In this document: piece after piece, positions 1 through 64,000 of the stretch
Numbering within the stretch: position 1 is the first letter of the stretch
How the letters are laid out: every line of letters starts with the position of its first letter
From: Roseobacter sp.
Lineage (GTDB): Bacteria > Pseudomonadota > Alphaproteobacteria > Rhodobacterales > Rhodobacteraceae
Direction of reading: 5' to 3'
Assembly: GCF_045106495.1 (NCBI RefSeq)
Contig: NZ_JBGCEQ010000031.1
Coordinates: forward strand, 54,727 to 118,726
DNA length: 64,000 bases
The notes under the pieces: model-generated
Seen by the model: only the letters and a program-made list of their open reading frames with translations
Database searches by the model: none
What the model was told of the DNA's origin: nothing
Position numbers and translations under genes: made by a program

Positions 1-1
1 G

Positions 2-841
2 TTGTTTTTCGCGGACCAGCTGGTGCCGACTGGCGAGCTTTTCCGCGCCATGCAGAACGGCACAATTGACGCGGTACAATCAGACGACGATTCCATGGCT
101 TCGCCTACAGATGTGACCGTATTTGGCGGCTATTTCCCGTTTGCCTCGCGGTATTCGCTCGATGTGCCGGTACTGTTCAACCAGTATGGCCTCAATGAGA
201 TCTGGGACGAAGAATATTCCAAGGTTGGTGTCAAACACATCTCTGCTGGCGCGTGGGACCCTTGCCATTTCGCGACCAAAGACCCAATCAACAGTCTCGA
301 AGACCTTAAAGGCAAACGCGTCTTCACCTTCCCAACCGCCGGGCGTTTTCTAACACAATTCGGCGTGGTGCCTGTCACCTTGCCTTGGGAAGACATCGAG
401 GTTGCCGTGCAGACCGGCGAATTGGACGGCATCGCCTGGTCCGGAATTACTGAAGACTATACAGTCGGCTGGGCGGATGTGACCAACTACTTCCTGACGA
501 ACAATATTTCCGGTGCTTGGGCAGGCTCGTTCTTTGCCAATATGGAAAGCTACAACGCGCTGCCGGAAGACTTGCAAGAGCTGTTGAAGGTTTGCATGGA
601 TCAGTCACACTACTATCGGCAGTGGTGGTATTGGGGAGGAGAGGCCAACCTGCGTGTCAACGGCACCAAGATGGAACTGACCACAATCCCCGACGCGGAA
701 TGGCAGCAAGTCGAAGACGCTGCGCTGAAGTTCTGGGATGAGATTGCCGCAGAATCCGAGACCAAGGCCAAAGTGGTTGAGATCTTCAAGAAGTATAATG
801 CTGATATGGTAAAGGCCGGACGCCCTTACCGTTACGGCTAA
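2..841 (+). CDS. TRAP transporter solute-binding protein, DctP family (COG4663-like); 5' end lies outside the window
   Basis: The ORF is open at the window edge (279 aa). Its length and composition fit a DctP-type periplasmic receptor, and it sits in a catabolic gene context. Confidence 0.8.
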   Translation: MFFADQLVPTGELFRAMQNGTIDAVQSDDDSMASPTDVTVFGGYFPFASRYSLDVPVLFNQYGLNEIWDEEYSKVGVKHISAGAWDPCHFATKDPINSLEDLKGKRVFTFPTAGRFLTQFGVVPVTLPWEDIEVAVQTGELDGIAWSGITEDYTVGWADVTNYFLTNNISGAWAGSFFANMESYNALPEDLQELLKVCMDQSHYYRQWWYWGGEANLRVNGTKMELTTIPDAEWQQVEDAALKFWDEIAAESETKAKVVEIFKKYNADMVKAGRPYRYG

Positions 842-849
842 ACTGACCA

Positions 850-875
850 TCGGGGGCGGTGAAAACGGCCCCCGA
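850..875 (+). terminator. GC-rich hairpin just after the TRAP receptor stop; possible terminator or attenuator
   Basis: TCGGGGGC (850-857) pairs with GCCCCCGA (868-875) around a 10-nt loop. No clear T-run follows. Confidence 0.35.
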
Positions 876-899
876 CTTACCTAGAAGTGGACATGTCCC

Positions 900-2264
900 A
901 TGCCTGGCATCCTAAGTTTTGATCACCTGAAAACCCAAGTGTCCGAGGGCACGACTGACACTGTTCTGGTCTGCGCGGTCGACATGCAGGGCCGCCTGAT
1001 AGGGAAAAGGTTCCACGCCGCCAATTTCATTTCGCATTCCTATGCTGAGACGCATTGCTGTAACTACCTGTTGGCCACGGATCTGGAAATGGCCACGCCT
1101 GACGGTTATGCGTCGACTTCCTGGGAAAAGGGCTACGGCGACTACGTGATGCGCCCGGATTTGAGTACCATCCGCCCCGTACCCTGGTTGGAAGGCACGG
1201 CGATGGTCATGTGCGATGTGCTCGATCATCATACGCATGCCCCTGTGCCACATGCGCCGCGCGCCGTGTTGCAAAAACAGATCGCGCGGCTGGAGGCGAT
1301 GGGTTTCACCGCCAAGATGGCGACAGAACTGGAATTCTTCCTGTTCGAGAAGAGCTTTGATGACATCCGCAAGAGCGGCTTTCGCGATCTGGCCCCGATC
1401 AGCGGGTACAACGAAGACTACCATATCTTCCAGACCACCAAGGAAGAAGGCGTCATGCGCCCGGTGCGCAACCACCTATTTGCAGCGGGTATCCCTGTGG
1501 AGAATACCAAAGGCGAGGCCGAAGCCGGGCAAGAAGAGCTCAACATCCGTTACGCCGCCGCGCTCGATTGCGCGGATCACCACACCATTGCGAAACATGC
1601 GATCAAGGAAATTGCCTGGCAACAAGGTCACGCGGCGAGCTTCTTGCCGAAATGGGATGCTGGCAAGGTGGGCAGTTCCAGCCATGTGCACCAGTCGCTT
1701 TGGCAAGATGGTACCCCGCTGTTCTACGATAAAGGCGCGGACCTTGGCATGTCTGATCTGATGAAACACTATATGGCGGGGTTGATTGCTTTTGCGCCGG
1801 AGTATGTGTTTTTCTTGGCGCCTTACGTCAACAGCTACAAACGCTTCTCCAAGGGCACTTTTGCACCGACCAAAACGGTCTGGTCCGTGGACAATCGCAC
1901 GGCGGGGTTCCGGCTTTGCGGCGATGGCACCAAGGGTGTCCGCGTAGAGTGCCGGATCGGTGGCTCCGATCTAAATCCCTATCTGGCGCAGGCAGCGATG
2001 TTGGCTGCAGGCATCAAGGGAATTGAGGATCAGATGGTGCTGGCTGCGCCCACCAAAGGCGACGTCTATGAGGACGCGAAAGCGGCGGATATTCCGCAAA
2101 CGCTCAGAGCCGCAACGGATACCCTGCGCGGCTCGCAGATGCTGCGCGCAGCAATGGGAGACGATGTGGTCGACCACTACACCCGATGTGCGGAATGGGA
2201 ACAGGAAGAATTTGACCGCGCTGTTACGGATTGGGAAATTGCACGCGGTTTTGAGAGGGCTTGA
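900..2264 (+). CDS. glutamine synthetase family protein, gamma-glutamyl-amine ligase type (PuuA/GmaS/IpuC-like)
   Basis: 454 aa with a GS catalytic-domain look (…GSSSHVHQSLW…, …NSYKRF…, …VECRIGGSDLNPYL…). Its stop overlaps the start of the next gene. Confidence 0.85.
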   Translation: MPGILSFDHLKTQVSEGTTDTVLVCAVDMQGRLIGKRFHAANFISHSYAETHCCNYLLATDLEMATPDGYASTSWEKGYGDYVMRPDLSTIRPVPWLEGTAMVMCDVLDHHTHAPVPHAPRAVLQKQIARLEAMGFTAKMATELEFFLFEKSFDDIRKSGFRDLAPISGYNEDYHIFQTTKEEGVMRPVRNHLFAAGIPVENTKGEAEAGQEELNIRYAAALDCADHHTIAKHAIKEIAWQQGHAASFLPKWDAGKVGSSSHVHQSLWQDGTPLFYDKGADLGMSDLMKHYMAGLIAFAPEYVFFLAPYVNSYKRFSKGTFAPTKTVWSVDNRTAGFRLCGDGTKGVRVECRIGGSDLNPYLAQAAMLAAGIKGIEDQMVLAAPTKGDVYEDAKAADIPQTLRAATDTLRGSQMLRAAMGDDVVDHYTRCAEWEQEEFDRAVTDWEIARGFERA

Positions 2265-3640
2265 GGATGACCATCACCTGCGTTTCTCCAATCGATGGAT
2301 CGGTTTATGTCACACGGCAGACACTGAATGAATTTGAAGCCGCGCAAGCTGTGGCAAAGGGGAAGGCGGCTCAAATTGCCTGGGCGGCGCGCCCCTTGGA
2401 AGAGCGCATTGCGCTGGTGTTGCAGGCCGTGGCCAACATTGGTGCGATGAACGACGAGATCGTTCCCGAACTGGCTTGGCAAATGGGACGACCCATTCGT
2501 TACGGCGGCGAGTTTGGTGGATTTAACGAGCGCGCTCTTTACATGGCTGAAATTGCCCAAGAAGCGCTTGCGGACATCAAAGTCGAGGATAGCATTAATT
2601 TCAAAAGGCTGATCAAGCGGGTGCCGCATGGGTTGGTGCTGGTTGTTGCGCCGTGGAATTACCCGTTTATGACGGCAATAAATACAGTTGCGCCCGCTTT
2701 GATCGCGGGCAACTCAGTGTTGCTGAAACACGCCAGTCAGACACCGCTGGTGGGCGAACGTCTGGCGCAGGCTTTCGCAGATGCAGGTGTGCCCGAAGAC
2801 GTGTTCCAAAACGTTTTCCTCGATCACAAAACGACGTCTGCGTTGATCGCGGACAGGGCTTTTGGCTTTGTGAATTTCACGGGGTCTGTCGCGGGGGGCA
2901 AAGCCATGGAAGCTGCGGCACAGGGGACCTTTACCGGTTTGGGGCTGGAACTCGGCGGCAAGGACCCCGGATACGTGATGGAAGACGCAGATTTGGATGC
3001 TGCGGTGGACACACTGATCGATGGGGCGATGTTCAATTCTGGCCAATGCTGTTGTGGAATCGAGAGGATTTACGTGGCGCAGAGCTTGTTTGATGGCTTT
3101 GTGGAAAAAGCAGTGAAGATCGTTGAGGGCTACAAACTCGGAGATCCGCTTGATCCAGAGACAACTTTGGGCCCGATGGCGCAGGCGAGGTTTGCCGACC
3201 TGGTCCGCAGCCAGACTGCCGATGCGGTCGCAGCCGGAGCCAAAGCGTTGATTGACCCCGCAGGTTTCCCGCGGGATGGCGGGGCCTATATGATGCCGCA
3301 GATTCTGGTCAATGTGGATCATTCCATGCGCGTGATGCGTGAAGAAAGCTTTGGGCCGGTAGTGGGTATCATGCCTGTCAAAAATGACGCGGAAGCCATT
3401 CGCCTGATGAATGACAGCGATTATGGTCTGACTGCCTCCCTTTGGACGCAGGATACGAACCGCGCAGAAGCCATAGGCGATGCGATTGAAACAGGTACGG
3501 TCTTCATGAACCGCGCCGATTATCTTGATCCGGGCTTGTGCTGGACCGGTTGCAAGGATACGGGCCGGGGTGGCGGATTATCGGTGATTGGCTACCATAA
3601 TCTGACGCGTCCAAAATCATTTCATCTAAAGAAGGCCTGA
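2261..3640 (+). CDS. NAD(P)-dependent aldehyde dehydrogenase
   Basis: 459 aa with ALDH motifs (…ELGGKDP…, …FNSGQCCCGIERIYV…, …EESFGPV…). There is a 4-nt overlap with the upstream GS-like gene. Confidence 0.9.
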   Translation: MRMTITCVSPIDGSVYVTRQTLNEFEAAQAVAKGKAAQIAWAARPLEERIALVLQAVANIGAMNDEIVPELAWQMGRPIRYGGEFGGFNERALYMAEIAQEALADIKVEDSINFKRLIKRVPHGLVLVVAPWNYPFMTAINTVAPALIAGNSVLLKHASQTPLVGERLAQAFADAGVPEDVFQNVFLDHKTTSALIADRAFGFVNFTGSVAGGKAMEAAAQGTFTGLGLELGGKDPGYVMEDADLDAAVDTLIDGAMFNSGQCCCGIERIYVAQSLFDGFVEKAVKIVEGYKLGDPLDPETTLGPMAQARFADLVRSQTADAVAAGAKALIDPAGFPRDGGAYMMPQILVNVDHSMRVMREESFGPVVGIMPVKNDAEAIRLMNDSDYGLTASLWTQDTNRAEAIGDAIETGTVFMNRADYLDPGLCWTGCKDTGRGGGLSVIGYHNLTRPKSFHLKKA

Positions 3641-3644
3641 CCTG

Positions 3645-4808
3645 ATGTCTCTCTCTGCTAACTGGTCCTATCCAACAGCCGTACGATTTGGCGCTGGTCG
3701 TATCTCTGAAATCGCGGAGGCCTGTGCTGCGGCCGGGATGTCCAAGCCCTTGATGGTCACGGACAAGGGTCTGGCGGACTTGCCGATCACGGGTGCAACA
3801 CTTGAGCTTTTGACCGCAGCAGGTCTCGGGCGTGCGCTTTTCTCAGACGTTGACCCGAACCCGACAGAGATCAATGTCGAAGAGGGTGTTCAGGCTTTTC
3901 GAGATGGCGGGCATGACGGTGTTGTGGCCTTTGGTGGCGGGTCAGGTCTCGATCTGGGCAAAATGATCGCTTTCATGGCCGGTCAGTCCCGTCCGTTGTG
4001 GGATTTCGAAGATATCGACGATTGGTGGACGCGGGCGGATGCGGACGCGATTGCGCCCATTGTCGCCGTGCCTACAACTGCCGGAACAGGATCAGAAGTT
4101 GGACGCGCGAGCGTCATCACGAATTCGGAAACCCACGAGAAAAAGATTATCTTTCACCCCAAGTTATTGCCCGCCGTGGTGATTTGTGACGCAGAATTGA
4201 CTGTTGGGATGCCGCAGATGATTACCGCTGGCACGGGTATGGATGCCTTTGCGCATTGCTTGGAAGCTTACTGTTCGCCGCATTACCACCCGATGAGCCA
4301 GGGCATCGCTCTGGAAGGTATGCGCCTGGTCAAAGACAACCTTGTCGCGGCTTATGAGGATGGCACAAACCTAAAAGCGCGCGCGCATATGATGTCTGCT
4401 GCGGCTATGGGAGCCACGGCGTTCCAAAAAGGTCTGGGCGCAATTCATGCGCTGTCCCATCCCATTGGCGCTGTGCATCATACGCATCACGGCACCACAA
4501 ACGCGGTTGTGATGCAGCCGGTGCTGATGTTCAACCGCCCGAAGGTGCGAAAACACCTTGCACGCGCGGCCAATTACCTCAGCATTTCCGGCGGTTTTGA
4601 CGGGTTTTACAACTTTGTCGGCGAGATAAATGCCAAATTGAACATCCCTGCAAACCTGACCGAGCTAGGCGTGACGAACCCAGATATCGGCGCGCTGGTG
4701 GCATCGGCACTGAGAGACCCAAGCTGCGGTGGCAATCCGATGAAAATGTCCGAAAAGAACACCACCGATTTGTTGGAAAGTTGTTTTGCACCGCCTGCAG
4801 GGGACTAG
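3645..4808 (+). CDS. iron-containing (group III) alcohol dehydrogenase
   Basis: 387 aa with …GGGSGLDLGKMIAF… and the His-rich metal site …HALSHPIGAVHHTHHG…. Confidence 0.9.
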   Translation: MSLSANWSYPTAVRFGAGRISEIAEACAAAGMSKPLMVTDKGLADLPITGATLELLTAAGLGRALFSDVDPNPTEINVEEGVQAFRDGGHDGVVAFGGGSGLDLGKMIAFMAGQSRPLWDFEDIDDWWTRADADAIAPIVAVPTTAGTGSEVGRASVITNSETHEKKIIFHPKLLPAVVICDAELTVGMPQMITAGTGMDAFAHCLEAYCSPHYHPMSQGIALEGMRLVKDNLVAAYEDGTNLKARAHMMSAAAMGATAFQKGLGAIHALSHPIGAVHHTHHGTTNAVVMQPVLMFNRPKVRKHLARAANYLSISGGFDGFYNFVGEINAKLNIPANLTELGVTNPDIGALVASALRDPSCGGNPMKMSEKNTTDLLESCFAPPAGD

Positions 4809-5554
4809 CTGTACCAGATCGCCCGACGGATCAAGTTGACGCCCATCAGTACGAAAATGATAAGAATGGCGTTTCGAAAGGCACCTCCCGACATTCGATT
4901 GCGCAGCACCTCGCCCGCTGAAAAACCGATCAGCGTCGGGATCAGCATTATGGCGGACGCACCCGCGAGCGGACCCGTCATAAAACCCAACTGAATATAG
5001 GCGAGGCACAGCGGCAGGCTGCCCACAAAGATCAAAAAGCCGGCTGCGCGGACAAACTCATCTTTGTCGACCTGTTTTGCAGCCAGATACATGGCGAGCG
5101 GTGCACCCCATCCGGCGGTCATGCCACCGACAATGCCGGTAAACAGACCAAAGCCCACTTGAGCTGCCGGGTCATATCGCGCAGGTAAAGGCGGTACCAT
5201 GCGTTTCCAACTGACGGCGACGAAAAGCAAAATGACGGCACCAAGGACGGCCAGCAGGACACGGTCGCCGGCGTTTTGAGTCGCGAAAGTGGTCAGTGTT
5301 ACCCCACCCAAAAGAACAAATGCGAAGACGGAATACCGACGTACAGTCCGCCTGAGCCCGCCTGCACGAAAAACCTGCCAAGCGTTTGACCCAATCATTG
5401 GGAACAAAACAAGAGAAATGGCGGTCCGTGGATCGAGAAACAGGGTCATGATCGCAATGGCCGCCGTGGGCATGCCGATCCCTGCCAGCCCTTTGACGGC
5501 ACCTGAGAAAAGGAATGCAGCACCTGCCACGAGTAGAGTGGTTGTATAGTCCAA
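4805..5554 (-). CDS. TauE/SafE family sulfite/anion exporter
   Basis: Polytopic membrane ORF with Gly-rich helices typical of TauE. I place the start at TTG 5554 (250 aa). The 286-aa ORF-track version adds a basic non-membrane leader. The start is uncertain. Confidence 0.75.
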   Translation of the reverse strand: MDYTTTLLVAGAAFLFSGAVKGLAGIGMPTAAIAIMTLFLDPRTAISLVLFPMIGSNAWQVFRAGGLRRTVRRYSVFAFVLLGGVTLTTFATQNAGDRVLLAVLGAVILLFVAVSWKRMVPPLPARYDPAAQVGFGLFTGIVGGMTAGWGAPLAMYLAAKQVDKDEFVRAAGFLIFVGSLPLCLAYIQLGFMTGPLAGASAIMLIPTLIGFSAGEVLRNRMSGGAFRNAILIIFVLMGVNLIRRAIWYS

Positions 5555-5688
5555 CGGGTTCTTTCTGCGCTGAGGGTGCCGTTGCAATCTCCTATACGTG
5601 CGGCTCAAGTCAATCAAATGCCCTTTTCGTTGCCGTTGGCCATAGCCTGTGCCACCTTGAACCAACCCGCAACCGCATTGGAGCCACC

Positions 5689-6090
5689 ATGCCCTCTTTG
5701 AAAATCAGTTCCGCGCAAATGGTGGCAGAGGCCCGCGCCCGTATCGAGGAAATAGAGACCCAGGACCTGATCGCTATGCTGGAAGATCCGAATGTGATTG
5801 TGGTCGACATCCGCGATATCCGCGAACGGCAGCGCAGCGGCTTTATCCCGGGCAGTTTTCATGCACCGCGTGGGATGATCGAGTTCTGGGTGGATCCTGA
5901 TAGCCCGTATTTCAAAGAGGTTTTTGCACAAGACAAAAAATTTGTGTTTCACTGTGCATCTGGTTGGCGGTCCGCACTTACAACGGCGACGTTGCAGGAC
6001 ATGGGGTTTGAAGCCTCGCATCTGAAAGAGGGTTTCTCTACCTGGGAAAAGCTTGGCGGCCCGGTGACCTATTCCGAGCCCAAAGAATAG
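5689..6090 (+). CDS. single-domain rhodanese (sulfurtransferase)
   Basis: 133 aa starting at ATG 5689 (MPSLK…), with the active-site loop HCASGWRS. It is a paralogue of the ORF at 24728-25126. Confidence 0.85.
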   Translation: MPSLKISSAQMVAEARARIEEIETQDLIAMLEDPNVIVVDIRDIRERQRSGFIPGSFHAPRGMIEFWVDPDSPYFKEVFAQDKKFVFHCASGWRSALTTATLQDMGFEASHLKEGFSTWEKLGGPVTYSEPKE

Positions 6091-6129
6091 CGGATCAAGC
6101 TGTTATCATGAGCAGCCAGATTTTGAGGC

Positions 6130-7227
6130 TTACAAGTTCTGCAAACCCGCATCCGCCCAACGGTGAACCGACAGTGTTTGACCACCGGCTTGATCCTTAA
6201 GCCGGTCGTCATCGGTCTGGGGGCGGGTGGTTTGTCCCGGCTGCAGTTCGAGTGGCAAGACGATGCTTTGTTCTGTCGGGACGCCATTGATCCTTGCAAG
6301 TAGATTGCGCGCGCCGGTGATCCCCATCAAGCGGCGCAATGTGCGTACTGTTGTCAATTTTATTGGCAATACGGACCCTAGGTCCAACCCATTGAAACCA
6401 ACGACGCCGATGTCTTCTGGTACGGAAAGACCTTGGGCCTGGCAGCACATCAAGCCGCCGAACGCCATGTGGTCATTCAAATAGCATATGATGTCTGGCG
6501 CATGTTCGGCGAGCAGGGTTTTGGTGCCTTCGAAACCGGTTACGAAGGCATTGCCCAAGAGCGGGCGGGAGGCCAAAACAGGTGTTGATCGTTGTTGCGA
6601 AAAGACATGTCGGATGCCCGCCAATCGGGCGTCAGCGCGTTTGTCATGTCCGCGGGGGGTGCTGACAAAGGCGGGCCGCTGATAGCCCATTTCAATGGCG
6701 TGCTCACCGATCAGACGGCCCGCTTCGAAATGATCAATGCCAACACAGATGTCGATTGGGTCGTCGGTATGGTCCCAGATTTCAAGAACTGGAATAGGAG
6801 AGGCTTTGAGCAGCTCGCGGGTTTCCGGGTGATGATCAGTGCCGGTCAAGATAATGGCTGCAGGCTGCCAAGACAAAAGGCGGCGTATCCAATTGAGCTC
6901 TGCCGTGCTGTCGTACTCGGTTGTATCGATCACGCTGGAATACCCTGCAGTATCGAAAGTCTGGCGCATGCCGTTCAAGATTTCTGCAAAGACATCGGCA
7001 GCAAAGGTGGGCAGTGAAATTCCGATCAGATTTGAGTTGGCTACAGCAAGAGAACGCGCGGCGCTATTGGGCATGTATTTCATTTGCCGTGCGATCTTGA
7101 GAATCTCTGCGCGCTTTTTTTCGGATACTCCTTCCACGCCGCGAATTGCACGCGAAACGCTCATGATGCTGACGTTGGCTTTTTGTGCGACATCTTCGAT
7201 TTTGGTTGGCTTTGATTGTTGTGACAT
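6130..7227 (-). CDS. LacI family transcriptional regulator
   Basis: N-terminal HTH (…IEDVAQKANVSIMSVSRAIRG…) plus a periplasmic-binding-fold C-terminal part. It is divergent from the ABC operon. Confidence 0.9.
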   Translation of the reverse strand: MSQQSKPTKIEDVAQKANVSIMSVSRAIRGVEGVSEKKRAEILKIARQMKYMPNSAARSLAVANSNLIGISLPTFAADVFAEILNGMRQTFDTAGYSSVIDTTEYDSTAELNWIRRLLSWQPAAIILTGTDHHPETRELLKASPIPVLEIWDHTDDPIDICVGIDHFEAGRLIGEHAIEMGYQRPAFVSTPRGHDKRADARLAGIRHVFSQQRSTPVLASRPLLGNAFVTGFEGTKTLLAEHAPDIICYLNDHMAFGGLMCCQAQGLSVPEDIGVVGFNGLDLGSVLPIKLTTVRTLRRLMGITGARNLLARINGVPTEQSIVLPLELQPGQTTRPQTDDDRLKDQAGGQTLSVHRWADAGLQNL

Positions 7228-7301
7228 GCCTTCGTGTGCTTCCTACTCAATTTTTTGAAAATTCGGATTCTATATATTTTTCATGCACTAATACGCCATT
7301 G

Positions 7302-7317
7302 ACGTTAACGTTAACGT
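7302..7317. promoter_or_regulatory. candidate LacI-family operator (perfect 16-bp palindrome)
   Basis: ACGTTAACGTTAACGT is its own reverse complement and has a central CG. It lies in the divergent spacer between the LacI gene and the ABC ATPase. Confidence 0.5.
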
Positions 7318-7423
7318 AGTTTTCGATTTTTGTCCTTCCTGAAATTCACAGTCGGATGCACTGTTGTCCCAGTCAAGTGTGCGCCTGAATCGCGTTTTTG
7401 ACTGTGCTTTTGGGGGGGGTCGC

Positions 7424-8506
7424 GTGCCGAAAATTATCTTTGACCAAGTTGCAAAGAGCTATGGTGCAGTCGAGGTTTTGCCGCCATTTGATTTGTCGTT
7501 GGATGATGGAGAATTCACGGTACTGGTGGGCCCTTCCGGGTGCGGGAAATCTACCACTTTGCGCATGCTCGCCGGGCTTGAAACCCTATCGGGTGGTGAG
7601 ATCTATTTCGATGAAAAACCCATCAGCAGGCTCGATCCCAAGGAACGCGATCTCGCGATGGTGTTTCAGGACTACGCACTTTACCCCCACATGAACATCG
7701 CCAAAAACATGTCTTTCGCGCTGCGTTTGGCTCGGGTGTCTAAACCCGAAATCGAAGCAAAAGTTCAGCGTGTTGCTGAAATGTTGAATATAGCACATCT
7801 TTTGGACCGCAAACCGGCCGAACTGTCTGGAGGCCAGCGCCAACGCGTCGCAATGGGGCGTGCGTTGGTGCGGGACGCAGGAACATTTCTGTTTGATGAA
7901 CCGCTATCAAACCTTGATGCAAAGTTGCGTGGCAAGATGCGTGCGGAACTGGCAGAAATGCGGGATACCATTGACAAAAATATGGTCTACGTGACGCATG
8001 ACCAAGTCGAAGCTATGACGCTTGGCGACCGCATTGTCGTGATGAGCGACGGCTTCATTCAACAACAGGGATCGCCTGAAGAGCTGTTCAAAGCGCCTGC
8101 AAACAAGTTCGTTGCAGGCTTCATCGGGTCACCAACAATGAACTTTGTTGATGGTGAGCTTGTCGAAGAAAACGATACACTCTGGGTACGTGGTGACGGG
8201 TTTCACTTGCCGCTTGATCCTGAAACCGGCGCACGCCTTAAAAACGCTGCGGTCCGTGGCATAACGCTGGGGTTGCGCCCGTCCAGTTTCACCACCGACA
8301 TGACAAAAGGCGCACCCATTGAATTGCGTGTCGTCGTCTCAGAATACCTCGGGGCGCAATCGGTGCTGGTGACACGGTGTGGCGACGCAGATGTGTTGGT
8401 CGAAACCCAAAGCGCGGCACCGGTCAAGGCGGGTATTGTGCAGACCTTCGGGGTGCTGACCAACGAACTAATGATTTTCGACAAAACGTCAGGGCTCAGG
8501 CTCTGA
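7424..8506 (+). CDS. ABC transporter ATP-binding protein (MalK/UgpC-type, with C-terminal regulatory domain)
   Basis: Walker A GPSGCGKST, signature LSGGQRQR and Walker B FLFDEP. The likely start is GTG 7424 (VPKIIFDQV…) after a G-rich RBS. The ORF-track ATG 7364 is the alternative. Confidence 0.9.
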   Translation: MPKIIFDQVAKSYGAVEVLPPFDLSLDDGEFTVLVGPSGCGKSTTLRMLAGLETLSGGEIYFDEKPISRLDPKERDLAMVFQDYALYPHMNIAKNMSFALRLARVSKPEIEAKVQRVAEMLNIAHLLDRKPAELSGGQRQRVAMGRALVRDAGTFLFDEPLSNLDAKLRGKMRAELAEMRDTIDKNMVYVTHDQVEAMTLGDRIVVMSDGFIQQQGSPEELFKAPANKFVAGFIGSPTMNFVDGELVEENDTLWVRGDGFHLPLDPETGARLKNAAVRGITLGLRPSSFTTDMTKGAPIELRVVVSEYLGAQSVLVTRCGDADVLVETQSAAPVKAGIVQTFGVLTNELMIFDKTSGLRL

Positions 8507-8539
8507 CATCCAAGGAATAGCATCAGGGAGGACTGACAA

Positions 8540-9877
8540 ATGCTATCACTCAAAACGATCCTGACGGGAGCCGCGGTTTCTGTCTCCTGCGCAGGCATGA
8601 CGCTTGCAGACGGTCACGGCGGGCCTTATGCGCCCTACGCGGGCACCACGCTTGTGATCAACGTCCCGGCACATCCGCACTACAATGCGATGATGAAAGT
8701 GCTGCCGGAGTTCACCAAAGAAACCGGCATTGAGGTCGAAGTGGACCAGTTGCAGTACCTTAAGATGCGCGAGCGCCAGACCTTGGAGCTGACCAAGGAT
8801 GAAGGCGATTATGACATGATTGCCTATGTGGTTTTCTCAAAAGCGGATTATGTCTTTGCCGACCAGTTGGAAAACCTTGCGCGTTTTTTCATGAATCCGA
8901 AACTGGCAGATCCCGCTTATGATGCGGAAGATCTGATTGACGGTTATGTGGCCAACATCGGAATTGCTGGTGGTAAGAAAGGCTACCTGCCGGGCGCCAC
9001 GGGCTCTCTGTTTGGCATTCCGTTCGGGTCAGAGACCTCGGTCTTGGCCTATCGTAAGGATGTCTTTGAAAAGCACGGTATTGCCACGCCGGAAACCTAT
9101 GACCAGCTTCTTGACGCGGCCTGCAAAATCCCGGAACTGGAACCAGGAATGGGTGGCATGGCGTCGCGGGCAGCCTCCGGCCACCAAGCCAGCCACGCGT
9201 TCCTGTTGCACCTGGCGCCACTGGGCGGGCGTGTATTTGACGACGCATGGGAGCCAATCATCAACAATGAGGCGGGTGTCGCCGCAGCCAACGCGCTGAA
9301 AACCATCGTTGATTGCGGACCCGAAGGCTCACAGACATTTGGTCCAGCCGAAGCTGCTGCAGCCTTCAGCCAAGGCCAGGCCGCCATGTTCATGGACTCT
9401 ATTGCCTTTGCAGCAGGATTTGAGGATCCGAGTAAGTCAAAAGTGGCAGGTAACGTTGGTTATGCCCTGCATCCGGAAGGGGTGCGTCGCGGATCGCAAA
9501 CAGGCGGATTTGGTATAGCCATCCCTAGGAATGCGGAAAACAAGGAAGCCGCATTCCTCTTGATGCAATGGCTGACCTCGAAAAAGGGCGATCTGATGGT
9601 TGCCATGGCAGGCGGCAACCCGTCGCGGTTCTCTACGTATGAGAATGCCGAGTTGAATGCGAAATACCCATATTCCGCAACCTTCGGTGAAGCTCTCAAA
9701 CACGCAGACCCTGACTGGCGTCCAATCATCCCGACATGGGGAAAGATCAACGCGGACATCGGTACAACCATGAGCCAGGTTCTGACTGAGGGGCTGGACC
9801 CGCAGGAAGCTTTGGATGGTGTGGCCGAGCGTGCAAAAGCCATCATGGATGAAGCCGGCTACTACACCTGGCAGTAA
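8540..9877 (+). CDS. ABC transporter extracellular solute-binding protein (family 1, sugar-type)
   Basis: 445 aa with an N-terminal signal peptide (MLSLKTILTGAAVSVSCAGMTLA). Its position in the ABC operon supports the call. Confidence 0.9.
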   Translation: MLSLKTILTGAAVSVSCAGMTLADGHGGPYAPYAGTTLVINVPAHPHYNAMMKVLPEFTKETGIEVEVDQLQYLKMRERQTLELTKDEGDYDMIAYVVFSKADYVFADQLENLARFFMNPKLADPAYDAEDLIDGYVANIGIAGGKKGYLPGATGSLFGIPFGSETSVLAYRKDVFEKHGIATPETYDQLLDAACKIPELEPGMGGMASRAASGHQASHAFLLHLAPLGGRVFDDAWEPIINNEAGVAAANALKTIVDCGPEGSQTFGPAEAAAAFSQGQAAMFMDSIAFAAGFEDPSKSKVAGNVGYALHPEGVRRGSQTGGFGIAIPRNAENKEAAFLLMQWLTSKKGDLMVAMAGGNPSRFSTYENAELNAKYPYSATFGEALKHADPDWRPIIPTWGKINADIGTTMSQVLTEGLDPQEALDGVAERAKAIMDEAGYYTWQ

Positions 9878-9910
9878 GCGTTCCGGATCAAACACGGGTC
9901 GGGCGGCAAG

Positions 9911-10867
9911 ATGTCGCCCGATGCCCTAAAACCCTTGGACACCAGAGTTATGCAAAGCGCGAACGTCAATCGGCTCACGCCCTATCTGTTCCTTGCTCCT
10001 GCGGCCATCATCATGGCAATCGCACTGCTCTACCCCATCGGTTACATGGTCTATGCCAGTTTTCTTGACTGGAACCCGAGCCAGCGGATCGGTGAGGCGG
10101 AGTTTGTTGGTCTGCGGAACTACGCCAACCTGCTCGGCGACGCGAGCTTTCTGGAAAGCTTCTGGGTCACAATCAAATTTGCCGCCGTCGTTGTGACGCT
10201 CGAAATGCTGCTCGGTGTTGGCCTTGCTTTGCTGCTCGACCGCAACATCCGGGGCATGTCTCTATTGCGCACATTGTTCATCCTGCCAATGATGATCGCG
10301 CCCATCGTCGTTGGTCTGATGTGGCGTTATATGTACCACCCGACCGTCGGCATTTTTAACCGCACGCTGAAGTCCATGGGGCTTGAGCCAGTGCCTTGGC
10401 TTTCGAACGGCGATTGGGCTTTTGCCTCTGTTGTGATTGCAGATGTGTGGCAGTGGACGCCCTTTATTTTCATTCTCTCACTTGCCGCCCTGCAATCGTT
10501 GCCCCAATCGGCGATGGAAGCTTCACGCATTGACGGGGCAACAGGTTGGCAGCAGGTGATCTACATCAAGCTGCCTTTGATGCTGCCGGTCCTGATCGTG
10601 ACGCTGCTCTTACGCCTGATTGACGCCTTCAAAGTGCTCGAAGTCATCCTCGTATTGACCAACGGTGGCCCGGGGCTGTCCACGGAAATCCTGTCGCTGC
10701 GCATTTCGCGAACGGCTTCCGAATTCCGAGAGTTGGGAGAGGCTGCAGCAATGTCAAACTACCTGCTGATCCTGCTCATGCTGCTGACCTTCGGGATGTT
10801 CTTTTACAACAAAGCCATGGAACTCCGCGCTGCACGCTTGCGCAAAGCAGCCGAGGAGGACCTCTGA
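9911..10867 (+). CDS. ABC transporter permease (MalF/UgpA-like)
   Basis: Multi-TM ORF with an EAA-type loop (…EASRIDGATGWQ…). The start could instead be ATG 9950. Confidence 0.9.
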   Translation: MSPDALKPLDTRVMQSANVNRLTPYLFLAPAAIIMAIALLYPIGYMVYASFLDWNPSQRIGEAEFVGLRNYANLLGDASFLESFWVTIKFAAVVVTLEMLLGVGLALLLDRNIRGMSLLRTLFILPMMIAPIVVGLMWRYMYHPTVGIFNRTLKSMGLEPVPWLSNGDWAFASVVIADVWQWTPFIFILSLAALQSLPQSAMEASRIDGATGWQQVIYIKLPLMLPVLIVTLLLRLIDAFKVLEVILVLTNGGPGLSTEILSLRISRTASEFRELGEAAAMSNYLLILLMLLTFGMFFYNKAMELRAARLRKAAEEDL

Positions 10868-11739
10868 TGTCTGATAAAACTTTCGAACGCCAGAACCCGG
10901 CATTTTATGCGCTTCTTGTCGCGTTGGTGGTGATGTCGGTAGGCCCGATCGTGATGATGCTAAGCACATCGCTCAAACTGAATGTCGACATCATGTCCGA
11001 CGCCTCATCGTTGTTTTTCATGCCGACACTACGCAACTATGAAACCGCGCTTTGCGACTTTCTGTGGTATGAGGCGCCGCATATTGACTATTGCGACAAG
11101 ACCTTTGGCCGCGCGCTGGTCAACTCACTGATAATTGCTCTTGTGTCGACCGTTCTGACGCTGGTGATTGGCTGTATGGCGGCCTACGCACTGGTAAGGT
11201 TCCGGTTCATGGGGCGCGATTCCGTGTCACTGGCAACCTTGGCGATGCGCATGGTTCCTCCTGCAGTTTTGCTGGTACCCGTTTTCGGTATTTGGACCTT
11301 CCAGTTCCAGATCGATGGTACGCGTGCCGGGATTATTCTTGTCTATGTCGCGATGAACTTGCCGTTTGTGATCTGGATTTTGCAGAGTTTTATTGTGCAG
11401 GTTCCGATCCAGCTGGAAGAGGCCGCGCGCATGGACGGCGCCGGGCCGTTTCAGGTATTTTTCCTGGTTGTACTGCCTTTGATCAAACCTGGGCTTGCAG
11501 CCGCTGCGATTTTCACTTTTCGAGTGGCCTGGAACGAATTCTTGCTGGCCAACGCGCTGGCAGATCGAAATTCCCGCACGGTGCCCGTCACCATTGTGAA
11601 TTCCATGACGGAGTTTGACATCGACTGGGGGGTGATCATGGCAACAGGCATGTTGCTGGCCATTCCACCGATCATATTCACGTTTGTCGCATCGCGCCAG
11701 ATTATCACTGGTATGACCGCAGGAGCGGTCAAAGGCTGA
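10867..11739 (+). CDS. ABC transporter permease (MalG/UgpE-like)
   Basis: Multi-TM ORF with an EAA loop (…EEAARMDGAGPFQVF…). Its start overlaps the stop of the previous gene. Confidence 0.9.
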   Translation: MSDKTFERQNPAFYALLVALVVMSVGPIVMMLSTSLKLNVDIMSDASSLFFMPTLRNYETALCDFLWYEAPHIDYCDKTFGRALVNSLIIALVSTVLTLVIGCMAAYALVRFRFMGRDSVSLATLAMRMVPPAVLLVPVFGIWTFQFQIDGTRAGIILVYVAMNLPFVIWILQSFIVQVPIQLEEAARMDGAGPFQVFFLVVLPLIKPGLAAAAIFTFRVAWNEFLLANALADRNSRTVPVTIVNSMTEFDIDWGVIMATGMLLAIPPIIFTFVASRQIITGMTAGAVKG

Positions 11740-12476
11740 TGTTGAGTTGGCTGCTTGCTCCGATGGACGTAGCGAGCGCGCATGACGTGGGATGGCATCT
11801 AAGCTGGCACGCGCGGATCATGGTGCTGGCGTGGGGTGTTCTCGCACCTCTCGGCGTTCTCATCGCCCGTTTCTTCAAGATCATGCCAGGGCAGGATTGG
11901 CCGCGCAGGCTTGATCACAATTTTTGGTGGAACACACACCGGTTTTGTCAGTACAGCGCTTGTGTTCTGATGGTGATTGGCGCGGTGATCATCTGGAACG
12001 CACCCGCCCTGACCATCAAGCCGGGGCCACATGCTTACTTCGGCTGGACCATTCTTTCACTCGCGGTCGTACAGATTTGCGGGGGCATCTTGCGCGGTAC
12101 AAAAGGCGGGCCAACAGCACCGGCGCCAGATGGCACGCTGCGCGGCGATCATTTTGACATGACGCCCCGGCGGTTGGCCTTCGAATATGTCCACAAGGTG
12201 GCCGGTTACCTAGCTCTGGCTGTGTCAGTCGTCGCAATTCTGACCGGCCTGTGGCAAGCCAATGCACCGAATTGGATGTGGTTGAGCCTGTTGATCTGGT
12301 GGTCAGGCTTGACAGTTTCAGGTGTATTTATGCAAACCCGAGGCATGGCCGTGGATACCTATCAGGCGATTTGGGGCCCTGACCCTGCATTGCCAGGCAA
12401 TCAACGCAAACCCATCGGAATTGGTGTGTCGCGCCGCGCGGATATGGTGTCAGATGTCGGCCCCGATGGCTCTTAA
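11739..12476 (+). CDS. membrane protein with cytochrome b561-like four-His core (putative di-haem)
   Basis: 245 aa with about 5 TM helices. His24, His67, His98 and His152 each sit at or in four consecutive helices. The start overlaps the permease stop (TGATG). Confidence 0.45.
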   Translation: MLSWLLAPMDVASAHDVGWHLSWHARIMVLAWGVLAPLGVLIARFFKIMPGQDWPRRLDHNFWWNTHRFCQYSACVLMVIGAVIIWNAPALTIKPGPHAYFGWTILSLAVVQICGGILRGTKGGPTAPAPDGTLRGDHFDMTPRRLAFEYVHKVAGYLALAVSVVAILTGLWQANAPNWMWLSLLIWWSGLTVSGVFMQTRGMAVDTYQAIWGPDPALPGNQRKPIGIGVSRRADMVSDVGPDGS

Positions 12477-12866
12477 GGCGGCCGTTGCTACGGTAACATC
12501 CTGATCGCCTGTACCAGAGCCAATCCCAATACCACCCACACACTCGCCACTAACTAATATGGGCAACCCGCCGGGCAAACCGGTCATATGGCCTTCTGTA
12601 GCCATACCAATCGACTGACGAACTGCATCTGGAATGGTTGTGGTGGCTGCGCGGATCGAAGCAGCGGTCAGAGCTTTATTGTGCGCACTTTTGCGGCTGA
12701 GAAACTTTGCGCCTGTCATTCGGATCTCACCCAGAACTTCACCACTGGCATCCACGATCACGATACACTGCGGTTGCCCTTGGCTTTGTGCTTCGGCGAT
12801 GGCCGCAGACAGCATCGTCATTACGGCCTCGTGCGTGAGTATTTTTGACGGCTGGATAAATGACAT
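12450..12866 (-). CDS. GlcG/HbpS-like (DUF336) haem-binding-type protein
   Basis: 138 aa from ATG 12866, with …VIVDASGEVLG… and …GGLPILVSGECVGGIGIGSGTGDQD… typical of GlcG. Confidence 0.85.
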   Translation of the reverse strand: MSFIQPSKILTHEAVMTMLSAAIAEAQSQGQPQCIVIVDASGEVLGEIRMTGAKFLSRKSAHNKALTAASIRAATTTIPDAVRQSIGMATEGHMTGLPGGLPILVSGECVGGIGIGSGTGDQDVTVATAALRAIGADI

Positions 12867-13060
12867 GACTTCAAGCTCCCGGAGCGGCATTGGTTCGACC
12901 GACATTGTGGAGGAGTTTGACGCAGGTAGGAAGAGCCCGCGCAGTGATCATCCCATGACGGAACTATCCAAAGTTGGCGATTTGCCAATTCAATCGTAGC
13001 ATGTCTCAAAGAAGCGGGGCCGGGCAATGCATTCGGACCTTGTGTACAGGGGGAAGTTCG

Positions 13061-14434
13061 ATGCCGTCTTATCGCCATTTGAGTAAACGCCATCCGGCTG
13101 GTTCGGACGCAGAGATTTTGCGCAAGCGCACGATTTCAGGGTTGCGGCGACTGCGCACAGCACTTTCCGCTCATTTTCCGCAAGACATCGACAGGATGAC
13201 AACGGTTCGAATAGGCACCTGGAACATCCGCGAGTTTGGTAACACCAAGTACGGCGGCAGAGACACCTACGAGCCGCTTTACTATATGGCGGAGATTGTA
13301 TCCAATTTCGACATTGTTGCCATTCAGGAAGTGCGGGGCAACATGAGTGAATTCCTCGATCTGCTGGAAATCCTGGGACCAGCCTGGGACTATCTGGCCA
13401 CAGATGTCACCGATGGGCGTGCTGGAAACGGTGAACGCATGGTCTTTGCGTTTAATCGCAATCGAGTGCGTTTCAGAAACATTGCGGGTGAACTGACTTT
13501 ACCGGATGGCAAAAAAATATTGGCCAGCTTTGGGGAGCGAATCCGGCTGGAAAACGGCATAGCGCTAGAGTTGCCCGATGGCACAGATCTTTCAGGTGTT
13601 TACAGGGCGCGGAGCGACAAGAAGAGCAGCGGTGCCGTTAAGCTCGCCGAGGATGTTGATATTGCCTTGCCAGCTGGCACCCGGCTCAATCTGCCCGACG
13701 GTAGCGCGCTTGCGGTAACCAGAGGGACCGAAGTAACACGACCGCCCGGCACCAGGGGCCAAGTCACGTTAGATGTGCCGCAAGGCGAAGTTGTTGGGGA
13801 AAGTTTTCGACTACGGTTTCCCGGCGCTGCCCTCGACCAAAGCTTCAAACAATTCGCGCGGACGCCTTACTTGGTAAGTTTCCAGGCGGGATGGCTCAAG
13901 ATTGATCTGGCGACCGTGCATATCTATTTTGGCGATAATTCAGACGAGAAATTGCTAGAGCAACGCAAACGGGAGATCGCTGGCCTGACCGAAGCGCTGG
14001 GCAAGCGAGCGGCCAAAGACATGTCAGACAATCCCGAAAGCTCTGTGTTAACGGCCGTACTGGGGGACTTCAACATACTCAGTGCAAAACATGAGACGAT
14101 GCAGGCGCTGGAAGCCAATGGCTTCGAGGTCCCGGAACAGATACGCGCCATTCCCGGGTCTAATGTCGATAAAGACAAAGCCTATGATCAGATCGCGTTT
14201 TGGGAGCCGAAACGCGCGCGGGGTTACACGCGTTTTGAAGTGCGGGGCGCGAATGTTTTCGACTTTTATGAACATGTTTATCGGCTGGATGAGCGCACCA
14301 CTTACCAGCCGGACCGAAGCGAAGGGTCATATAAGACATGGAGAACCTACAAGATGAGTGACCATCTGCCTATGTGGGTTGAATTGACCAGCGACTTTTC
14401 AGATGCGTTTATCGAAGCATGTGACGCGTCCTAG
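13061..14434 (+). CDS. endonuclease/exonuclease/phosphatase (EEP, DNase-I fold) family protein with internal repeat insertion
   Basis: EEP strands and motifs are present (…VRIGTWNIREFG…, …DIVAIQEV…, …GDFN…, C-terminal …SDHLPMWVEL…). The ATG at 13061 is preceded by AGGGGGAAG. A roughly 110-aa insert carries five L/V-P-x-G repeats. Confidence 0.8.
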   Translation: MPSYRHLSKRHPAGSDAEILRKRTISGLRRLRTALSAHFPQDIDRMTTVRIGTWNIREFGNTKYGGRDTYEPLYYMAEIVSNFDIVAIQEVRGNMSEFLDLLEILGPAWDYLATDVTDGRAGNGERMVFAFNRNRVRFRNIAGELTLPDGKKILASFGERIRLENGIALELPDGTDLSGVYRARSDKKSSGAVKLAEDVDIALPAGTRLNLPDGSALAVTRGTEVTRPPGTRGQVTLDVPQGEVVGESFRLRFPGAALDQSFKQFARTPYLVSFQAGWLKIDLATVHIYFGDNSDEKLLEQRKREIAGLTEALGKRAAKDMSDNPESSVLTAVLGDFNILSAKHETMQALEANGFEVPEQIRAIPGSNVDKDKAYDQIAFWEPKRARGYTRFEVRGANVFDFYEHVYRLDERTTYQPDRSEGSYKTWRTYKMSDHLPMWVELTSDFSDAFIEACDAS

Positions 14435-14772
14435 CCGATTTTGGCGGTAATTCAGAATCTCGGAAGCGATTTTTTCCGCAAACCAAATCTGATCTCTGAT
14501 GCATCGGAATCTCCAGTTTTTTTTTAACTTTGCTTTGATCATCGCAATCTGCAAACCAATCGTGGTGAAGGGCTAGCGTCCCCAATTGGAATGGAACAAA
14601 GGAAGGCGAAATTTTGGCGCTTTCACTTGGTGTTGAACCATTTGTCAGCAACATAGCCAAGTGACTCTTGCCAGCTTATTGACCATCTGGAGCTTGTGGA
14701 AAAATCGGTCTTTCAATCAATGAGAATTTTTTGCTAACAATAGATCATCTCTGAGTACGTGGAGGAACAGCA

Positions 14773-15201
14773 TTGGCAAAGTTGTTGATGATGGAAGACG
14801 ATGTTGTTTTCAGCTTCCGATTGAAGAACATGTTGAAATCAGCCGGGCATCAGGTCGAAGTTCGAAGTTCTGCGACGGATGCCATCGAAGAACTATTGAA
14901 TGAATCCTACGATGTCCTGATCTCCGATGTCATCATCCGCGAAGACGGCAAACTTGTTCCAGATGGCGGCATAAAACTGGTTTCCTGGGTGCGCAACCAT
15001 GAGGAGATGAAAACACTTCCAATCATTGTGATCACTGGATCTCATAAATATCAAGGAATGCAACACATCCTGACCACTGCCAGGCAAATCGGCGCGAATG
15101 CTGGTTTGGAAAAACCATTTGATGATGATGAAATTTTGTCTCTGATCAGTCGACTGTCCGAAACCACTGCGAACGCGCTTCACAAAAATGCGCTTCGATA
15201 G
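14773..15201 (+). CDS. stand-alone response-regulator receiver (CheY-like)
   Basis: REC signature: acidic EDD near the N-terminus, phospho-acceptor …LISDV…, …VITGS…, and …LEKPF…. The TTG start follows GGAGGA. There is no output domain and no kinase nearby. Confidence 0.8.
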   Translation: MAKLLMMEDDVVFSFRLKNMLKSAGHQVEVRSSATDAIEELLNESYDVLISDVIIREDGKLVPDGGIKLVSWVRNHEEMKTLPIIVITGSHKYQGMQHILTTARQIGANAGLEKPFDDDEILSLISRLSETTANALHKNALR

Positions 15202-15423
15202 TGTTGTCGGTAAAAAAGTGCTCGCATTTGCTCGGCGGCCCCAATTCGCAATAGCTTGGTCTCAATGATGCGGCGCGATACTGTTCCATATCTCACATTC
15301 CAACAGATTGGGCGACCAGCAGTATGTCTATTTCTTCTTGGCTTGCGCGAATAAAAACCTTCAATACCGGCTTTCACCGCGATCGAATTGGGCGCTTTGT
15401 AGCAATGCCAGGCGCCGAACGGA

Positions 15424-16419
15424 TCACACGGCAGCTGTCTCGCTCAATTTGGCGCGGTCATGTGGTTCGGCGTAGTCAATAACGGGTCCAATGGGTACAA
15501 CACGTGTCGGGTTCACTGTTTCATGGCTGCCATAGTAGTGCTTTTTTATGTAGGGTATATCGACTGTCTGAGCCACGCCGGGATGCTGGAAAAGGTCGCG
15601 CAGATAGCCTGATAAATGCAGGTAGTCCGCGATGCGTTTCATGTTGCATTTGAAGTGGCTTACATAAACTGGATCGAACCGAACAAGCGTTGTGAACAAG
15701 CGCCAATCGGCTTCCGTTGGCTTTGATCCCATTATGTAGCGCCGGTTTGCCAAGCGCTCTTCGAGCCAATCAAGTGTCGCAAAAAGAGGCACAACGGCCT
15801 CCTCATAAGCGTCTTGTGTGGTGGCAAAGCCTGCCTTGTATACGCCATTGTTGACCGTGTCATAAATTCGGTCGTTTACGGCATCTATTTCGGCGCGTTC
15901 AGGTTCCGGGTAGTAGTCACCTGGATTGGCCCCGATCTCGTCAAACGCTGTGTTGAACATGCGAATGATCTCGGCTGACTCGTTCGATACGATTGATTTG
16001 GTTGTCTTGTCCCACAATACCGGCACGGTGACGCGCCCGGAATACAGCGGATCGGCTTTGGTGTAGACTTGATGAAGGAAGGCAGAACCATGCAGGTGGT
16101 CAACGGTGGCTCCATCACCTGGCGCAAACGTCCAGCCGTTTTCGCCCATGAGCCAATGCACGTTCGACACATCGATCATCGCTTCCAGCCCTTTTAGGGT
16201 GCGGAAAATCAAGGTGCGATGAGCCCACGGGCATGCCAGCGAAACATAGAGATGATACCGTCCGGCTTCCGCCTTAAAACCACCTTGCCCACTGGGCCCT
16301 GGTGCCCCGTCTGCAGTCACCCAATTGCGGAACTGCGATGGCTTGCGGACAAACCGACCGCGGCTTGACTTTGTTTCATACCATTTGTCGACCCATTTGC
16401 CATCCTGAAGAAGTCCCAT
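15424..16419 (-). CDS. yqjG: glutathionyl-hydroquinone reductase (Xi-class GST, YqjG/ECM4 family)
   Basis: Diagnostic …YHLYVSLACPWAHRTLI… Cys-Pro-Trp-Ala motif. The start is taken at the internal ATG 16419 (MGLLQDGKWVD…). Confidence 0.9.
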   Translation of the reverse strand: MGLLQDGKWVDKWYETKSSRGRFVRKPSQFRNWVTADGAPGPSGQGGFKAEAGRYHLYVSLACPWAHRTLIFRTLKGLEAMIDVSNVHWLMGENGWTFAPGDGATVDHLHGSAFLHQVYTKADPLYSGRVTVPVLWDKTTKSIVSNESAEIIRMFNTAFDEIGANPGDYYPEPERAEIDAVNDRIYDTVNNGVYKAGFATTQDAYEEAVVPLFATLDWLEERLANRRYIMGSKPTEADWRLFTTLVRFDPVYVSHFKCNMKRIADYLHLSGYLRDLFQHPGVAQTVDIPYIKKHYYGSHETVNPTRVVPIGPVIDYAEPHDRAKLSETAAV

Positions 16420-16632
16420 GATCCGATCTCCGTTATTGGTGAGCCGCAAACTGGCGATCACATCTTCGCGCATGTCCGTCGATTTTGCCGCCGTGATCGC
16501 GCGTGCGCTGGCAATGATCGGAACACGGGGAGTGTTGCTCGAAAGATCTGGAAGCTCAAGGCTAACATCCAATGTAAAGCGCCCGGGTATCTACCGAATG
16601 CGAGGGCGCTTCCTAGACCTTCCGAACTTGGA

Positions 16633-17547
16633 TCAAGTTTGATGCAATTGCGCGATTTTTTCATGTCCTGTCTGGCGGACAATTGCCGCAAGCTCCATGA
16701 GTTGTTTTTCCAAGGGGTTCGTTTTGCGCCAGAGCATACCGATTTGGCGTTTCGGTTTGTTGGACGTAAAGCGCGCTATCGAAACCGGAGCATTATGTGT
16801 TTCCAGTGCAACCGCAATCTCCGGGATCAAAGTTAGTCCGAGGCCCGCACTTACCATTTGGACCAACGTTGAGAGCGACGAACCTTCCATCACCAGGCTT
16901 GGATCAGAAGGGAGCACGTTGCAGAAAGACAGCGCCTGATCGCGGAAACAATGACCTTCCTCTAAAAGTAATAGCTTCATGTGTTGCAACCGGTCCGGGC
17001 TCGGAATAGGTAAGTCTGCATCCTTTTGCGACCTGACGAGCACGAATTCCTCCTCGAAGAGCGCAAACTCGCGCAAAGAGGGTTCCGAGATTGGCAAGGC
17101 TGCAATGATAAAATCAAGGCGCGATTGCAACAGGTCTTCAACAAGGGAACGGGTCACAGTCTCGCGGGGCATAAGCTCCAATGCGGGTAAGTGGTCTGAC
17201 AGTCTTTGGATAATGGTCGGCAATAGGTAGGGCGCTACCGTCGGAATAACGCCCATTCGCAAACTGCCTTTGAGAGGCCCGTCGGAGGAGCGCGCAAGCT
17301 CCGAGATTTCCTCGACATCAGCGAGGACTTTGCGCGCTCGCAGCAAGAACTCCTGCCCAAGAGTTGTCAGCCGGATCTGGCGCGCCGTGCGTTCGACCAA
17401 CGGCGCGCCGAGCAAACCTTCCAATTCTTTGATTTGCACGGATAAGGCCGGTTGAGAGATTGCACAATCCTCTGCCGCTCGACCAAAGTGTCCCATGCGC
17501 GCTAAAGCGTCGAAGTATCGGAAGTGTTTAAGCGTGAAGTTTATCAT
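16633..17547 (-). CDS. oxyR: LysR family peroxide-sensing regulator OxyR
   Basis: LysR HTH at the N-terminus. An OxyR-type redox pair context is present (…LLLEEGHCFRDQALSFC…). It is divergent from katG. Confidence 0.85.
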   Translation of the reverse strand: MINFTLKHFRYFDALARMGHFGRAAEDCAISQPALSVQIKELEGLLGAPLVERTARQIRLTTLGQEFLLRARKVLADVEEISELARSSDGPLKGSLRMGVIPTVAPYLLPTIIQRLSDHLPALELMPRETVTRSLVEDLLQSRLDFIIAALPISEPSLREFALFEEEFVLVRSQKDADLPIPSPDRLQHMKLLLLEEGHCFRDQALSFCNVLPSDPSLVMEGSSLSTLVQMVSAGLGLTLIPEIAVALETHNAPVSIARFTSNKPKRQIGMLWRKTNPLEKQLMELAAIVRQTGHEKIAQLHQT

Positions 17548-17549
17548 AA

Positions 17550-19832
<2,283 letters not shown>

Positions 19833-19839
19833 AAAGTTT

Positions 19840-19876
19840 GGTGCGGGCTGCCATCATCGTAGCCCGCACCATTTTT
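19840..19876 (+). terminator. rho-independent terminator after katG
   Basis: GGTGCGGGCT (19840-49) pairs with AGCCCGCACC (19861-70). It is followed by ATTTTT. Confidence 0.75.
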
Positions 19877-19939
19877 CCAGACACGTATCCTGGTGCTTTT
19901 TGAAAACCATCCAGCGTCCCATTTGAAAAGGGGAACCCA

Positions 19940-20305
19940 ATGCAGCCGGAAGCGGAACGAAATACGCAACAGGCGCTTCTTCGTGGCTTTATGCTGAAAT
20001 GCCCCTCTTGCGGGACGGGAAAGTCGATCCACAGATATCTGAAGGTCAAAGATCGCTGTGATCACTGCGGTCTTGAACTGCATCACGCAAGTGTGGACGA
20101 CGGGCCTGCATATTTTACTCTGATGATCGTGGTGGCGCTTCTTTTCCCCCTGCTGGCGGTCATCTATACCCAATTTGATCCAGAGCCGCTTGGGGTAGCG
20201 ATTTCACTGATGTCTTTTGCAACAGCGTTAGCCCTTTGGTTTTTACCTCGTGTCAAAGGCATGTTCATCGGCTTGCAATGGGCCAATCGGCTCTACGGTT
20301 TTTGA
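19940..20305 (+). CDS. DUF983 family small membrane protein with zinc-ribbon
   Basis: 121 aa with CPSCG…CDHCG followed by two TM helices, the typical DUF983 layout. Confidence 0.75.
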   Translation: MQPEAERNTQQALLRGFMLKCPSCGTGKSIHRYLKVKDRCDHCGLELHHASVDDGPAYFTLMIVVALLFPLLAVIYTQFDPEPLGVAISLMSFATALALWFLPRVKGMFIGLQWANRLYGF

Positions 20306-20356
20306 GGTCATAGGGTATCGCAGTCCCTTGTTGAAAGCGTCTTCCCTTCCAATTTG

Positions 20357-20995
20357 TTAATCAACGGGTGGGTTGAGCCATCGCGAAGGTTCAAAAGGCC
20401 TGTCCAGCGCACGTTCTACCAATTCAAGATGATCCTGGCCGTAAAACGGGTCACCATCGACAATATAGGTTGGTGAGCCAAAGATATTTTGGGTCCGCGC
20501 CCAATCGCAGTTATCCCGCAGCTGGCGCTGTATCTGTTCGGATGCCGCGTGCGCCAAAAGCTCTTTCGAATCATGCCCCAAGCCTGCGGCTACCGCTGCG
20601 AGCGTGTCGCGATCAGACAGGTCCGCATCGTCGCGCCAATGCGCTTGCAATAAGCCATGTGCCATTTGATCGGTTGCCTCGCCCCTGTTGCCAAGCGCTA
20701 GGATCAAACCAGAGGCGAGGCTGTAATCGGTGTCGTGATGGGTCGGTCGGTGCGATAGAATTTCTACCCCGCGGTATGCCGCCCAACGCTCGATTTCGCG
20801 GCCAAAGAAGTAGTCTACATGCGCCTGTGTGCGAGCGCGGAAGGGTTGGCTGCCTTGTGCTTCGACGACAGGCGATAGGATGATTGGCCGATGGATCAAA
20901 GTGACTGCGTTGGTCGCGCAGAGTCTTTGGAGTTGTGTCGAGCCTAAGTAGGCAAAGGCCGAATGGGCCGAGTAGACATATTCGATCACTGGCAT
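20357..20995 (-). CDS. DsbA-fold / kappa-GST (2-hydroxychromene-2-carboxylate isomerase-like) protein
   Basis: 212 aa from ATG 20995. The N-terminal …IEYVYSAHSAFAYLG… Ser-type active-site region and the C-terminal …FGSPTYIVDGDPFYGQD… are typical of the family. Confidence 0.75.
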   Translation of the reverse strand: MPVIEYVYSAHSAFAYLGSTQLQRLCATNAVTLIHRPIILSPVVEAQGSQPFRARTQAHVDYFFGREIERWAAYRGVEILSHRPTHHDTDYSLASGLILALGNRGEATDQMAHGLLQAHWRDDADLSDRDTLAAVAAGLGHDSKELLAHAASEQIQRQLRDNCDWARTQNIFGSPTYIVDGDPFYGQDHLELVERALDRPFEPSRWLNPPVD

Positions 20996-21083
20996 GGCAT
21001 TTTTCCTGCGGGCAATGGTGAATAACGGTTTCACGCACGTTGCAAGTTGAGCTCAATGGTTGGGGGCTTGTTCTGATGCTTTG

Positions 21084-21602
21084 CTAAGCCATTTCGATGC
21101 TCAGCGGTACAACGCGGCCGAGCGTATGGCCGACGGGTGATGTCGCAATTACCTTTTTGTGAAGGGCCTGCAAGGCCTCATCCGATCCATCGCTATCCAT
21201 GGACACTTGCACACTGATGTCGCTGAAGCCGGCATTGCCGTCTTTCAGTCCCAGAAACGTATGTAGGTCGAGATTTCCTTCGACTTCAATTTTCATATCC
21301 TGGATCGTGATGCCTGCTGCCGTGGCGTTTGCCGCATATCCTACCGCAAGGCAATTGCCCAAAGCGCTCAAGAGTTGCTCGACTGGATTTGGCCCGGTAT
21401 CCGTGCCGCCCAATTGAGCAGGTTCGTCAGATTTCGACGGTGCGAAATCGCGCACCTGAGCCTCTGACCGAAAGCCGCCATTCCAACGAACATCAGCCCG
21501 CCAGGTGGTCTTTGCGACCTGGGGTTCCGATGCAATCTTTTCGGCAAGGCTCGCCACCTTACCTATCTCAACGTTGTTCATCTGCGTGGTCACTGTTGTC
21601 AT
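21084..21602 (-). CDS. OsmC/Ohr family protein (single-Cys variant)
   Basis: …DEPAQLGGTDTGPNPVEQLLSALGNCLAVG… is the OsmC core. The usual second Cys (CPV) reads SPV here. Confidence 0.8.
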   Translation of the reverse strand: MTTVTTQMNNVEIGKVASLAEKIASEPQVAKTTWRADVRWNGGFRSEAQVRDFAPSKSDEPAQLGGTDTGPNPVEQLLSALGNCLAVGYAANATAAGITIQDMKIEVEGNLDLHTFLGLKDGNAGFSDISVQVSMDSDGSDEALQALHKKVIATSPVGHTLGRVVPLSIEMA

Positions 21603-21661
21603 TTACTGTTCCTCCCTATTTTACCGTCAAGACAGCTACCCATGCATCGAGCTGGGACTGT

Positions 21662-22126
21662 TTAGATTTTCAGATCGAGCCTTGGCTTCCAGAACGGTCG
21701 GAAAAGTTCGATCTTTGGGCAGCGGTTCATGACCACTTTTAGCCCAGCCTCCTCTGCCAAAGCGGCGGCGCGTTCATCATAGACGCCGATCTGCCCCCAC
21801 AGAACCTTTGCGCCTATGGCTATGGCCTGCTCCGCAATGCCATAGAGTTCTTCTTTGCGGCGAAAGACTTCAACCATGTCCACAGGTCGATCAATTTCGC
21901 TCAGCGACCGGTATACTTTCAAGCCCCGGATGTCTGTCAACGCAGGGTTCGGGTTGACGGGGATCATGTCATATCCGGTTTCATGCAATACCCGCAGAAC
22001 CCCGTAACTGAATTTCGTTTTATCGGCGCTGGCACCCACCATTGCGATGGATTTCACCGACTTCAGAATATCTGCCAGATACGCGGGATCGTAGTCGAAA
22101 ATGTGATCAATGTCTGCTTCGGGCAT
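21662..22126 (-). CDS. CoA-binding domain protein (YccU/YneT-like)
   Basis: 154 aa with a Rossmann-like …IAMVGASADKTKFSYGV… and …IPVNPN…. The start lies 2 nt after the ferredoxin stop. Confidence 0.8.
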   Translation of the reverse strand: MPEADIDHIFDYDPAYLADILKSVKSIAMVGASADKTKFSYGVLRVLHETGYDMIPVNPNPALTDIRGLKVYRSLSEIDRPVDMVEVFRRKEELYGIAEQAIAIGAKVLWGQIGVYDERAAALAEEAGLKVVMNRCPKIELFRPFWKPRLDLKI

Positions 22127-22128
22127 TG

Positions 22129-22497
22129 TCAGGTCTCTTTCGGAACGGCAATATTCGCCTTCAGTTCGTGGGGTTTCAGTGGGTCAAGAAACGGGTTGCG
22201 ATAGAGCTTGTCGTGGCTTTCGACGCCAATTTCGAGCGTACAATCGGTGAGCGGACGTGCGACGCAGAGAATGACATAGCCGTTGTTGATTTGACGATTG
22301 TTGAGTGCGACCTGTCTGCGTTGATCGACTTGGCCAGCCGTCAGTTTGGCGGCACAGGTTATGCATCCACCGTACTTGCAACCGTAGGGTAAATCGACCC
22401 CTTGCGCGCGCAAACTTTCCAGTAAGGGGCGCCGCGCGTCGACCTGAAACTTGGCGTTTTCGCGGTTGGTGAGCGTTATGGTTCGGTGTTCTGTCAC
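22129..22497 (-). CDS. plant-type [2Fe-2S] ferredoxin
   Basis: Ligand pattern …YGCKYGGCITCAAKL… plus …ILCVARP… (C-x4-C-x2-C…C). The start overlaps the SBP56 stop by 4 nt. Confidence 0.85.
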   Translation of the reverse strand: MTEHRTITLTNRENAKFQVDARRPLLESLRAQGVDLPYGCKYGGCITCAAKLTAGQVDQRRQVALNNRQINNGYVILCVARPLTDCTLEIGVESHDKLYRNPFLDPLKPHELKANIAVPKET

Positions 22498-23849
22498 AAC
22501 CAGATGTCACTTGTGCAATCGCCGCCCGGGTAGCGTGTCTCGTGACAGCGGCTTGGGCCATTGGGCTCTTTGCCAAAGTCGACCATGAAGTCCTTGTTGA
22601 GGCTCATGCCGCCGTTCTCCACATCGCAATCGATCATCATCATAACGCCGCCCTTCTCGCAGATCTCTGGATAGAACTGATTGTCCCATGTGGAAAAAAG
22701 CGAGGTTGTGACATAGAGGCGTTTGCCGTCGAGGCTCAGCTGGAACATCTGCGGGCCGCCGGCGACCTCGACGCCATTCACAACCGGGGCCTTGCCAAGC
22801 AGGCCACCCATGTAGACCTGACCGGTAAGAACCGGCTTGTGCGGGTCTGTGATGTCATATTGGCGCATATCACCATGTAGCCAGTTGTTGAGGTAGAGGT
22901 ATTTGTCATCCATTGAGACCAGGATCGCCGACATCACGCCAGGGATTGGGATGGGCCATTCCGGGTGCGGTTCGTTGTCCACATCGATGATCTTTTCCCA
23001 TTCCCATTTGCCTGCCTCGGATTTCCAGAAATGGATCACGTTTGCGCTGAGTGCAGCGCCACAAAAACCATGTGTGCTGTCGGGGTTGTGATGGAATTTC
23101 ACCTCCAGCGGGATAAGGCCGTCTTCGCCAAGATACAGGCTTTCCACCGGTTCGCGTTTCTCAAAATCCCAGATGTGCAACCTGCGACCGTATTTTAGGT
23201 GCCCCACTTCTTCGAGATCGAAGCCGGGCATGAAGGTGTTGGGCGCCGCCCATTCGGAAGAGACCATTACATTGTGCCGGGGCTGGTACCAAAAATCATA
23301 ACCAAAAGGGATGTCGCCCATAGAGTTTTCCCAGCGACCAATGATCTCGAAATCCTTGTTCATGTGGAGATAGCCGCCCGGCGCCTCGCCCATCGCATCG
23401 CCAAGGAAGGAAATAATGATTTCGCAGCCTAGGCAATGTACCGTGTGTGGGCCTGACAGATTGGCCTTGGCCTTGATCTCGGCGCCATCAATTACTTTGT
23501 ACAGGCGCGGTGCACGCGGGTTGCTGGCTGTGTCGATTACGTGGATGTTGTTTGAACGGACGCCTGGGACCAGTAAGTACTTGCGCGACATGGAACCGTC
23601 GTTGTGACATGACGAACAGGCGTTCCAGCCCATATGGTGCAGTTCGTCGCCAATGCCGGGCATTTCCAGGCGGTGGATTACCTGACTGTAGGTGCCGCTG
23701 TCCGGGTCTGCATCCACCGTGGCCAAATAGTCAGGCTTTTGAATGCCGGTGCCGGTGTAAATCGCAATCGAATAGAGCAATCTCTCTCGTGGCGCTTTGA
23801 TTGCTTCTGCGGGGCTTGCGTAGCCCGGACCGCAGCATGTTTCCGCCAT
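22494..23849 (-). CDS. mtoX: selenium-binding protein family (SBP56) / methanethiol oxidase-like, no signal peptide
   Basis: 451 aa and collinear by eye with human SELENBP1 (MAETCCGPGYASP…, …LHHMGWNACSSC…, …GYDFWYQPRHNVM…, …RYPGGDCTSDIWL). Confidence 0.9.
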   Translation of the reverse strand: MAETCCGPGYASPAEAIKAPRERLLYSIAIYTGTGIQKPDYLATVDADPDSGTYSQVIHRLEMPGIGDELHHMGWNACSSCHNDGSMSRKYLLVPGVRSNNIHVIDTASNPRAPRLYKVIDGAEIKAKANLSGPHTVHCLGCEIIISFLGDAMGEAPGGYLHMNKDFEIIGRWENSMGDIPFGYDFWYQPRHNVMVSSEWAAPNTFMPGFDLEEVGHLKYGRRLHIWDFEKREPVESLYLGEDGLIPLEVKFHHNPDSTHGFCGAALSANVIHFWKSEAGKWEWEKIIDVDNEPHPEWPIPIPGVMSAILVSMDDKYLYLNNWLHGDMRQYDITDPHKPVLTGQVYMGGLLGKAPVVNGVEVAGGPQMFQLSLDGKRLYVTTSLFSTWDNQFYPEICEKGGVMMMIDCDVENGGMSLNKDFMVDFGKEPNGPSRCHETRYPGGDCTSDIWL

Positions 23850-23879
23850 TGAGTCTATCGCCCTCCCGCAGTATGTATT

Positions 23880-23899
23880 TTATTACTTTGCGATAATAA
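23880..23899. promoter_or_regulatory. inverted repeat in the mtoX / iclR divergent spacer (candidate operator)
   Basis: TTATTA-N8-TAATAA inside a 72-bp AT-rich spacer. Confidence 0.3.
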
Positions 23900-23921
23900 T
23901 GTTCTTACGGAAAGAGAAAAA

Positions 23922-24692
23922 GTGTACTTAGAACGCCTTTTGTCAATTGTAGAGGTTGTTGCCGGGTTAGGGGGCTCAGCTGCAATGACGGTGTCGGAGA
24001 TTGCCGAAGCGACCGGTGTACCCAAGCCCAGCCTCTACCGGCAGGTGAACGATCTGGTGGAAGCAGGTTTGCTGGAACCGCGCGAGAATGGGCGCTATGG
24101 GATTGGTATGCGCGCCCGACGTTTATCAGATCAGTTTGTCTCGCCGGACGACGTTAAGCGTCTGGCCTTGCCGTTGCTGAAAAAGGCCGCGCGCGAGATC
24201 GGTGTTGCTTTTTTCCTGGCGCGTCTCCGCGGAGCGTCGGTCGATGTCATCCACGCTGAGGTGCCCGTTACTGGCGTCTCCTATCTTCATCCGGGTATCG
24301 GCGCGCGACCGTTGCATGCCTGTTCATGCGGCAAGGCAATCGCCGCATTTTGCGAAGGCCACGCATTGACCCAAGTACTTTCTGGCCGTTTGCGGGCTTT
24401 TACGGATCATACCAAGACGGACTTAGGGAACATCAGGGATGAATTCCTAACCATACGGGCCCAAGGCTATGCAGAGTGCGTCGAGGAACTGGAACAAGGG
24501 ATTTGCTCCGTCGCGGCACCGATAAAACGTGCGGACCAACCGGTGGAGTACAGCATTGGCGCCACAGGAACGTTACGCGTGTTCACGCCGTCATTCCGAG
24601 CATCGTTGGGTAGTAATCTGGTCGCGGTATGTTCAGAAATGAGCTATCTTTTAGAAGACCAGGACGTTGGCGCAGCGCATCGAGCTGGCTGA
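23922..24692 (+). CDS. IclR family transcriptional regulator
   Basis: N-terminal wHTH (…VSEIAEATGVPKPSLYRQVNDLVEAGLL…) plus an IclR effector domain. GTG start. Confidence 0.85.
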   Translation: MYLERLLSIVEVVAGLGGSAAMTVSEIAEATGVPKPSLYRQVNDLVEAGLLEPRENGRYGIGMRARRLSDQFVSPDDVKRLALPLLKKAAREIGVAFFLARLRGASVDVIHAEVPVTGVSYLHPGIGARPLHACSCGKAIAAFCEGHALTQVLSGRLRAFTDHTKTDLGNIRDEFLTIRAQGYAECVEELEQGICSVAAPIKRADQPVEYSIGATGTLRVFTPSFRASLGSNLVAVCSEMSYLLEDQDVGAAHRAG

Positions 24693-24727
24693 GTGGTAAA
24701 ATTGAACTTCAATACTGGAAACAAACA

Positions 24728-25126
24728 ATGCCTCAAAACATTACAAAAGGCTCAAAGGAGATCGTAAAAGCCGCTCTTGCGGTCGTGCCAGCGATCAACG
24801 TGGAAGACGCAGCCAAACTAGTAGGATCTGAAGATCACGTCTTTGTCGATCTGCGCGACGGAACCGAGCAAGTCAAAACAGGCGTGATTCCAGGCGCTAT
24901 CGCGTCGTCTCGCGGCATGATGGAATTTCACATTGATCCTGAAAGCCCGGCGCACAATCCGGCATTCAACCAGGATAAAACCTATGTTTTCTACTGTGCT
25001 TCTGGTGGTCGTTCAGCGCTTGCCGCTGCCGTAGCAATCGATATGGGTCTGACACCAGTTGTCAATTTATCCGGGGGCGTTGCGGCTTGGTCCAAAGCAG
25101 GCGGTGATCTGGTGCCGCTTGGGTGA
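24728..25126 (+). CDS. single-domain rhodanese (sulfurtransferase)
   Basis: 132 aa from ATG 24728, with the active-site loop YCASGGRS. It is a paralogue of 5689-6090. Confidence 0.85.
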   Translation: MPQNITKGSKEIVKAALAVVPAINVEDAAKLVGSEDHVFVDLRDGTEQVKTGVIPGAIASSRGMMEFHIDPESPAHNPAFNQDKTYVFYCASGGRSALAAAVAIDMGLTPVVNLSGGVAAWSKAGGDLVPLG

Positions 25127-25366
25127 GCAAATCGTCTCAATATTGTTGTTTTGGATGGGGCGTGTGATGCACCATCGACGAGGGTCACTATGACGAAAGT
25201 GGCTTACTGGGCGTAAAAATGCCGCCCGAAAGGCTCGAAGAATTGACGGATCACTCTGTGAAGTATGGATCGTGGAGAGGTCGAAAGCCTTTATAGGCGA
25301 CTGGGATCGTCATTGGGTAGCAGATGCTCACGATGAATCTTACTACCGCGTTCTCCAGGCTGGCCA

Positions 25367-26170
25367 CTAGATCTCGCTTGGGTTGTTTAGGCGGGACAGG
25401 TCCGGAGACCCAAGGCAGGCGAGGCAGTGATGCGCCGACCTTTCTGCCTCCATGCCACGCCAATGGGTCGGGAAAAGATGGCGGGGCAACGGCGGTATGC
25501 GCAGCGCGACGCGCCGCCACGTATGGACAACAAGAACCCGCATGACAACGATGGACAGGGCCCTTGTTAAGGGGCTTTTTTCCAGACGATTTTCAAGCAA
25601 ACCCAATTGATGTGCAACAAGATTGGTCTGTTCGATGAATTCCGGAACAAACAGTTTCTCCAACATCCAAATGGGCAGTTCGTCGCAGGCCTTCAAGCGC
25701 TTTTGGAAATGGTCAGGATCCATTGTAAGTTGAGATGTGATCGTCAAATTCGTAGCGACCGAATAGCCTTCAACGCCATCACCGGCGCGATGCATCGCGA
25801 TCCAGGCTGTTTCCGGCAATTCAATCGATTGATAAATTCGCGGGCTTGCAGCGATTGTTTCGCGCCGCCCTAGTTCGGTCAGCTTGTAGATACTGTTGCG
25901 ACCTTGCCGTTCGTTTTGGAGCCAACCGTCTTTGCGCAAACGATGCAACGCCACGCGAATGGCTTCGGGTTTGACTCCGATTGCCGAAAGAATCTTGTTC
26001 AGGGTTTGTGTAGATACCTGGTCCTCATTACTTTGCGCGAGGTCGCCATATAGCGAAACAAGAAGCGACCAGACACGCGGAGGCTGATCATTGGTAAGCA
26101 ATGAAATCAAATGTTTGAGGTCTGCATCTGCCATAGCAAGTTGTTTAGGGGCCGCCGCAGGAAATGCCAA
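25367..26170 (-). CDS. paaX: phenylacetic acid degradation operon repressor PaaX
   Basis: PaaX-type N-terminal wHTH (…SLLVSLYGD…, …IRVALHRLRKDGWL…). It sits directly after paaZ, and the start overlaps the paaZ stop. Confidence 0.8.
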   Translation of the reverse strand: MAFPAAAPKQLAMADADLKHLISLLTNDQPPRVWSLLVSLYGDLAQSNEDQVSTQTLNKILSAIGVKPEAIRVALHRLRKDGWLQNERQGRNSIYKLTELGRRETIAASPRIYQSIELPETAWIAMHRAGDGVEGYSVATNLTITSQLTMDPDHFQKRLKACDELPIWMLEKLFVPEFIEQTNLVAHQLGLLENRLEKSPLTRALSIVVMRVLVVHTWRRVALRIPPLPRHLFPTHWRGMEAERSAHHCLACLGSPDLSRLNNPSEI

Positions 26171-26172
26171 GA

Positions 26173-28215
26173 TCAGCGGGAATAGGCATTCATTGTCAGC
26201 AGCTCGTATTCCGCAACTGTTTCATCGGCCTGATTGGTCAGCGTCGCATGCCAACGTATCTCGCCATAGTCTTGGTTACGCGGTGTCTTCTTCTTGACTG
26301 TGAGACGCACTTTTATGCTGTCGCCTGCTTCAACGGGCTTCATGAAGCGCAGATTTTCAAGGCCGGTGTTGGCGAGCACCGGGCCTTCATTCGGTTCGAC
26401 GAACATGCCCGCTGCGAAGGAGATCAAGAGGTATCCATGGGCAACACGGCCCGGGAAAAACGGGTTTCGCGCCGCGGCCTGTTGATCCATGTGAGCATAG
26501 AACTTGTCGCCGGTGAAATGGGCAAATGTCTCAATGTCCTCGGTTGTGATCTGACGCGCGGCGGTTCGGATGGTTTCGCCGATGGCAAGCTCATGGAAGG
26601 TGCGGGTGAACGGGTGCGCGGGCCCCTTGATCTCGGTCGCACCGGGCACCCATTTTTGACCGATTGCTGCGATGATGTCAGGGCTGCCCTGAATTGCAGT
26701 CCGCTGCATGTAGTGCATCACACCGCGAATCCCGCCCAATTCCTCGCCACCGCCAGCACGACCAGGGCCTCCATGCACCATATGGGGTAACGGGGAGCCG
26801 TGACCGGTAGCGTCTTTCATACTGTCGCGGTTATTGAAATAAAGCCGTCCGTGGAAAGAGCCCGCGCCGATAGCAATCGCGCGCGCCACAGCAGGGTCAT
26901 GGGTGAAAACAGATGCCACAAGCGAACCTGCGCCGCGGTTCACAGTTCGGATCGCATGATCCAGATCGCGGTAACCCATTACAGTGGAAACCGGACCAAA
27001 GGCTTCAGTTTCATGAATGCGGGTAGCCTCGTCTGGATTTGCGCAGTGGAACAGCATTGGCGGCAGGAAAGCACCTTTCTCCTTGTCGGCGCCGCTCACT
27101 TCGAAGTTGTCCGGGTCACCAAACACGCGCTTGGCTTCTGTCCCAATGATCCGGGCCTTTTCCAGCACATCTCTCTTTTGGGCGTTCGAAACCAGCGCAC
27201 CCATTTGGGTTCCGTCCGCCTGCGGGTCACCGATGACGGTTTTGGACAGTTTGGCCTTCAAGGCCTCAAGCACGGTGTCAACTTGCGCCTGTGGTGCCAG
27301 GATACGGCGAATGGCGGTACATTTTTGGCCTGCTTTTGTCGTTATTTCGCGGACGACTTCCTTGATGAAAATCTCAAATTCAGTCGTGCCAGGTATTGCG
27401 TCCGGTCCCAGAACTGAAGCGTTCAAACTGTCTTGTTCTGCTGTGAAGCGGACCGCGTTCTTCTGGATATGCAAGGCCGAACGCAATTTCAACGCCGTGT
27501 CAGCGGATCCGGTGAAGCTGACCACGTCCTGACAGGTCAGCTGATCCAGCGTGTTGCCGAGACCGCCCGAAACCAGTTGCAAGGTACCTTCGGGAAGATG
27601 GCCACTTTCGATCATTACTCTTACAGCCAGCTCCGTAACGTAGCAGGTCGAGGTCGCGGGTTTGACAATAGCCGGAACGCCAGCAAGCAAGGTAGGGGCC
27701 AGCTTTTCGAGCATGCCCCAAACCGGGAAATTGAACGCATTGATATGGACCGCAGCCCCTTGTAGCGGCGTGCAGATATGCTGACCCAAGAAGTTCCCGC
27801 CCTTTGACAGAACTTCGACATCACCTTCGAGGTACAAATGTGCGTCAGGTAACTCGCGACGACCTTTGGAGGCGAAGACAAACATGGTGCCGATGCCACC
27901 GTCGACGTCGATCATGTGATCGGATTGCGTAGCGCCCGTAGCAAAGCTTAGATTGTAGAGTTGCTGTTTCTGCTCAGTCAGACAAAGCGCCAATGCTTTG
28001 ATCATACGCGCGCGGTCATGGAAGGTCATCGCACGCAGGGCAGGGCCGCCTGTGTTACGGGCGTAGTCAAGCATTGCAGCGGTATCAAGCGCGTCGTTGC
28101 CTGCGCGTGCCATCACCCGTCCGGTGGCGGCATTTTCGATGTCGCGAGCTCCCTTGCCGGGCGCAACCCAGTTTCCGTTTACAAAACTGCGCACGTCCAG
28201 AACGCCCATGAACAT
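26173..28215 (-). CDS. paaZ: bifunctional oxepin-CoA hydrolase / 3-oxo-5,6-dehydrosuberyl-CoA semialdehyde dehydrogenase PaaZ
   Basis: ALDH domain plus a C-terminal MaoC hot-dog (…FAHFTGDKFYAHMD…). It is 680 aa from ATG 28215; the ORF-track start at 28386 adds an implausible leader. Confidence 0.9.
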   Translation of the reverse strand: MFMGVLDVRSFVNGNWVAPGKGARDIENAATGRVMARAGNDALDTAAMLDYARNTGGPALRAMTFHDRARMIKALALCLTEQKQQLYNLSFATGATQSDHMIDVDGGIGTMFVFASKGRRELPDAHLYLEGDVEVLSKGGNFLGQHICTPLQGAAVHINAFNFPVWGMLEKLAPTLLAGVPAIVKPATSTCYVTELAVRVMIESGHLPEGTLQLVSGGLGNTLDQLTCQDVVSFTGSADTALKLRSALHIQKNAVRFTAEQDSLNASVLGPDAIPGTTEFEIFIKEVVREITTKAGQKCTAIRRILAPQAQVDTVLEALKAKLSKTVIGDPQADGTQMGALVSNAQKRDVLEKARIIGTEAKRVFGDPDNFEVSGADKEKGAFLPPMLFHCANPDEATRIHETEAFGPVSTVMGYRDLDHAIRTVNRGAGSLVASVFTHDPAVARAIAIGAGSFHGRLYFNNRDSMKDATGHGSPLPHMVHGGPGRAGGGEELGGIRGVMHYMQRTAIQGSPDIIAAIGQKWVPGATEIKGPAHPFTRTFHELAIGETIRTAARQITTEDIETFAHFTGDKFYAHMDQQAAARNPFFPGRVAHGYLLISFAAGMFVEPNEGPVLANTGLENLRFMKPVEAGDSIKVRLTVKKKTPRNQDYGEIRWHATLTNQADETVAEYELLTMNAYSR

Positions 28216-28252
28216 ATCCTCTCGGGAGATTCGTGTTAACAAGTAATATATT

Positions 28253-28264
28253 GACCGTCCGGTC
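28253..28264. promoter_or_regulatory. palindrome GACCG-TC-CGGTC upstream of paaZ (candidate TetR/PaaR operator)
   Basis: It lies 38 nt upstream of the paaZ start. It has the same half-sites as the palindrome at 36563-36580. Confidence 0.45.
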
Positions 28265-28744
28265 GGTTTATGCAAGCCTTGCCGCATGCCGATGATACCA
28301 ACCTGACCCGTGCAAAAAATGCATGCGCAAGACCGCGAACACTGGACGAAAACTATGCTGCACTTTCGAGGCTGCCTGAGCTGCATAGAAAACAGGATAC
28401 ATCTTGCTCGACGTTCGAATTCGGAAATAGCCCGAGGTTTCTGGATGAGGGTTCACCGTTGACCGGGCGCGAACGGGACCATTGCAATGGTCTGGATTCA
28501 AGCCGTCGCCATCGTTTGAAGCGGCACTACTTGCTCAACCTGAGAAAAACGGTGCGCGCACTTCACGTGCCTTTGATCCAATCGGGAGTTCGTCTGATCG
28601 TCCTCGTCACTAATGCCAGGCGCCCCGGAAATGCACTGAAATGGCGCCGAATTCAAATGAATGGCTTGAAGTGCGAAGCGACGGGCACATGAGCGGGAAA
28701 GCGGACTTTCTGAAAGACTGCACAGGCTTTCAAGGGGTAGCGGG

Positions 28745-29179
28745 ATGACGCCAAAAGAAAGGGCTAAGGCTTCTGCGGTGGCTATGTGGGCGGGTGATGG
28801 CGCATCCAATTGGATGGGCATGTCTATGGTAGAGGTCGACGAGGGCCGTGCAATTCTGCAGCTAACGGTCGAGCAACACCACTGCAACGGGCACGGTATC
28901 TGTCATGGCGGAGTGACTTTTTCTTTGGCCGACAGCGCCTTTGCCTTTGCTTGCAACAGCCGCAATCAGGCGACGGTTGCGCAGCACAATACCATCACTT
29001 ACATCGCGCCCAGCCGCCTTGGCGACACACTGACTGCAACGGCATGCGAAGTATCTCTGATCGGACGCAACGGGGTCTATGATGTCCAAGTCATCAATCA
29101 GGATGGCACGGTAACTGCGGAATTCCGTGGCTTGTCTCGCGCCATCCAAGGCACGCTTTTTGACGAGGTAGACCCATGA
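28745..29179 (+). CDS. paaI: hydroxyphenylacetyl-CoA thioesterase PaaI
   Basis: Hot-dog thioesterase with …NGHGICHGGVTFSLADSAFAFAC…. It overlaps the paaK start. Confidence 0.85.
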   Translation: MTPKERAKASAVAMWAGDGASNWMGMSMVEVDEGRAILQLTVEQHHCNGHGICHGGVTFSLADSAFAFACNSRNQATVAQHNTITYIAPSRLGDTLTATACEVSLIGRNGVYDVQVINQDGTVTAEFRGLSRAIQGTLFDEVDP

Positions 29180-30486
29180 AAGATCTGAGCCCAAAACCTG
29201 GAGAGCTTGATCCGATTGAAACCGCCAGCCGAGACGAGATCATAGCTCTGCAGATTCGGCGGATGAAATGGTCGGTGCGCCATGCCTATGACAACGTGCC
29301 GATGTATCAGGCCCGATTTGATGCCTGTGGCGTCCACCCGGACGATTTGAAAGATCTTAAGGATCTCGCCAAATTTCCGTTCACCTACAAAGATGACCTG
29401 CGCAACAATTATCCTTTCGGCCTGCGCGCCGTACCGAAAGACCAGATCGTGCGGCTTCATGCGTCGTCGGGGACCACGGGCAAGCCTACAGTGGTGGTCT
29501 ACACGGCAAATGATATTGACGTTTGGGCCGACACTCTGGCCCGGTCGTTGCGCGCTTCTGGTTTGCGCAAAGGTGATGTGGTGCACAATGCTTATGGCTA
29601 TGGCCTGTTCACAGGAGGGCTTGGCGCGCATTACGGCATCGAACGGCTGGGTGCAACGGTCGTACCAATGGGGGGTGGGCAAACCGAAAAGCAAGTAAGT
29701 TTGATCACTGATTTTCAGGCTGACGGCATCATGGTGACCCCATCCTATGTGTTCAATATTCTGGAAGAATACCGCAAACAGGGAATGGATCCGCGAGAGT
29801 CATCGCTCAAAGTCGGGGTTTTTGGTGCAGAGCCCTGGACCAACGCGATGCGACATGAGATTGAAGCGGCCTTCGACATGCACGCCGTTGATATCTATGG
29901 TCTCTCGGAAGTTATGGGGCCGGGTGTGGCCAACGAATGCGTTGAAACCAAAGACGGCCTGCACGTCTGGGAAGATCATTACTACCCCGAGATCATCGAT
30001 CCGGTGACGGGTGAAGTTCTGGAAGACGGCTCAGAGGGCGAACTGGTTTTCACGACGCTGACCAAAGAAGGCATGCCGATGATACGTTATCGAACTCGCG
30101 ATCTAACGCGTCTGCTGCCGGGCACCGCGCGTAGTTTGCGTCGAATGGAAAAGATCACCGGGCGCACGGACGACATGATCATTCTGCGTGGCGTAAATGT
30201 GTTTCCCACTCAAATTGAAGAGCAGGTCATGGCCACAGATGGTCTGGCGCCCTATTTCCAGATCGAGCTCTATAAGTCAGGTCCGATGGATGCCATGCGC
30301 GTGTTGGTCGAGGCGAACCCCGGTGCGACCAGCGATTCAAGCCGACGACATGCGCAAGACGCACTGAGCAAACGGATCAAGGACAAGGTCGGTGTAAGCG
30401 CTGAAGTGCGGGTATCTGATCCCGGCGGAGTTGCCCGGAGTGCGGGTAAGGCCGTCCGGGTTATCGACAAGCGAGCGGAAGGGTAG
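29176..30486 (+). CDS. paaK: phenylacetate-CoA ligase PaaK
   Basis: …HASSGTTGKPTVV…, …YGLSE… and a length of 436 aa, in paa gene context. Confidence 0.95.
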   Translation: MKDLSPKPGELDPIETASRDEIIALQIRRMKWSVRHAYDNVPMYQARFDACGVHPDDLKDLKDLAKFPFTYKDDLRNNYPFGLRAVPKDQIVRLHASSGTTGKPTVVVYTANDIDVWADTLARSLRASGLRKGDVVHNAYGYGLFTGGLGAHYGIERLGATVVPMGGGQTEKQVSLITDFQADGIMVTPSYVFNILEEYRKQGMDPRESSLKVGVFGAEPWTNAMRHEIEAAFDMHAVDIYGLSEVMGPGVANECVETKDGLHVWEDHYYPEIIDPVTGEVLEDGSEGELVFTTLTKEGMPMIRYRTRDLTRLLPGTARSLRRMEKITGRTDDMIILRGVNVFPTQIEEQVMATDGLAPYFQIELYKSGPMDAMRVLVEANPGATSDSSRRHAQDALSKRIKDKVGVSAEVRVSDPGGVARSAGKAVRVIDKRAEG

Positions 30487-30489
30487 AAT

Positions 30490-31086
30490 TTGGCGCGCAC
30501 GATCGCAAAGGATTACGATGAAAAACGGGTTCGAATACTAAAAACGGCAGCCAGTGTCTTTGCACGTGAAGGTTTTGCACGCGCCTCGATGAACCAGATT
30601 GCCAAGGAATGCGGTATCTCCAAAGCAAACATTTATCACTACTATGATGGCAAAGATGCGCTGTTGTTCGATATTCTTGAAACCTATTTGTCCGAGTTGC
30701 GCGACAGGGTCTGCAATCTGCATCTGGGTGGTATCAGCGCGCAGGAAAAACTCCACCGGATCGTTTTCGAAGCGCTGCTCGCCTATGAGGGTATGGACAA
30801 CGAGCACAAGATCCAGACGGAAGGCATTCCGCTTCTACCGCCCCAACAACAGGATGTTTTACGCGGTTATCAGCGCGATATGGTGAACCTCTTATCAAAT
30901 GTTTTGAAAGAGAATGCACCTCGTGTTTTTGAAGGCGATAAGGCAAAACTACGGGCGGCGACGATGTCGATTTTTGGCATGCTCAATTGGTTCTACATGT
31001 GGAACAGCAAATCCGACAAGCTTGCGCGTGAAAGCTATTCGGAGCTAGTTGCCAAAATGACTTTGAACGGGATCAAAGGGCTTTAG
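30490..31086 (+). CDS. TetR family transcriptional regulator (putative PaaR)
   Basis: TetR HTH (…FARASMNQIAKECGISKANIYHYY…). The TTG start lies 3 nt after the paaK stop. Confidence 0.8.
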   Translation: MARTIAKDYDEKRVRILKTAASVFAREGFARASMNQIAKECGISKANIYHYYDGKDALLFDILETYLSELRDRVCNLHLGGISAQEKLHRIVFEALLAYEGMDNEHKIQTEGIPLLPPQQQDVLRGYQRDMVNLLSNVLKENAPRVFEGDKAKLRAATMSIFGMLNWFYMWNSKSDKLARESYSELVAKMTLNGIKGL

Positions 31087-31361
31087 CCCTTACGTCATTG
31101 GTGACCATGGCTATGCTGCGTTCGCGATTCAGCGCGCAAATGAGGCCAGCGGAAGCTTGTCGAAAAACGCTATTGCGTCGGTTAGTACGGTCTTCAGCGA
31201 ATGGGCTCGAGAACTGATAAGGGATGCATCCGGGATGGTTTTACCGCCCTGGAGGGTTCCTTCAGGAATGGGTCGATTGCGCTGCTCACCTTGAATTTAA
31301 GAGTGGTTCTCCGACAGATGTGCGGAGAAATTGCATGAAAACAGAGGTGGTGAACTAGCCG

Positions 31362-32438
31362 TCAGTGCCCGCCACCGTCATAATCGATCGCAACCTTGTC
31401 GGTCAGCGCGAAGGATTGACAAGCCAGGATGAAGCCCTGCTCGACTTCATAGTCCTCCAGCGCGTGGTTCGCGGCCATCTCGACCCGGCCCTCTTTGATC
31501 CGGCACATACACGTAGAGCAAACACCTGCTTTACAGGCAAAAGGCGCATCGAGCGCGTTTTCCAACACTGCCTCCAGAATTGATGTGTTCTTGTCGGCTG
31601 TGAGAGAACGCTTAGCGCCGTCAATTATAACGGTGAGCTCGTAAGTATGGTGTGCGACGTCGCGAGCGGTGCCATTTGCTGGCCTTGCTAACTTACCAGG
31701 CTGACCGCTGGCAAAAAGCTCGAACTTGATCTGCTCCTTGTCAAGACCATGAGCTTTCAAAGCCGCAGAAATGCCAAGCATCATCGGTTCGGGCCCGCAG
31801 ATGAACGCGGTGTCTACCGAGGTCACGTCGACCCATTGTTTGAAAAGCTCGGCGCATTTTTCTTCCGTCACCCGGCCCGTGAATAGGTCGATGTCCTGGC
31901 TGTCCTGCTCCAGCACATGGATCACCGCCAGTCGCCCCATATAGTCGTTCTTGAGATCCTCAAGCTCTTCGCGAAACATGATCGTGTTCACGCCCCGGTT
32001 GGCATATATTAGCGTAAACGAGCTGCCCGGTTCTTCTGCCAGAACGGTGCGCAGGATTGATAGGACCGGCGTGATACCTGAGCCACCCGCAAAACCGAGG
32101 TAGTTCTTGGCTTTACTCGGTTCGATTGCAGCGTGAAAATTGCCGGCCGGCCGCATTGCTTCGAGTGTTTGACCAACGGTCAATTCGGTATTTGCCCAGG
32201 TTGAGAAGGCGCCGCCATCCACGCGTTTGATCCCGACTTGTAGGTGGGGCGCACCGCGTTCTACGCAAATCGAGTAGGATCGGCGGATTTCTGTGCCGTC
32301 GAAGTCACGCCGGAAAGTCAGGTACTGACCGTGGGTGAAGTCGAAATCCGCACCAGTACCGGGTTGAAGCGTGACAACGACCGCATCCTTGATCGTCTTT
32401 TCAATGCCTGTAACGGTCAGTTCATGAAAGCGCGCCAA
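31362..32438 (-). CDS. paaE: phenylacetyl-CoA epoxidase reductase subunit PaaE
   Basis: FNR-like FAD/NAD module (…RSYSI…, …GGSGITP…) plus a C-terminal plant-type 2Fe-2S (…CKAGVCSTCMC…). Confidence 0.9.
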   Translation of the reverse strand: MARFHELTVTGIEKTIKDAVVVTLQPGTGADFDFTHGQYLTFRRDFDGTEIRRSYSICVERGAPHLQVGIKRVDGGAFSTWANTELTVGQTLEAMRPAGNFHAAIEPSKAKNYLGFAGGSGITPVLSILRTVLAEEPGSSFTLIYANRGVNTIMFREELEDLKNDYMGRLAVIHVLEQDSQDIDLFTGRVTEEKCAELFKQWVDVTSVDTAFICGPEPMMLGISAALKAHGLDKEQIKFELFASGQPGKLARPANGTARDVAHHTYELTVIIDGAKRSLTADKNTSILEAVLENALDAPFACKAGVCSTCMCRIKEGRVEMAANHALEDYEVEQGFILACQSFALTDKVAIDYDGGGH

Positions 32439-32833
32439 AACGTTTCTCCATTTTGTTCAAGCATGACGGAACAATTTTGACGTGATGCAACAACGCCATC
32501 GGGCAGCTGGGCAGGCTGAAGTTGGTTCGTGCAACCCTTGCTCAACAGGTTCTTTTCGTCGGTCGCGTCTGGTGACATCTTTTCGGTCACCATCAAAAGG
32601 GCAGTTTCTGACATGTTGTCGTCAACTTCGCTGGCCGCAACCGCACCAAAGAAGGGCACTGGCGCGCCAATTTGGATATACGGGACCAGATAGCCCACGA
32701 TGATTGCATCTTGCTGAGCAACTTTCTTTAACAGACCGGTATCGCGCGTTGCTGTCGCTTTGGACGTCGCATCGACAGCAGCTTGCAGGCTGGCGGGTGC
32801 ATCAAACACGTGCTGTTCCCCACTTAGATACAT
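32417..32833 (-). CDS. hypothetical protein inserted between paaD and paaE
   Basis: A 138-aa ORF fills the 385-bp paaD-paaE gap exactly. It overlaps the paaD stop by 10 nt and the paaE start by 22 nt. Third-codon positions look G/C-enriched by eye. I recognise no motif. An alternative GTG start lies at 32809 after GGGGAA. Confidence 0.5.
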   Translation of the reverse strand: MYLSGEQHVFDAPASLQAAVDATSKATATRDTGLLKKVAQQDAIIVGYLVPYIQIGAPVPFFGAVAASEVDDNMSETALLMVTEKMSPDATDEKNLLSKGCTNQLQPAQLPDGVVASRQNCSVMLEQNGETFWRAFMN

Positions 32834-33282
32834 TTGAAGTAGTCAAAGGGCTCCAGACAGGCGTTGCAGCGCCAGTGGGCCTTGCAGGGTGTCGAACCAA
32901 ATTGGCTTACAAGCGAGACGTTCCTGTCATGGCATTGCGGACAGCGCTCAGGTCCTCCGGTAATTCGAGGCGGGGCAATGCCATATTCTTCAAGCTTGGC
33001 GCGCCCTTTGTCGGAAAGCCAATCGGTTGTCCAGGGCGGAGAAATCTGGGTCTTGATGCGAATATCATTCAAGCCCCGATCACGTAGTGCCGTCTCGATG
33101 TCCATGGATATGACACGCGTGGCTGGACAGCCGGAATAAGTCGGAGTTACTGCAACTTCCAGCGTATCCTGATCCCATGCCAGATTGCGCACGATGCCCA
33201 GATCCACGACTGAGATTACGGGGATTTCAGGGTCTGGTACGGCATCAAGCCAGGTCCAGATATCGTCGACATCGGGTTTCAT
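32824..33282 (-). CDS. paaD: phenylacetyl-CoA epoxidase subunit PaaD
   Basis: DUF59-like N-terminal part (…DPEIPVISVVDLGIV…) plus a C-terminal Cys cluster (…CPQCH…CNACLEPFDYFK…). Confidence 0.9.
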   Translation of the reverse strand: MKPDVDDIWTWLDAVPDPEIPVISVVDLGIVRNLAWDQDTLEVAVTPTYSGCPATRVISMDIETALRDRGLNDIRIKTQISPPWTTDWLSDKGRAKLEEYGIAPPRITGGPERCPQCHDRNVSLVSQFGSTPCKAHWRCNACLEPFDYFKCI

Positions 33283-33284
33283 CG

Positions 33285-34049
33285 CTACCAGCTCAAGCCT
33301 GGGTAGGCGCGCTGCAGATATTGCATTTGCGACAGCATGTGACCCAGGTGTTCCGTGTGTCTAAAGCCGTTCTTGCCGCCCTTGTGGGCAAATTCGTTTG
33401 CGGGCTGGGTCAAAGTCGCTTTGCCAAAAACCTGCGCGTATTTCGCAAAACAATCATCTCTCAACTGCGAAGGTAGAGGGGCGATTCCCTCTTCCTCGAC
33501 GGCGATGTCCGCCTCATCGTCATGATACATCTCGCCTACGTAGGTCCAAAGCGCATCCAACGCCGATTGCATTCGGTCGTGGCTTTCCTGTGTTCCATCA
33601 CCAAGGGCGATTACCATCTCGGAGGAGCGGGTAAGATGGTATTGAACTTCCTTGATGGATTTGGCGGCGATCTCGCTGACTTGCGTGTTTGACGAAGACT
33701 GCAACTGATCCAATTGGGCGAGATGCCAGGTATCGAACAGGAACTGACGCATCATCGTATGGCCGAAGTCCACGTTGGGACGCTCGACCAGCAAAATGTT
33801 CCGGAAATCGATTGCATCGCGGAGCATTGCCAAATCGTCGGCACTCCGGTTCTCGCCTTCGACCTCGCCTGCGAGACCCAGCCACATTTGGGTCTGGCCA
33901 ATCAAGTCAAGCGCGATATTTGCCAGTGCTATGTCTTCTTCCAGTGCGGGGGCCAGGCCACACCATTCACTGATACGATGACCCAACACCAAGGTGTTGT
34001 CGCCCGTGCGACACAAGAACGCGAAGATTTCGTTTTGAGGACCCATCAC
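33285..34049 (-). CDS. paaC: phenylacetyl-CoA epoxidase subunit PaaC
   Basis: 254-aa ferritin-like subunit. It sits between paaB and paaD with overlapping stop and start codons. Confidence 0.9.
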   Translation of the reverse strand: MMGPQNEIFAFLCRTGDNTLVLGHRISEWCGLAPALEEDIALANIALDLIGQTQMWLGLAGEVEGENRSADDLAMLRDAIDFRNILLVERPNVDFGHTMMRQFLFDTWHLAQLDQLQSSSNTQVSEIAAKSIKEVQYHLTRSSEMVIALGDGTQESHDRMQSALDALWTYVGEMYHDDEADIAVEEEGIAPLPSQLRDDCFAKYAQVFGKATLTQPANEFAHKGGKNGFRHTEHLGHMLSQMQYLQRAYPGLSW

Positions 34050-34354
34050 ATCGCTCCTACATCATCTGGAATGTCGAAATAGGTGGGATGCCGGTAGACT
34101 TTGGACTGCGACGGTTCATACATCGGACCCTTGTCGGAGGGCGATGATGCTGTGATTTGAGCTGTTGGTAGAACCCAAATGCTCACCCCTTCGTTACGGC
34201 GAGTGTAAACATCGCGCGCATTCAGGATTGCCATCTCGGCATTCGCAGCATGGAGCGAGCCCACATGGCGGTGCGCCATCCCGTGTTGACCACGGATGAA
34301 CACTTCCCAAAGCGGCCATTCACGGCGGGGCGGGGTCTTGGCTTGATCGCTCAT
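34046..34354 (-). CDS. paaB: phenylacetyl-CoA epoxidase subunit PaaB
   Basis: 102 aa with …[13 protein letters not shown]…HVGSLHA… typical of PaaB. Confidence 0.95.
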
Positions 34355-35328
34355 TCGGCTGCAACCTTTCGTGCTGCTGTTTTCTCGGCATGGGCCATCA
34401 ACCCATCACGGACCCATGCTCCCTCATCCCAGGCCTTGTTGCGTGCGGCCATACGGTCGGCGTTGCACGGGCCATTGCCTTGGATAACGTCGTAGAATTC
34501 CTGCCAGTCGGGTTGCGAATAGTCATAACCATCCTTTTCCTCATTCCAGGTCAGGTCTTCATCCGGCACAGACAATCCCAGGTATTCAGCTTGCGGGACG
34601 GTTGCATCGACGAATTTCTGTCGCAGCTCATCATTGGTGTTCATCTTGATTTTCCAGCGCATGGATTGCGTGGAATGTACTGAATCTTTGTCCGATGGGC
34701 CGAACATCATTAATGCGGGATACCAAAATCGGTTGAGCGCATCCTGCGCCATTTTCTTTTGAGAAGGCGCGCCCTTCGACATCTTCATCATAATGTCGAA
34801 GCCCTGACGCTGATGAAAGCTCTCCTCTTTGCAGACTCGGATCATCGCGCGGGAGTACGGCCCAAAGGACGTGCGCTGCAATGGCACCTGGTTCATGATC
34901 GCGGCGCCATCGACCAGCCAACCCACCGCGCCCATATCAGCCCAGGTGAGCGTCGGGTAATTGAAGATCGAGCTGTATTTCATGCGGCCATCGAGCAGCA
35001 TTTCGGTCAGTTCATCGCGGCTGACGCCAAGGGTTTCGGCAGCGCAATAGAGGTATAGGCCATGCCCTGCCTCGTCTTGGATCTTGGCCAACAAGATTGC
35101 CTTGCGCTCCAACGTGGGCGCGCGGCTTAACCAGTTACCTTCTGGCAGCTGGCCGACGATTTCGGAATGAGCATGCTGCCCGATCTGGCGGATCAGAGTT
35201 TTGCGATAGCCCGCAGGCATCCAGTCTTTCGGCTCAATTTTTTCGCCAGCATCGATGCGTGCCTGAAAGGCGGCGAGCTTTTCGGGGTCTTCCTGTGTTG
35301 CTTCGGTTTCAACCATTTGGGCATACAT
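34351..35328 (-). CDS. paaA: phenylacetyl-CoA epoxidase catalytic subunit PaaA
   Basis: Di-iron ferritin-like motifs (…QHAHSEI…, …DEAGHG…, …EESFH…). The start is at ATG 35328 (MYAQMVE…). Confidence 0.95.
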
Positions 35329-35341
35329 GGCTTGTTCTCCT

Positions 35342-36547
35342 TTAAACGCGTTCCAGGATAAGTGCAGTACCCTGACCGACGCCCACACACATGGTGCACA
35401 GCGCATAGCGACCTTTGGTCCGCTGCAACTGATAAGCGGCTGTCAGTACAAGCCGCGCGCCGGACATGCCAAGCGGGTGGCCCATGGCAATCGCGCCGCC
35501 ATTGGGGTTCACATGGGGCGCATCATCGGCGACACCCAAGCGCCGCAATGTCGCGAGGGCTTGGCTCGCAAAGGCCTCGTTAAGCTCGATCACGTCCATC
35601 TGATCAATCGTAAGGCCTGCTCTTTTCAAGACTTTCTCACTGGCCGGAGCAGGCCCTATGCCCATTACGCGGGGTGCGACGCCGACGGATGACATGGCAA
35701 TGATCCGTGCCATGGGTGCCAAGTTACTGGCTTTGGCTGCTTGTTCCGAGACAATCAACAAGGCGGCAGCCCCGTCGTTGACGCCGGACGCGTTGCCAGC
35801 GGTAACGCTCAGGTCAGGGCCATTGATGCCTTTCAGTTTGTTAAGTTTTTCAACTGTGGTGCCCGGGCGCGGGTGTTCATCACCTGCGACGATAATCGGA
35901 TCACCCTTGCGTTGAGGTACAGAGACGGGGACGATTTCGTCCGTAAAACTTCCGGCTTGCTGGGCGGCAAACCAGCGGTCTTGACTGCGAACGGCAAAGG
36001 CATCCTGGTCAACACGGCTGATCGCATCTTCCTCAGCCACATTGTCTGCAGTCTGCGGCATGGAGTCGATGCCGTATTGCGCCTCCATTATTGGGTTCAC
36101 GAAGCGCCAGCCAATGGTCGTATCATAGAGGGCGTTGGCGCGGTCAAAAGCGCTGTTGGCCTTTGGCATGACAAATGGGGCGCGGCTCATGCTTTCAACG
36201 CCGCCTGCAATGGTGACGTCACAATCGCCTGCTTTTATGCTCCGAGCAGCGACACCCACAGCGTCCATTCCACTGGCGCAAAGGCGGTTTACAGTCATAG
36301 CTGGAACGGTTTCCGGCAAGCCAGCCAACAAGGCTGCCATACGCGCAACGTTCCGATTATCTTCGCCGGCTTGGTTGGCCGAACCAAAGATTACCTCGTC
36401 GATGAGCGATAGGTCCAAAGTCGGATTGCGTTCGACTAAGGCTGCGATCGGTAAAGCTGCCAAGTCGTCTGTGCGGATAGAGGACAAAGCGCCGCCATAT
36501 CGGCCAATGGGCGTTCGGACACCATCGCATATCAGGGCTTGCACCAT
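35342..36547 (-). CDS. paaJ: 3-oxoadipyl-CoA / 3-oxo-5,6-dehydrosuberyl-CoA thiolase PaaJ
   Basis: Thiolase motifs (…[12 protein letters not shown]…, …[14 protein letters not shown]…, …CVGVGQG…). It is the first gene of the paaJABCD-orf-E strand. Confidence 0.9.
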
Positions 36548-36562
36548 GTTCTCCCTAAATTA

Positions 36563-36580
36563 ATCGACCGATCGGTCGAT
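36563..36580. promoter_or_regulatory. perfect 18-bp palindrome ATCGACCGATCGGTCGAT upstream of paaJ (candidate TetR/PaaR operator)
   Basis: It starts 16 nt upstream of the paaJ start codon. Its core GACCG-AT-CGGTC matches the site at 28253-28264. Confidence 0.55.
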
Positions 36581-36680
36581 ATATGATAACCATAATTCTC
36601 ACAATAATAGGTTACAGTATGATCATCTGCAAGAAAATGTGTAACTTATGAAAAAAGTGGCGCCGAAGTATAAATGCCTT

Positions 36681-36703
36681 TGCACTATTATGCAAATCAT
36701 GCA
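36681..36703. promoter_or_regulatory. three phased TGCA boxes upstream of the TRAP dctP gene (candidate BoxR/BzdR-type operator)
   Basis: TGCACTATTATGCAAATCATGCA. The 12-mer CACTATTATGCA recurs with one mismatch at 46887-46898. The 9-mer TGCACTATT recurs inverted at 41816-41824. Confidence 0.4.
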
Positions 36704-36740
36704 ATATAACGCATAACTAAAGAAGAATGGGAGGAATAAT

Positions 36741-37772
36741 ATGATTAATCGAAGGACGCTGATGTACGCCTTGAGTGCCGCCGCGGTCGCAATTGCCGAA
36801 CCTGCTGCTGCTCAAGAGTTCGAGTTCAACTTGCAAAGTTTCTTACCTGCGCAAGCTACGATTCCCTCAAAGATCGTTGATGTCTGGGCTGATAAGATCG
36901 AAGCCGATTCGGAAGGCCGGATCAAGATCAATCGTTACGCATCGATGCAACTTGGTGGCAAGCCGCCTGAATTGCTGGATCAGGTCATTGATGGCGTTAC
37001 GGATATGACTTGGAACGTGATCGGATATACACCAGGGCGCTTCCCGTCCACCGAAGTGTTTGAACTTCCATTTCTGGTGAACGATGCCAAGCCCGCGTCG
37101 GCAGCTTTCTGGACGATGCTGGAAGAAGATATCGCAGAGCGCGAGTTCTCTGACGTCAAGGTTCTGGGCGGCTGGGTTCATGGTCCTGGCGTGATTCACA
37201 CAAACAAAGAAGTCACGTCACCGTCTGATTTCAACGGCATGAAAATCCGAGGCGCATCCCGTCAGGTAAACACCTTGTTGAGCACGTTGGGTGCTACACC
37301 AGTAGGAATGCCCGTGCCTGCCGTTCCAGAAGCTTTGTCCAAAGGCGTTATCGATGGCACCACGATCCCTTGGGAAGTGACTAAGGCGCTAAAGGTTCCC
37401 GAGTTGGTCGAGAACCATACCGAGTTCACCGGGCCGATGATGTATACGGTTACCTTTGTGCTGGCCATGAACAAAGGAAAATACGAAGCGCTTCCGGATG
37501 ATCTCAAGGCGGTCATCGACGAACATTCCGGCATGGCGTTCTCAGTCTTTGCCGGTGAAGTTCAGCAAGCCTACGACGAGCCCGCGCGTGAGATCGCATT
37601 GGATCGTGGTAACAACGTTGTCACGCTCGACGCAACACAATCCCAAGCATGGGCAGATGCCGCGCAGCCGGTGTATAAGTCCTGGATTGCCGAAATGAAC
37701 GAAAACGGCATTGACGGACAGGCGCTGATTGACCGTGCCAAGGCTTTGATGGCAGAAAACTCCGGCTTGTAA
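36741..37772 (+). CDS. TRAP transporter solute-binding protein DctP family
   Basis: 343 aa with a signal peptide (…AAVAIAEPAAAQE). It is followed by DctQ and DctM. Confidence 0.9.
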   Translation: MINRRTLMYALSAAAVAIAEPAAAQEFEFNLQSFLPAQATIPSKIVDVWADKIEADSEGRIKINRYASMQLGGKPPELLDQVIDGVTDMTWNVIGYTPGRFPSTEVFELPFLVNDAKPASAAFWTMLEEDIAEREFSDVKVLGGWVHGPGVIHTNKEVTSPSDFNGMKIRGASRQVNTLLSTLGATPVGMPVPAVPEALSKGVIDGTTIPWEVTKALKVPELVENHTEFTGPMMYTVTFVLAMNKGKYEALPDDLKAVIDEHSGMAFSVFAGEVQQAYDEPAREIALDRGNNVVTLDATQSQAWADAAQPVYKSWIAEMNENGIDGQALIDRAKALMAENSGL

Positions 37773-37838
37773 TTTGATATGGCGCGTCCTGACTGCTAGG
37801 GCGTGCCTCCCATGACATGCACGTGTAAGGGAACAGCG

Positions 37839-38399
37839 GTGCACACTCTAATCGTCCGTCTGGCGCATGTTATGGCTCATTTGGGCGGTCTCGTCCTTTG
37901 CCTGTTGATCTTATTGACGTGTCTTTCCATTTCCGGCCGCGTTTTGAATGGTGTTCTACATGGCTGGGTCGAAACACTTGCGCCCGGCTTTGCCGGGTGG
38001 GCACTAAATCTTGGAATTGGGCCAATCAACGGCGATTTCGAGATCGTTGAAGCGGGTGTGGCTTTTGCCATCTTTGCTTTCCTGCCGCTTTGCCAATTGA
38101 CGTCTGGCCATGCGGTTGTGGACGTGTTTACCACGAATCTTTCACCTCGCGTGAACAGGATCTTGCGCATGGTGACAGAGGTGGTCTTTGCGTCAGTGCT
38201 GATACTGATTGCGGTTCAGCTTTTTGCCGGGATGCAGTCGAAGTTCAGGTTCGGCGAAAACACCTTCATTCTGCAGTTTCCGGTCTGGTGGGGGTATGCC
38301 GCCAGTTTGTTTGCATCCGTCGCCGCGGTCATTGTGGGCGTCTACATGGCGGTCCAGCGCATACGCGAATGCGCGCATGGCAGGGATCTGCTTCCGTGA
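37839..38399 (+). CDS. TRAP transporter small permease DctQ family
   Basis: Small membrane protein with 4 TM helices. The start is uncertain (GTG 37839 after AAGGGA, or ATG 37812 / GTG 37803). The stop overlaps the DctM GTG (GTGA). Confidence 0.8.
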   Translation: MHTLIVRLAHVMAHLGGLVLCLLILLTCLSISGRVLNGVLHGWVETLAPGFAGWALNLGIGPINGDFEIVEAGVAFAIFAFLPLCQLTSGHAVVDVFTTNLSPRVNRILRMVTEVVFASVLILIAVQLFAGMQSKFRFGENTFILQFPVWWGYAASLFASVAAVIVGVYMAVQRIRECAHGRDLLP

Positions 38400-39892
38400 G
38401 TGATTTTGCCATTGGTGTGCTGTCTTTTCCGGCGCTGCTGGCGTTGATTTTTGTTCGGGTGCCCATCGGTCTTGCCATGTTTCTCTCGGGTGTTGTCGGC
38501 ATCGTTCTGGTGACCGGAAACCTGAACATACCGCTGGGCCGTTTGAAGTCCGAAACCTACACGACGTTTTCCAGCTACTCGCTGTCCATCGTGCCAATGT
38601 TTCTGCTGATGGGGTATTTCGCAACGCTGGGCGGTATGTCGACCGCGCTCTTCAAAGCCGCAGAAGGTTTTCTGGGTCACCGAAAAGGCGGCGTTGCCAT
38701 GGCGGCCGTAGGTGCCTGCGCCGGTTTCGGCGCCATTTGTGGATCTTCACTCGCAACGGCGGCTACCATGGGTCGCGTGGCGTTGCCGGAACTGAAACGC
38801 TACGGTTACGCAGGTGGATTTTCTACCGCGACACTTGCAGCTGGTGGTACGCTGGGTATCCTTATCCCGCCATCTGTAGTGCTTGTGATCTACGCAATTC
38901 TGACCGAACAGAACATCGCAAAATTGTTCCTCGCGGCCTTCATCCCGGGCATTCTGGCAGCGCTTGGATATGTGATGGCCATTTCGATCTATGTAAGGAT
39001 CTTTCCGGAAAGCGCAGGCACACGGGATGCAATCCCCTACCGCGAACGGTTTCAATTGTTGTTTGACGTTTGGCCTGTGCTTTTGGTGTTCGCGCTGGTG
39101 GTGGGCGGCATTTACGCTGGCTGGTTCACGCCCACCGAGGGCGCGTCGATTGGTGCAGCAGGCACAGGTTTGATTGCGTTCTTTAATGGAGGCCTGACGT
39201 GGAATACCCTAAAGGAAAGTTTCACCTCCACGGCAAAATCAACTGCGATGATCTTTTTCATCGTGCTGGGTGCCGGGATATACAATGGCTTTTTGGCGCT
39301 CACCAATGTCCCGCAAGAGCTGGCAGACTACGTTCTGGGTCAAGGTTTTAGCCCTTGGATGGTTCTATCCCTGATCTTGGTTTTCTATCTGTTGCTTGGC
39401 TGCGTTATGGACAGCTTGAGCATGATATTATTGACAATCCCAATCTTCTTTCCGGTCATTTCGGTTTTGGATTTCGGTCTTGTCGATTTGATTGCAATGC
39501 AACATGACGCTGCACGCGAGGCGCTTGCTTCCGCGACTGATCTCGCCCCTGACCTTCGTTCCGAGATCGATGCTTTGATTGCGACAGGATCAGAGATCAG
39601 CCGGGATCTTCAGAAAGAAATTGGCATACGTGTGACGCAAGGCATGGCCGATCGTATTGCCTTGGAGAGAACAGCGATCTGGTTTGGTATCCTCGTATTG
39701 ATCGTTGTAGAGGTTGGTCTGATTACACCGCCCGTCGGGATGAACCTTTTCGTAATTAATGCGATGGATCCGAAAACCCCCATGGTCGATACGTATAAGG
39801 CGGTGCTGTTCTTTGTGGGTTCTGACCTGATCCGGGTTGTGATCCTTGTGCTCTTCCCAGCAATTACATTGTTTTTGATCCCCTTTGGTTGA
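38396..39892 (+). CDS. TRAP transporter large permease DctM family (with hydrophilic insertion)
   Basis: 498 aa from GTG 38396 (VSDFAIGVLSFPALL…). The ORF-track N-terminus (38090-) overlaps DctQ in another frame and is non-membrane. Confidence 0.9.
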   Translation: MSDFAIGVLSFPALLALIFVRVPIGLAMFLSGVVGIVLVTGNLNIPLGRLKSETYTTFSSYSLSIVPMFLLMGYFATLGGMSTALFKAAEGFLGHRKGGVAMAAVGACAGFGAICGSSLATAATMGRVALPELKRYGYAGGFSTATLAAGGTLGILIPPSVVLVIYAILTEQNIAKLFLAAFIPGILAALGYVMAISIYVRIFPESAGTRDAIPYRERFQLLFDVWPVLLVFALVVGGIYAGWFTPTEGASIGAAGTGLIAFFNGGLTWNTLKESFTSTAKSTAMIFFIVLGAGIYNGFLALTNVPQELADYVLGQGFSPWMVLSLILVFYLLLGCVMDSLSMILLTIPIFFPVISVLDFGLVDLIAMQHDAAREALASATDLAPDLRSEIDALIATGSEISRDLQKEIGIRVTQGMADRIALERTAIWFGILVLIVVEVGLITPPVGMNLFVINAMDPKTPMVDTYKAVLFFVGSDLIRVVILVLFPAITLFLIPFG

Positions 39893-40473
39893 CGTCGCTG
39901 CGTTGCAGTTAGTGTTCATTCAATTTGCGCAAAGAACGCTCGGGTAACACTTGGATTTGCGAAAGTTAATCGACGCCAGAAGAACGAGCGGATTGCCAGG
40001 GCGCTGATTGAATTCAAAGCACTCTGCATTGTCTTGCGACGAATATTGCCGAACACCGGCTTGGTGCGACACGCGAAATTAAGCTGTTGCTCGACGTCGG
40101 TGGAAGGTTTCGGGCTTTTCTAGGTTTTCCGGAGCTTTGGCATTTGAAAGCGACCTCATCAAAATTCATTGGTAATTTCAACCAAGCAGTAACACCGTGC
40201 AATTGAGTGTTGACCTTGTGCCAGAGCACGAGGCACGAAAAGCAAATGGCCAGGCTGTTCTAACATCTAATCGGGTGCCTCAGCGCTTCATATGTCGAAC
40301 TTGTAAGTGCTGTTGTCCGGCGCCCGAAGAACGCATTTTTCCAAAACAGGTTGCCGGACAATTTTGATAGCCAGCCGTGCCAGCATCTCGAATTGACCGG
40401 CTTATGCGTCGGGCCGTGTTTGACAGATTTTGGCGGAATGAATTTGTTAAATCGCTCACAAGGCATAAAGTGG

Positions 40474-40491
40474 TGCAATATTTGCAAAAGA
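40474..40491. promoter_or_regulatory. TGCAATATTTGCA near-palindrome plus TGCAAAAGA upstream of the hydrolase gene (candidate BoxR-type site)
   Basis: Two TGCA boxes sit 44-61 nt upstream of ATG 40535. The 9-mer TGCAAAAGA is repeated exactly at 41821-41829 upstream of boxC. Confidence 0.35.
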
Positions 40492-40534
40492 CACCGAACC
40501 GAAAAGACCACCATTCAAAACGGAAAGGCACGGT

Positions 40535-41347
40535 ATGAGTTGGGTAAATTTGGACCGCGTTGAAGCCGATGGCGTTCTGCTAGAATGTGCCACCTTTGGT
40601 CCTCCGCCGGGCGATGCGCCGACACTGGTGCTTTTGCACGAAGGATTGGGCTGCATCGCGCTGTGGCGCTCATTTCCAGATGCACTGGTCGAGAAGACGG
40701 GATGCGGCGTGTTTGTTTACTCACGGGCTGGTTATGGCCAGTCTGATCCCGCTCTTTTGCCGCGTCCACTGGACTACATGACGCGCGAAGCGATCGAAGA
40801 ATTGCCCAAAGTGTTGAATGCGGCTGCGATTGGGCGATGTATACTGGTGGGGCATTCGGATGGCGCAACAATCGCTGCGATTTACGCCGGATCGGCTGTG
40901 GACGCGCGGGTGCGTGGACTGGTTTTGATGGCGCCTCATTTTTTCACCGAAAAAGTCGGGCTGGCCGAAATCGAAAAAACGCGAGAGCTCTTCAGGGTGA
41001 GCGAGCTTGAAGAAAGTATGGCGAAGTATCACCGCGACGCAAAGGCGACATTCCGAGGTTGGACTGACGTTTGGCTGGACTCGGAATTTAAGGATTGGGA
41101 CGTCAGTGACGTCATCGATTACTTGCGCATCCCAACTCTGGTGATCCAGGGCAAAAACGACCAATATGGGACCACCGCGCAGGTTGAGGAGGTTGCAAAC
41201 CGCATCTATGCCCCTTGTGATATCGAAATGCTGCCCGATTGTAAGCATTCACCGCATCTTGATCAGCCGAACGTGACCACGTGCTTGATTGCAGGGTTCG
41301 CGCAGCGTCTACAGCGGATCGAAAATGAAGTCGTCACAGTTGTATGA
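40535..41347 (+). CDS. alpha/beta-fold hydrolase
   Basis: 270 aa with an HEGLG oxyanion region, the nucleophile elbow GHSDG and a C-terminal His (…CKHSPH…). Confidence 0.85.
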   Translation: MSWVNLDRVEADGVLLECATFGPPPGDAPTLVLLHEGLGCIALWRSFPDALVEKTGCGVFVYSRAGYGQSDPALLPRPLDYMTREAIEELPKVLNAAAIGRCILVGHSDGATIAAIYAGSAVDARVRGLVLMAPHFFTEKVGLAEIEKTRELFRVSELEESMAKYHRDAKATFRGWTDVWLDSEFKDWDVSDVIDYLRIPTLVIQGKNDQYGTTAQVEEVANRIYAPCDIEMLPDCKHSPHLDQPNVTTCLIAGFAQRLQRIENEVVTVV

Positions 41348-41748
41348 TGCCCAGCTGGCGGCCGCCCCATGCCTATGTGCCGCGCAAGACGCCCCGCCAT
41401 CCAGAAGAGCTGTTTGACGACATCAAAGCAACGGCGGACAGGATAGAGCTTTCAGACATTGTGACCTGTCAGGCATGGAAGTCGGGATTGGACTTTTTGG
41501 CGGACGGTTACTTTTGGGAAGCCCATGAAGTGCTTGAGGCGGTTTGGTTGGCTTGTCCGCCGAATGCGCCCGAAAAACTGATGGTGCAAGCGGTCATTCA
41601 AACCGCAAATGCGAAACTGAAGAAGGTCATGGGCCGGGAAAAGGCCTGTCAGCGGTTAAAGGATGAGGCCCGGAGGCTGAGTCGTGAAGCAGTGTTGCGC
41701 GCCAGGAGCCCGGTTCTTGGAATAAACTCCTTAGATGATGTTATATAA
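41344..41748 (+). CDS. DUF309 domain protein
   Basis: …GYFWEAHEVLEAVW… is the DUF309 signature. There is a 4-nt overlap with the hydrolase. Confidence 0.7.
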   Translation: MMPSWRPPHAYVPRKTPRHPEELFDDIKATADRIELSDIVTCQAWKSGLDFLADGYFWEAHEVLEAVWLACPPNAPEKLMVQAVIQTANAKLKKVMGREKACQRLKDEARRLSREAVLRARSPVLGINSLDDVI

Positions 41749-41888
41749 TGCATAAACTTAGTCGATAATTCTGAAAAAGTTGCCATACAGGGCGTAGTGT
41801 GATGCAGTGTAGCGAAATAGTGCAAAAGATAACTGTGCCAATCTCCACTGAGGCAATACATTTGCCAATGTGATCGCAAAGGGCTGCC

Positions 41889-43550
41889 ATGACCAAGGCC
41901 ATCGACTTTCAAACGGACCCATCCCGCTACCGTCACTGGCGTGTCTCATATGATGGGGCGATTGCAAATCTGATTATGGATGTTGATGAGGATGGGGGTC
42001 TCTTTGAGGGGTATCAGCTCAAGCTGAACAGCTACGACCTCGGCGTTGATATCGAGCTTGCCGATATCGTGCAGCGGATGCGCTTTGAGCATCCCGAGGT
42101 GAAAGTCGTGGTCATTCAGTCAGGTAAAGAGAGAGTATTCTGTGCTGGAGCAAATATTCGCATGCTTGGTAGCGCGTCACACAGTCATAAAGTGAACTTC
42201 TGCAAGTTCACGAACGAGACGCGCAACACTTTCGAAGCCGCTGAACAAGATAGTGGTCAGAAATACATGGCTGCGATCAAGGGGTCTTGTGCCGGCGGTG
42301 GCTATGAGCTTGCTCTTGCGTGCAATCATATCTTGTTGACTGACGACTCTGCTTCATCGGTCGCTCTTCCAGAAGCGCCGCTTCTTGCCGTCCTTCCAGG
42401 GACAGGTGGTCTGACACGTGTCACTGACAAACGCAAAGTCCGTCGCGACCTTGCGGATGTTTTTTGTTCGGTTGAGGAGGGCGTTAAAGGCAAACGCGCC
42501 GTTCAATGGCGACTGGTGGATGAGGTGGTGCCTAACTCCAGGTTCGACCAGGTGGTTCAACAGCGCGCAAAGGAATTCGCCGAAGTTTCGTGCAAAGCCG
42601 ATGAAGCAATAGGAATTGAACTTGGCCCACTCAGTAAAACGGCCAACGAAGACGGATCCCTTACCTACTCGCTCGTAGAAGTCCTGATTGATCGTAATGC
42701 ACGAAAAGCAACGATCACTCTGGCGGGGCCAGATGTCGCGGCGCCTGTTGATATGGATGCCTTGGCGGCGCAGGGTGATCAGGCCTATTTGCTGCGCCTC
42801 GCGCGGGAATTGGATGACGCTATTTTACATCTGCGATTTAATGAAATGGACGTTGGGCTGTTGGTTTTCCGCACGCAGGGCGATGATGAAGCTGTCTTGG
42901 CCCATGATGATGTGTTGTGCAACAACACGGATCACTGGTTGGCCAATGAGGTGCTGGCCTACTGGAAACGCCTGCTCAAGCGTATCGACGTGACTTCGCG
43001 GTCAATGGTGGCCTTGGTCGAGCACGGGTCATGCTTTGCGGGTATCCTGGCCGAATTGTTATGGTCGGTAGATCGCACCTATATGATGGAAGATGAGTTC
43101 GAAGGCGACAATCGCCCAACTGCTGCTGTGACCGTTTCAAAAACGAACTTCGGCATGATGCCAATGGGAAATGGGCTCACACGGCTTGAGACGCGCTTTT
43201 TGGGTACGCCAGACGCCGTGGATGCATCGGAGGCGAAGATCGGCGAACGTCTCGAAGCCGAAGAGTGCGACGCGCTCGGGCTAGTGACCATGATCCTCGA
43301 CGATACCGATTGGGATGATGAAATCCGTATCTTCATGGAAGAGCGCGCCTCCTTCAGCCCGGACGCCATGACTGGGATGGAAGCGAACCTGCGCTTTGCC
43401 GGCCCCGAGACAATGGAGACACGTATCTTTGGACGCCTTACGGCTTGGCAGAACTGGATTTTCAATCGCCCGAACGCGGTTGGGCCCAAGGGTGCTCTGC
43501 AGCGTTATGGCACCGGTATGCGTGGTGAGTACAACATGGAGCGGGTCTGA
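41889..43550 (+). CDS. boxC: 2,3-epoxybenzoyl-CoA dihydrolase (benzoyl-CoA-dihydrodiol lyase) BoxC
   Basis: 553 aa with two crotonase-like halves (…FCAGANIRMLG…GGGYELALACNHI…). It lies directly upstream of boxB. Confidence 0.88.
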   Translation: MTKAIDFQTDPSRYRHWRVSYDGAIANLIMDVDEDGGLFEGYQLKLNSYDLGVDIELADIVQRMRFEHPEVKVVVIQSGKERVFCAGANIRMLGSASHSHKVNFCKFTNETRNTFEAAEQDSGQKYMAAIKGSCAGGGYELALACNHILLTDDSASSVALPEAPLLAVLPGTGGLTRVTDKRKVRRDLADVFCSVEEGVKGKRAVQWRLVDEVVPNSRFDQVVQQRAKEFAEVSCKADEAIGIELGPLSKTANEDGSLTYSLVEVLIDRNARKATITLAGPDVAAPVDMDALAAQGDQAYLLRLARELDDAILHLRFNEMDVGLLVFRTQGDDEAVLAHDDVLCNNTDHWLANEVLAYWKRLLKRIDVTSRSMVALVEHGSCFAGILAELLWSVDRTYMMEDEFEGDNRPTAAVTVSKTNFGMMPMGNGLTRLETRFLGTPDAVDASEAKIGERLEAEECDALGLVTMILDDTDWDDEIRIFMEERASFSPDAMTGMEANLRFAGPETMETRIFGRLTAWQNWIFNRPNAVGPKGALQRYGTGMRGEYNMERV

Positions 43551-43579
43551 CCTGCTCCATAAATTTCGGAGGAGTAAAC

Positions 43580-45031
43580 ATGCTTGACCTCATCAATGTG
43601 AGCTACGACACGCAAATCCCCAACAATGTGGGGTTGAGCGAAGACCGAAAAGTCTTGAAGGCACTGGAAAAATGGCACCCCGGTTACATTGATTGGTGGA
43701 ACAAACTGATCCCCCAGAATTTCCAGGACAGCATGGTGTATTTGCGGACTGCCGTCAGCGTGGATCCCAAAGGGTGGGCAAAATTTGACTATGTGAAAAT
43801 GCCGGAATATCGCTGGGGTATATTACTGGCTCCACAGGCGGAAGACCGGATTATTCCGATGGGTGAGCATAAAGGCGAGAAAGCATGGCAAGAAGTGCCG
43901 GGTGAATACCGCAACATGCTCAAACGCTTGATCGTCATTCAGGGTGACACCGAGCCAGGGTCCGTTGAACAGCAGCGCTTTCTCGGTCTGACTGCGCCGT
44001 CTCTATACGATATGCGCAACCTTTTTCAGGTCAATGTCGAAGAGGGCCGCCACCTTTGGGCTATGGTTTATCTGCTTCAGAAGTACTTCGGTAAAGATGG
44101 CCGTGAAGAAGCAGATGACATGCTTGTTCGCTCATCCGGTTCAGAGGACGCGCCGCGAATGCTCGGGGCCTTCAATGAAGAGACACCCGATTGGTTGTCA
44201 TTTTTCATGTTCACCTACTTCACCGACCGCGACGGCAAGATGCAGTTGGAGAGCCTTGCGCAATCGGGGTTTGACCCGCTGAGCCGTACTTGCAGATTCA
44301 TGCTGACTGAAGAAGCGCACCATATGTTTGTGGGCGAAACAGGCGTCAGCCGTGTGATCCAGCGGACCTGTGAGGCGATGAACGAGGCGGGTATCACAGA
44401 TCCTTATGAAATAGGAAAAGTTCGTGATCTGGGCGTGATTGACCTGCCGACGATCCAGAAAAAACTAAACCTTCACTATTCCCTTTCGCTTGATCTGTTC
44501 GGTCAGGAAGTTTCGACCAACGCGGCCAATGCCTTTAATGCAGGTATCAAAGGCCGCTACATGGAGAACAGGATCGATGACGATCACCAGCTGCAAAGCG
44601 ACAACTATATCGTCAAGAATATCGTTGGAGGTACGATCGTGGATGAAGAGGTCCCGGCCCTGACAGCGATCAACATGCGATTGCGTGACGACTATGTACG
44701 CGATGCTTCTGGTGGAATTGGCCGTTGGAACAAGATCGTTCAGAAGGCCGGGATTGAGTTCAAACTGGCTCTACCGCATGAGGCCTTCCACCGACAGATT
44801 GGTGTCTTCTCGGCGATCCAGGCCAACCCGGAAGGGGATATCATCCCTCAAGAAAGCTGGGACGCCAAGGTTGAAAACTGGCTGCCAACCAAAGAAGACG
44901 GCGCTTACATTGAGTCGCTCATGGTAGCTTGTTATGAGCCCGGTAAGTACGCAGGCTGGATTGCGCCGCCAAGAGTTGGCATCGACAACCAACCGGGCGA
45001 GTTCGAATACGTGAAGCTGCATATGGCATAG
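43580..45031 (+). CDS. boxB: benzoyl-CoA 2,3-epoxidase subunit BoxB
   Basis: 483 aa with di-iron carboxylate motifs (…VEEGRHLWAM…, …LTEEAHHMFVGE…). Confidence 0.92.
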   Translation: MLDLINVSYDTQIPNNVGLSEDRKVLKALEKWHPGYIDWWNKLIPQNFQDSMVYLRTAVSVDPKGWAKFDYVKMPEYRWGILLAPQAEDRIIPMGEHKGEKAWQEVPGEYRNMLKRLIVIQGDTEPGSVEQQRFLGLTAPSLYDMRNLFQVNVEEGRHLWAMVYLLQKYFGKDGREEADDMLVRSSGSEDAPRMLGAFNEETPDWLSFFMFTYFTDRDGKMQLESLAQSGFDPLSRTCRFMLTEEAHHMFVGETGVSRVIQRTCEAMNEAGITDPYEIGKVRDLGVIDLPTIQKKLNLHYSLSLDLFGQEVSTNAANAFNAGIKGRYMENRIDDDHQLQSDNYIVKNIVGGTIVDEEVPALTAINMRLRDDYVRDASGGIGRWNKIVQKAGIEFKLALPHEAFHRQIGVFSAIQANPEGDIIPQESWDAKVENWLPTKEDGAYIESLMVACYEPGKYAGWIAPPRVGIDNQPGEFEYVKLHMA

Positions 45032-45090
45032 GCCGTGCAGGCGCCTGGTACCTGCTTGTCTAGTCATGTTGTGAATTCGGAGGAGTCGAT

Positions 45091-45255
45091 GTGAAATCTG
45101 CAACCATCATCCTGAAAACGGTTCAGAATCTGCGTGTTGAGGGTGGTTTGCCTCCCGCAAAAACATGTATTGATTGCCCCGGATGCCAAGGTATCTGCGC
45201 CGCTCTAATAGACGTCTTTACCCTTCCTGATGTTATACTCCGAAAGGAGGCATGA
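45091..45255 (+). CDS. 54-aa micro-ORF with CxxCxxCxxxC motif between boxB and boxA
   Basis: The GTG at 45091 follows GGAGG (45080-84). Translation: VKSATIILKTVQNLRVEGGLPPAKTCIDCPGCQGICAALIDVFTLPDVILRKEA. Its stop overlaps the boxA ATG (ATGA). It is below the 60-aa ORF-track cutoff. Confidence 0.35.
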   Translation: MKSATIILKTVQNLRVEGGLPPAKTCIDCPGCQGICAALIDVFTLPDVILRKEA

Positions 45256-46445
45256 TGAACAAGCCGCGCAAACAGCACCTAATCGATCCAGAGGTCTGCA
45301 TCCGCTGTTACACTTGCGAGATGACCTGCCCTGAAAACGCCATCGAACATGACGATAACAATGTCGTGGTCAATGCGGATCTTTGCAACTTCTGCATGGA
45401 CTGTATCCCGGTTTGCCCCACAGGTTCGATTGATGAATGGCGGGTTGTCAGAGATCCTTACTCGCTTGAAGATCAATATGGTTGGGAGGAACTGCCGGAG
45501 CAGGGCGTCATTGCGGACGATGCCGGCGATACCAACGTAGAAGCGCTGGAAGATGCCATGGCAACGTTGCTGGCGGATGCCCACAAGGGGGCAGGCGGAA
45601 AGACCAAGGCGCCGGCGACGGCCGCAAAACCTACTGTCAACTTATACAACCTTGGTAAGCCCGTCGAGGCGACGGTCCGGGGTAATTTCAAGCTGACTGA
45701 CGCGGGCGCAGATATAGATGTGCGCCACATCATTCTAGATTTCCAAGGTCATCCAATGCCCGTTTTGGAAGGTCAGTCCATCGGCATCATACCACCTGGT
45801 ACAGATGTGGATGGTAACGCCCGCTTGCCGCGTCTTTACTCGATTTCCAGTCCGCGCGATGGCGAGCGGTCCGGATACAACAACGTCTCATTGACAGTAA
45901 AGCGCGAAGAGAGAGGGATATGTTCGAACTACGTTTGCGATCTGGACAAGGGCGATACGGTAAAGGTCACGGGCCCGTTTGGCGCTACGTTCTTGCTTCC
46001 GGAGGATCATGAGGCGCGGATCATGATGATCTGCACTGGCACAGGATCAGCACCCATGCGGGCCTTCACCATGCGGCGGCAACGGGCAGTCGGCGAAAAG
46101 AACGGCGGAATGGTGATGTTTTTCGGAGCACGCACACCCGAAACTTTGCCCTATCACGGTCCATTGAAAAGGGTACCTGAAACACTTTTGAAGCAACATC
46201 TCGTTTTTAGCAGGGTTGAAGGCGCCGCCAAAGAATACGTTCAGGATCGCATGTTGATCGAACGGAAGGAGGTCGCCCGCTTGCTCCAAGATCCAAAAGG
46301 CTATGTTTACATCTGCGGGTTGCGCGGAATGGAGACGGGTGTCGATCAAGCCTTTCAAACCATCGCAGACGATTTCGGGGGCGACTGGGTGTCGATGCGC
46401 GACACCATGCGCGAAGATGGGCGGTATCACGTCGAAACCTACTGA
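45252..46445 (+). CDS. boxA: benzoyl-CoA 2,3-epoxidase reductase subunit BoxA
   Basis: Two N-terminal 4Fe-4S motifs (CIRCYTCEMTCP, CNFCMDCIPVCP) plus an FNR-like module (…RLYSISS…, …GTGSAP…). Confidence 0.9.
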   Translation: MMNKPRKQHLIDPEVCIRCYTCEMTCPENAIEHDDNNVVVNADLCNFCMDCIPVCPTGSIDEWRVVRDPYSLEDQYGWEELPEQGVIADDAGDTNVEALEDAMATLLADAHKGAGGKTKAPATAAKPTVNLYNLGKPVEATVRGNFKLTDAGADIDVRHIILDFQGHPMPVLEGQSIGIIPPGTDVDGNARLPRLYSISSPRDGERSGYNNVSLTVKREERGICSNYVCDLDKGDTVKVTGPFGATFLLPEDHEARIMMICTGTGSAPMRAFTMRRQRAVGEKNGGMVMFFGARTPETLPYHGPLKRVPETLLKQHLVFSRVEGAAKEYVQDRMLIERKEVARLLQDPKGYVYICGLRGMETGVDQAFQTIADDFGGDWVSMRDTMREDGRYHVETY

Positions 46446-46886
46446 GACAGCGGTGTTGAGAGCTTCAGTGTACCAGCACTCTTTCGCTGTCACCTGAGAG
46501 TTGGTTCGGTTAGACAACGCTTCTGTCACGAGCTGCCTCTTTTAGGCTGGAGGCGATCCTCGCTTTCAAAAAATCCAACTTTGGGAACGGTTGGTACTGG
46601 CCAGTGTTGAAGCTAGGGCCTTTGTAAGACTTGAAATTGCTTCAGGCCCTTTGTGGCTGTCCGTTCTGTGGTGTTTGGCATCCATAGATAGTGAGCCGTA
46701 AAACTGCAGCTTCCGACGACAGAAAAATTTTGAATGGCCTGTTATTGGAGAAAACAACTAGTTTCGCTCGCTACCTGTCGCCCATCGAGCACAACCGCAC
46801 CGGCGGCGATTTGGTTCGTTATGTAGCGTCGCCTACTAAGCATTCGTTCTGGTAGGGTTCTGTGTTCTTTTCTTTTCTGTCAAAGA

Positions 46887-46898
46887 CACTATTGTGCA
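46887..46898. promoter_or_regulatory. CACTATTGTGCA box upstream of boxR (candidate autoregulatory site)
   Basis: It ends 28 nt before the boxR ATG. It matches 36683-36694 at 11 of 12 positions. Confidence 0.3.
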
Positions 46899-46926
46899 TT
46901 ATTATACATAAGGGGTCTTTGAAACC

Positions 46927-47865
46927 ATGTCCGAAGTAGTTCGTTTTGGAGGTCGCGCGACCAAGCCAGACATGGTATCCGAGATGGACGAGCGCGTTGC
47001 AAATTTGTTGATACAAGTCGGAGAACGCGTTCGCGCCGCACGCGAACGCAAGCGAATTTCACGCAGAATTTTGTCCGAAATTTCCGGCGTTTCGCCTCGA
47101 TATCTTGCGCAATTGGAAGCGGGCGCAGGCAATATTTCCATCGGACTTCTCACTCGTGTGGCCCACGCGCTTGATATGAAAATCGAGTGGTTTGTCGGAA
47201 CGGAAAACCCGTGGACGTCAGAAGTCCTGCGCGTCGCTGATCTTTTCTCGGTTGCGGATCAAAACACACGCGCCAAAGTTCTGCACATGTTAAGTGTGAA
47301 ACCTGCATCTGTCGGCAAATCAGAGCGGGTTTGTTTGATTGGCCTTCGTGGCGCCGGAAAATCAACCCTTGGTGCACTGGCAGCAGATCGATTACAGGTG
47401 CCTTTTCTTGAACTAAACAAAGAAATTTCCCACTACGGTGGCATGCCAGTCGACGAAATTATCGCTCTTTACGGTCAGGAAGGATACCGCAAACTGGAAG
47501 CAGGTTCTTTGGACCGGGTGGTTGCAAACTATGATCGCATGATTTTGGCTGTTGCAGGTGGCATTGTTGCCGAGCCCGAAACCTACAATAAGCTGCTGTC
47601 GCAATTCCATACGATTTGGATAAAGACTAGTCCACAAGAACACATGGATCGAGTGCTTGCGCAGGGGGATGAACGACCCATGGCCGGAAACGCGGATGCT
47701 ATGGATCAATTGCGCGCCATTCTCAGAAGTCGAGAGGCACTTTATGCAAAAGCGGATGCAGAATTGGACACGTCCCAGCAAACCCAGGACGAGTCCTTGG
47801 AAAGGCTTATCGCCATTGTTTCAATACGAGGCTTTGTCTCACAAAATCCAAAAACTCGTATTTGA
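46927..47865 (+). CDS. boxR: BoxR/BzdR-type regulator (XRE HTH fused to shikimate-kinase-like domain)
   Basis: N-terminal XRE HTH (…ISRRILSEISGVSPRYLAQLEAG…) plus a P-loop (…LIGLRGAGKSTLG…) in a shikimate-kinase-like C-terminal half. Confidence 0.85.
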   Translation: MSEVVRFGGRATKPDMVSEMDERVANLLIQVGERVRAARERKRISRRILSEISGVSPRYLAQLEAGAGNISIGLLTRVAHALDMKIEWFVGTENPWTSEVLRVADLFSVADQNTRAKVLHMLSVKPASVGKSERVCLIGLRGAGKSTLGALAADRLQVPFLELNKEISHYGGMPVDEIIALYGQEGYRKLEAGSLDRVVANYDRMILAVAGGIVAEPETYNKLLSQFHTIWIKTSPQEHMDRVLAQGDERPMAGNADAMDQLRAILRSREALYAKADAELDTSQQTQDESLERLIAIVSIRGFVSQNPKTRI

Positions 47866-48559
47866 ACTATACTGCAAAACAAGGGCGATAGCGCAAAATA
47901 GAGTTGCTTGAGAGCTGCCAAGTCTTTGGGCGAAAACACTAAGTCTTCCGTCAACTTGGAAATCCGCCTTTAATCGCGATTTGGCAGGTTTTTCGTTCAA
48001 GGCTTTCTGACGTGCTGGATTATGTAGACGCCGAAACTGCTTCGACACCCGTGGAGTTTCCTGGATCAAAACGTACCTTTGCCGTGGGCGTCTGGGTACT
48101 TGGCGCGAAGTCTGCCGAATTAAAACTGCCGGAAGTGAACTTGGATCGGCAAACACTTTCTGGCGGTAATGCTACGCTACAAGCAACGTTTTGCATAAAA
48201 AAGTCCACGCCTTGGCAGTGTGTCGAAGGGATAACCGAATTTGGGTTTCCAGTGAGGATTTGTGAGACGTATGCTGTGTCTAGGCCAAATTTTTCTCACC
48301 CTCTGCTTGTTCTGGCCGTATCTGGGTGAGAATTCGTTTTGCTTTGTAATTTGTCTAGATTTAGCAGTCCGAAAAAAGGGTCGATGATAGCTTGTCTGAC
48401 ATCTGAGAGAAATCGTATCTCCGTTAGAATGCGGCGTGGATTTTAAATGCGTAGGACTCGTTTGCGCGTACGTGAAAGTTTTGGAACCGAAGTTCTAAAC
48501 ATGTCGTCTCTTGTTTTCCAGCCAATCATTGGCGGTTGGAAAGACCAGAAATTTGACCG

Positions 48560-50497
48560 TCAGCCGGCTTTGGCAGTCCCTTCGACGATTTCTGAACCAT
48601 GTTTTTGCAATGTGCTTAAAGGCTCGGGTCTACCATGCAGGTATCCTTGCAACACATCACATCCCAAAGTGGAAAGAAGCTGGGATTGCTCATGCGTTTC
48701 TACGCCTTCCGCGGTAATTTTCATGCCAAGTCGCGCGCCGAGCATCACGACAGTCTCGATGATTTCACGGGAGCGTTCAGGATTTTCGTCGAGTGCTGCG
48801 ACAAATGAGCGGTCAATCTTGAGCCGATCAAACCCGTACTTCCAAAGATAACTCAAACTGGAGAAGCCGGTTCCAAAATCATCCATTGCAATTGCGACAC
48901 CCATTTCCCTGAGCGTGTCGATCTGCATCTCAATCAACGGGCTGTCTTCCAGTAAAAGCGATTCCGTGATCTCCAGTTCAAGACGCTCGGTCGGGAAGCC
49001 TGTTTCCTGCACTGCATTTCGCACGATATTTACGAGTTCGCCGCTCTGGAATTGATTTGATGACAGATTGACGGCCAGCGTCGTTTCTTCGTGCATATCC
49101 ATCATATCCCGCATGGAGGTACGCATCACCCACGTTCCGATCTCGTCGATCAGACCGAGTTCTTCGGCCAAAGGAATGAACACGCAAGGCGAGATTGGTG
49201 TTCCGTCAACATGACTCAGTCGCAGCAACGCTTCGTAGCCAATGACTTCACAAGACTTGCCATCTACCAAAGGCTGATAGTGGATTTTAAAATCAGACGT
49301 TTGCGTGGCGTCGCGCAGTCTTTTTTCCAATGCGTGGCGCTCGCGAAGCTCTTCCCCCATTTCCGCTCCATAAACCGCAAAGTCATTTCGGCCCGCGGAC
49401 TTGACGTGATACAAAGCGGCGTCGGCGTTGCTAAGCACACGTTCCAGTGTTTCGCCTTTTTCAACTACAGCAAGTCCAGCACTCAGGGAGCCATTGAGTT
49501 TCACATTCAAGATATCCGTTTGTGCAGAAAAATCCCTCAATATCGCGCGCACCCTCAGCGCTGCTGCTTCTAAGTCGATATCTGAAAATGAAATAACAAA
49601 TTCGTCGCCGCCAAATCTGGCCAAAAGATCATCAGACCGACAGTTTTTGCGCAAAACCTGAGAGGTATGAACCAAAACTGCGTCGCCTACAGCATGACCG
49701 TAGGTGTCATTTACAGTCTTGAACCGATCCAAGTCGATGTAACAAACCACAGACAGACCGCCTTGCTCCAACAGTCGTTCGGACTGTTCAACGAATTCGC
49801 GACGGTTGAGCAAGCCGGTCAGGGGGTCGAAATGAGCAAGGAATTCCGCTGCTTTTCGCGAGCGATCAGAAACAATGCGTTGGAGCAGGAAAGCGCCAGC
49901 TGGAATCGCGAACAGCAAGGCACAAAAAGTTGTCAGCATGACACCAAAATTTTTGAAACTGTCGACGAAGTAGGATCGCGTTGAAGTCTGATCCACATAG
50001 ACTTCCACCACCCCTTTTACCGTGCCATCCGAGCTCAGCAGTGGAATATAAGCTTCGGCGTATATGTCCGGGCGATCGGGTTTTTGTGATCCATCATATA
50101 CGTCCACAATCGGCTTTCCTGTTCGCGCGACCTGCGAAGGTTCAGGGTCAACCAAATCTGAAAGGCCGCCTGGCCCTGAAATATTTGCGTCGTCGGACAC
50201 CAGAGACAGCCTACCGTCCGCCGTAAAAAGTTTGAATCTGAAGATATCGCCCACGTTGCGGATTTCACGAATGATGCGCTGCTGTTGATCAGTCGGAATC
50301 CCGGTTGCGACCAGTGTGTCAAGATCTGGGACACGGGATGCCATGAAGTCCCCCCAGTTTTCTGCTTTGTCGACTGCCTCGCGGACCACCGCGCGTTCGA
50401 CAGCATGGTTCAGACCTCGGACTGCAATGACGGAGATAGCTCCGAGCGCAAGAATCCCAACCAATATGAATTTGAAATATAGGTTCATCAATAACAC
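48560..50497 (-). CDS. membrane sensor GGDEF-EAL protein (diguanylate cyclase/phosphodiesterase)
   Basis: A TM helix, a periplasmic segment of about 170 aa, and a second TM helix. Then an intact GGDEF (…RFGGDEFV…) and EAL (…YEALLRL…, …DDFGTGFSSL…, …KIDRSF…). Confidence 0.9.
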   Translation of the reverse strand: MLLMNLYFKFILVGILALGAISVIAVRGLNHAVERAVVREAVDKAENWGDFMASRVPDLDTLVATGIPTDQQQRIIREIRNVGDIFRFKLFTADGRLSLVSDDANISGPGGLSDLVDPEPSQVARTGKPIVDVYDGSQKPDRPDIYAEAYIPLLSSDGTVKGVVEVYVDQTSTRSYFVDSFKNFGVMLTTFCALLFAIPAGAFLLQRIVSDRSRKAAEFLAHFDPLTGLLNRREFVEQSERLLEQGGLSVVCYIDLDRFKTVNDTYGHAVGDAVLVHTSQVLRKNCRSDDLLARFGGDEFVISFSDIDLEAAALRVRAILRDFSAQTDILNVKLNGSLSAGLAVVEKGETLERVLSNADAALYHVKSAGRNDFAVYGAEMGEELRERHALEKRLRDATQTSDFKIHYQPLVDGKSCEVIGYEALLRLSHVDGTPISPCVFIPLAEELGLIDEIGTWVMRTSMRDMMDMHEETTLAVNLSSNQFQSGELVNIVRNAVQETGFPTERLELEITESLLLEDSPLIEMQIDTLREMGVAIAMDDFGTGFSSLSYLWKYGFDRLKIDRSFVAALDENPERSREIIETVVMLGARLGMKITAEGVETHEQSQLLSTLGCDVLQGYLHGRPEPLSTLQKHGSEIVEGTAKAG

Positions 50498-51155
50498 TCC
50501 CTCGTCAGAAGTCGTTGTATTGAAAGCACTCTAAAATAATCTAAACCAGACGCGGGTGTTACCGAAGAATTTCCACTCAGTGTATAAAAAAATTAGCCGC
50601 AATTGACATAAAACTTCGCGGAGATCTTCTACAAATGGCAATATCTATCGGGTCCTCTTTCGCCTTGGTAAGCTCCAAGAAAGTGCGGATTTATGGATTT
50701 TACCGCCGAGCTCTGGCGCGCAACACAAAAGACGAAGTCGTAAGGAAGGATCGAGTGGAATGAGGTGACTGTTTCCTGAAGATCGACGGACGAGCAGCAA
50801 AACAACGCTTTTTCAAGCCGAATACTCTGTGGAAACTCTCAGCCTTTTTTGCGATACTTTTTGAATCTCTCAAGTGGAATTCCGGCGACCACTCCCCTAG
50901 TTGCGAATTGGGCATGTTGAAACAGATGGCACTATCTAGCTTCCAATTTGTTGCGCGCCACAGCCCAAAATCGCGCTATGAACCTAGCCTGGAAATCGCA
51001 TGCCAAATGGCCAAGCCATGGTCTTGGGCGGTGTTGCTTGCTTTGTGGCCCATATTTCACACGTTCAAAGCTAGGGTTTTCCGTGACGCAGGAGGGTTAT
51101 TCACGACTCTGCAAACAGCCCACAACGCGGGTTTGCCGTCTTTAATGCGACCGAA

Positions 51156-52496
51156 CTAATAACTCCGTCCGGTACCCGACAATACGGAGAAGAATGTTGC
51201 TTCGAGTTTTTCAACCAATTCACTGGAGTGTTGTTCAGAAAACGTGAATGCCGGAGCCAGCAAAACATGATCACCTGTTTTTCCGTCCCGTGTTCCGCTC
51301 ATCGGGTAGCAAATGAGACCTGCTTCAAAAGCAGCTTTCTTGACCTTGGCCGCAATCCCAAGGCCTGGTTCAAAAGGCGTTTTGGTTTCCCGGTCTTTTA
51401 CGATCTCAAGGCCAATGAACATGCCACGCCCTCGGATGTCACCAATGTATGGATTTTGCCCAAATGCACCGTTGAGCGCAGCAAAGAGCTGGGCTGAACG
51501 TGTGTTTGCAGCTTTCAGCAACTTTCGATCCAGAATGGCATTCACCACCGCTAATCCGGCGGCACATGCCACGGGATGTGCAAGATATGTGTGACCATGT
51601 TGGAAAAACCCAGTCCCTGAGCCAATCGTGTCATAGATCGTTTTGGAGCACAGCATCGCGCCAATGGGTTGATATCCGGCACCTAGGCCTTTTGCGATGC
51701 ACAAAATATCCGGCGAGATACCTTCGGCGTCGCAAGCGAACAAATGACCGGTGCGACCCATTCCGCACATGACTTCATCGAGGATTAAAAGAACGCCATA
51801 GGTGTCGCAGATATTCCGAATACGCTTGAAATACCCTTCGACCGCAGGCACGGCGCCCATCGTTGCCCCGACAACGGGTTCTGCGACAAAGGCCATAACC
51901 TTGTCAGGTCCGAGCCGTAGTATCTCATCCTCAAGCTCTTGCGCCGCGCGTTGGCCGTAGTCGACGGCGGTCTCATCCGCCTTCCGGTCCACGTATTCAT
52001 AGCAGGGCGAAATGTGGGTTACATCAATAAGAATGGGTTCGAATTGCGCGCGCCGCCATTGGTTTCCGCCAACGGCCAAAGCGCCGAGTGTGTTGCCGTG
52101 ATAGCTTTGGCGCCGCGCGATAATGTGGCGGCGTTGAGGCTCGCCGTTTTCGACATGGAATTGGCGGGCAAGCTTAATTGCGGCTTCGACGGCTTCTGAA
52201 CCTCCGGACACAAAATACACGCGGTCCAAACCGGCGGGCGCATGTTTGATCAACAGATCAGCCAATTCTTCCGCAGGCGCGCTGGTGAAAAAACCAGTGT
52301 GCGCAAAGGCTAGTGCCTCTGTTTGTTGTTTGATGGCTTCAATGATCTGCACGTCACCGTGCCCCAAACAAGAGACCGCTGCACCGCCCGATCCGTCAAG
52401 GTAATGTTTGCCGTCTTCACCAATGATATAGCAGCCTTCGCTTGCAACCGCCTTTATCGGTGGTGCGTTGATTTGGCGGGGGAATACATGGCTCAT
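51156..52496 (-). CDS. class-III (omega) aminotransferase
   Basis: 446 aa with …LILDEVMCGMGRTGHLFA… and a PLP-Lys context …ILCIAKGLGAGYQP…. Confidence 0.9.
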   Translation of the reverse strand: MSHVFPRQINAPPIKAVASEGCYIIGEDGKHYLDGSGGAAVSCLGHGDVQIIEAIKQQTEALAFAHTGFFTSAPAEELADLLIKHAPAGLDRVYFVSGGSEAVEAAIKLARQFHVENGEPQRRHIIARRQSYHGNTLGALAVGGNQWRRAQFEPILIDVTHISPCYEYVDRKADETAVDYGQRAAQELEDEILRLGPDKVMAFVAEPVVGATMGAVPAVEGYFKRIRNICDTYGVLLILDEVMCGMGRTGHLFACDAEGISPDILCIAKGLGAGYQPIGAMLCSKTIYDTIGSGTGFFQHGHTYLAHPVACAAGLAVVNAILDRKLLKAANTRSAQLFAALNGAFGQNPYIGDIRGRGMFIGLEIVKDRETKTPFEPGLGIAAKVKKAAFEAGLICYPMSGTRDGKTGDHVLLAPAFTFSEQHSSELVEKLEATFFSVLSGTGRSY

Positions 52497-52875
52497 GATA
52501 AGACCTGACTGAATCCAAGACCTGTTTTGACTGCCGCTTCCCAGAAAGGTTTAAACAGTGATTTCGTTGGAAATTTTGCCGCCTGATGCAACGTGGTTGT
52601 TACAAGTTCTACAGACGTATCCCTCTTGCGATGCACGGCGACATGCAGGCAAATTATTGCGAACGCAGTTTGAGCAACGAAGACAGCAAAGTGATGGTCC
52701 TCGATGAGCACCTGGCCCTTGGGAGTAGCATTCAATTTCAATGGGCCATCCCGCAGATTTCTCCAAGACTGTACCGCGATTAACGCATGCCCAATTCATT
52801 CACTGCGAATTACGTTGGAAGTCAATCGCCTCAGAAAATAACGTATGTTATTTATGCGTGAAGGAGCCGATTCGT

Positions 52876-53763
52876 ATGGACCCAACGTTAAAAGCAGAAA
52901 CGACGGCTGCGCTTAAACAGAGTATTCCGCAGTATTCTCCACAAATGAAAAGGGCTGCGAAATACATTGTCGATCAACCAGCGGCCTTTGGTTTGGACCC
53001 CATTCGCGAAACGGCGCGAAAGGCGCAGGTGAGTACATATACCTTTGTAAAAATAGCAAAAAATCTTGGTTTTTCTAGTTATGAGGAGCTAAGACAGCCT
53101 TTTCGACACGCTCTTTTGTCTTCGACAGACGTGCAATCGGACGCGGACTGGCTGCAAGATTTGCGCGCGCAGCCAGAATTTGGTCCGGTTTATGCCAATG
53201 CTGCGCAAAATGCCGTGGCTATCGTCGCGCGGTCATTGGAACGACAGCAATTGCACGAGCTTGAACAGATCGCGGACATGCTCTTTTCAGCAAATTCCGT
53301 ATATCTGACGGCTGTGCGGTCCAGCTATGCTATTGCTTACTACTTGCACTATGTGGGCCGCATGGCGCTACCGCAGTTGCAACTGATCCCGCGTCATCGC
53401 AACAGTGCGATCGATGATCTCAATGATGCGACTGACCGCGATGTCCTGATCGCGATCACTGTGACGCCTTATTCTCGCGAAACCATCGAAGCCTGCGCTT
53501 TTGCCAAGAAGAAAGGCGTTAAGCTTCTCTTAATAACTGATTCAGAGGTGGTTTCGCCGGAACTGGTCCCGGAGCATACAGTGGTAGCTTCAGTACTCAG
53601 CACGCACAACTTTGGCTGTTTGTCGGGTATGATGGCCGTGGTCGACCTTCTTATCGCTTTCCTGATGAAACGTGGTGGCGCCGCCGCGCATGACCGAATC
53701 AAATCCTATGAAAAAGTCCGGATTGAAAGTAACGCCTACTGGGTCAAGCAAGAAAAACATTAG
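52876..53763 (+). CDS. MurR/RpiR family transcriptional regulator (HTH + SIS domain)
   Basis: The ATG at 52876 follows AAGGAG. It has an HTH_6-like N-terminus (…MKRAAKYIVDQP…) and a SIS-like C-terminus. Confidence 0.85.
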   Translation: MDPTLKAETTAALKQSIPQYSPQMKRAAKYIVDQPAAFGLDPIRETARKAQVSTYTFVKIAKNLGFSSYEELRQPFRHALLSSTDVQSDADWLQDLRAQPEFGPVYANAAQNAVAIVARSLERQQLHELEQIADMLFSANSVYLTAVRSSYAIAYYLHYVGRMALPQLQLIPRHRNSAIDDLNDATDRDVLIAITVTPYSRETIEACAFAKKKGVKLLLITDSEVVSPELVPEHTVVASVLSTHNFGCLSGMMAVVDLLIAFLMKRGGAAAHDRIKSYEKVRIESNAYWVKQEKH

Positions 53764-53844
53764 TTTTTACGTGACATCCTGAGAAACTTCTAAGACCTTC
53801 TCGCGTAGGAGGCGCATCAATGCGTCCAGTCAAGGGAGTTATCC

Positions 53845-54816
53845 ATGAAAAAGACCAACCTGGTTGGCGGCATGATTGCCGCAGTAACAATTGCATTTGG
53901 CAGCGCTGCCACAGCGCAAGATCAGCAGTTCATTTCCATCGGGACAGGCGGCGTAACGGGCGTTTACTATCCCACTGGAGGTGCGATCTGCCGATTGGTC
54001 AATCGCGACCGCAAAGAACACGGCATCCGTTGTGCAGTCGAATCCACTGGCGGATCGGTATACAACATCAATACCATCAAAGCCGGAGAGCTTGAGTTTG
54101 GTGTAGCCCAGTCCGATTGGCAGTACCACGCTTTTAACGGCACATCCAAGTTTGAAGAAAACCCGTTCCCCGATGTGCGCGCGATGTTCTCCGTTCACCC
54201 GGAGCCTTTCACCCTGATCGTACGGGCCGGCAGTGGCATTTCGTCGTTCGAAGATCTGGCTGGCAAGCGCGTAAATGTAGGCAACCCGGGTTCTGGTCAG
54301 CGCGCGACCATGGAAGTCGTCATGGACGCCTATGGCATGACAATGGACAGCTTTGCGCTCGCAACCGAGTATAAAGGGTCTGAAATGGCCAAGCAGATCT
54401 GCGACGACAATATCGACGCTATGATCTACACAATTGGTCACCCCGCAGCGGCGATCAAAGAAGCCTCCACAACATGTGATGTGCAACTTGTTTCTGTCTC
54501 CGGCGATGCAATCGATGCGCTGGTCGCAGAAAACCCATATTACCGCGTCGCAACAATTCCGGGTGGCATGTACGCAGGCACAGATGAAGACACGACAACA
54601 TTTGGTGTTGGTGCGACGTTTGTAACATCCGCAGATGTTTCGGACGATGTGGCTTATGTTGTTGCCAAGGCGGTTCTGTCCAATCTGGATGACTTCCGCG
54701 GCTTGCACCCAGCATTTGCGAACCTTGATGCATCACAGATGATCAGCGATGGGCTGTCGGCACCCCTGCATCCTGGTGCGGAGCGAGCCTACAAAGAGCT
54801 GGGTCTGATGGAATAA
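53845..54816 (+). CDS. TAXI-family TRAP transporter solute receptor
   Basis: Signal peptide followed by …ISIGTGGVTGVYYPTGGAIC…, typical of TAXI receptors. Confidence 0.9.
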   Translation: MKKTNLVGGMIAAVTIAFGSAATAQDQQFISIGTGGVTGVYYPTGGAICRLVNRDRKEHGIRCAVESTGGSVYNINTIKAGELEFGVAQSDWQYHAFNGTSKFEENPFPDVRAMFSVHPEPFTLIVRAGSGISSFEDLAGKRVNVGNPGSGQRATMEVVMDAYGMTMDSFALATEYKGSEMAKQICDDNIDAMIYTIGHPAAAIKEASTTCDVQLVSVSGDAIDALVAENPYYRVATIPGGMYAGTDEDTTTFGVGATFVTSADVSDDVAYVVAKAVLSNLDDFRGLHPAFANLDASQMISDGLSAPLHPGAERAYKELGLME

Positions 54817-54845
54817 TCGGCATCCCGTGATGTCTTGAAAAATCG

Positions 54846-54880
54846 ACGCCAGCGTACCCAAGCGGTGCGCTGGCGTTTTT
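54846..54880 (+). terminator. intra-operon hairpin with T-run between the TAXI receptor and the permease
   Basis: ACGCCAGCG (54846-54) pairs with CGCTGGCGT (54868-76). It is followed by TTTT. Confidence 0.7.
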
Positions 54881-54911
54881 GACTAGGTGAATTGCGACCC
54901 GGGGGCACGGA

Positions 54912-57557
54912 ATGAACGACACCACATCCAGATCAGCAGAAGACATGGTGGCCGAGGCCGACACAGGTGCGCGTAACGCCGGACCTTTTGCGGCCAACCT
55001 CATATTCGGACTGTGCATCGCATGGTCGATTTTCCAGCTATACATCGCCTCAAAAGTCCCCGGCGTTCTGGCTCAAGCCACAGGCATCAGCGGTTTCGCC
55101 AACATCGTGGCGCAAGCCCGATTTGTGCACCTTGCTTTTGCGATTGCGCTGGCAACACTTGCTTTTCCAATGTTCGGCCACCGAAACCGCATCCCATGGT
55201 ATGATTGGGTTTTGGTCCTGTTGGGTGTGGGTGCCTGTCTTTATCTGGTGGTGTTCCGGTTCGAAATTGCCGACCGCCCCGGACTCTGGAGTGCGTCTGA
55301 CATCGTGATGTCAGCCATAGGTATGTCGGTTTTGATGGTTGCGGTCTTCCGATCTCTCGGCTTGCCTCTCGTCATTATTGCCTCTGCATTTCTCGCGCTT
55401 GCATTCTTTGGCGGATACTCCGCTTGGATTGGCAGCATCACCAACTACGGCGGCGCATCTTTCAGCAAGGCAATGGGCCACTATTGGATGCAAACCGAGG
55501 GGGTCTTTGGTGTCGCGTTGGGCGTGTCCACCTCCATGATCTTTTTATTCGTGTTGTTTGGCGCCCTGCTGGAAAAAGCGGGAGGCGGGAACTGGTTCAT
55601 CAAAGTCGCGATCGCGCTGTTGGGCGCTTTACGTGGCGGACCGGCGAAGGCCGCTGTTTTGTCATCGATGATGACGGGTATGATTTCGGGCTCCTCGATT
55701 GCTAACACAGTGACCACAGGTACGTTTACCATTCCGCTGATGAAGCGGATCGGTTTTTCGGCAGAAAAGGCCGGCGCTGTGGAAGTCGCCTCATCAACCA
55801 ATGGCCAGTTGACCCCGCCCGTGATGGGGGCGGCGGCCTTTCTCATGGTGGAATACGTCAACATTCCCTACATCGAAGTCGTCAAGCACGCCTTCTTGCC
55901 TGCTGTGATTTCCTATATCGCGCTGCTCTACATCGTACACTTGGAAAGCTTGAAGCTGGGGCTTCAGGGATTGAAGAAGCCAGGGCGACACATTGGTGTT
56001 GTAATGATCATGATCCTGTTTCTCACAGGCTTCTTTACGATGGCCGCCTTGACCATGTTGGTAATCGGTTTCCGTGCCGTGCTAGAACCCTTTATGCCGG
56101 GCGCCACAATCTATCCTGCGCTGGCTTTGCTTGCTGTGGCGTATCTTGTGCTGCTGTTTGTGGCATCGCGTTTCCCCGATGTGGTACCTGATGATCCAAA
56201 CTCCCAAGTCGTGGAAGCACCGCGCTTGACCCCAACGTTTTGGGGCGGCGCGTACTATGCATTGCCGATCTTTGTGCTTGTCTGGAACCTGATGGTACGG
56301 ACCGATACACTCGATCGACTGTCGCCCGCGCTTTCTGCATTCTGGGCGACCATTGTCATGATCATTGTGGCTCTGACGCACCGGCCTATAAAACAGATGA
56401 TGCGGGGGGCAACCCACCGGCATCTTGCAGCATCACCCACTGGCAATACCTTCGGCACAGCCGTCCGAGATTTTGTGGCCGGACTGGAAAGTGGCGCGCG
56501 CAACATGATCGGCATCGGTGTCGCGACGGGTGCTGCTGGTATCATCGTCGGCACGATTTCTCTGACGGGTGCACACCAAATCATTGGTCAAGTAATTGAG
56601 GCCATCGCCGGGGGCAACCTGATCATATTGCTTCTGCTGGTTGCGGTCCTGTCCTTGATCCTTGGTATGGGTTTGCCAACAACCGCCAATTATATCGTTG
56701 TGTCGTCCCTTATGGCACCGGTTATCGTCAGCGTGGGTGCCCAGTCCGGGTTGATCGTGCCGCTGATCGCGGTCCACCTCTTTGTTTTCTATTTTGGTAT
56801 CCTGGCCGATGACACGCCACCCGTGGGACTGGCCGCTTACGCGGCCGCGGCGATTTCGCGCGGCGACCCGATTAAGACGGGCATCGTAGGCTTCAGCTAT
56901 GACATCAGAACCGCCTTGTTGCCATTCATGTTCATCTTCAACACGGATCTGCTACTGATCGACGTAGGGCCTGGCAAAGCCGTTATGGTCTTCTTCATCT
57001 CGCTGATCGCCATGCTTGTCTTTGCTGCCGTCACCCAAGGTTACTTCATCGCCAAGACGCGCAAGTGGGAAGCCGTCGTTATGATGCTTGTTGTGTTCAT
57101 GCTGTTCCGACCAGACTTTTTCCTGGACCAATGGCAGGATAAATACACTGAAACGACCGGACCCGCTGCACTAACCGCTCTCGAAGAATTACCGATTGGA
57201 GCGACCGCACGGCTGCGCATATCTGCCCCAGATTTCGATACTGGCATCGTCGGCACGACGACTGTGACTTTGACGCCAGAAGCGGAGGGCAGTGGTTCAG
57301 AGCGGCTGGACGCTGTTGGTCTGACGGTGATCGAAGACGGTGATATTCTCACGTTGGATGAACCCTTTCCAGGGACGCCCTATTTCGATCAATTGGCAAA
57401 TGACTACGATTTCTATGGTGATGAACCTGCACAGATTGAAGCCGTTGCCATTGAGAACGAGCGCATGGCAAAGGAAATCTTCTTCATCCCTGCACTGCTT
57501 CTTCTCCTCATGATCGTTGCAATCCAACGCCCACGCGCAACACAACCTGCATTCTAA
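54912..57557 (+). CDS. TRAP transporter fused permease (TAXI-type, DctQ-DctM fusion with C-terminal extra domain)
   Basis: 881-aa polytopic protein. A soluble segment near the C-terminus is followed by a last TM helix, as in fused TAXI permeases. Confidence 0.9.
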   Translation: MNDTTSRSAEDMVAEADTGARNAGPFAANLIFGLCIAWSIFQLYIASKVPGVLAQATGISGFANIVAQARFVHLAFAIALATLAFPMFGHRNRIPWYDWVLVLLGVGACLYLVVFRFEIADRPGLWSASDIVMSAIGMSVLMVAVFRSLGLPLVIIASAFLALAFFGGYSAWIGSITNYGGASFSKAMGHYWMQTEGVFGVALGVSTSMIFLFVLFGALLEKAGGGNWFIKVAIALLGALRGGPAKAAVLSSMMTGMISGSSIANTVTTGTFTIPLMKRIGFSAEKAGAVEVASSTNGQLTPPVMGAAAFLMVEYVNIPYIEVVKHAFLPAVISYIALLYIVHLESLKLGLQGLKKPGRHIGVVMIMILFLTGFFTMAALTMLVIGFRAVLEPFMPGATIYPALALLAVAYLVLLFVASRFPDVVPDDPNSQVVEAPRLTPTFWGGAYYALPIFVLVWNLMVRTDTLDRLSPALSAFWATIVMIIVALTHRPIKQMMRGATHRHLAASPTGNTFGTAVRDFVAGLESGARNMIGIGVATGAAGIIVGTISLTGAHQIIGQVIEAIAGGNLIILLLLVAVLSLILGMGLPTTANYIVVSSLMAPVIVSVGAQSGLIVPLIAVHLFVFYFGILADDTPPVGLAAYAAAAISRGDPIKTGIVGFSYDIRTALLPFMFIFNTDLLLIDVGPGKAVMVFFISLIAMLVFAAVTQGYFIAKTRKWEAVVMMLVVFMLFRPDFFLDQWQDKYTETTGPAALTALEELPIGATARLRISAPDFDTGIVGTTTVTLTPEAEGSGSERLDAVGLTVIEDGDILTLDEPFPGTPYFDQLANDYDFYGDEPAQIEAVAIENERMAKEIFFIPALLLLLMIVAIQRPRATQPAF

Positions 57558-57569
57558 CGGGAGTTTCGA

Positions 57570-57986
57570 ATGTTTAAGAAAGTCCTGATCCCTGTCGACA
57601 CATCTGTCAGCGATGACACGCAGCATCTGTTGCAAGCGGCAAAATATTTGACGGAGAACTGGTCATGTGAACGCCATGTCATCACCGTCATTCCTGACTT
57701 TGGAATGCCTATTGTCGGCTCATTCTTTGACGACAATTTTGAGGCAGAAAACCGAAAGTCGGTTGAAACGGCACTGGCAGAAGCAATTGTATCGTCAGGC
57801 ATTGAGGCCGAGCAGAGTGTTCTGTCGGGAAAGGTCTACGACTGTGTCATCGCACATGCATCCAGGCTTGATGCTGATCTGATCATCATCGGTGCGCATC
57901 AACCGGAACTACGTGAGTATTTGCTTGGTTCAAACGCCGCGCGCGTGGTTAGGCATTCAAATAGATCAGTGCTTGTTTTGCGTTAA
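57570..57986 (+). CDS. universal stress protein (UspA family)
   Basis: 138 aa with …KKVLIPVD… at the N-terminus and …GSNAARVVRHSNRSVLVL… at the C-terminus. Confidence 0.85.
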   Translation: MFKKVLIPVDTSVSDDTQHLLQAAKYLTENWSCERHVITVIPDFGMPIVGSFFDDNFEAENRKSVETALAEAIVSSGIEAEQSVLSGKVYDCVIAHASRLDADLIIIGAHQPELREYLLGSNAARVVRHSNRSVLVLR

Positions 57987-58324
57987 TTGGAACGATCCCA
58001 ACCCACCGGATTTGTTGTGTGTTCGCTTAGGTCACGATCGCCGTTTCTTCTGGCGTTGGTTTCTTGGCCTAGGGACGTACCAAACGCTTCTCCCCACGCT
58101 CTGGTTTGATCATCGTTGGAATGCAGCGATTTCTTTACGGGTTGTAGATCAGATGTGCGGAAACATGAGCGGCTTGACGACCAAAGCACCTTGCAAGTGG
58201 GCCCCGTGGATACGGCGTCTAATCCAAACTAAAGAATAACACGTATACTGATAAATTGCTGCTAAGAAGACGCCGACGCATTATCTTGAACGCGTGCTTT
58301 TTTAGTCATTTGATTGGGTTGCCG

Positions 58325-59857
58325 ATGAAACTGCGTTTGGTTCTTGCAGATCAACTCAACAAAAGTATTACATCGCTCCGTGATCTTGAGGTACACGACG
58401 TAATCTTGATGGCTGAGGTGCGTTCCGAAGCGACCTATGTGAAGCATCATAAAAAGAAGATCGCTTTTCTTTTTTCTGCCATGCGCCACTTTGCCCAAGA
58501 CTTGATCTCCGAAGGGGCGAACGTCGAGTATGTGTTCTATGACACACCCGACAATTCTGGATCATTGTTTGGTGAGGTGCAGCGGGTGGTAGAGTCGCAT
58601 AAGATCGACAAAGTTGTTGTCACTTCGCCCGGGGAACATCGACTGCTATCAGAGATGCAAGGCTGGTCCAAACAGTTGGATATTCCCGTCGAGATACTGA
58701 ACGATGACCGTTTTCTTTCCAGCGTAAATGAGTTTGCCGATTGGGCCAAAGGGCGCAAACAGCTTAGAATGGAATTTTTCTATCGCGAAATGCGGCGCAA
58801 GTACTCGGTTTTGATGGAACCCGAAGGTCCAACCGGAGGAGAATGGAATTACGACGCCAAAAACCGAAAGCCACCGAAGGAAGGCTTAACCATACCGCCG
58901 CCGTTTTGCGCCGAACCGGATATAGTCACACGTGACGTAATGGCCTTGGTCGACCGAGAGTTCGCTGATCACTTTGGTGATCTGGAACCGTTTCACTATG
59001 GGGTCACTCGGGGCGATGCACTGGCTGCCTTGGATATGTTCATCGAGACGCGCCTTGCCTGTTTTGGAGATTATCAGGATGCGATGATCCAAGGCGAAGC
59101 TTGGATGTATCACAGTCACATCGCTCTCTACCTGAATTGTGGGCTGCTGGAGCCACTGGAGTGCGTCCAAAAAGCAGAGGCAGCCTACCGACAGGGCGAC
59201 GTGCCCCTAAATTCTGCGGAGGGCTTCATACGCCAAATAATTGGCTGGCGGGAATTTGTACGCGGAATTTACTGGCTCAAGATGCCGTCATATAAAGACT
59301 CAAATTATCTTGAGGCTCATCGCGCCCTGCCAGAGTTCTATTGGACTGCCGAAACCAACATGAATTGTCTTCGACAGTCCATTTTGGAGACGAAGCAAAA
59401 CGCTTATGCCCACCATATCCAACGTCTGATGGTTCTGGGTAATTTTGCGCTGTTGGCTGGTCTCAGACCGGATCAGGTTAATGAATGGTATCTATTGGTG
59501 TACGCCGATGCGTATGAGTGGGTTGAGCTGCCCAACGTAAGCGGCATGGTTTTGTTTGCGGATGGTGGGTTGTTGGCGTCAAAACCCTATGCTGCTAGCG
59601 GTTCGTACATCAAGAAAATGTCCAACTACTGCGACAACTGCGCTTACAAGGTGGCTGCCAAGAATGGTTCCAAGGCCTGCCCCTTTAACTATCTCTACTG
59701 GGATTTCGTCGATCGCAACTCAGAAAAATTGCGAGGCAACCCGCGTATGGGTTTTGTGTTTGGAACGCTTGATCGGATGAGCCAAGACAAGCGGCTAGCT
59801 ATCAAGGATGACACCAGTCGGTTCTTCAGCGCTTTGAAAAGTGGGGACACAGTTTAG
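58325..59857 (+). CDS. FeS-cluster bacterial cryptochrome/photolyase (CryB / PhrB (6-4) photolyase-like)
   Basis: 510 aa from ATG 58325. The Cys pattern C…C-x2-C-x12-C (…NMNC…, …YCDNCAYKVAAKNGSKAC…) matches the [4Fe-4S] ligands of this family. Confidence 0.85.
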   Translation: MKLRLVLADQLNKSITSLRDLEVHDVILMAEVRSEATYVKHHKKKIAFLFSAMRHFAQDLISEGANVEYVFYDTPDNSGSLFGEVQRVVESHKIDKVVVTSPGEHRLLSEMQGWSKQLDIPVEILNDDRFLSSVNEFADWAKGRKQLRMEFFYREMRRKYSVLMEPEGPTGGEWNYDAKNRKPPKEGLTIPPPFCAEPDIVTRDVMALVDREFADHFGDLEPFHYGVTRGDALAALDMFIETRLACFGDYQDAMIQGEAWMYHSHIALYLNCGLLEPLECVQKAEAAYRQGDVPLNSAEGFIRQIIGWREFVRGIYWLKMPSYKDSNYLEAHRALPEFYWTAETNMNCLRQSILETKQNAYAHHIQRLMVLGNFALLAGLRPDQVNEWYLLVYADAYEWVELPNVSGMVLFADGGLLASKPYAASGSYIKKMSNYCDNCAYKVAAKNGSKACPFNYLYWDFVDRNSEKLRGNPRMGFVFGTLDRMSQDKRLAIKDDTSRFFSALKSGDTV

Positions 59858-60071
59858 GATCTCCATTTTCTCGGCGTTTCGTATGGATCGCTTATGCTTA
59901 CCAGGACTTGTTATGTCGCTATTGGATTGCCGAGTTGGTGCGCAATTAGTGCAAAATTGAAAAGTTGTTTGTTGGCTTAGGCCCGCCCGCAGTCCAACAA
60001 AGTAGATACCTGCAGGTGAATGTTCGATTTTGCTATCAAGTCAAATTTGAGACTACATTTCCAACTACTTG

Positions 60072-61052
60072 CTATTGGTCACCGGCGGATAAAAGGCTTT
60101 GCAGAGTAAGGGACCTTTGCGGCCCGGCAAAACCCGGTTTTTTGTAAGTCACGCCTTCATGGCGAGCAAAATCAGCGAATGCGTTTGCCTCGTGCAACTG
60201 GTTGATTTGGGAATCAATAGCCGCCGCCAAAACCGAATTTCTTTCGAGCAGTGCGATACCGATATCCATGCCAATAGGATGACGCCAGTTGGCAAGCTCG
60301 AGAGTGCTGATTTGGTTGTGTTTTTTGTGGCTGTCATATGCGGCTACGTCGACGATTGCCACGTCGGCTATGCCGGTTTCGAGGTTCCACAGAAACCGGG
60401 GACCGGGGTTAAAGGTTTGCGCGACGGCTGCGATGTCGGGGGCATTGACCAGCAGGATAGCTCCAGACATTGTATTTTGCTGGTACGCCACTTTGCGCCC
60501 CATCAGGCTGTTCAGCCCTTTTGGCTCCTGTGTGTCTGTGGTGTACACCAGTCCAATTTCGGCCCTCATGTATGGTTGCGTTACGGTAATCGGTTCCAGC
60601 TGGACGTGGGGCAGGTGAGCGGCAACGGAACGCTGCGTCTCGGCGTCGATGGTTTCGGGCATGCCTAGCCATCGGGGCAACGGACCTGTTTCGGCAATTG
60701 ATGCGCCAATGGCTGGCACATATAGCGGGTGAGAGGGGGCCATGTCGCACAGCCCATAAGCGAGCAGAGCATATATCTCCTGAACCGGGTCGTTTTCTTC
60801 GCCCAATTCGTTTTCAAACCAGACGGTTTTCAATGGTAGATTCAATCCCTCTGCGATCGCTTCGCTGACCTTGAAGTCCATCCCGGTACCACCATCCGAA
60901 CGCAAACCGGAAATGGCACCGGCATTGCGTGCAAGGCAAGCAGTCAGATGACCAGGATTGACGAGGCTCTCAGGATCAATCGTTTGGCTCAGTTTTTTTT
61001 TGAGCCTTCGGGAAAAGGTTCTGAGCCGCCACGCGTGGCGACATAAACCCAA
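60072..61052 (-). CDS. quinoprotein-dehydrogenase-associated periplasmic binding protein (MoxJ/XoxJ-like, SBP family 3); start unresolved
   Basis: Family-3 SBP look after …GHLTACLARNAG…. The only in-frame start (TTG 61052) overlaps the cytochrome gene by 64 nt and gives no signal peptide. See the A9-tract finding. Confidence 0.65.
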   Translation of the reverse strand: MGLCRHAWRLRTFSRRLKKKLSQTIDPESLVNPGHLTACLARNAGAISGLRSDGGTGMDFKVSEAIAEGLNLPLKTVWFENELGEENDPVQEIYALLAYGLCDMAPSHPLYVPAIGASIAETGPLPRWLGMPETIDAETQRSVAAHLPHVQLEPITVTQPYMRAEIGLVYTTDTQEPKGLNSLMGRKVAYQQNTMSGAILLVNAPDIAAVAQTFNPGPRFLWNLETGIADVAIVDVAAYDSHKKHNQISTLELANWRHPIGMDIGIALLERNSVLAAAIDSQINQLHEANAFADFARHEGVTYKKPGFAGPQRSLTLQSLLSAGDQ

Positions 61053-61339
61053 AGGGCGTCCATTTCTTCGGGGTAAATAACATCACCCCAAGCGGGCATT
61101 GCCCCCCGGCCAGACTGAACGCTGCTATAGAAGCGCTCTTTTTCATCCACAGGGAAGCGTCGCAGGTCGTAGGATGAGGTCCCGGGGTTCACCATATCCT
61201 TGCCATGGCATTTGGAACAAAAGAACTCGTATGCCTCCAGGCCCGCTTCAAATTGCGGATGGGGGTCCTCGCCAAAAGCCGGCCCTAAAGAAAGGGCCAG
61301 CGCAAAAAGGGAGATCAAGGTGCGCATACTTTTCCTCAC
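60989..61339 (-). CDS. periplasmic mono-haem c-type cytochrome (PedF/XoxG-like electron acceptor)
   Basis: Signal peptide, haem motif CSKCH and Met ligand region …GAMPAWG…. The start overlaps the PQQ-dehydrogenase stop by 4 nt. Confidence 0.85.
   Translation of the reverse strand: MRKSMRTLISLFALALSLGPAFGEDPHPQFEAGLEAYEFFCSKCHGKDMVNPGTSSYDLRRFPVDEKERFYSSVQSGRGAMPAWGDVIYPEEMDALWVYVATRGGSEPFPEGSKKN
60993..61001 (-). repeat. A9 homopolymer (T9 on the + strand) at the cytochrome c / binding-protein junction
   Basis: Minus strand reads GGC TCA AAA AAA AAC TGA. This contains the slippery heptamer A_AAA_AAA immediately before the cytochrome stop. It is flanked by the inverted repeat GGCTC…GAGCC. 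Confidence 0.9.
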
Positions 61340-62991
61340 TGCGGCAGTGCGAAGGTCCAGACAGACCCACCTGCAGGTGTATCGGCAAGACGCTCATCAC
61401 CTGAAAAGAGAGGATAGACACCGCCGGACCCATTGAGGATCGAGACATACTGCATACCGTTCATTTCCCAGGTTACGGGCTGTCCAATGATGCCGGACCC
61501 TGTGTTGAAGGACCACAGTGGAGCACCACTTTCCGCGTCAAAGGCTTCGAACTCGCCAGTTTGCGCGCCCGTGAACACAACACCGCCACCTGTTGAAAGC
61601 ACACCGGCAGTGCGCGGGATATCGCTGGGCGCTGTCCATTTGGCCTTACCCGTCATTGGATCAATGGCGCGCAGATCACCACGCGGACCATCCGGCCATT
61701 CCCAGGTGAACTCCGCCCCGAAATAGAAGACACCTGCGCGATACTTTGGTTCAACCGCCTTATAGTTCATACCCACGTTGAAAGTATTCACGAACACTGT
61801 GTTCAGGTCTGGATGGTAAGACACCGGAGACCAGTTTTTACCCCCAAAAGCAGAAGGCCAAAATTGCGTGGGTTCGCCCGAGATGGCTTTTTGATAAACA
61901 TCAGTATGAACAGGACGACCGGTTGCAAGATCGATCTTTTCAGCCCAGTTCAATTTGTCCACAAAAGGGTTGGCCGCGATCAGTTCACCATTGGTGCGAT
62001 CGATCACGTAGTAAAACCCGTTTCGGTTGGCCTGCATCATGACTTTGCGACCATCCAATTCAGCCAAGACCAATTCATTGGTGCCGTCATGATCGAATGG
62101 ATCATTGGGCGAGAATTGATAGTGCCACTGGATTTCGCCATTTTTCGGGTTCATGGCGACCACTGAAGAGGTGTAAAGGTTGTCACCGGGACGCAATTGC
62201 GCATTCCATGATGCGGCGTTGCCGACACCCCAGTAAACCAGATTGAGGTCCGGATCATAAGATCCGGTAAGCCAAGCGGGGCCACCGCCGCGTTCCCAGG
62301 CATCACCTTCTGGCCAGGTTTCGCTGCCCGGCTGTCCTGGTTCCGGGATGGTATAGGTACGCCAAAGCCGCTCGCCGGTTTTCGGATCATAGCCTTCGAT
62401 ATAGCCGCGGATTCCATACTCACCGCCCGAGATGCCGACTATCAAAACACCGTCCGCCACTAAGGGTGTAACGGTAAAAGAGTAACCCTGTTTGTAATCA
62501 ATGGATTTCGTGCGCCACAATTCTTTACCAGTGGCAGCATCAATGGCAATGATATGGGCATCCAGCGTGGTGCGAAACAATACTCCATCCAGCATCGCAA
62601 CACCTCGATTAACAATGCCGCAGCACGCGACGCGCGGTGCTTCTGCCGGATAATCAACGGATGATTTCCATAATTGTTTTCCCGTGGCTGCATCCAGGGC
62701 AAATGTTGAGGAATGCGTTGTCGCGTACATGACGCCATCCTTGATCAGGGGAAAACTTTCCTGACCGCGTGTGTCACCAAGGCTGTATGCCCAAACTGGG
62801 GTTAAGTCCGACACATTTTCAGTGGTGATCTGATCCAGTGCGCTAAACCGTTTCTGATCATATCCCATTCCGTAAACAAGCACATCGCCTGGCGTGGATG
62901 CATCTGCGGCAAGGTCGTCTTCGGATTGCGCGGATGCAAACGTCGCCATACCGATCGCCGTGACAACGGCGGCTGTGAATAGTGACTTCAT
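61336..62991 (-). CDS. PQQ-dependent dehydrogenase, methanol/ethanol family
   Basis: Signal peptide, vicinal disulfide …VACCGIVNRG…, W-rich propeller repeats and an active-site segment …NDPFDHDGTNE…. The RBS GGAGGAAAG is upstream. Confidence 0.9.
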   Translation of the reverse strand: MKSLFTAAVVTAIGMATFASAQSEDDLAADASTPGDVLVYGMGYDQKRFSALDQITTENVSDLTPVWAYSLGDTRGQESFPLIKDGVMYATTHSSTFALDAATGKQLWKSSVDYPAEAPRVACCGIVNRGVAMLDGVLFRTTLDAHIIAIDAATGKELWRTKSIDYKQGYSFTVTPLVADGVLIVGISGGEYGIRGYIEGYDPKTGERLWRTYTIPEPGQPGSETWPEGDAWERGGGPAWLTGSYDPDLNLVYWGVGNAASWNAQLRPGDNLYTSSVVAMNPKNGEIQWHYQFSPNDPFDHDGTNELVLAELDGRKVMMQANRNGFYYVIDRTNGELIAANPFVDKLNWAEKIDLATGRPVHTDVYQKAISGEPTQFWPSAFGGKNWSPVSYHPDLNTVFVNTFNVGMNYKAVEPKYRAGVFYFGAEFTWEWPDGPRGDLRAIDPMTGKAKWTAPSDIPRTAGVLSTGGGVVFTGAQTGEFEAFDAESGAPLWSFNTGSGIIGQPVTWEMNGMQYVSILNGSGGVYPLFSGDERLADTPAGGSVWTFALPQ

Positions 62992-63033
62992 TGTCTTTCC
63001 TCCCTGAAAGATATTCCGTTCGGTCTTTGTATG

Positions 63034-64000
63034 CTATGCGGCCGTCGTTTTTTGCCTCAATTCTTCCTCTGTTTGTTGCCGCATAATAAACTTTTGTGGC
63101 TTGCCGGTGACCGTCATTGGCAAGCTGGCCTTCATCATGATGTGTTTGGGTATTTTGTAGTGAGCAATTTGTTCGACACAGTATGCTTTCACTGCCTCCG
63201 GCATCAATTCGGGTTCTGACGGCACAATCCACGCGCAGACAACCTCGCCTAGCGTTTCATCCGGGATGCCAAAAACCTGTACCTGTGCGATGCCGGGATG
63301 GGTAAAGAGGAAATCCTCAATTTCGCGAGGATAAACGTTCTCTCCACCTCGAATGATCATATCTTTGACGCGACCTGTGATATCGCAATATCCCCCGGCG
63401 TCGATGATCGCCAGATCGCCAGTGTTCATCCAGCCGTCTCGAATTGCCTCCGCTGTTCGCTCGGCGTCGCCCCAATAGCCTTGCATGACAGAATAGCCGC
63501 GGGTCAACAATTCGCCTTGCTGACCTATAGGCAAGGTCGCGCCATCTGCACCGACAACCTTGCATTCCACATGAGGGTGAATGCGACCTACTGTACTGAC
63601 GCGCTTGTCCAGAGGATCGTCCACATCCGATTGGAACGAGACTGGCGATGTTTCGGTCATTCCATATGCGATGGTGACTTCGGTCATGTTCATCTTGGCC
63701 TGCACTTTTTTCATGACTTCAATAGGGCATGACGCACCGGCCATGATGCCGGTGCGCAGATGGCTCAGATCGAAGGTTTCAAAATCAGGCAGCCCAAACT
63801 CAGCTACAAACATTGTGGGAACACCATACAGTGCCGTACAGCATTCATCAGCCACGGCATGCAAGGTCTCAGATGGGTCGAAACCTTCGCCGGGCACAAT
63901 CATGGTGGCGCCTTTGGTGATACAGCCCAATGTTCCCATGACCATGCCAAAGCAATGATAAAATGGGACAGGTATGCACAAGCGGTCGTTCTCGGAGAAA
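63034..64000 (-). CDS. AMP-forming acyl-CoA synthetase; N-terminus lies outside the window
   Basis: …YGMTETSP…, …TGDLAIIDAGGYCDITGRVKDMIIRGGENVYPREIE…. The frame stays open to the window edge, and the track start is only an internal TTG. Confidence 0.85.
   Translation of the reverse strand, partial: FSENDRLCIPVPFYHCFGMVMGTLGCITKGATMIVPGEGFDPSETLHAVADECCTALYGVPTMFVAEFGLPDFETFDLSHLRTGIMAGASCPIEVMKKVQAKMNMTEVTIAYGMTETSPVSFQSDVDDPLDKRVSTVGRIHPHVECKVVGADGATLPIGQQGELLTRGYSVMQGYWGDAERTAEAIRDGWMNTGDLAIIDAGGYCDITGRVKDMIIRGGENVYPREIEDFLFTHPGIAQVQVFGIPDETLGEVVCAWIVPSEPELMPEAVKAYCVEQIAHYKIPKHIMMKASLPMTVTGKPQKFIMRQQTEEELRQKTTAA

Follow-up and report, generated by a model that had tools for sequence, protein, structure and literature searches.

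The window analysed here, a 64,000-nucleotide stretch of Roseobacter sp. DNA, contains three closely packed genes on its reverse strand. The first (22494..23849, −) encodes an SBP56/SELENBP1-type protein of 451 aa on the RdMTO branch, a candidate copper methanethiol oxidase (Pfam SBP56, 679 bits). It is followed by a [2Fe-2S] ferredoxin of 122 aa (22129..22497, −; Fer2, 53.5 bits) and a YccU-like CoA-binding protein of 154 aa (21662..22126, −; CoA_binding_2, 126 bits; PDB 2DUW, E=2e-34). As read from the sequence, the SBP56 stop TGA and the ferredoxin GTG start share a 4-nt overlap (GTGA), and 2 nt separate the ferredoxin stop from the ATG of the CoA-binding gene. A 1-Cys OsmC-family gene (21084..21602, −; OsmC, 67 bits) lies 59 nt further on. 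The gene after it, for a DsbA-fold/HCCA-isomerase-like protein (20357..21034, −; DSBA, 82 bits), is separated by 88 nt with its likely start ATG 20995, or by 49 nt from the first GTG. Divergent from SBP56, across a spacer of 72 bp, is an IclR-family regulator (23922..24692, +; HTH_IclR and IclR_C), followed by a single-domain rhodanese (24728..25126, +; Rhodanese PF00581, 58 bits). The rhodanese ORF opens at 24629, and the N-termini of its homologues indicate that translation probably starts at ATG 24728, giving 132 aa. Direct reading bore out all the ORFs, coordinates, overlaps and gaps of the original prediction, and profile searches of the window ORFs upheld its family assignments: SBP56, Fer2, CoA_binding_2, OsmC, DSBA, IclR, Rhodanese and DUF983 (91 bits).

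The SBP56 domain (PF05694) spans residues 5-451 and is full-length, and the protein matches PDB 2ECE with E=9e-124. Its Cys motifs GWNACS, HTVHC and GGDCT hold C78, C139 and C445. The Cu-ligand residues are H71/72, H135/138, D185, E249 and C445; the HH, HxxH, Asp and Glu positions (H71/72, H135/138, D185, E249) are invariant in alignment A1. The claim that the enzyme is leaderless stands: position 2 of the Pfam model aligns with residue 5 and residue 13 of 2ECE with residue 10, the window ORF allows no upstream in-frame extension, and a search of the N-terminus for an RR motif or a hydrophobic stretch yielded neither. By sequence, the protein belongs to the SELENBP1/RdMTO-like cytoplasmic clade (RdMTO branch, 'cluster 1' of Cao et al.). 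Assignment to the Hyphomicrobium-type MtoX (NF052453) was rejected at 149.7 bits against an equivalog cutoff of 650; the missing signal peptide and the downstream genes, Fer2 and CoA_binding_2 and not SCO1/SenC or MauG, also tell against it. A cytoplasmic SBP56 with partners other than those of mtoX-SCO1-mauG had been proposed, and both parts of that proposal hold, but the enzyme itself is not new, nor is it an MtoX equivalog by the NCBI model. Members of the clade have already been purified and assayed, and Cu-dependent methanethiol oxidase activity has been demonstrated for RdMTO and SELENBP1 (PMC10936201, PMC13603461). In counts for SAR11, SAR116 and Roseobacter, the SELENBP1-like/RdMTO clade routinely stands for their methanethiol oxidase, and this cytoplasmic type is in use as a marine sulfur-cycling marker. 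The window enzyme, about 71% identical to RdMTO when compared over the RdMTO N-terminus, may by analogy be credited with the same activity.

The association of the three genes was surveyed in two directions. The forward survey comprised the 80 closest reference genomes, from SAR11, SAR116, Rhodobacterales, Acidimicrobiia and gammaproteobacteria, and the linkage spans 6 lineages. In 79/80 genomes the gene next after SBP56 is that for the ferredoxin, and the CoA-binding gene follows the ferredoxin in 80/80, always on the same strand. SBP56 and ferredoxin overlap in 75 of the 79, and the ferredoxin/CoA-binding junctions range from -14 to +5 nt. The reverse survey started from the ferredoxin and CoA-binding partners in metagenomes; among the 80 loci collected, all 68 that were informative have SBP56 upstream, and 31 of the 80 encode ferredoxin and CoA-binding protein as a single fused ORF. 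Conservation of the ferredoxin and CoA-binding genes beside SBP56, on which the original prediction had staked its reading, is strongly borne out both ways. In Chloroflexota the gene order is swapped and the linkage kept, and in one locus (L088) the pair is intact 3 kb away from SBP56. The DNA-level match to a conjugative Phaeobacter plasmid covers the three-gene block only. In NAC11-7 metatranscriptomes, consecutive IMG genes for the CoA-binding protein, the ferredoxin and a selenium-binding protein shift together in situ. Exceptions are the SBP56 locus of a Paracoccaceae MAG (L077), which has no ferredoxin, some stand-alone SBP56 relatives of 61-69% identity, and a Stappiaceae locus (1/101 loci) in which the slot after the ferredoxin is occupied by a PpoB2 'copper chaperone' and not by the CoA-binding gene. 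Genes for a ferredoxin reductase do not recur nearby.

The ferredoxin subfamily is a narrow one, with only 21 representative clusters at E<=1e-30 among 1.84 billion. Its ligands Cys40/45/48/78 (C-X4-C-X2-C-X29-C) are invariant in 80 sequences. At 75.5 bits the window protein falls below the curated cutoff of 81.15 of the plant-type model TIGR02008, and it matches YfaE weakly in NCBIfam (E=2.8e-8). Its 122 aa compare with about 97 aa for an unextended plant-type ferredoxin. The C-terminal tail of about 30 residues (SHDxLYxNPF...LDPLxPHELK) is nearly invariant, is absent from the PDB ferredoxins compared, and has pLDDT <50 in the AF2 model. In the YccU-like protein, a putative CoA binder by sequence, the CoA_binding_2 domain (PF13380, 126 bits) spans the whole protein, Cys136 is conserved and the C-terminal tail is invariant. 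No established function of the YccU family was found in the literature searched.

The other genes show looser association. The window OsmC has a single Cys84, with Ser at the position of the resolving Cys, and scores 64 against NF041052 (cutoff 95); the two-cysteine OsmC/Ohr hydroperoxide reductase class was rejected on its one Cys. Its proposed membership in the unit is partly upheld: in 11/80 metagenome loci, from non-marine lineages, the gene next after that for the CoA-binding protein encodes the same 1-Cys subtype, but it is adjacent in 0/80 closest genomes, and OsmC is a recurrent accessory outside the core. The DsbA-fold protein, also proposed as a member, has no CxxC; its gene is adjacent in 0/80 genomes, and 2/80 metagenome loci have it at a distance of 1 kb downstream. 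With two recurrences in about 180 loci its linkage is weak, and it is probably a mere neighbour. OxyR-KatG and DUF983 (0/80) are neighbours only; KatG is solid at 1136 bits, but the LysR regulator is OxyR-like, with 219 against a curated cutoff of 329. The rhodanese has its active-site Cys90 in CASGGRS, 100% conserved, and homologues directly follow the CoA-binding gene in 15/80 genomes and 6/80 metagenome loci. In related loci an MBL protein resembling persulfide dioxygenases often comes next; of the two, the window encodes the rhodanese only.

The divergent IclR gene, like the rhodanese, recurs (26/80 genomes). The spacer does contain the reported palindrome TTATTA-N8-TAATAA, but it is better taken as one of two operator-like sites (23880..23918, −), TTCTCTTTCCGTAAGAA at 23918-23902 and TTATCGCAAAGTAATAA at 23896-23880. 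Both fit TT[ACT]TC-N7-[GA]A[GT]AA; counted from the SBP56 ATG they lie at -69 and -47, a distance of 22 bp. The motif occurs at the same positions in 16/26 IclR-bearing loci versus 0/51 loci without IclR (shuffled expectation, 0.003 per sequence) and also in the P. inhibens plasmid locus. The window IclR has IclR architecture and adjoins a methanethiol oxidase gene. Its second-best match among 72,556 plasmids is R. pomeroyi SPOA0268 (35% identity, E=2e-30), with unrelated IclRs close behind at E=6e-24. SPOA0268 is directly upstream of the methanethiol-inducible mtoX; the operator architecture differs between the two loci.

These observations make it fairly probable, with confidence somewhat above even, that the locus is a conserved cytoplasmic methanethiol-oxidation module, in which an SBP56 core is joined by a ferredoxin/CoA-binding accessory unit with proposed redox and sulfur/Cu roles. 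The three genes would be transcribed together and closely coupled, controlled by a divergent IclR repressor or activator that has a two-site operator. The ferredoxin would dock on SBP56 through its invariant tail, predicted to be disordered by itself, and would supply single electrons to the copper site, whether for reductive activation and maintenance or as a relay altering O2 reduction. The CoA-binding partner may offer the CoA thiol, with Cys136, to take sulfane sulfur or help Cu(I) delivery, and the rhodanese, with or without a persulfide dioxygenase, and the 1-Cys OsmC may handle sulfane sulfur and peroxide. For the pair itself, copper-site redox servicing, copper loading and sulfane-sulfur hand-off are possibilities. 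The module is favoured by the two-way linkage, overlapping junctions, survival of rearrangement, fusions, plasmid block and in-situ co-expression, by the narrow ferredoxin subfamily with its signature tail, the copper ligands and Cys445, and the nearby sulfur-handling and methanethiol-source genes, and by the IclR operator and the possible relation to SPOA0268. Against it count partner-free turnover, eukaryotic SELENBP1, which is not known to have a ferredoxin or CoA-binding partner, the stand-alone relatives, L077, the lack of a linked reductase and of an established YccU function, and PpoB2, whose presence in the third slot of one lineage favours a maturation role over catalysis.

Published biochemistry bears on what the partners might do. 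RdMTO requires copper and converts methanethiol to formaldehyde and reduced or sulfane sulfur. Given only copper, both RdMTO and human SELENBP1 oxidise methanethiol in vitro and release H2O2; neither partner is therefore strictly needed for catalysis, nor is the ferredoxin strictly required for turnover. On the stoichiometry the reports conflict: one group, using partner-free copper-poor enzyme, found no H2O2, and another found it. The low copper content of recombinant RdMTO (0.01-0.17 Cu per protein, active after copper supply) and its disputed products both fit missing partners. The same copper content would suit a purely maturational role, a possible but doubtful reading in which both partners are assembly factors, cytoplasmic counterparts of SCO1/MauG without part in turnover, acting by copper loading or reduction (e.g., a Cu(I)-CoA thiolate) or by forming a protein-derived cofactor. 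Both accessory genes of the periplasmic clade are maturation factors, and the Stappiaceae PpoB2 and the His-rich membrane protein of the RlMTO-like clade (5/5 loci) point the same way. However, PpoB2 occurs in just one of the 101 loci, neither partner shows an obvious copper-binding motif, ferredoxins are reductants whereas quinone cofactor formation needs oxidants, and the tight translational coupling, together with the fact that streamlined SAR11 genomes keep these genes, suits a stoichiometric subunit at least equally.

The original prediction suggested that electrons are handed to a carrier and not only to O2. In the corresponding relay model, electrons would pass to or from the ferredoxin in vivo, making the enzyme a ferredoxin-coupled dehydrogenase or monooxygenase and not an H2O2-releasing oxidase. 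We regard this as rather improbable: copper-loaded RdMTO alone forms H2O2, H2S and formaldehyde together, a linked reductase is lacking, and what the ferredoxin is fused to is a CoA-binding and not a flavin-reductase domain, although stoichiometric co-production, the docking-type tail and the conflicting H2O2 reports are consistent with such a relay. SAR11 is not known to carry a catalase; cytoplasmic H2O2 would then be costly to it, which also speaks for the relay. The reported Cys-S-S-CH3 adduct and sulfane-sulfur product of RdMTO raise the prospect, which we judge unlikely, that the Fdx-CoA-binding unit clears Cys445 of a persulfide or methyl-disulfide adduct, which would leave as CoA persulfide or CoA-S-S-CH3 and be reduced or passed to rhodanese and persulfide dioxygenase. 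The conserved Cys136 would agree with this, as would the many loci in which a rhodanese gene directly follows, alone or together with an MBL/PDO gene, but the rhodanese is found in only about 15-20% of loci, CoA binding by the YccU-like protein is putative, and the C-terminal Cys mutant is reported to be less active but not inactive. Enoyl-CoA hydratase, acyl-CoA synthetase and DmdA-like (DMSP-demethylation-like) genes are frequent neighbours, which might suggest that the pair serves these CoA-dependent enzymes, or that gene order is merely inherited without a functional tie. Such a reading, already disfavoured, is highly improbable: those genes occur in at most 34/80 loci versus 79-80/80 for the pair after SBP56, and the linkage outlasts order swaps, cross-phylum transfer and fusion, with the reverse survey at 68/68.

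Several known systems resemble the proposed module in part. The RlMTO-like (Sulfolobus 2ECE-like) branch shares a leaderless SBP56 with three Cys motifs, but is only about 39% identical, lacks the CC N-terminus and CSSC, and has downstream, in place of Fdx and CoA-binding genes, one for a polytopic, His-rich membrane protein; in Nioella (L005) one genome carries both branches, the RlMTO-like copy having an IclR of its own. In related loci the gene after the rhodanese encodes an MBL protein whose match, at 363 bits, is to the dioxygenase half of Blh, as in Blh/CstB-type systems, whereas rhodanese and dioxygenase are split here and occur in a minority of loci. In YfaE-NrdB and NosR/NosZ-type systems, a small Fe-S protein beside a metalloenzyme keeps the metal site active. 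Such arrangements offer the parallel of a single metalloenzyme with a small [2Fe-2S] ferredoxin encoded in tight linkage to it; the window enzyme is a copper enzyme, and a maintenance role would be likened to these systems by analogy only. The MtoX operon of Hyphomicrobium sp. VS and Ruegeria pomeroyi has the same enzyme superfamily, reaction and number of dedicated accessory genes (two), and in Roseobacters an upstream IclR, to which the window IclR is 35% identical with unrelated IclRs not far behind. Unlike the window enzyme, MtoX is periplasmic, with a 24-residue signal peptide, and its accessory genes encode a copper chaperone (SCO1/senC) and a di-haem MauG. RdMTO (R. denitrificans WP_011568565.1) and human SELENBP1 share with the window enzyme the N-terminal CC-GPGY, CSSC, HTVHC, GGDC(S/T), the copper ligands and the lack of a leader. 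Those two have been studied singly: their literature handles them as single proteins and mentions no ferredoxin or CoA-binding partner, and no description of the three-gene unit was found in the literature searched. The novelty appears to lie not in the enzyme but in its partnership with a private ferredoxin and CoA-binding protein, almost always co-encoded with the marker enzyme and seemingly left out of its assays.

The genes of the original prediction were found at the positions and in the families assigned to them, as open reading frames and by Pfam. SBP56 (22494-23849; 679 bits), a ferredoxin (Fer2, 22129-22497; 53.5 bits), a CoA-binding protein (CoA_binding_2, 21662-22126; 126 bits), OsmC (21084-21602; 67 bits) and a DSBA-fold protein (20357-21034; 82 bits) lie on the reverse strand. 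The forward strand carries IclR (23922-24692; 79 bits, IclR_C), a rhodanese (24629-25126; 58 bits) and DUF983 (19940-20305; 91 bits). The stop of SBP56 overlaps the ferredoxin start in the sequence GTGA, gaps of 2 nt and 59 nt separate the ferredoxin from the CoA-binding gene and the latter from OsmC, and the divergent spacer measures 72 bp. A promoter and terminator scan gave no signal stronger than expected from shuffled sequence and placed no terminator among the CoA-binding, OsmC and DsbA genes. As for the OxyR-KatG pair placed nearby, KatG is secure, but the LysR regulator, though OxyR-like, scores below the curated cutoff.

The SBP56 protein is leaderless, as proposed. Position 2 of the Pfam model falls on its residue 5 and residue 13 of PDB 2ECE on its residue 10, and neither a twin-arginine motif nor a hydrophobic segment was found in its sequence. 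The label "MtoX-type" has to be narrowed to a leaderless SELENBP1-like SBP56, as it scores only 150 bits where the NCBI MtoX equivalog model requires 650. GWNACS, HTVHC and GGDCT, the three motifs defining the "cluster 1" methanethiol oxidases of Rhodobacteraceae (Cao et al. 2024), are all present. The residues given as copper ligands and C-terminal cysteine of human SELENBP1 and of RdMTO, the Roseobacter denitrificans enzyme (WP_011568565.1), are there too, as H71/72, H135/138, D185, E249 and C445, and vary little or not at all in relatives. In the supplement of Cao et al. (2024), the cluster 1 alignment comprises two branches, one with RdMTO and one with RlMTO. RdMTO is about 71% identical to the SBP56 of the window over 115 residues and shares with it the CC-GPGY N-terminus and CSSC, whereas RlMTO belongs to a Sulfolobus-like branch. 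Plasmid SBP56 matches of 38-41% are not MtoX-type but belong to the RlMTO-like branch.

RdMTO degrades methanethiol, and two laboratories are at odds over its products (PMC10936201, PMC13603461). One reported sulfane sulfur and no H2O2, with a His-tagged preparation of unmeasured copper content; the other reported H2S, H2O2 and formaldehyde in a strictly copper-dependent reaction, with only 0.01-0.17 Cu per protein. Marine genomics already assigns methanethiol oxidation in SAR11, SAR116 and Roseobacter to this gene (KEGG K17285).

A genome scan with one genome per species gave at least 591 relatives. The best 80 loci were kept, from SAR11 (24), SAR116 (9), Rhodobacterales (27), other alphaproteobacteria (9), gammaproteobacteria or unclassified Pseudomonadota (5) and Acidimicrobiia (6). 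Neighbours were counted by six-frame searches with the proteins of the window, up to 6 kb from SBP56. The CoA-binding gene was present in all 80 loci and the ferredoxin in 79, on the same strand as SBP56 and immediately downstream, so the conservation that the original prediction had proposed to check is evident. The SBP56/ferredoxin junction overlaps in 75 of 79 loci, by exactly 4 nt in 49, and the junction between ferredoxin and CoA-binding gene ranges from -14 to +5 nt in all loci. The other neighbours are more restricted. An enoyl-CoA hydratase of the PRK08139 type occurs in 34/80 loci, including all 24 of SAR11, where it lies directly upstream; a DmdA-like aminomethyltransferase in 18, an acyl-CoA synthetase in 8, and a persulfide-dioxygenase-like MBL protein, matching the dioxygenase half of Blh, in 4. 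IclR and the rhodanese, both assigned to the surroundings of SBP56, do recur, in 26/80 loci (IclR, divergent) and 15/80 (rhodanese, mostly directly 3' of the CoA-binding gene). OxyR-KatG and DUF983 are not SBP56 neighbours in any of the 80 loci or in the metagenome set described below, and the DsbA/kappa-GST gene, absent from the 80 genomes, was met on two metagenome contigs only, which are probably related. A phenylacetate catabolism cluster adjoins the rhodanese in the window (25367-30486), with PaaX (-), PaaZ (959 bits, -), PaaI and PaaK (686 bits, +). It is linked to SBP56 in no relative (PaaX within 6 kb in 0/80, the best 80 of at least 591 relatives).

A conjugative plasmid of Phaeobacter inhibens carries IclR divergent from SBP56, the 2Fe-2S protein, the CoA-binding protein, rhodanese and MBL, along with an enoyl-CoA hydratase, an acyl-CoA synthetase and a GcvT-like gene; the RefSeq names of this cluster are generic only. 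The DNA match between window and plasmid is confined to the three-gene block (77.7% identity). In SAR11 (L016-L046, e.g. L020 8388-17517) the three genes lie in a conserved block. The hydratase adjoins them on the upstream side, where a GbcA-like Rieske oxygenase lies farther out; downstream come a dimethylglycine-dehydrogenase-like gene, ETF alpha/beta and ETF-QO. This block is a neighbourhood of one-carbon and methyl-group oxidation. In some SAR11 genomes the CoA-binding gene is directly followed by a divergent paralogue of its own (about 88 bits; L017 12164-12601; also L019-L021, L023, L028-L030, L033, L035 and L037).

The linkage was also seen from the side of the partners. In an exhaustive ferredoxin search of 1.84 billion proteins, no more than 21 representative clusters reached E <= 1e-30; weaker matches fade into generic plant-type ferredoxins, in the core only. 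Among the 150 top-scoring representatives, 44 bear the tail signature SH[DGE]x[LF][YF]xNPF. A clean fusion of ferredoxin and CoA-binding protein is seen in the representative P0371, while P0372, P0407 and P0500 appear to be artefacts of frameshifts. Scanning metagenomes with P0371 gave 80 loci, mainly from soil and rhizosphere. SBP56 lies directly upstream in 68/68 loci with room for it, the remaining 12 contigs being too short to judge. Ferredoxin and CoA-binding protein share a single ORF in 31/80 loci, which come from numerous independent samples (L109-L134 and others, e.g. L110 2227-2901 and L114 4001-4675), and a short linker straight after NPF replaces the distal ferredoxin tail. Because of the 68/68 loci and the 31 fusions, the linkage is bidirectional and the two accessory proteins act like one unit. 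SBP56, ferredoxin and CoA-binding protein are well supported as a functional unit.

The same metagenome set altered the standing of OsmC. From the 80 genomes, where its count is zero, OsmC had been judged not linked; in the metagenome set, 11 of 80 loci have it directly 3' of the CoA-binding gene and in the same orientation, and 4 have it upstream. The downstream proteins resemble OsmC of the window, with the first cysteine in L-[GA]-[NS]-C-L and Ser replacing the resolving cysteine. This 1-Cys OsmC keeps the same downstream position and is therefore an accessory that recurs in non-marine lineages and is present in the window. The predicted association therefore holds in soil and other non-marine loci but not in the 80 closest genomes. 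In one relative (L101 3191-3745, -), a canonical two-Cys OsmC, unlike the downstream form, is divergent from the three genes.

The three genes are still together at 74-77% SBP56 identity. A Chloroflexota genome has the order of ferredoxin and CoA-binding genes swapped, with IclR, an MBL protein and rhodanese alongside, and another genome keeps the two partner genes together 3 kb away from SBP56. At 65-71% identity the ferredoxin is mostly retained and the third gene is variable: a CoA-binding protein in some loci, an unannotated polytopic membrane protein in one, and nothing after the ferredoxin in Marmoricola and three short IMG/VR contigs labelled viral (L095-L097; SBP56 identity 65-66%), which are most likely cellular fragments. 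A Stappiaceae MAG (L098 5660-6948) has the order IclR, SBP56, ferredoxin and, in place of the CoA-binding gene, a PpoB2-family gene (PF09948, 153 bits, "copper chaperone" in Pfam) overlapping the ferredoxin stop. The founding member of the PpoB2 family transfers copper specifically to the tyrosinase of its own operon. PpoB2 was rejected as a general partner, being present in 1/101 loci. Some relatives at 61-69% identity and haloarchaeal SBP56 stand alone, with no partner genes. In L094 (4571-7266), one such SBP56 (69% identity) has a different context: it is flanked by an Rdx-family gene (SelW/T/H-like, PF10262) on one side and a pair of MBL-fold genes on the other, with radical-SAM and ThiF genes close by. 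Two long SBP56 forms, P0001 and P0081, are not ferredoxin fusions and go back to a wrongly called start and an assembly chimera.

The RlMTO-like SBP56 is followed in 5/5 loci by homologous polytopic membrane proteins of 210-224 aa, in Nioella, Phaeobacter, Phyllobacterium, Deinococcus and Azospirillum (L005 4883-5554 (-), L087 6393-7037 (+), L106 4400-5026, L107 4372-5013 and L108 4368-5036). These proteins have no match in Pfam or NCBIfam. They share the conserved His motifs HG[VLM]NP[GA]MGW and AHGAG, and may be metal-supply partners. Nioella sp. L005 carries both cytoplasmic branches about 3 kb apart (5558-6955 (-) and 9944-11353 (+)), each with its own IclR, and only one of them has the ferredoxin and CoA-binding partners.

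A motif common to IclR-bearing loci, TT[ACT]TC-N7-[GA]A[GT]AA, occupies fixed places upstream of SBP56, about -69 and -47 relative to its start codon. It was detected in 16/26 of these loci and in 0/51 that lack IclR; shuffled sequences would give 0.003 occurrences per sequence. Both sites are present in the window, and the palindrome noticed in the original prediction overlaps the -47 site. A third perfect palindrome of operator type, TTCTCTACGTATGAGAA (9629-9645), falls inside an ABC substrate-binding protein gene (8540-9877) and is probably due to chance. The IclR of the window has matches at E <= 1e-15 on only seven of 72,556 plasmids. The best is the regulator of the P. inhibens cluster; the second by E-value (2e-30, 35% identity) is Ruegeria pomeroyi SPOA0268, directly upstream of mtoX-SCO-MauG, a methanethiol-induced operon. 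Weaker matches have no SBP56 gene nearby, and the kinship to SPOA0268 is for that reason suggestive only. In metatranscriptomes of NAC11-7 Rhodobacteraceae, consecutive IMG genes for a CoA-binding protein, a ferredoxin and a selenium-binding protein showed differential expression of the same sign, with ratios of 0.42, 0.34 and 0.47. The authors placed them under three unrelated functional categories and did not take them as a unit.

The ferredoxin ligands, C-X4-C-X2-C-X29-C, are canonical and invariant in 80 sequences. Its 30-residue C-terminal tail, nearly invariant and lacking in solved plant-type ferredoxins, has an AlphaFold2 pLDDT below 50, against about 90 for the core, and could fold on a partner. 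The CoA-binding protein is YccU-like (2DUW, E=2e-34), with Cys136 99% conserved and an invariant tail; no established function for this family was found in the literature searched (outside subscription journals). In the favoured, still hypothetical scheme, the ferredoxin would interact directly with SBP56 and service its copper centre, while CoA and Cys136 would form a thiol handle. The direct contact is favoured because no other partner is retained as widely as the ferredoxin, which is also made in step with the enzyme and bears a docking-type tail.

Two other roles fit the data, a hand-off of sulfane sulfur through CoA and the loading or maturation of copper by the partners. Maturation gains weight from the fact that every bacterial clade of SBP56 comes with accessory genes of its own: SCO1 and MauG in the periplasmic clade, the His-rich membrane protein in all five RlMTO-like loci and, once, PpoB2 in the clade of the window. 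Against an obligatory part of the partners in catalysis, copper alone suffices for RdMTO and SELENBP1. It is a tentative, rather doubtful idea that the pair, fused into one protein in soil lineages, is an obligatory, overlooked subunit of the bacterial methanethiol oxidase that is most abundant. As such it would alter the in vivo action of the enzyme, either by coupling oxidation to ferredoxin without release of H2O2 or as a new CoA-dependent system for loading or repair of copper in the cytoplasm.

A major route of organic sulfur in the sea runs through the methanethiol that DMSP demethylation releases. SBP56 of this type is carried by SAR11, SAR116 and Roseobacter, in protein clusters with thousands of members, and surveys take it as "the" methanethiol oxidase. 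If the pair were an obligatory subunit, the published in vitro stoichiometries (H2S and H2O2 vs sulfane sulfur) would have been measured on an incomplete enzyme. If SBP56 and its partners normally function together, ferredoxin and CoA-binding protein belong in the assays, and current views of where the sulfur ends up (H2S or sulfane sulfur), and of whether O2 yields H2O2, may have to be revised for the most abundant cells of the ocean. In that case a first functional context would also be gained for the YccU family and the tailed ferredoxin subfamily. The conserved operator with IclR offers a handle on methanethiol-responsive regulation.

The literature searched, outside subscription journals, contains no description of ferredoxin or CoA-binding partners for any methanethiol oxidase, and no account of the three genes as a unit, whether with respect to YccU function or to the SAR11 context. 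The cytoplasmic SELENBP1-like enzyme had already been identified and assayed, since RdMTO belongs to the same branch as the SBP56 of the window. What is known is the enzyme itself; what is new is its undescribed, near-universal accessory unit.

Follow-up and report, generated by a model that had tools for sequence, protein, structure and literature searches.

A poly-A run shared out of frame by four bacterial lineages is a probable slippage site in the linker of a cytochrome c–binding protein fusion gene

Uninterrupted runs of nine A or T residues support high-efficiency slippage of RNA polymerase in vivo, the RNA-DNA hybrid being 9-10 bp long, and the commonest slippage product of T. thermophilus dnaX carries one additional A (PMC5009743). 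In the mxiE and spa13 genes of Shigella flexneri, homopolymer slippage yields an extended functional product from 25-30% of the transcripts (PMC5009743). Ordinary bacterial genes, as opposed to mobile ones, contain few conserved recoding sites; the genome-wide survey of Baranov et al. (2005) gave one candidate outside IS elements among seven conserved recoding cases, and no cytochrome is mentioned in the 2013 GeneTack survey (PMC3711429). A periplasmic redox module would join this list. Here we describe such a module in a 64-kb stretch of DNA, called the window throughout, in which an A9 run separates the reading frames of a cytochrome c and a periplasmic binding-protein (SBP) domain. From the comparisons made, we consider it probable that evolution has maintained this run as a true site of slippage, within the flexible linker joining cytochrome c and SBP in a fusion gene.

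The features of the locus are given in Table 1. The alcohol dehydrogenase (ADH) is the first gene of an ADH - cytochrome c - SBP module. The TGA stop codon of this gene lies 8 nt ahead of the cytochrome ATG, and the same ADH gene precedes the cytochrome in the related contigs L001, L141, L146, L149 and L151. The cytochrome ATG is preceded by GAGGAAAAG; taking the GTG at 61339 as start would lengthen the protein to 116 aa. Its PF13442 match (45.4 bits, gathering threshold 27) places it among class I cytochromes, with weak matches to c6 and to c550 PedF (25 bits for PedF, cut-off 122). Furthermore, the distal Met M77 is invariant in the alignments and an identical 112-aa call is found in public collections. 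The free cytochrome c is presumed to be the electron acceptor of the adjoining PQQ alcohol dehydrogenase, and its signal peptide is the only export signal open to both domains.

Table 1. Position of the features of the ADH - cytochrome c - SBP module in the window.
Feature	Position	Strand	Details
PQQ-dependent alcohol dehydrogenase, 551 aa	61336-62991	minus	TIGR03075 650 bits (cut-off 480) and PF01011
Class I c-type cytochrome, zero-frame product, 112 aa	60989-61327	minus	start ATG 61327; ends ...PFPEGSKKN, then stop
Sec-type signal peptide	61271-61327	minus	MRTLISLFALALSLGPAFG; read from the sequence and aligned with natural-fusion N-termini (alignment A1)
Haem-binding motif CSKCH, residues 37-41	61205-61219	minus	C37, C40 and H41 invariant (alignments A1, A6)
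Inter-domain linker hosting the slip site	60948-61030	minus	variable columns in alignment A1; GGSEPFPEGSKKKLSQTIDPESLVNPGH in the fused product
A9 slippery run	60993-61001	minus	T9 on the plus strand; inside the inter-domain linker
Zero-frame stop TGA	60989-60991	minus	one codon past the A9 run; terminates the free cytochrome
Family-3 SBP domain, 306 aa, -1 frame	60072-60992	minus	LSQTIDPESLVNPGHLTACLARN...SAGDQ, then stop; without own leader

On the minus strand the cytochrome ORF ends with GAA GGC TCA AAA AAA AAC TGA and the SBP ORF crosses the same run in the -1 frame as AGG CTC AAA AAA AAA CTG AGC, as the initial annotation had described. The -1 frame is open from 61052 down to the stop at 60072-60074, and its sole start codon upstream of the binding domain is indeed the TTG at 61050-61052, 64 nt within the cytochrome gene. 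The two frames are split in the window DNA itself and would be joined either by one additional A in the mRNA or by ribosomes slipping into the -1 frame on A_AAA_AAA or A_AAA_AAC. One added A gives, as had been proposed, a single product, here of 418 aa. It can be aligned from end to end with cytochrome c–SBP fusions that occur naturally, and both domains are colinear in it behind one signal peptide. The linker around the slip site is probably disordered: in the natural fusion P0004, the equivalent stretch (residues 109-112) displays a pLDDT below 50. Taken by itself, the single A9 run was given no weight in a test of chance occurrence: runs of eight or more A are not rarer than expected in the 64-kb window (4 matches, mean of 5.2 in shuffles) and AAA makes up 56% of its Lys codons, so that the significance of the run resides in its recurrence in orthologues. 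A promoter and terminator scan of 59700-63200 gave counts at chance level and nothing relevant.

An AF2 model of the window SBP (pLDDT 94.9) displays the two-lobed family-3 SBP fold, and the protein is encoded beside a PQQ dehydrogenase and its cytochrome; the best Foldseek matches are amino-acid-type SBPs. A Pfam search assigned no family, NCBIfam gave weak matches only (LAO-binding and MoxJ_2 families) and single-sequence matches to the PDB were marginal, while a profile search found XoxJ (6onp, 1e-4) and MxaJ (9ism, 2e-3), both over the N-terminal stretch only. The term MoxJ/XoxJ-like used in the initial annotation is therefore justified by the fold class and the gene context but not by the family score, since the window protein reaches 14.7 bits against the TIGR03871 cut-off of 212 and TIGR03870 (MoxJ) is absent among the matches listed for it. 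Within the family, the best member matches TIGR03871 with E = 6.7e-8, and TIGR03870 matches 5 of 36 members, weakly. The SBP part shows 65% identity to its orthologue in L001 and 55-60% identity when compared to natural fusions over their SBP portion. The claim that it has no hydrophobic leader was borne out: the 45 residues before the conserved LTACL strand contain no hydrophobic core, with a maximum 12-residue Kyte-Doolittle mean of -0.13 compared to 1.9-3.1 in relatives having their own leader. Indeed, the split SBPs are devoid of any leader and the SBPs encoded by separate genes carry one. The public gene call P0001 (269 aa) starts at a later ATG (MDFKV...), which drops the first conserved beta-strand. 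As an example of the SBP frame, the window product contains the peptide LSQTIDPESLVNPGHLTACLAR.

Natural cytochrome c–SBP fusions of 408-420 aa, about 60 proteins, align end to end with the conceptual A10 product, and the nearest homologues of the window product are proteins of this size with an N-terminal PF13442 domain. The single-ORF fusion is found at 42 of 77 loci, which makes it the majority architecture and, judging from these sequences, the ancestral or typical form of the family. No run of six or more A is present in any fused junction, nor in the separate-gene junctions except for one A6, and a single in-frame fusion protein out of 57 (P0066) carries the run; the protein clusters checked for concealed in-frame variants contained none. 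The comparison of orthologous junctions that had been advised at the outset hence reveals all three states, namely fused genes, an A run kept out of frame, and separate genes with their own leader.

Out-of-frame A9 or A10 runs in the inter-domain linker were observed in four separate lineages, in more than 25 contigs from about 11 sequence-distinct assemblies. Given the fact that several assemblies replicate one population (L084 with L085, L151 and L152; L059 with L143), the independent observations number ~11 and not ~30. Lineage 1, the window type, has A9 and a -1 frame in the window, in L141 (98% nt identity, from a different sequencing run) and in L001 (a MAG with 65% aa identity). Lineage 2, the Primorskyibacter type (L032, L059, L143 and L144), has A10 and a +1 frame, its -1 frame meeting an immediate TAA; L032 is a Primorskyibacter isolate assembled with SPAdes at 321x coverage. 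Lineage 3 (L084 with its three replicates, L146, L147 and L148; GC 0.61) has A9 and a -1 frame, the run being kept in three taxa at 80-83% nt identity to one another. Lineage 4 (L149 and L150; 40% GC) has A10 and a -1 frame. In every lineage a zero-frame stop follows 1-8 codons past the run, and the positions of the slip sites in the linker are non-homologous from one lineage to another.

The run is out of frame in about 10 of the 11 assemblies that differ in sequence. The sole in-frame contig, L140, is 98.2% identical to L059 and has A9 instead of A10; tract length can apparently differ at the DNA level, unless this contig of only 1.4 kb contains an error. In one population, 13 contigs carry an identical leaderless call, with A9 in all three whose DNA was read. 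Apart from L140, close pairs and replicates are identical in tract length, minority alleles within populations being invisible in such data. A scan of JGI metagenomes gave no close relatives of the window and only lineage 3. P0058 (L145), considered as an extra slip site, was set aside as an ordinary G-run frameshift inside a domain on a contig of 4.79x.

The frame downstream of the run is under strong purifying selection and appears to be functional. Between L032 and L059, the shifted SBP frame displays a dN/dS of 0.05 at a dS of 1.36 and A10 is kept in both, and the A9 and the adjoining CTGA are unchanged between the window and L001 in spite of a saturated dS. Moreover, wherever a contig covers the whole SBP ORF, this ORF is intact and of full length, in every lineage. 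In a neighbour-joining tree the four lineages are distinct, three with bootstrap values of 93, 100 and 100 and the fourth as a single taxon, and the nearest relatives of each are without the run and mostly fused. Lineage 2 groups with the separate-gene clade, at its base, with a bootstrap of 56%.

We infer that slippage does occur, that it takes place at the level of RNA polymerase, and that it yields two products in a ratio having a physiological role. Standard decoding would reach the stop one codon past the run and release the cytochrome c of 112 aa in a free form, which is exported. Less often, an A would be added during expression, most likely by RNA polymerase realigning on the 9-nt rA:dT hybrid, with a possible contribution of -1 slippage by the ribosome on A_AAA_AAA or A_AAA_AAC, and translation would continue in the -1 frame to give a protein of 418 aa composed of signal peptide, cytochrome c, linker and SBP. 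Such slippage would be the sole route of the leaderless SBP domain to the periplasm, and one gene could thus provide an excess of free cytochrome and, in lower quantity, cytochrome that is tethered to an accessory binding protein of the PedG/XoxJ-like kind.

Baranov et al. (2005) give comparative criteria for programmed transcriptional realignment (slippage) sites, which were applied to the locus. The coding region contains an uninterrupted run of at least nine A or T (A9 in the window, A9 or A10 in the other lineages); slippage would extend the product by a conserved protein part, the 418 aa aligning with the fusions and the shifted frame having the low dN/dS given above; and the organisation is conserved among the window, L141 and L001, between L032 and L059, and among L084, L146 and L148. 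Heptamers suited to -1 frameshifting occur in the zero-frame phase in the window, TC[A AAA AAA] and [A AAA AAC], and also in lineages 3 and 4, but are unusable in lineage 2. RNA folds of both flanks at five loci gave z-scores from -0.02 to -1.6 and no shared helix, an Rfam search gave no match at E <= 1, and no stem-loop or pseudoknot stimulator and no clear internal Shine-Dalgarno sequence was found; such absence of flanking RNA structure is in keeping with slippage on a long run irrespective of its context. Hence, the programmed recoding envisaged by the initial annotation is supported by the comparative data, but its emphasis on -1 ribosomal frameshifting was too narrow given the A10 and +1 frame of lineage 2. 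RNA-polymerase slippage fits all lineages better, since lineage 2 depends on the +1 frame, the -1 frame being closed there; one added A is what three of the four lineages require.

Several other explanations can be weighed against this reading. A sequencing or assembly error concealing a plain in-frame A10 fusion, as the initial annotation had considered, would be in keeping with the error-prone nature of homopolymers and with the G-run frameshift, evidently of the error type, in the conserved domain of the low-coverage L145 from the same family. However, the same length is read across independent projects and assemblers (NCBI genome, Logan unitigs, ENA, JGI and the 321x SPAdes isolate), undercalls would be needed in three lineages and overcalls in the fourth, and this would not account for the run itself, which all fused relatives lack. 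The fusions are real but so is the break in the window, the same A9 and frame being seen in L141 and L001, and we give this explanation almost no credence. It is also very unlikely that the gene is decaying or undergoing fission, with an SBP part no longer made or dispensable, even though NCBI-type pipelines would label the locus a frameshifted pseudogene and the Primorskyibacter-type lineage groups with the separate-gene clade (56% bootstrap). Indeed, the SBP ORFs are intact with a dN/dS of 0.05, no secondary lesion has accumulated over saturated synonymous divergence and the AF2 model is a confident one. The suggestion of a recently frameshifted gene is rejected on the same grounds, the split having persisted over that divergence.

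Initiation of the SBP alone, at an internal TTG or ATG or by reinitiation, would leave a protein that is cytoplasmic or exported otherwise, for example through a Tat-like RR in ...FSRRLKKK.... There is a -1-frame TTG in the window, or ATG in L001, inside the cytochrome gene, and stretches rich in Arg lie ahead of the run in the -1 frame. These starts are nevertheless a by-product of conserved Leu-Trp codons of the cytochrome, the residues after the run align with the mature linker of the fusions, and the remaining members of the family all use a Sec leader for export, fused or their own, which makes this possibility extremely improbable. Tat-type export was discarded, as no hydrophobic segment follows the RR (Kyte-Doolittle maxima of -0.27 to 1.37). 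Phase variation at the DNA level, in which replication slippage in a contingency tract would toggle between fusion ON and cytochrome-only OFF, has in its favour that poly-A is slippery for DNA polymerase as well (PMC3711429) and that L140 differs by one A from its 98%-identical relatives and is in frame. Still, it is an unlikely explanation: tract length is constant within lineages despite large divergence (lineage 3; window, L141 and L001; L032 and L059), ~10 of 11 assemblies are out of frame, 13 contigs of one population carry an identical leaderless call (A9 in the three read) and the clusters contain no in-frame variants. So common an OFF state conflicts with the dN/dS of 0.05 in the SBP frame, unless OFF is leaky.

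With slippage as the preferred reading, the arrangement could be tolerated and not selected for a product ratio, slippage merely rescuing a fixed frameshift. More tentatively, poly-A slippage in a disordered linker might be a recurrent and selectable device with at least four independent origins in this family, setting the ratio of free to tethered carrier, and it could also act as a buffered intermediate between fused and two-gene states. The idea of a fission intermediate stays speculative, since lineage 2 is grouped with the separate genes at a bootstrap of 56%. The family would offer a natural experiment, with the same two domains encoded by a permanently fused gene, by separate genes or by frames that slippage would join, and it suggests that the function of PedG/XoxJ-like binding proteins is approachable here through their physical coupling to a cytochrome. 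Regarding annotation, pipelines give a frameshifted pseudogene or a leaderless, truncated "hypothetical protein" (P0001, P0002, P0024 and P0067), which conceals a probable functional fusion.

When compared to known systems, the locus shares with dnaX of T. thermophilus and with two-ORF dnaX genes an uninterrupted stretch of 9-10 A in the coding strand and two products per gene and, with the two-ORF genes, a zero-frame stop right after the run such that the long product needs slippage (PMC5009743; PMC3711429). It differs in that dnaX encodes a replication clamp loader whereas the module described here is a periplasmic redox/accessory one, and in that its predicted long form joins two folded domains encoded elsewhere as one ORF or as two genes. 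As for mxiE and spa13 of Shigella flexneri, a cellular gene (chromosomal or plasmid) and not an IS element is concerned; those genes belong to type III secretion in a narrow taxon, while the present runs are found in four lineages at non-homologous linker positions. The in-phase heptamers A_AAA_AAA and A_AAA_AAC of lineages 1, 3 and 4 recall E. coli dnaX (A_AAA_AAG) and IS1 (A_AAA_AAC), and IS1 also has a zero-frame stop close to its slip heptamer. Unlike these -1 frameshifting sites, ours are without any stimulator found, and lineage 2 needs +1, its -1 frame being closed by TAA.

The order PQQ dehydrogenase, c-type cytochrome and SBP-like protein is the module of pedE-pedF-pedG, xoxF-xoxG-xoxJ and mxaF-mxaJ-mxaG. 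As in ped clusters, SoxYZ-like and rhodanese genes are present near lineage 4, and pqqABC adjoins lineage 3. In contrast to those modules, the cytochrome here is of the small PF13442 type and not cL or c550, and the SBP lies far under the MoxJ and MoxJ_2 cut-offs and is fused, or joined by slippage, to the cytochrome. Finally, the poly(A) rescue of endosymbiont genes and the class that Baranov et al. (2005) call 'green' likewise involve a frameshifted gene with single-ORF homologues elsewhere and a full length that slippage can restore. The genomes considered here are however those of free-living organisms and are not rich in AT (GC of 53-62% in three lineages), and an out-of-frame state conserved between species points to the 'conserved organisation' class of the same authors.

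The frames at the junction between the cytochrome and the binding protein (SBP) were re-read, and coordinates and codons agree with the initial annotation on the end of the cytochrome gene, the run of nine A's and the SBP in the -1 frame (see the table). The portion of this frame 3' of the run encodes a binding-protein domain of 306 aa whose predicted fold is confident (pLDDT 94.9). The SBP is devoid of a hydrophobic leader, as had been noticed, given that no hydrophobic segment is present in the -1 frame 5' of the run (maximum of the 12-residue Kyte-Doolittle mean, -0.13). Public gene callers choose an in-frame ATG located further downstream, which gives the truncated 269-aa protein P0001. 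Addition of one A to the window sequence results in the expected single product, which is 418 aa long and aligns with natural fusions from the signal peptide through the C-terminus. The three genes past the module lie on the opposite strand and therefore the module is the end of its operon.

Features of the window locus and of the four lineages with an out-of-frame run (window positions unless a related locus, L, is named)
Feature	Position	Strand	Remarks
Fused TRAP-transporter permease, 881 aa	54912-57557	+	DctM/DUF3394 in the annotation of L141
Universal stress protein	57570-57986	+	
Photolyase-related DPRP protein	58256-59857	+	PF04244
-1 frame (SBP)	open as far as 60072	minus	AGG CTC AAA AAA AAA CTG AGC
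Zero-frame stop of cytochrome	60989-60991	minus	TGA after AAC
A9 run	60993-61001	minus	3' end of cytochrome gene GGC TCA AAA AAA AAC TGA
c-type cytochrome, 112 aa	ATG at 61327, 8 nt past dehydrogenase stop	minus	signal peptide MRTLISLFALALSLGPAFG, haem motif CSKCH, PF13442
PQQ-dependent alcohol dehydrogenase	61336-62991	minus	TIGR03075, 650 bits
Lineage 1: window; L141; L001			all CAAAAAAAAACTGA, SBP in -1 frame; neighbours AraC regulator, aldehyde dehydrogenase, acyl-CoA synthetase
Lineage 2: L032; L059 and L143 (Logan); L144 (JGI)			TC-A10-TAA, SBP in +1 frame
Lineage 3, GC 0.61: L084 (= L085, L151, L152, identical); L146 and L147 (ENA); L148 (Logan)	neighbours at L146:4533-5864		GG-A9-GCCC(G/C)TAG, -1 frame; neighbours AraC regulator, pqqA, pqqB, pqqC
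Lineage 4, GC 0.40: L149, L150	neighbours at L149:3492-4936		GCT-A10-TAG..., -1 frame; neighbours SoxYZ-like carrier, rhodanese

The only other 9-nt run in the window, T9 at 14517-14525, is found in the gap between + strand ORFs (end 14434, start 14773); being intergenic, it does not qualify as a slip site in a gene, and it could lie within a terminator or promoter region. A G8 run (7412-7419) is located immediately 5' of a probable GTG start (GTG CCG AAA ATT ATC..., MPKIIFDQVAKSYGAVEVL, an ABC-ATPase-like N-terminus), where it occupies the expected position of the ribosome-binding site.

Using the window binding-protein frame as query, 61 relatives were retrieved. Apart from P0001 and the split orthologue from L001 (P0002, 65%), the closest relatives are 53-60% identical, and most of them are ~ 412-414 aa long (408-438 where the call is full length) and carry a PF13442 cytochrome domain at the N-terminus, the Roseobacter sp. 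EG26 protein annotated 'c-type cytochrome' being an example of such a natural fusion. A second set of ~ 325 aa has no cytochrome. Among 77 loci from species-representative genomes and metagenomes, 42 display a single fused ORF, 29 display two genes with an SBP carrying its own signal peptide (hydrophobicity maxima of 1.9-3.1 for the 14 scorable leaders) and 6 display a leaderless split. The slip site of the window falls in the sole poorly conserved stretch of the fusion alignment, and residues 109-112 of the natural fusion P0004 (pLDDT <50 in its AF2 model) form a low-confidence linker between two confident domains. Several relatives (P0071, P0079, P0095, P0096, P0098 and P0101, 510-521 aa; P0145 and P0146, 524-527 aa; L022 and L024) exceed the standard fusion by ~ 100 aa, and P0145 and P0146 contain an additional PF00034 domain; with this second cytochrome c domain, at least two members represent a dihaem variant of the fusion.

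Comparison of the junction among orthologues, which the initial annotation had proposed, reveals an A-run kept out of frame in four lineages and fused relatives without it. Lineage 1 includes a Logan assembly of ERR3534973 (L141, 98.06% nt identity to the window over 5.9 kb) and the MAG GCA_020357715.1 (L001, 65% aa identity, synonymous sites saturated), lineage 2 includes the isolate Primorskyibacter sp. 2E233 (L032, SPAdes contig, 321x coverage), and the taxa of lineage 3 are mutually 80-83% nt identical. Homopolymers of at least 6 are absent from all fused junctions examined, and a single A6 is seen among separate-gene junctions; in-frame fusion proteins whose linker could be recognised number 57, and the run is present in 1 of them. 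A/T runs of at least 9 are confined to the junctions across 493 kb of related loci.

A sequencing error at the homopolymer, one of the options initially considered, is very unlikely since the run has an identical length in independent projects, under different assemblers and in an isolate sequenced at high coverage. Errors of opposite signs would moreover be required in different lineages, and the occurrence of the run solely where the frame is broken would be left unaccounted for. A genuine frameshift of the error type has a different appearance in this family: in L145 (ENA ERZ26696514, ctg295440_4.79x, 2025-2045), an otherwise fused member, it is found at a G6 run within the conserved SSGGVGLDY segment, on a contig of 4.79x coverage, and is absent from relatives, so that it is regarded as a common type of assembly error or lesion. 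Recent decay of the gene, also considered initially, is excluded by the selection data, as the SBP frame of L032 and L059 displays a dN of 0.07 and a dS of 1.36 (dN/dS 0.05; 0.12 for the cytochrome part). The domains of the window and L001 share 63% nt identity with synonymous saturation, yet all nine A's and the next CTGA are unchanged, and in the split lineages every ORF wholly inside its contig is full length. Hence, the downstream SBP frame is alive.

Variation of tract length in the DNA itself, as in phase variation, is the serious rival. The lineage 2 contig L140 (Logan ERR13847226_589056, 98.2% identical to L059) has A9 in place of A10, and its product P0066 is an in-frame protein of 420 aa. 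It is the sole in-frame variant of this A10 lineage, and the contig is short (1-1386), with 119 nt ahead of the cytochrome start and 4 nt beyond the SBP stop; if RNA derived, it would amount to direct evidence for a slipped transcript. However, apart from L140 the tract length is constant inside each lineage despite large divergence, and about 10 of 11 distinct assemblies are out of frame. In one population the identical leaderless SBP call is made on thirteen contigs, the three copies read at the DNA level all have A9 and share 100% identity, and in-frame variants were not found within 90% protein clusters. So prevalent an 'off' state is hard to reconcile with the dN/dS of 0.05, unless 'off' genomes still produce SBP.

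In an NJ tree built from the binding domains the four split lineages are separate. Bootstrap support is 93% for the window with L001 and 70% for the fused Roseobacter EG26 gene being their sister; L032 with L059 and L084 with L146 and L148 each reach 100%. The nearest non-split neighbours of every lineage have no run and are fused genes for lineages 1, 3 and 4 and a mix of separate and fused genes for lineage 2. Given that the runs differ between lineages in their flanks and in their distance to the domain boundaries, they likely arose independently. Lineage 2 joins the separate-gene clade at 56% support only, and could hypothetically be a fusion/fission intermediate.

Runs of nine A's or nine T's are known for efficient RNA-polymerase slippage in vivo, and the transcription hybrid measures 9-10 bp (PMC5009743). 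Frame correction requires one additional A in three of the four lineages, and -1 or +2 in lineage 2. With A_AAA_AAA in phase, lineages 1, 3 and 4 allow a -1 ribosomal slip, and the A_AAA_AAC of IS1 is likewise in phase in the window. In lineage 2 such a slip is impossible because the -1 frame runs into TAA. For this reason, and as no stimulatory RNA structure is evident at the slip sites, the mechanism favoured for all lineages is transcriptional slippage, to which ribosomes may contribute; in E. coli, ribosomes reportedly slide on poly-A. Among the options of the initial annotation, programmed recoding is the one backed by the comparison: judged by the comparative yardstick of Baranov et al. 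(PMC1088944), functional slippage is indicated several times over, but the -1 ribosomal route alone cannot serve lineage 2. On comparative grounds, the break is probably genuine, with slippage bridging it; the occurrence of slippage in these organisms, its efficiency, and an adaptive ratio of the products as opposed to a tolerated frameshift are inferred. The likely outcome would be free cytochrome in excess and a smaller share tethered to the accessory SBP, which would be exported to the periplasm solely as part of the fusion.

The 'MoxJ/XoxJ-like' label given to the SBP agrees with the gene order but not with the sequence, which scores 14.7 bits where 212 are required and is rejected as a MoxJ or MoxJ_2 member. 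Foldseek places it as generic among amino-acid-type family-3 binding proteins, and XoxJ (1e-4) and MxaJ (2e-3) appear solely in the profile search, over an N-terminal stretch only. The cytochrome is of the small PF13442 type and was rejected as c550/cL. The dehydrogenase has a D-H-D motif (residues ~...SPNDPFDHDGTNELV...) at the site of the D-x-D that is typical of lanthanide-dependent XoxF/PedH-type enzymes; in calcium enzymes, the second Asp is missing. Judging by this motif, it may be a candidate lanthanide-dependent alcohol dehydrogenase.

The case is not mentioned in the recoding review (PMC5009743), the GeneTack survey (PMC3711429) or the 2005 slippage survey (PMC1088944), and a literature search on PQQ/cytochrome/binding-protein fusions gave nothing relevant. 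It is a well-supported new candidate for programmed slippage at a homopolymer in a cellular gene, and it is unusual in being recurrent and in linking two proteins which elsewhere in bacteria are fused or apart. The neighbouring genes in lineages 1, 3 and 4 agree with a PQQ-dehydrogenase module context, and the SoxYZ-like carrier and rhodanese beside the lineage 4 module recall the Pseudomonas ped cluster. In pedE-pedF-pedG and xoxF-xoxG-xoxJ a dehydrogenase is likewise followed by a cytochrome and a binding protein, and the binding-protein-like component of those modules is thought to aid dehydrogenase maturation or cytochrome interaction (PMC12997753). As for the junction, in Thermus thermophilus dnaX A's are mainly added to the mRNA at a nine-base homopolymer run (PMC5009743), and the two-ORF dnaX genes with A10/A9, which make a short product in the zero frame and a long one by slippage (PMC3711429), have the same layout as the window-type split genes.
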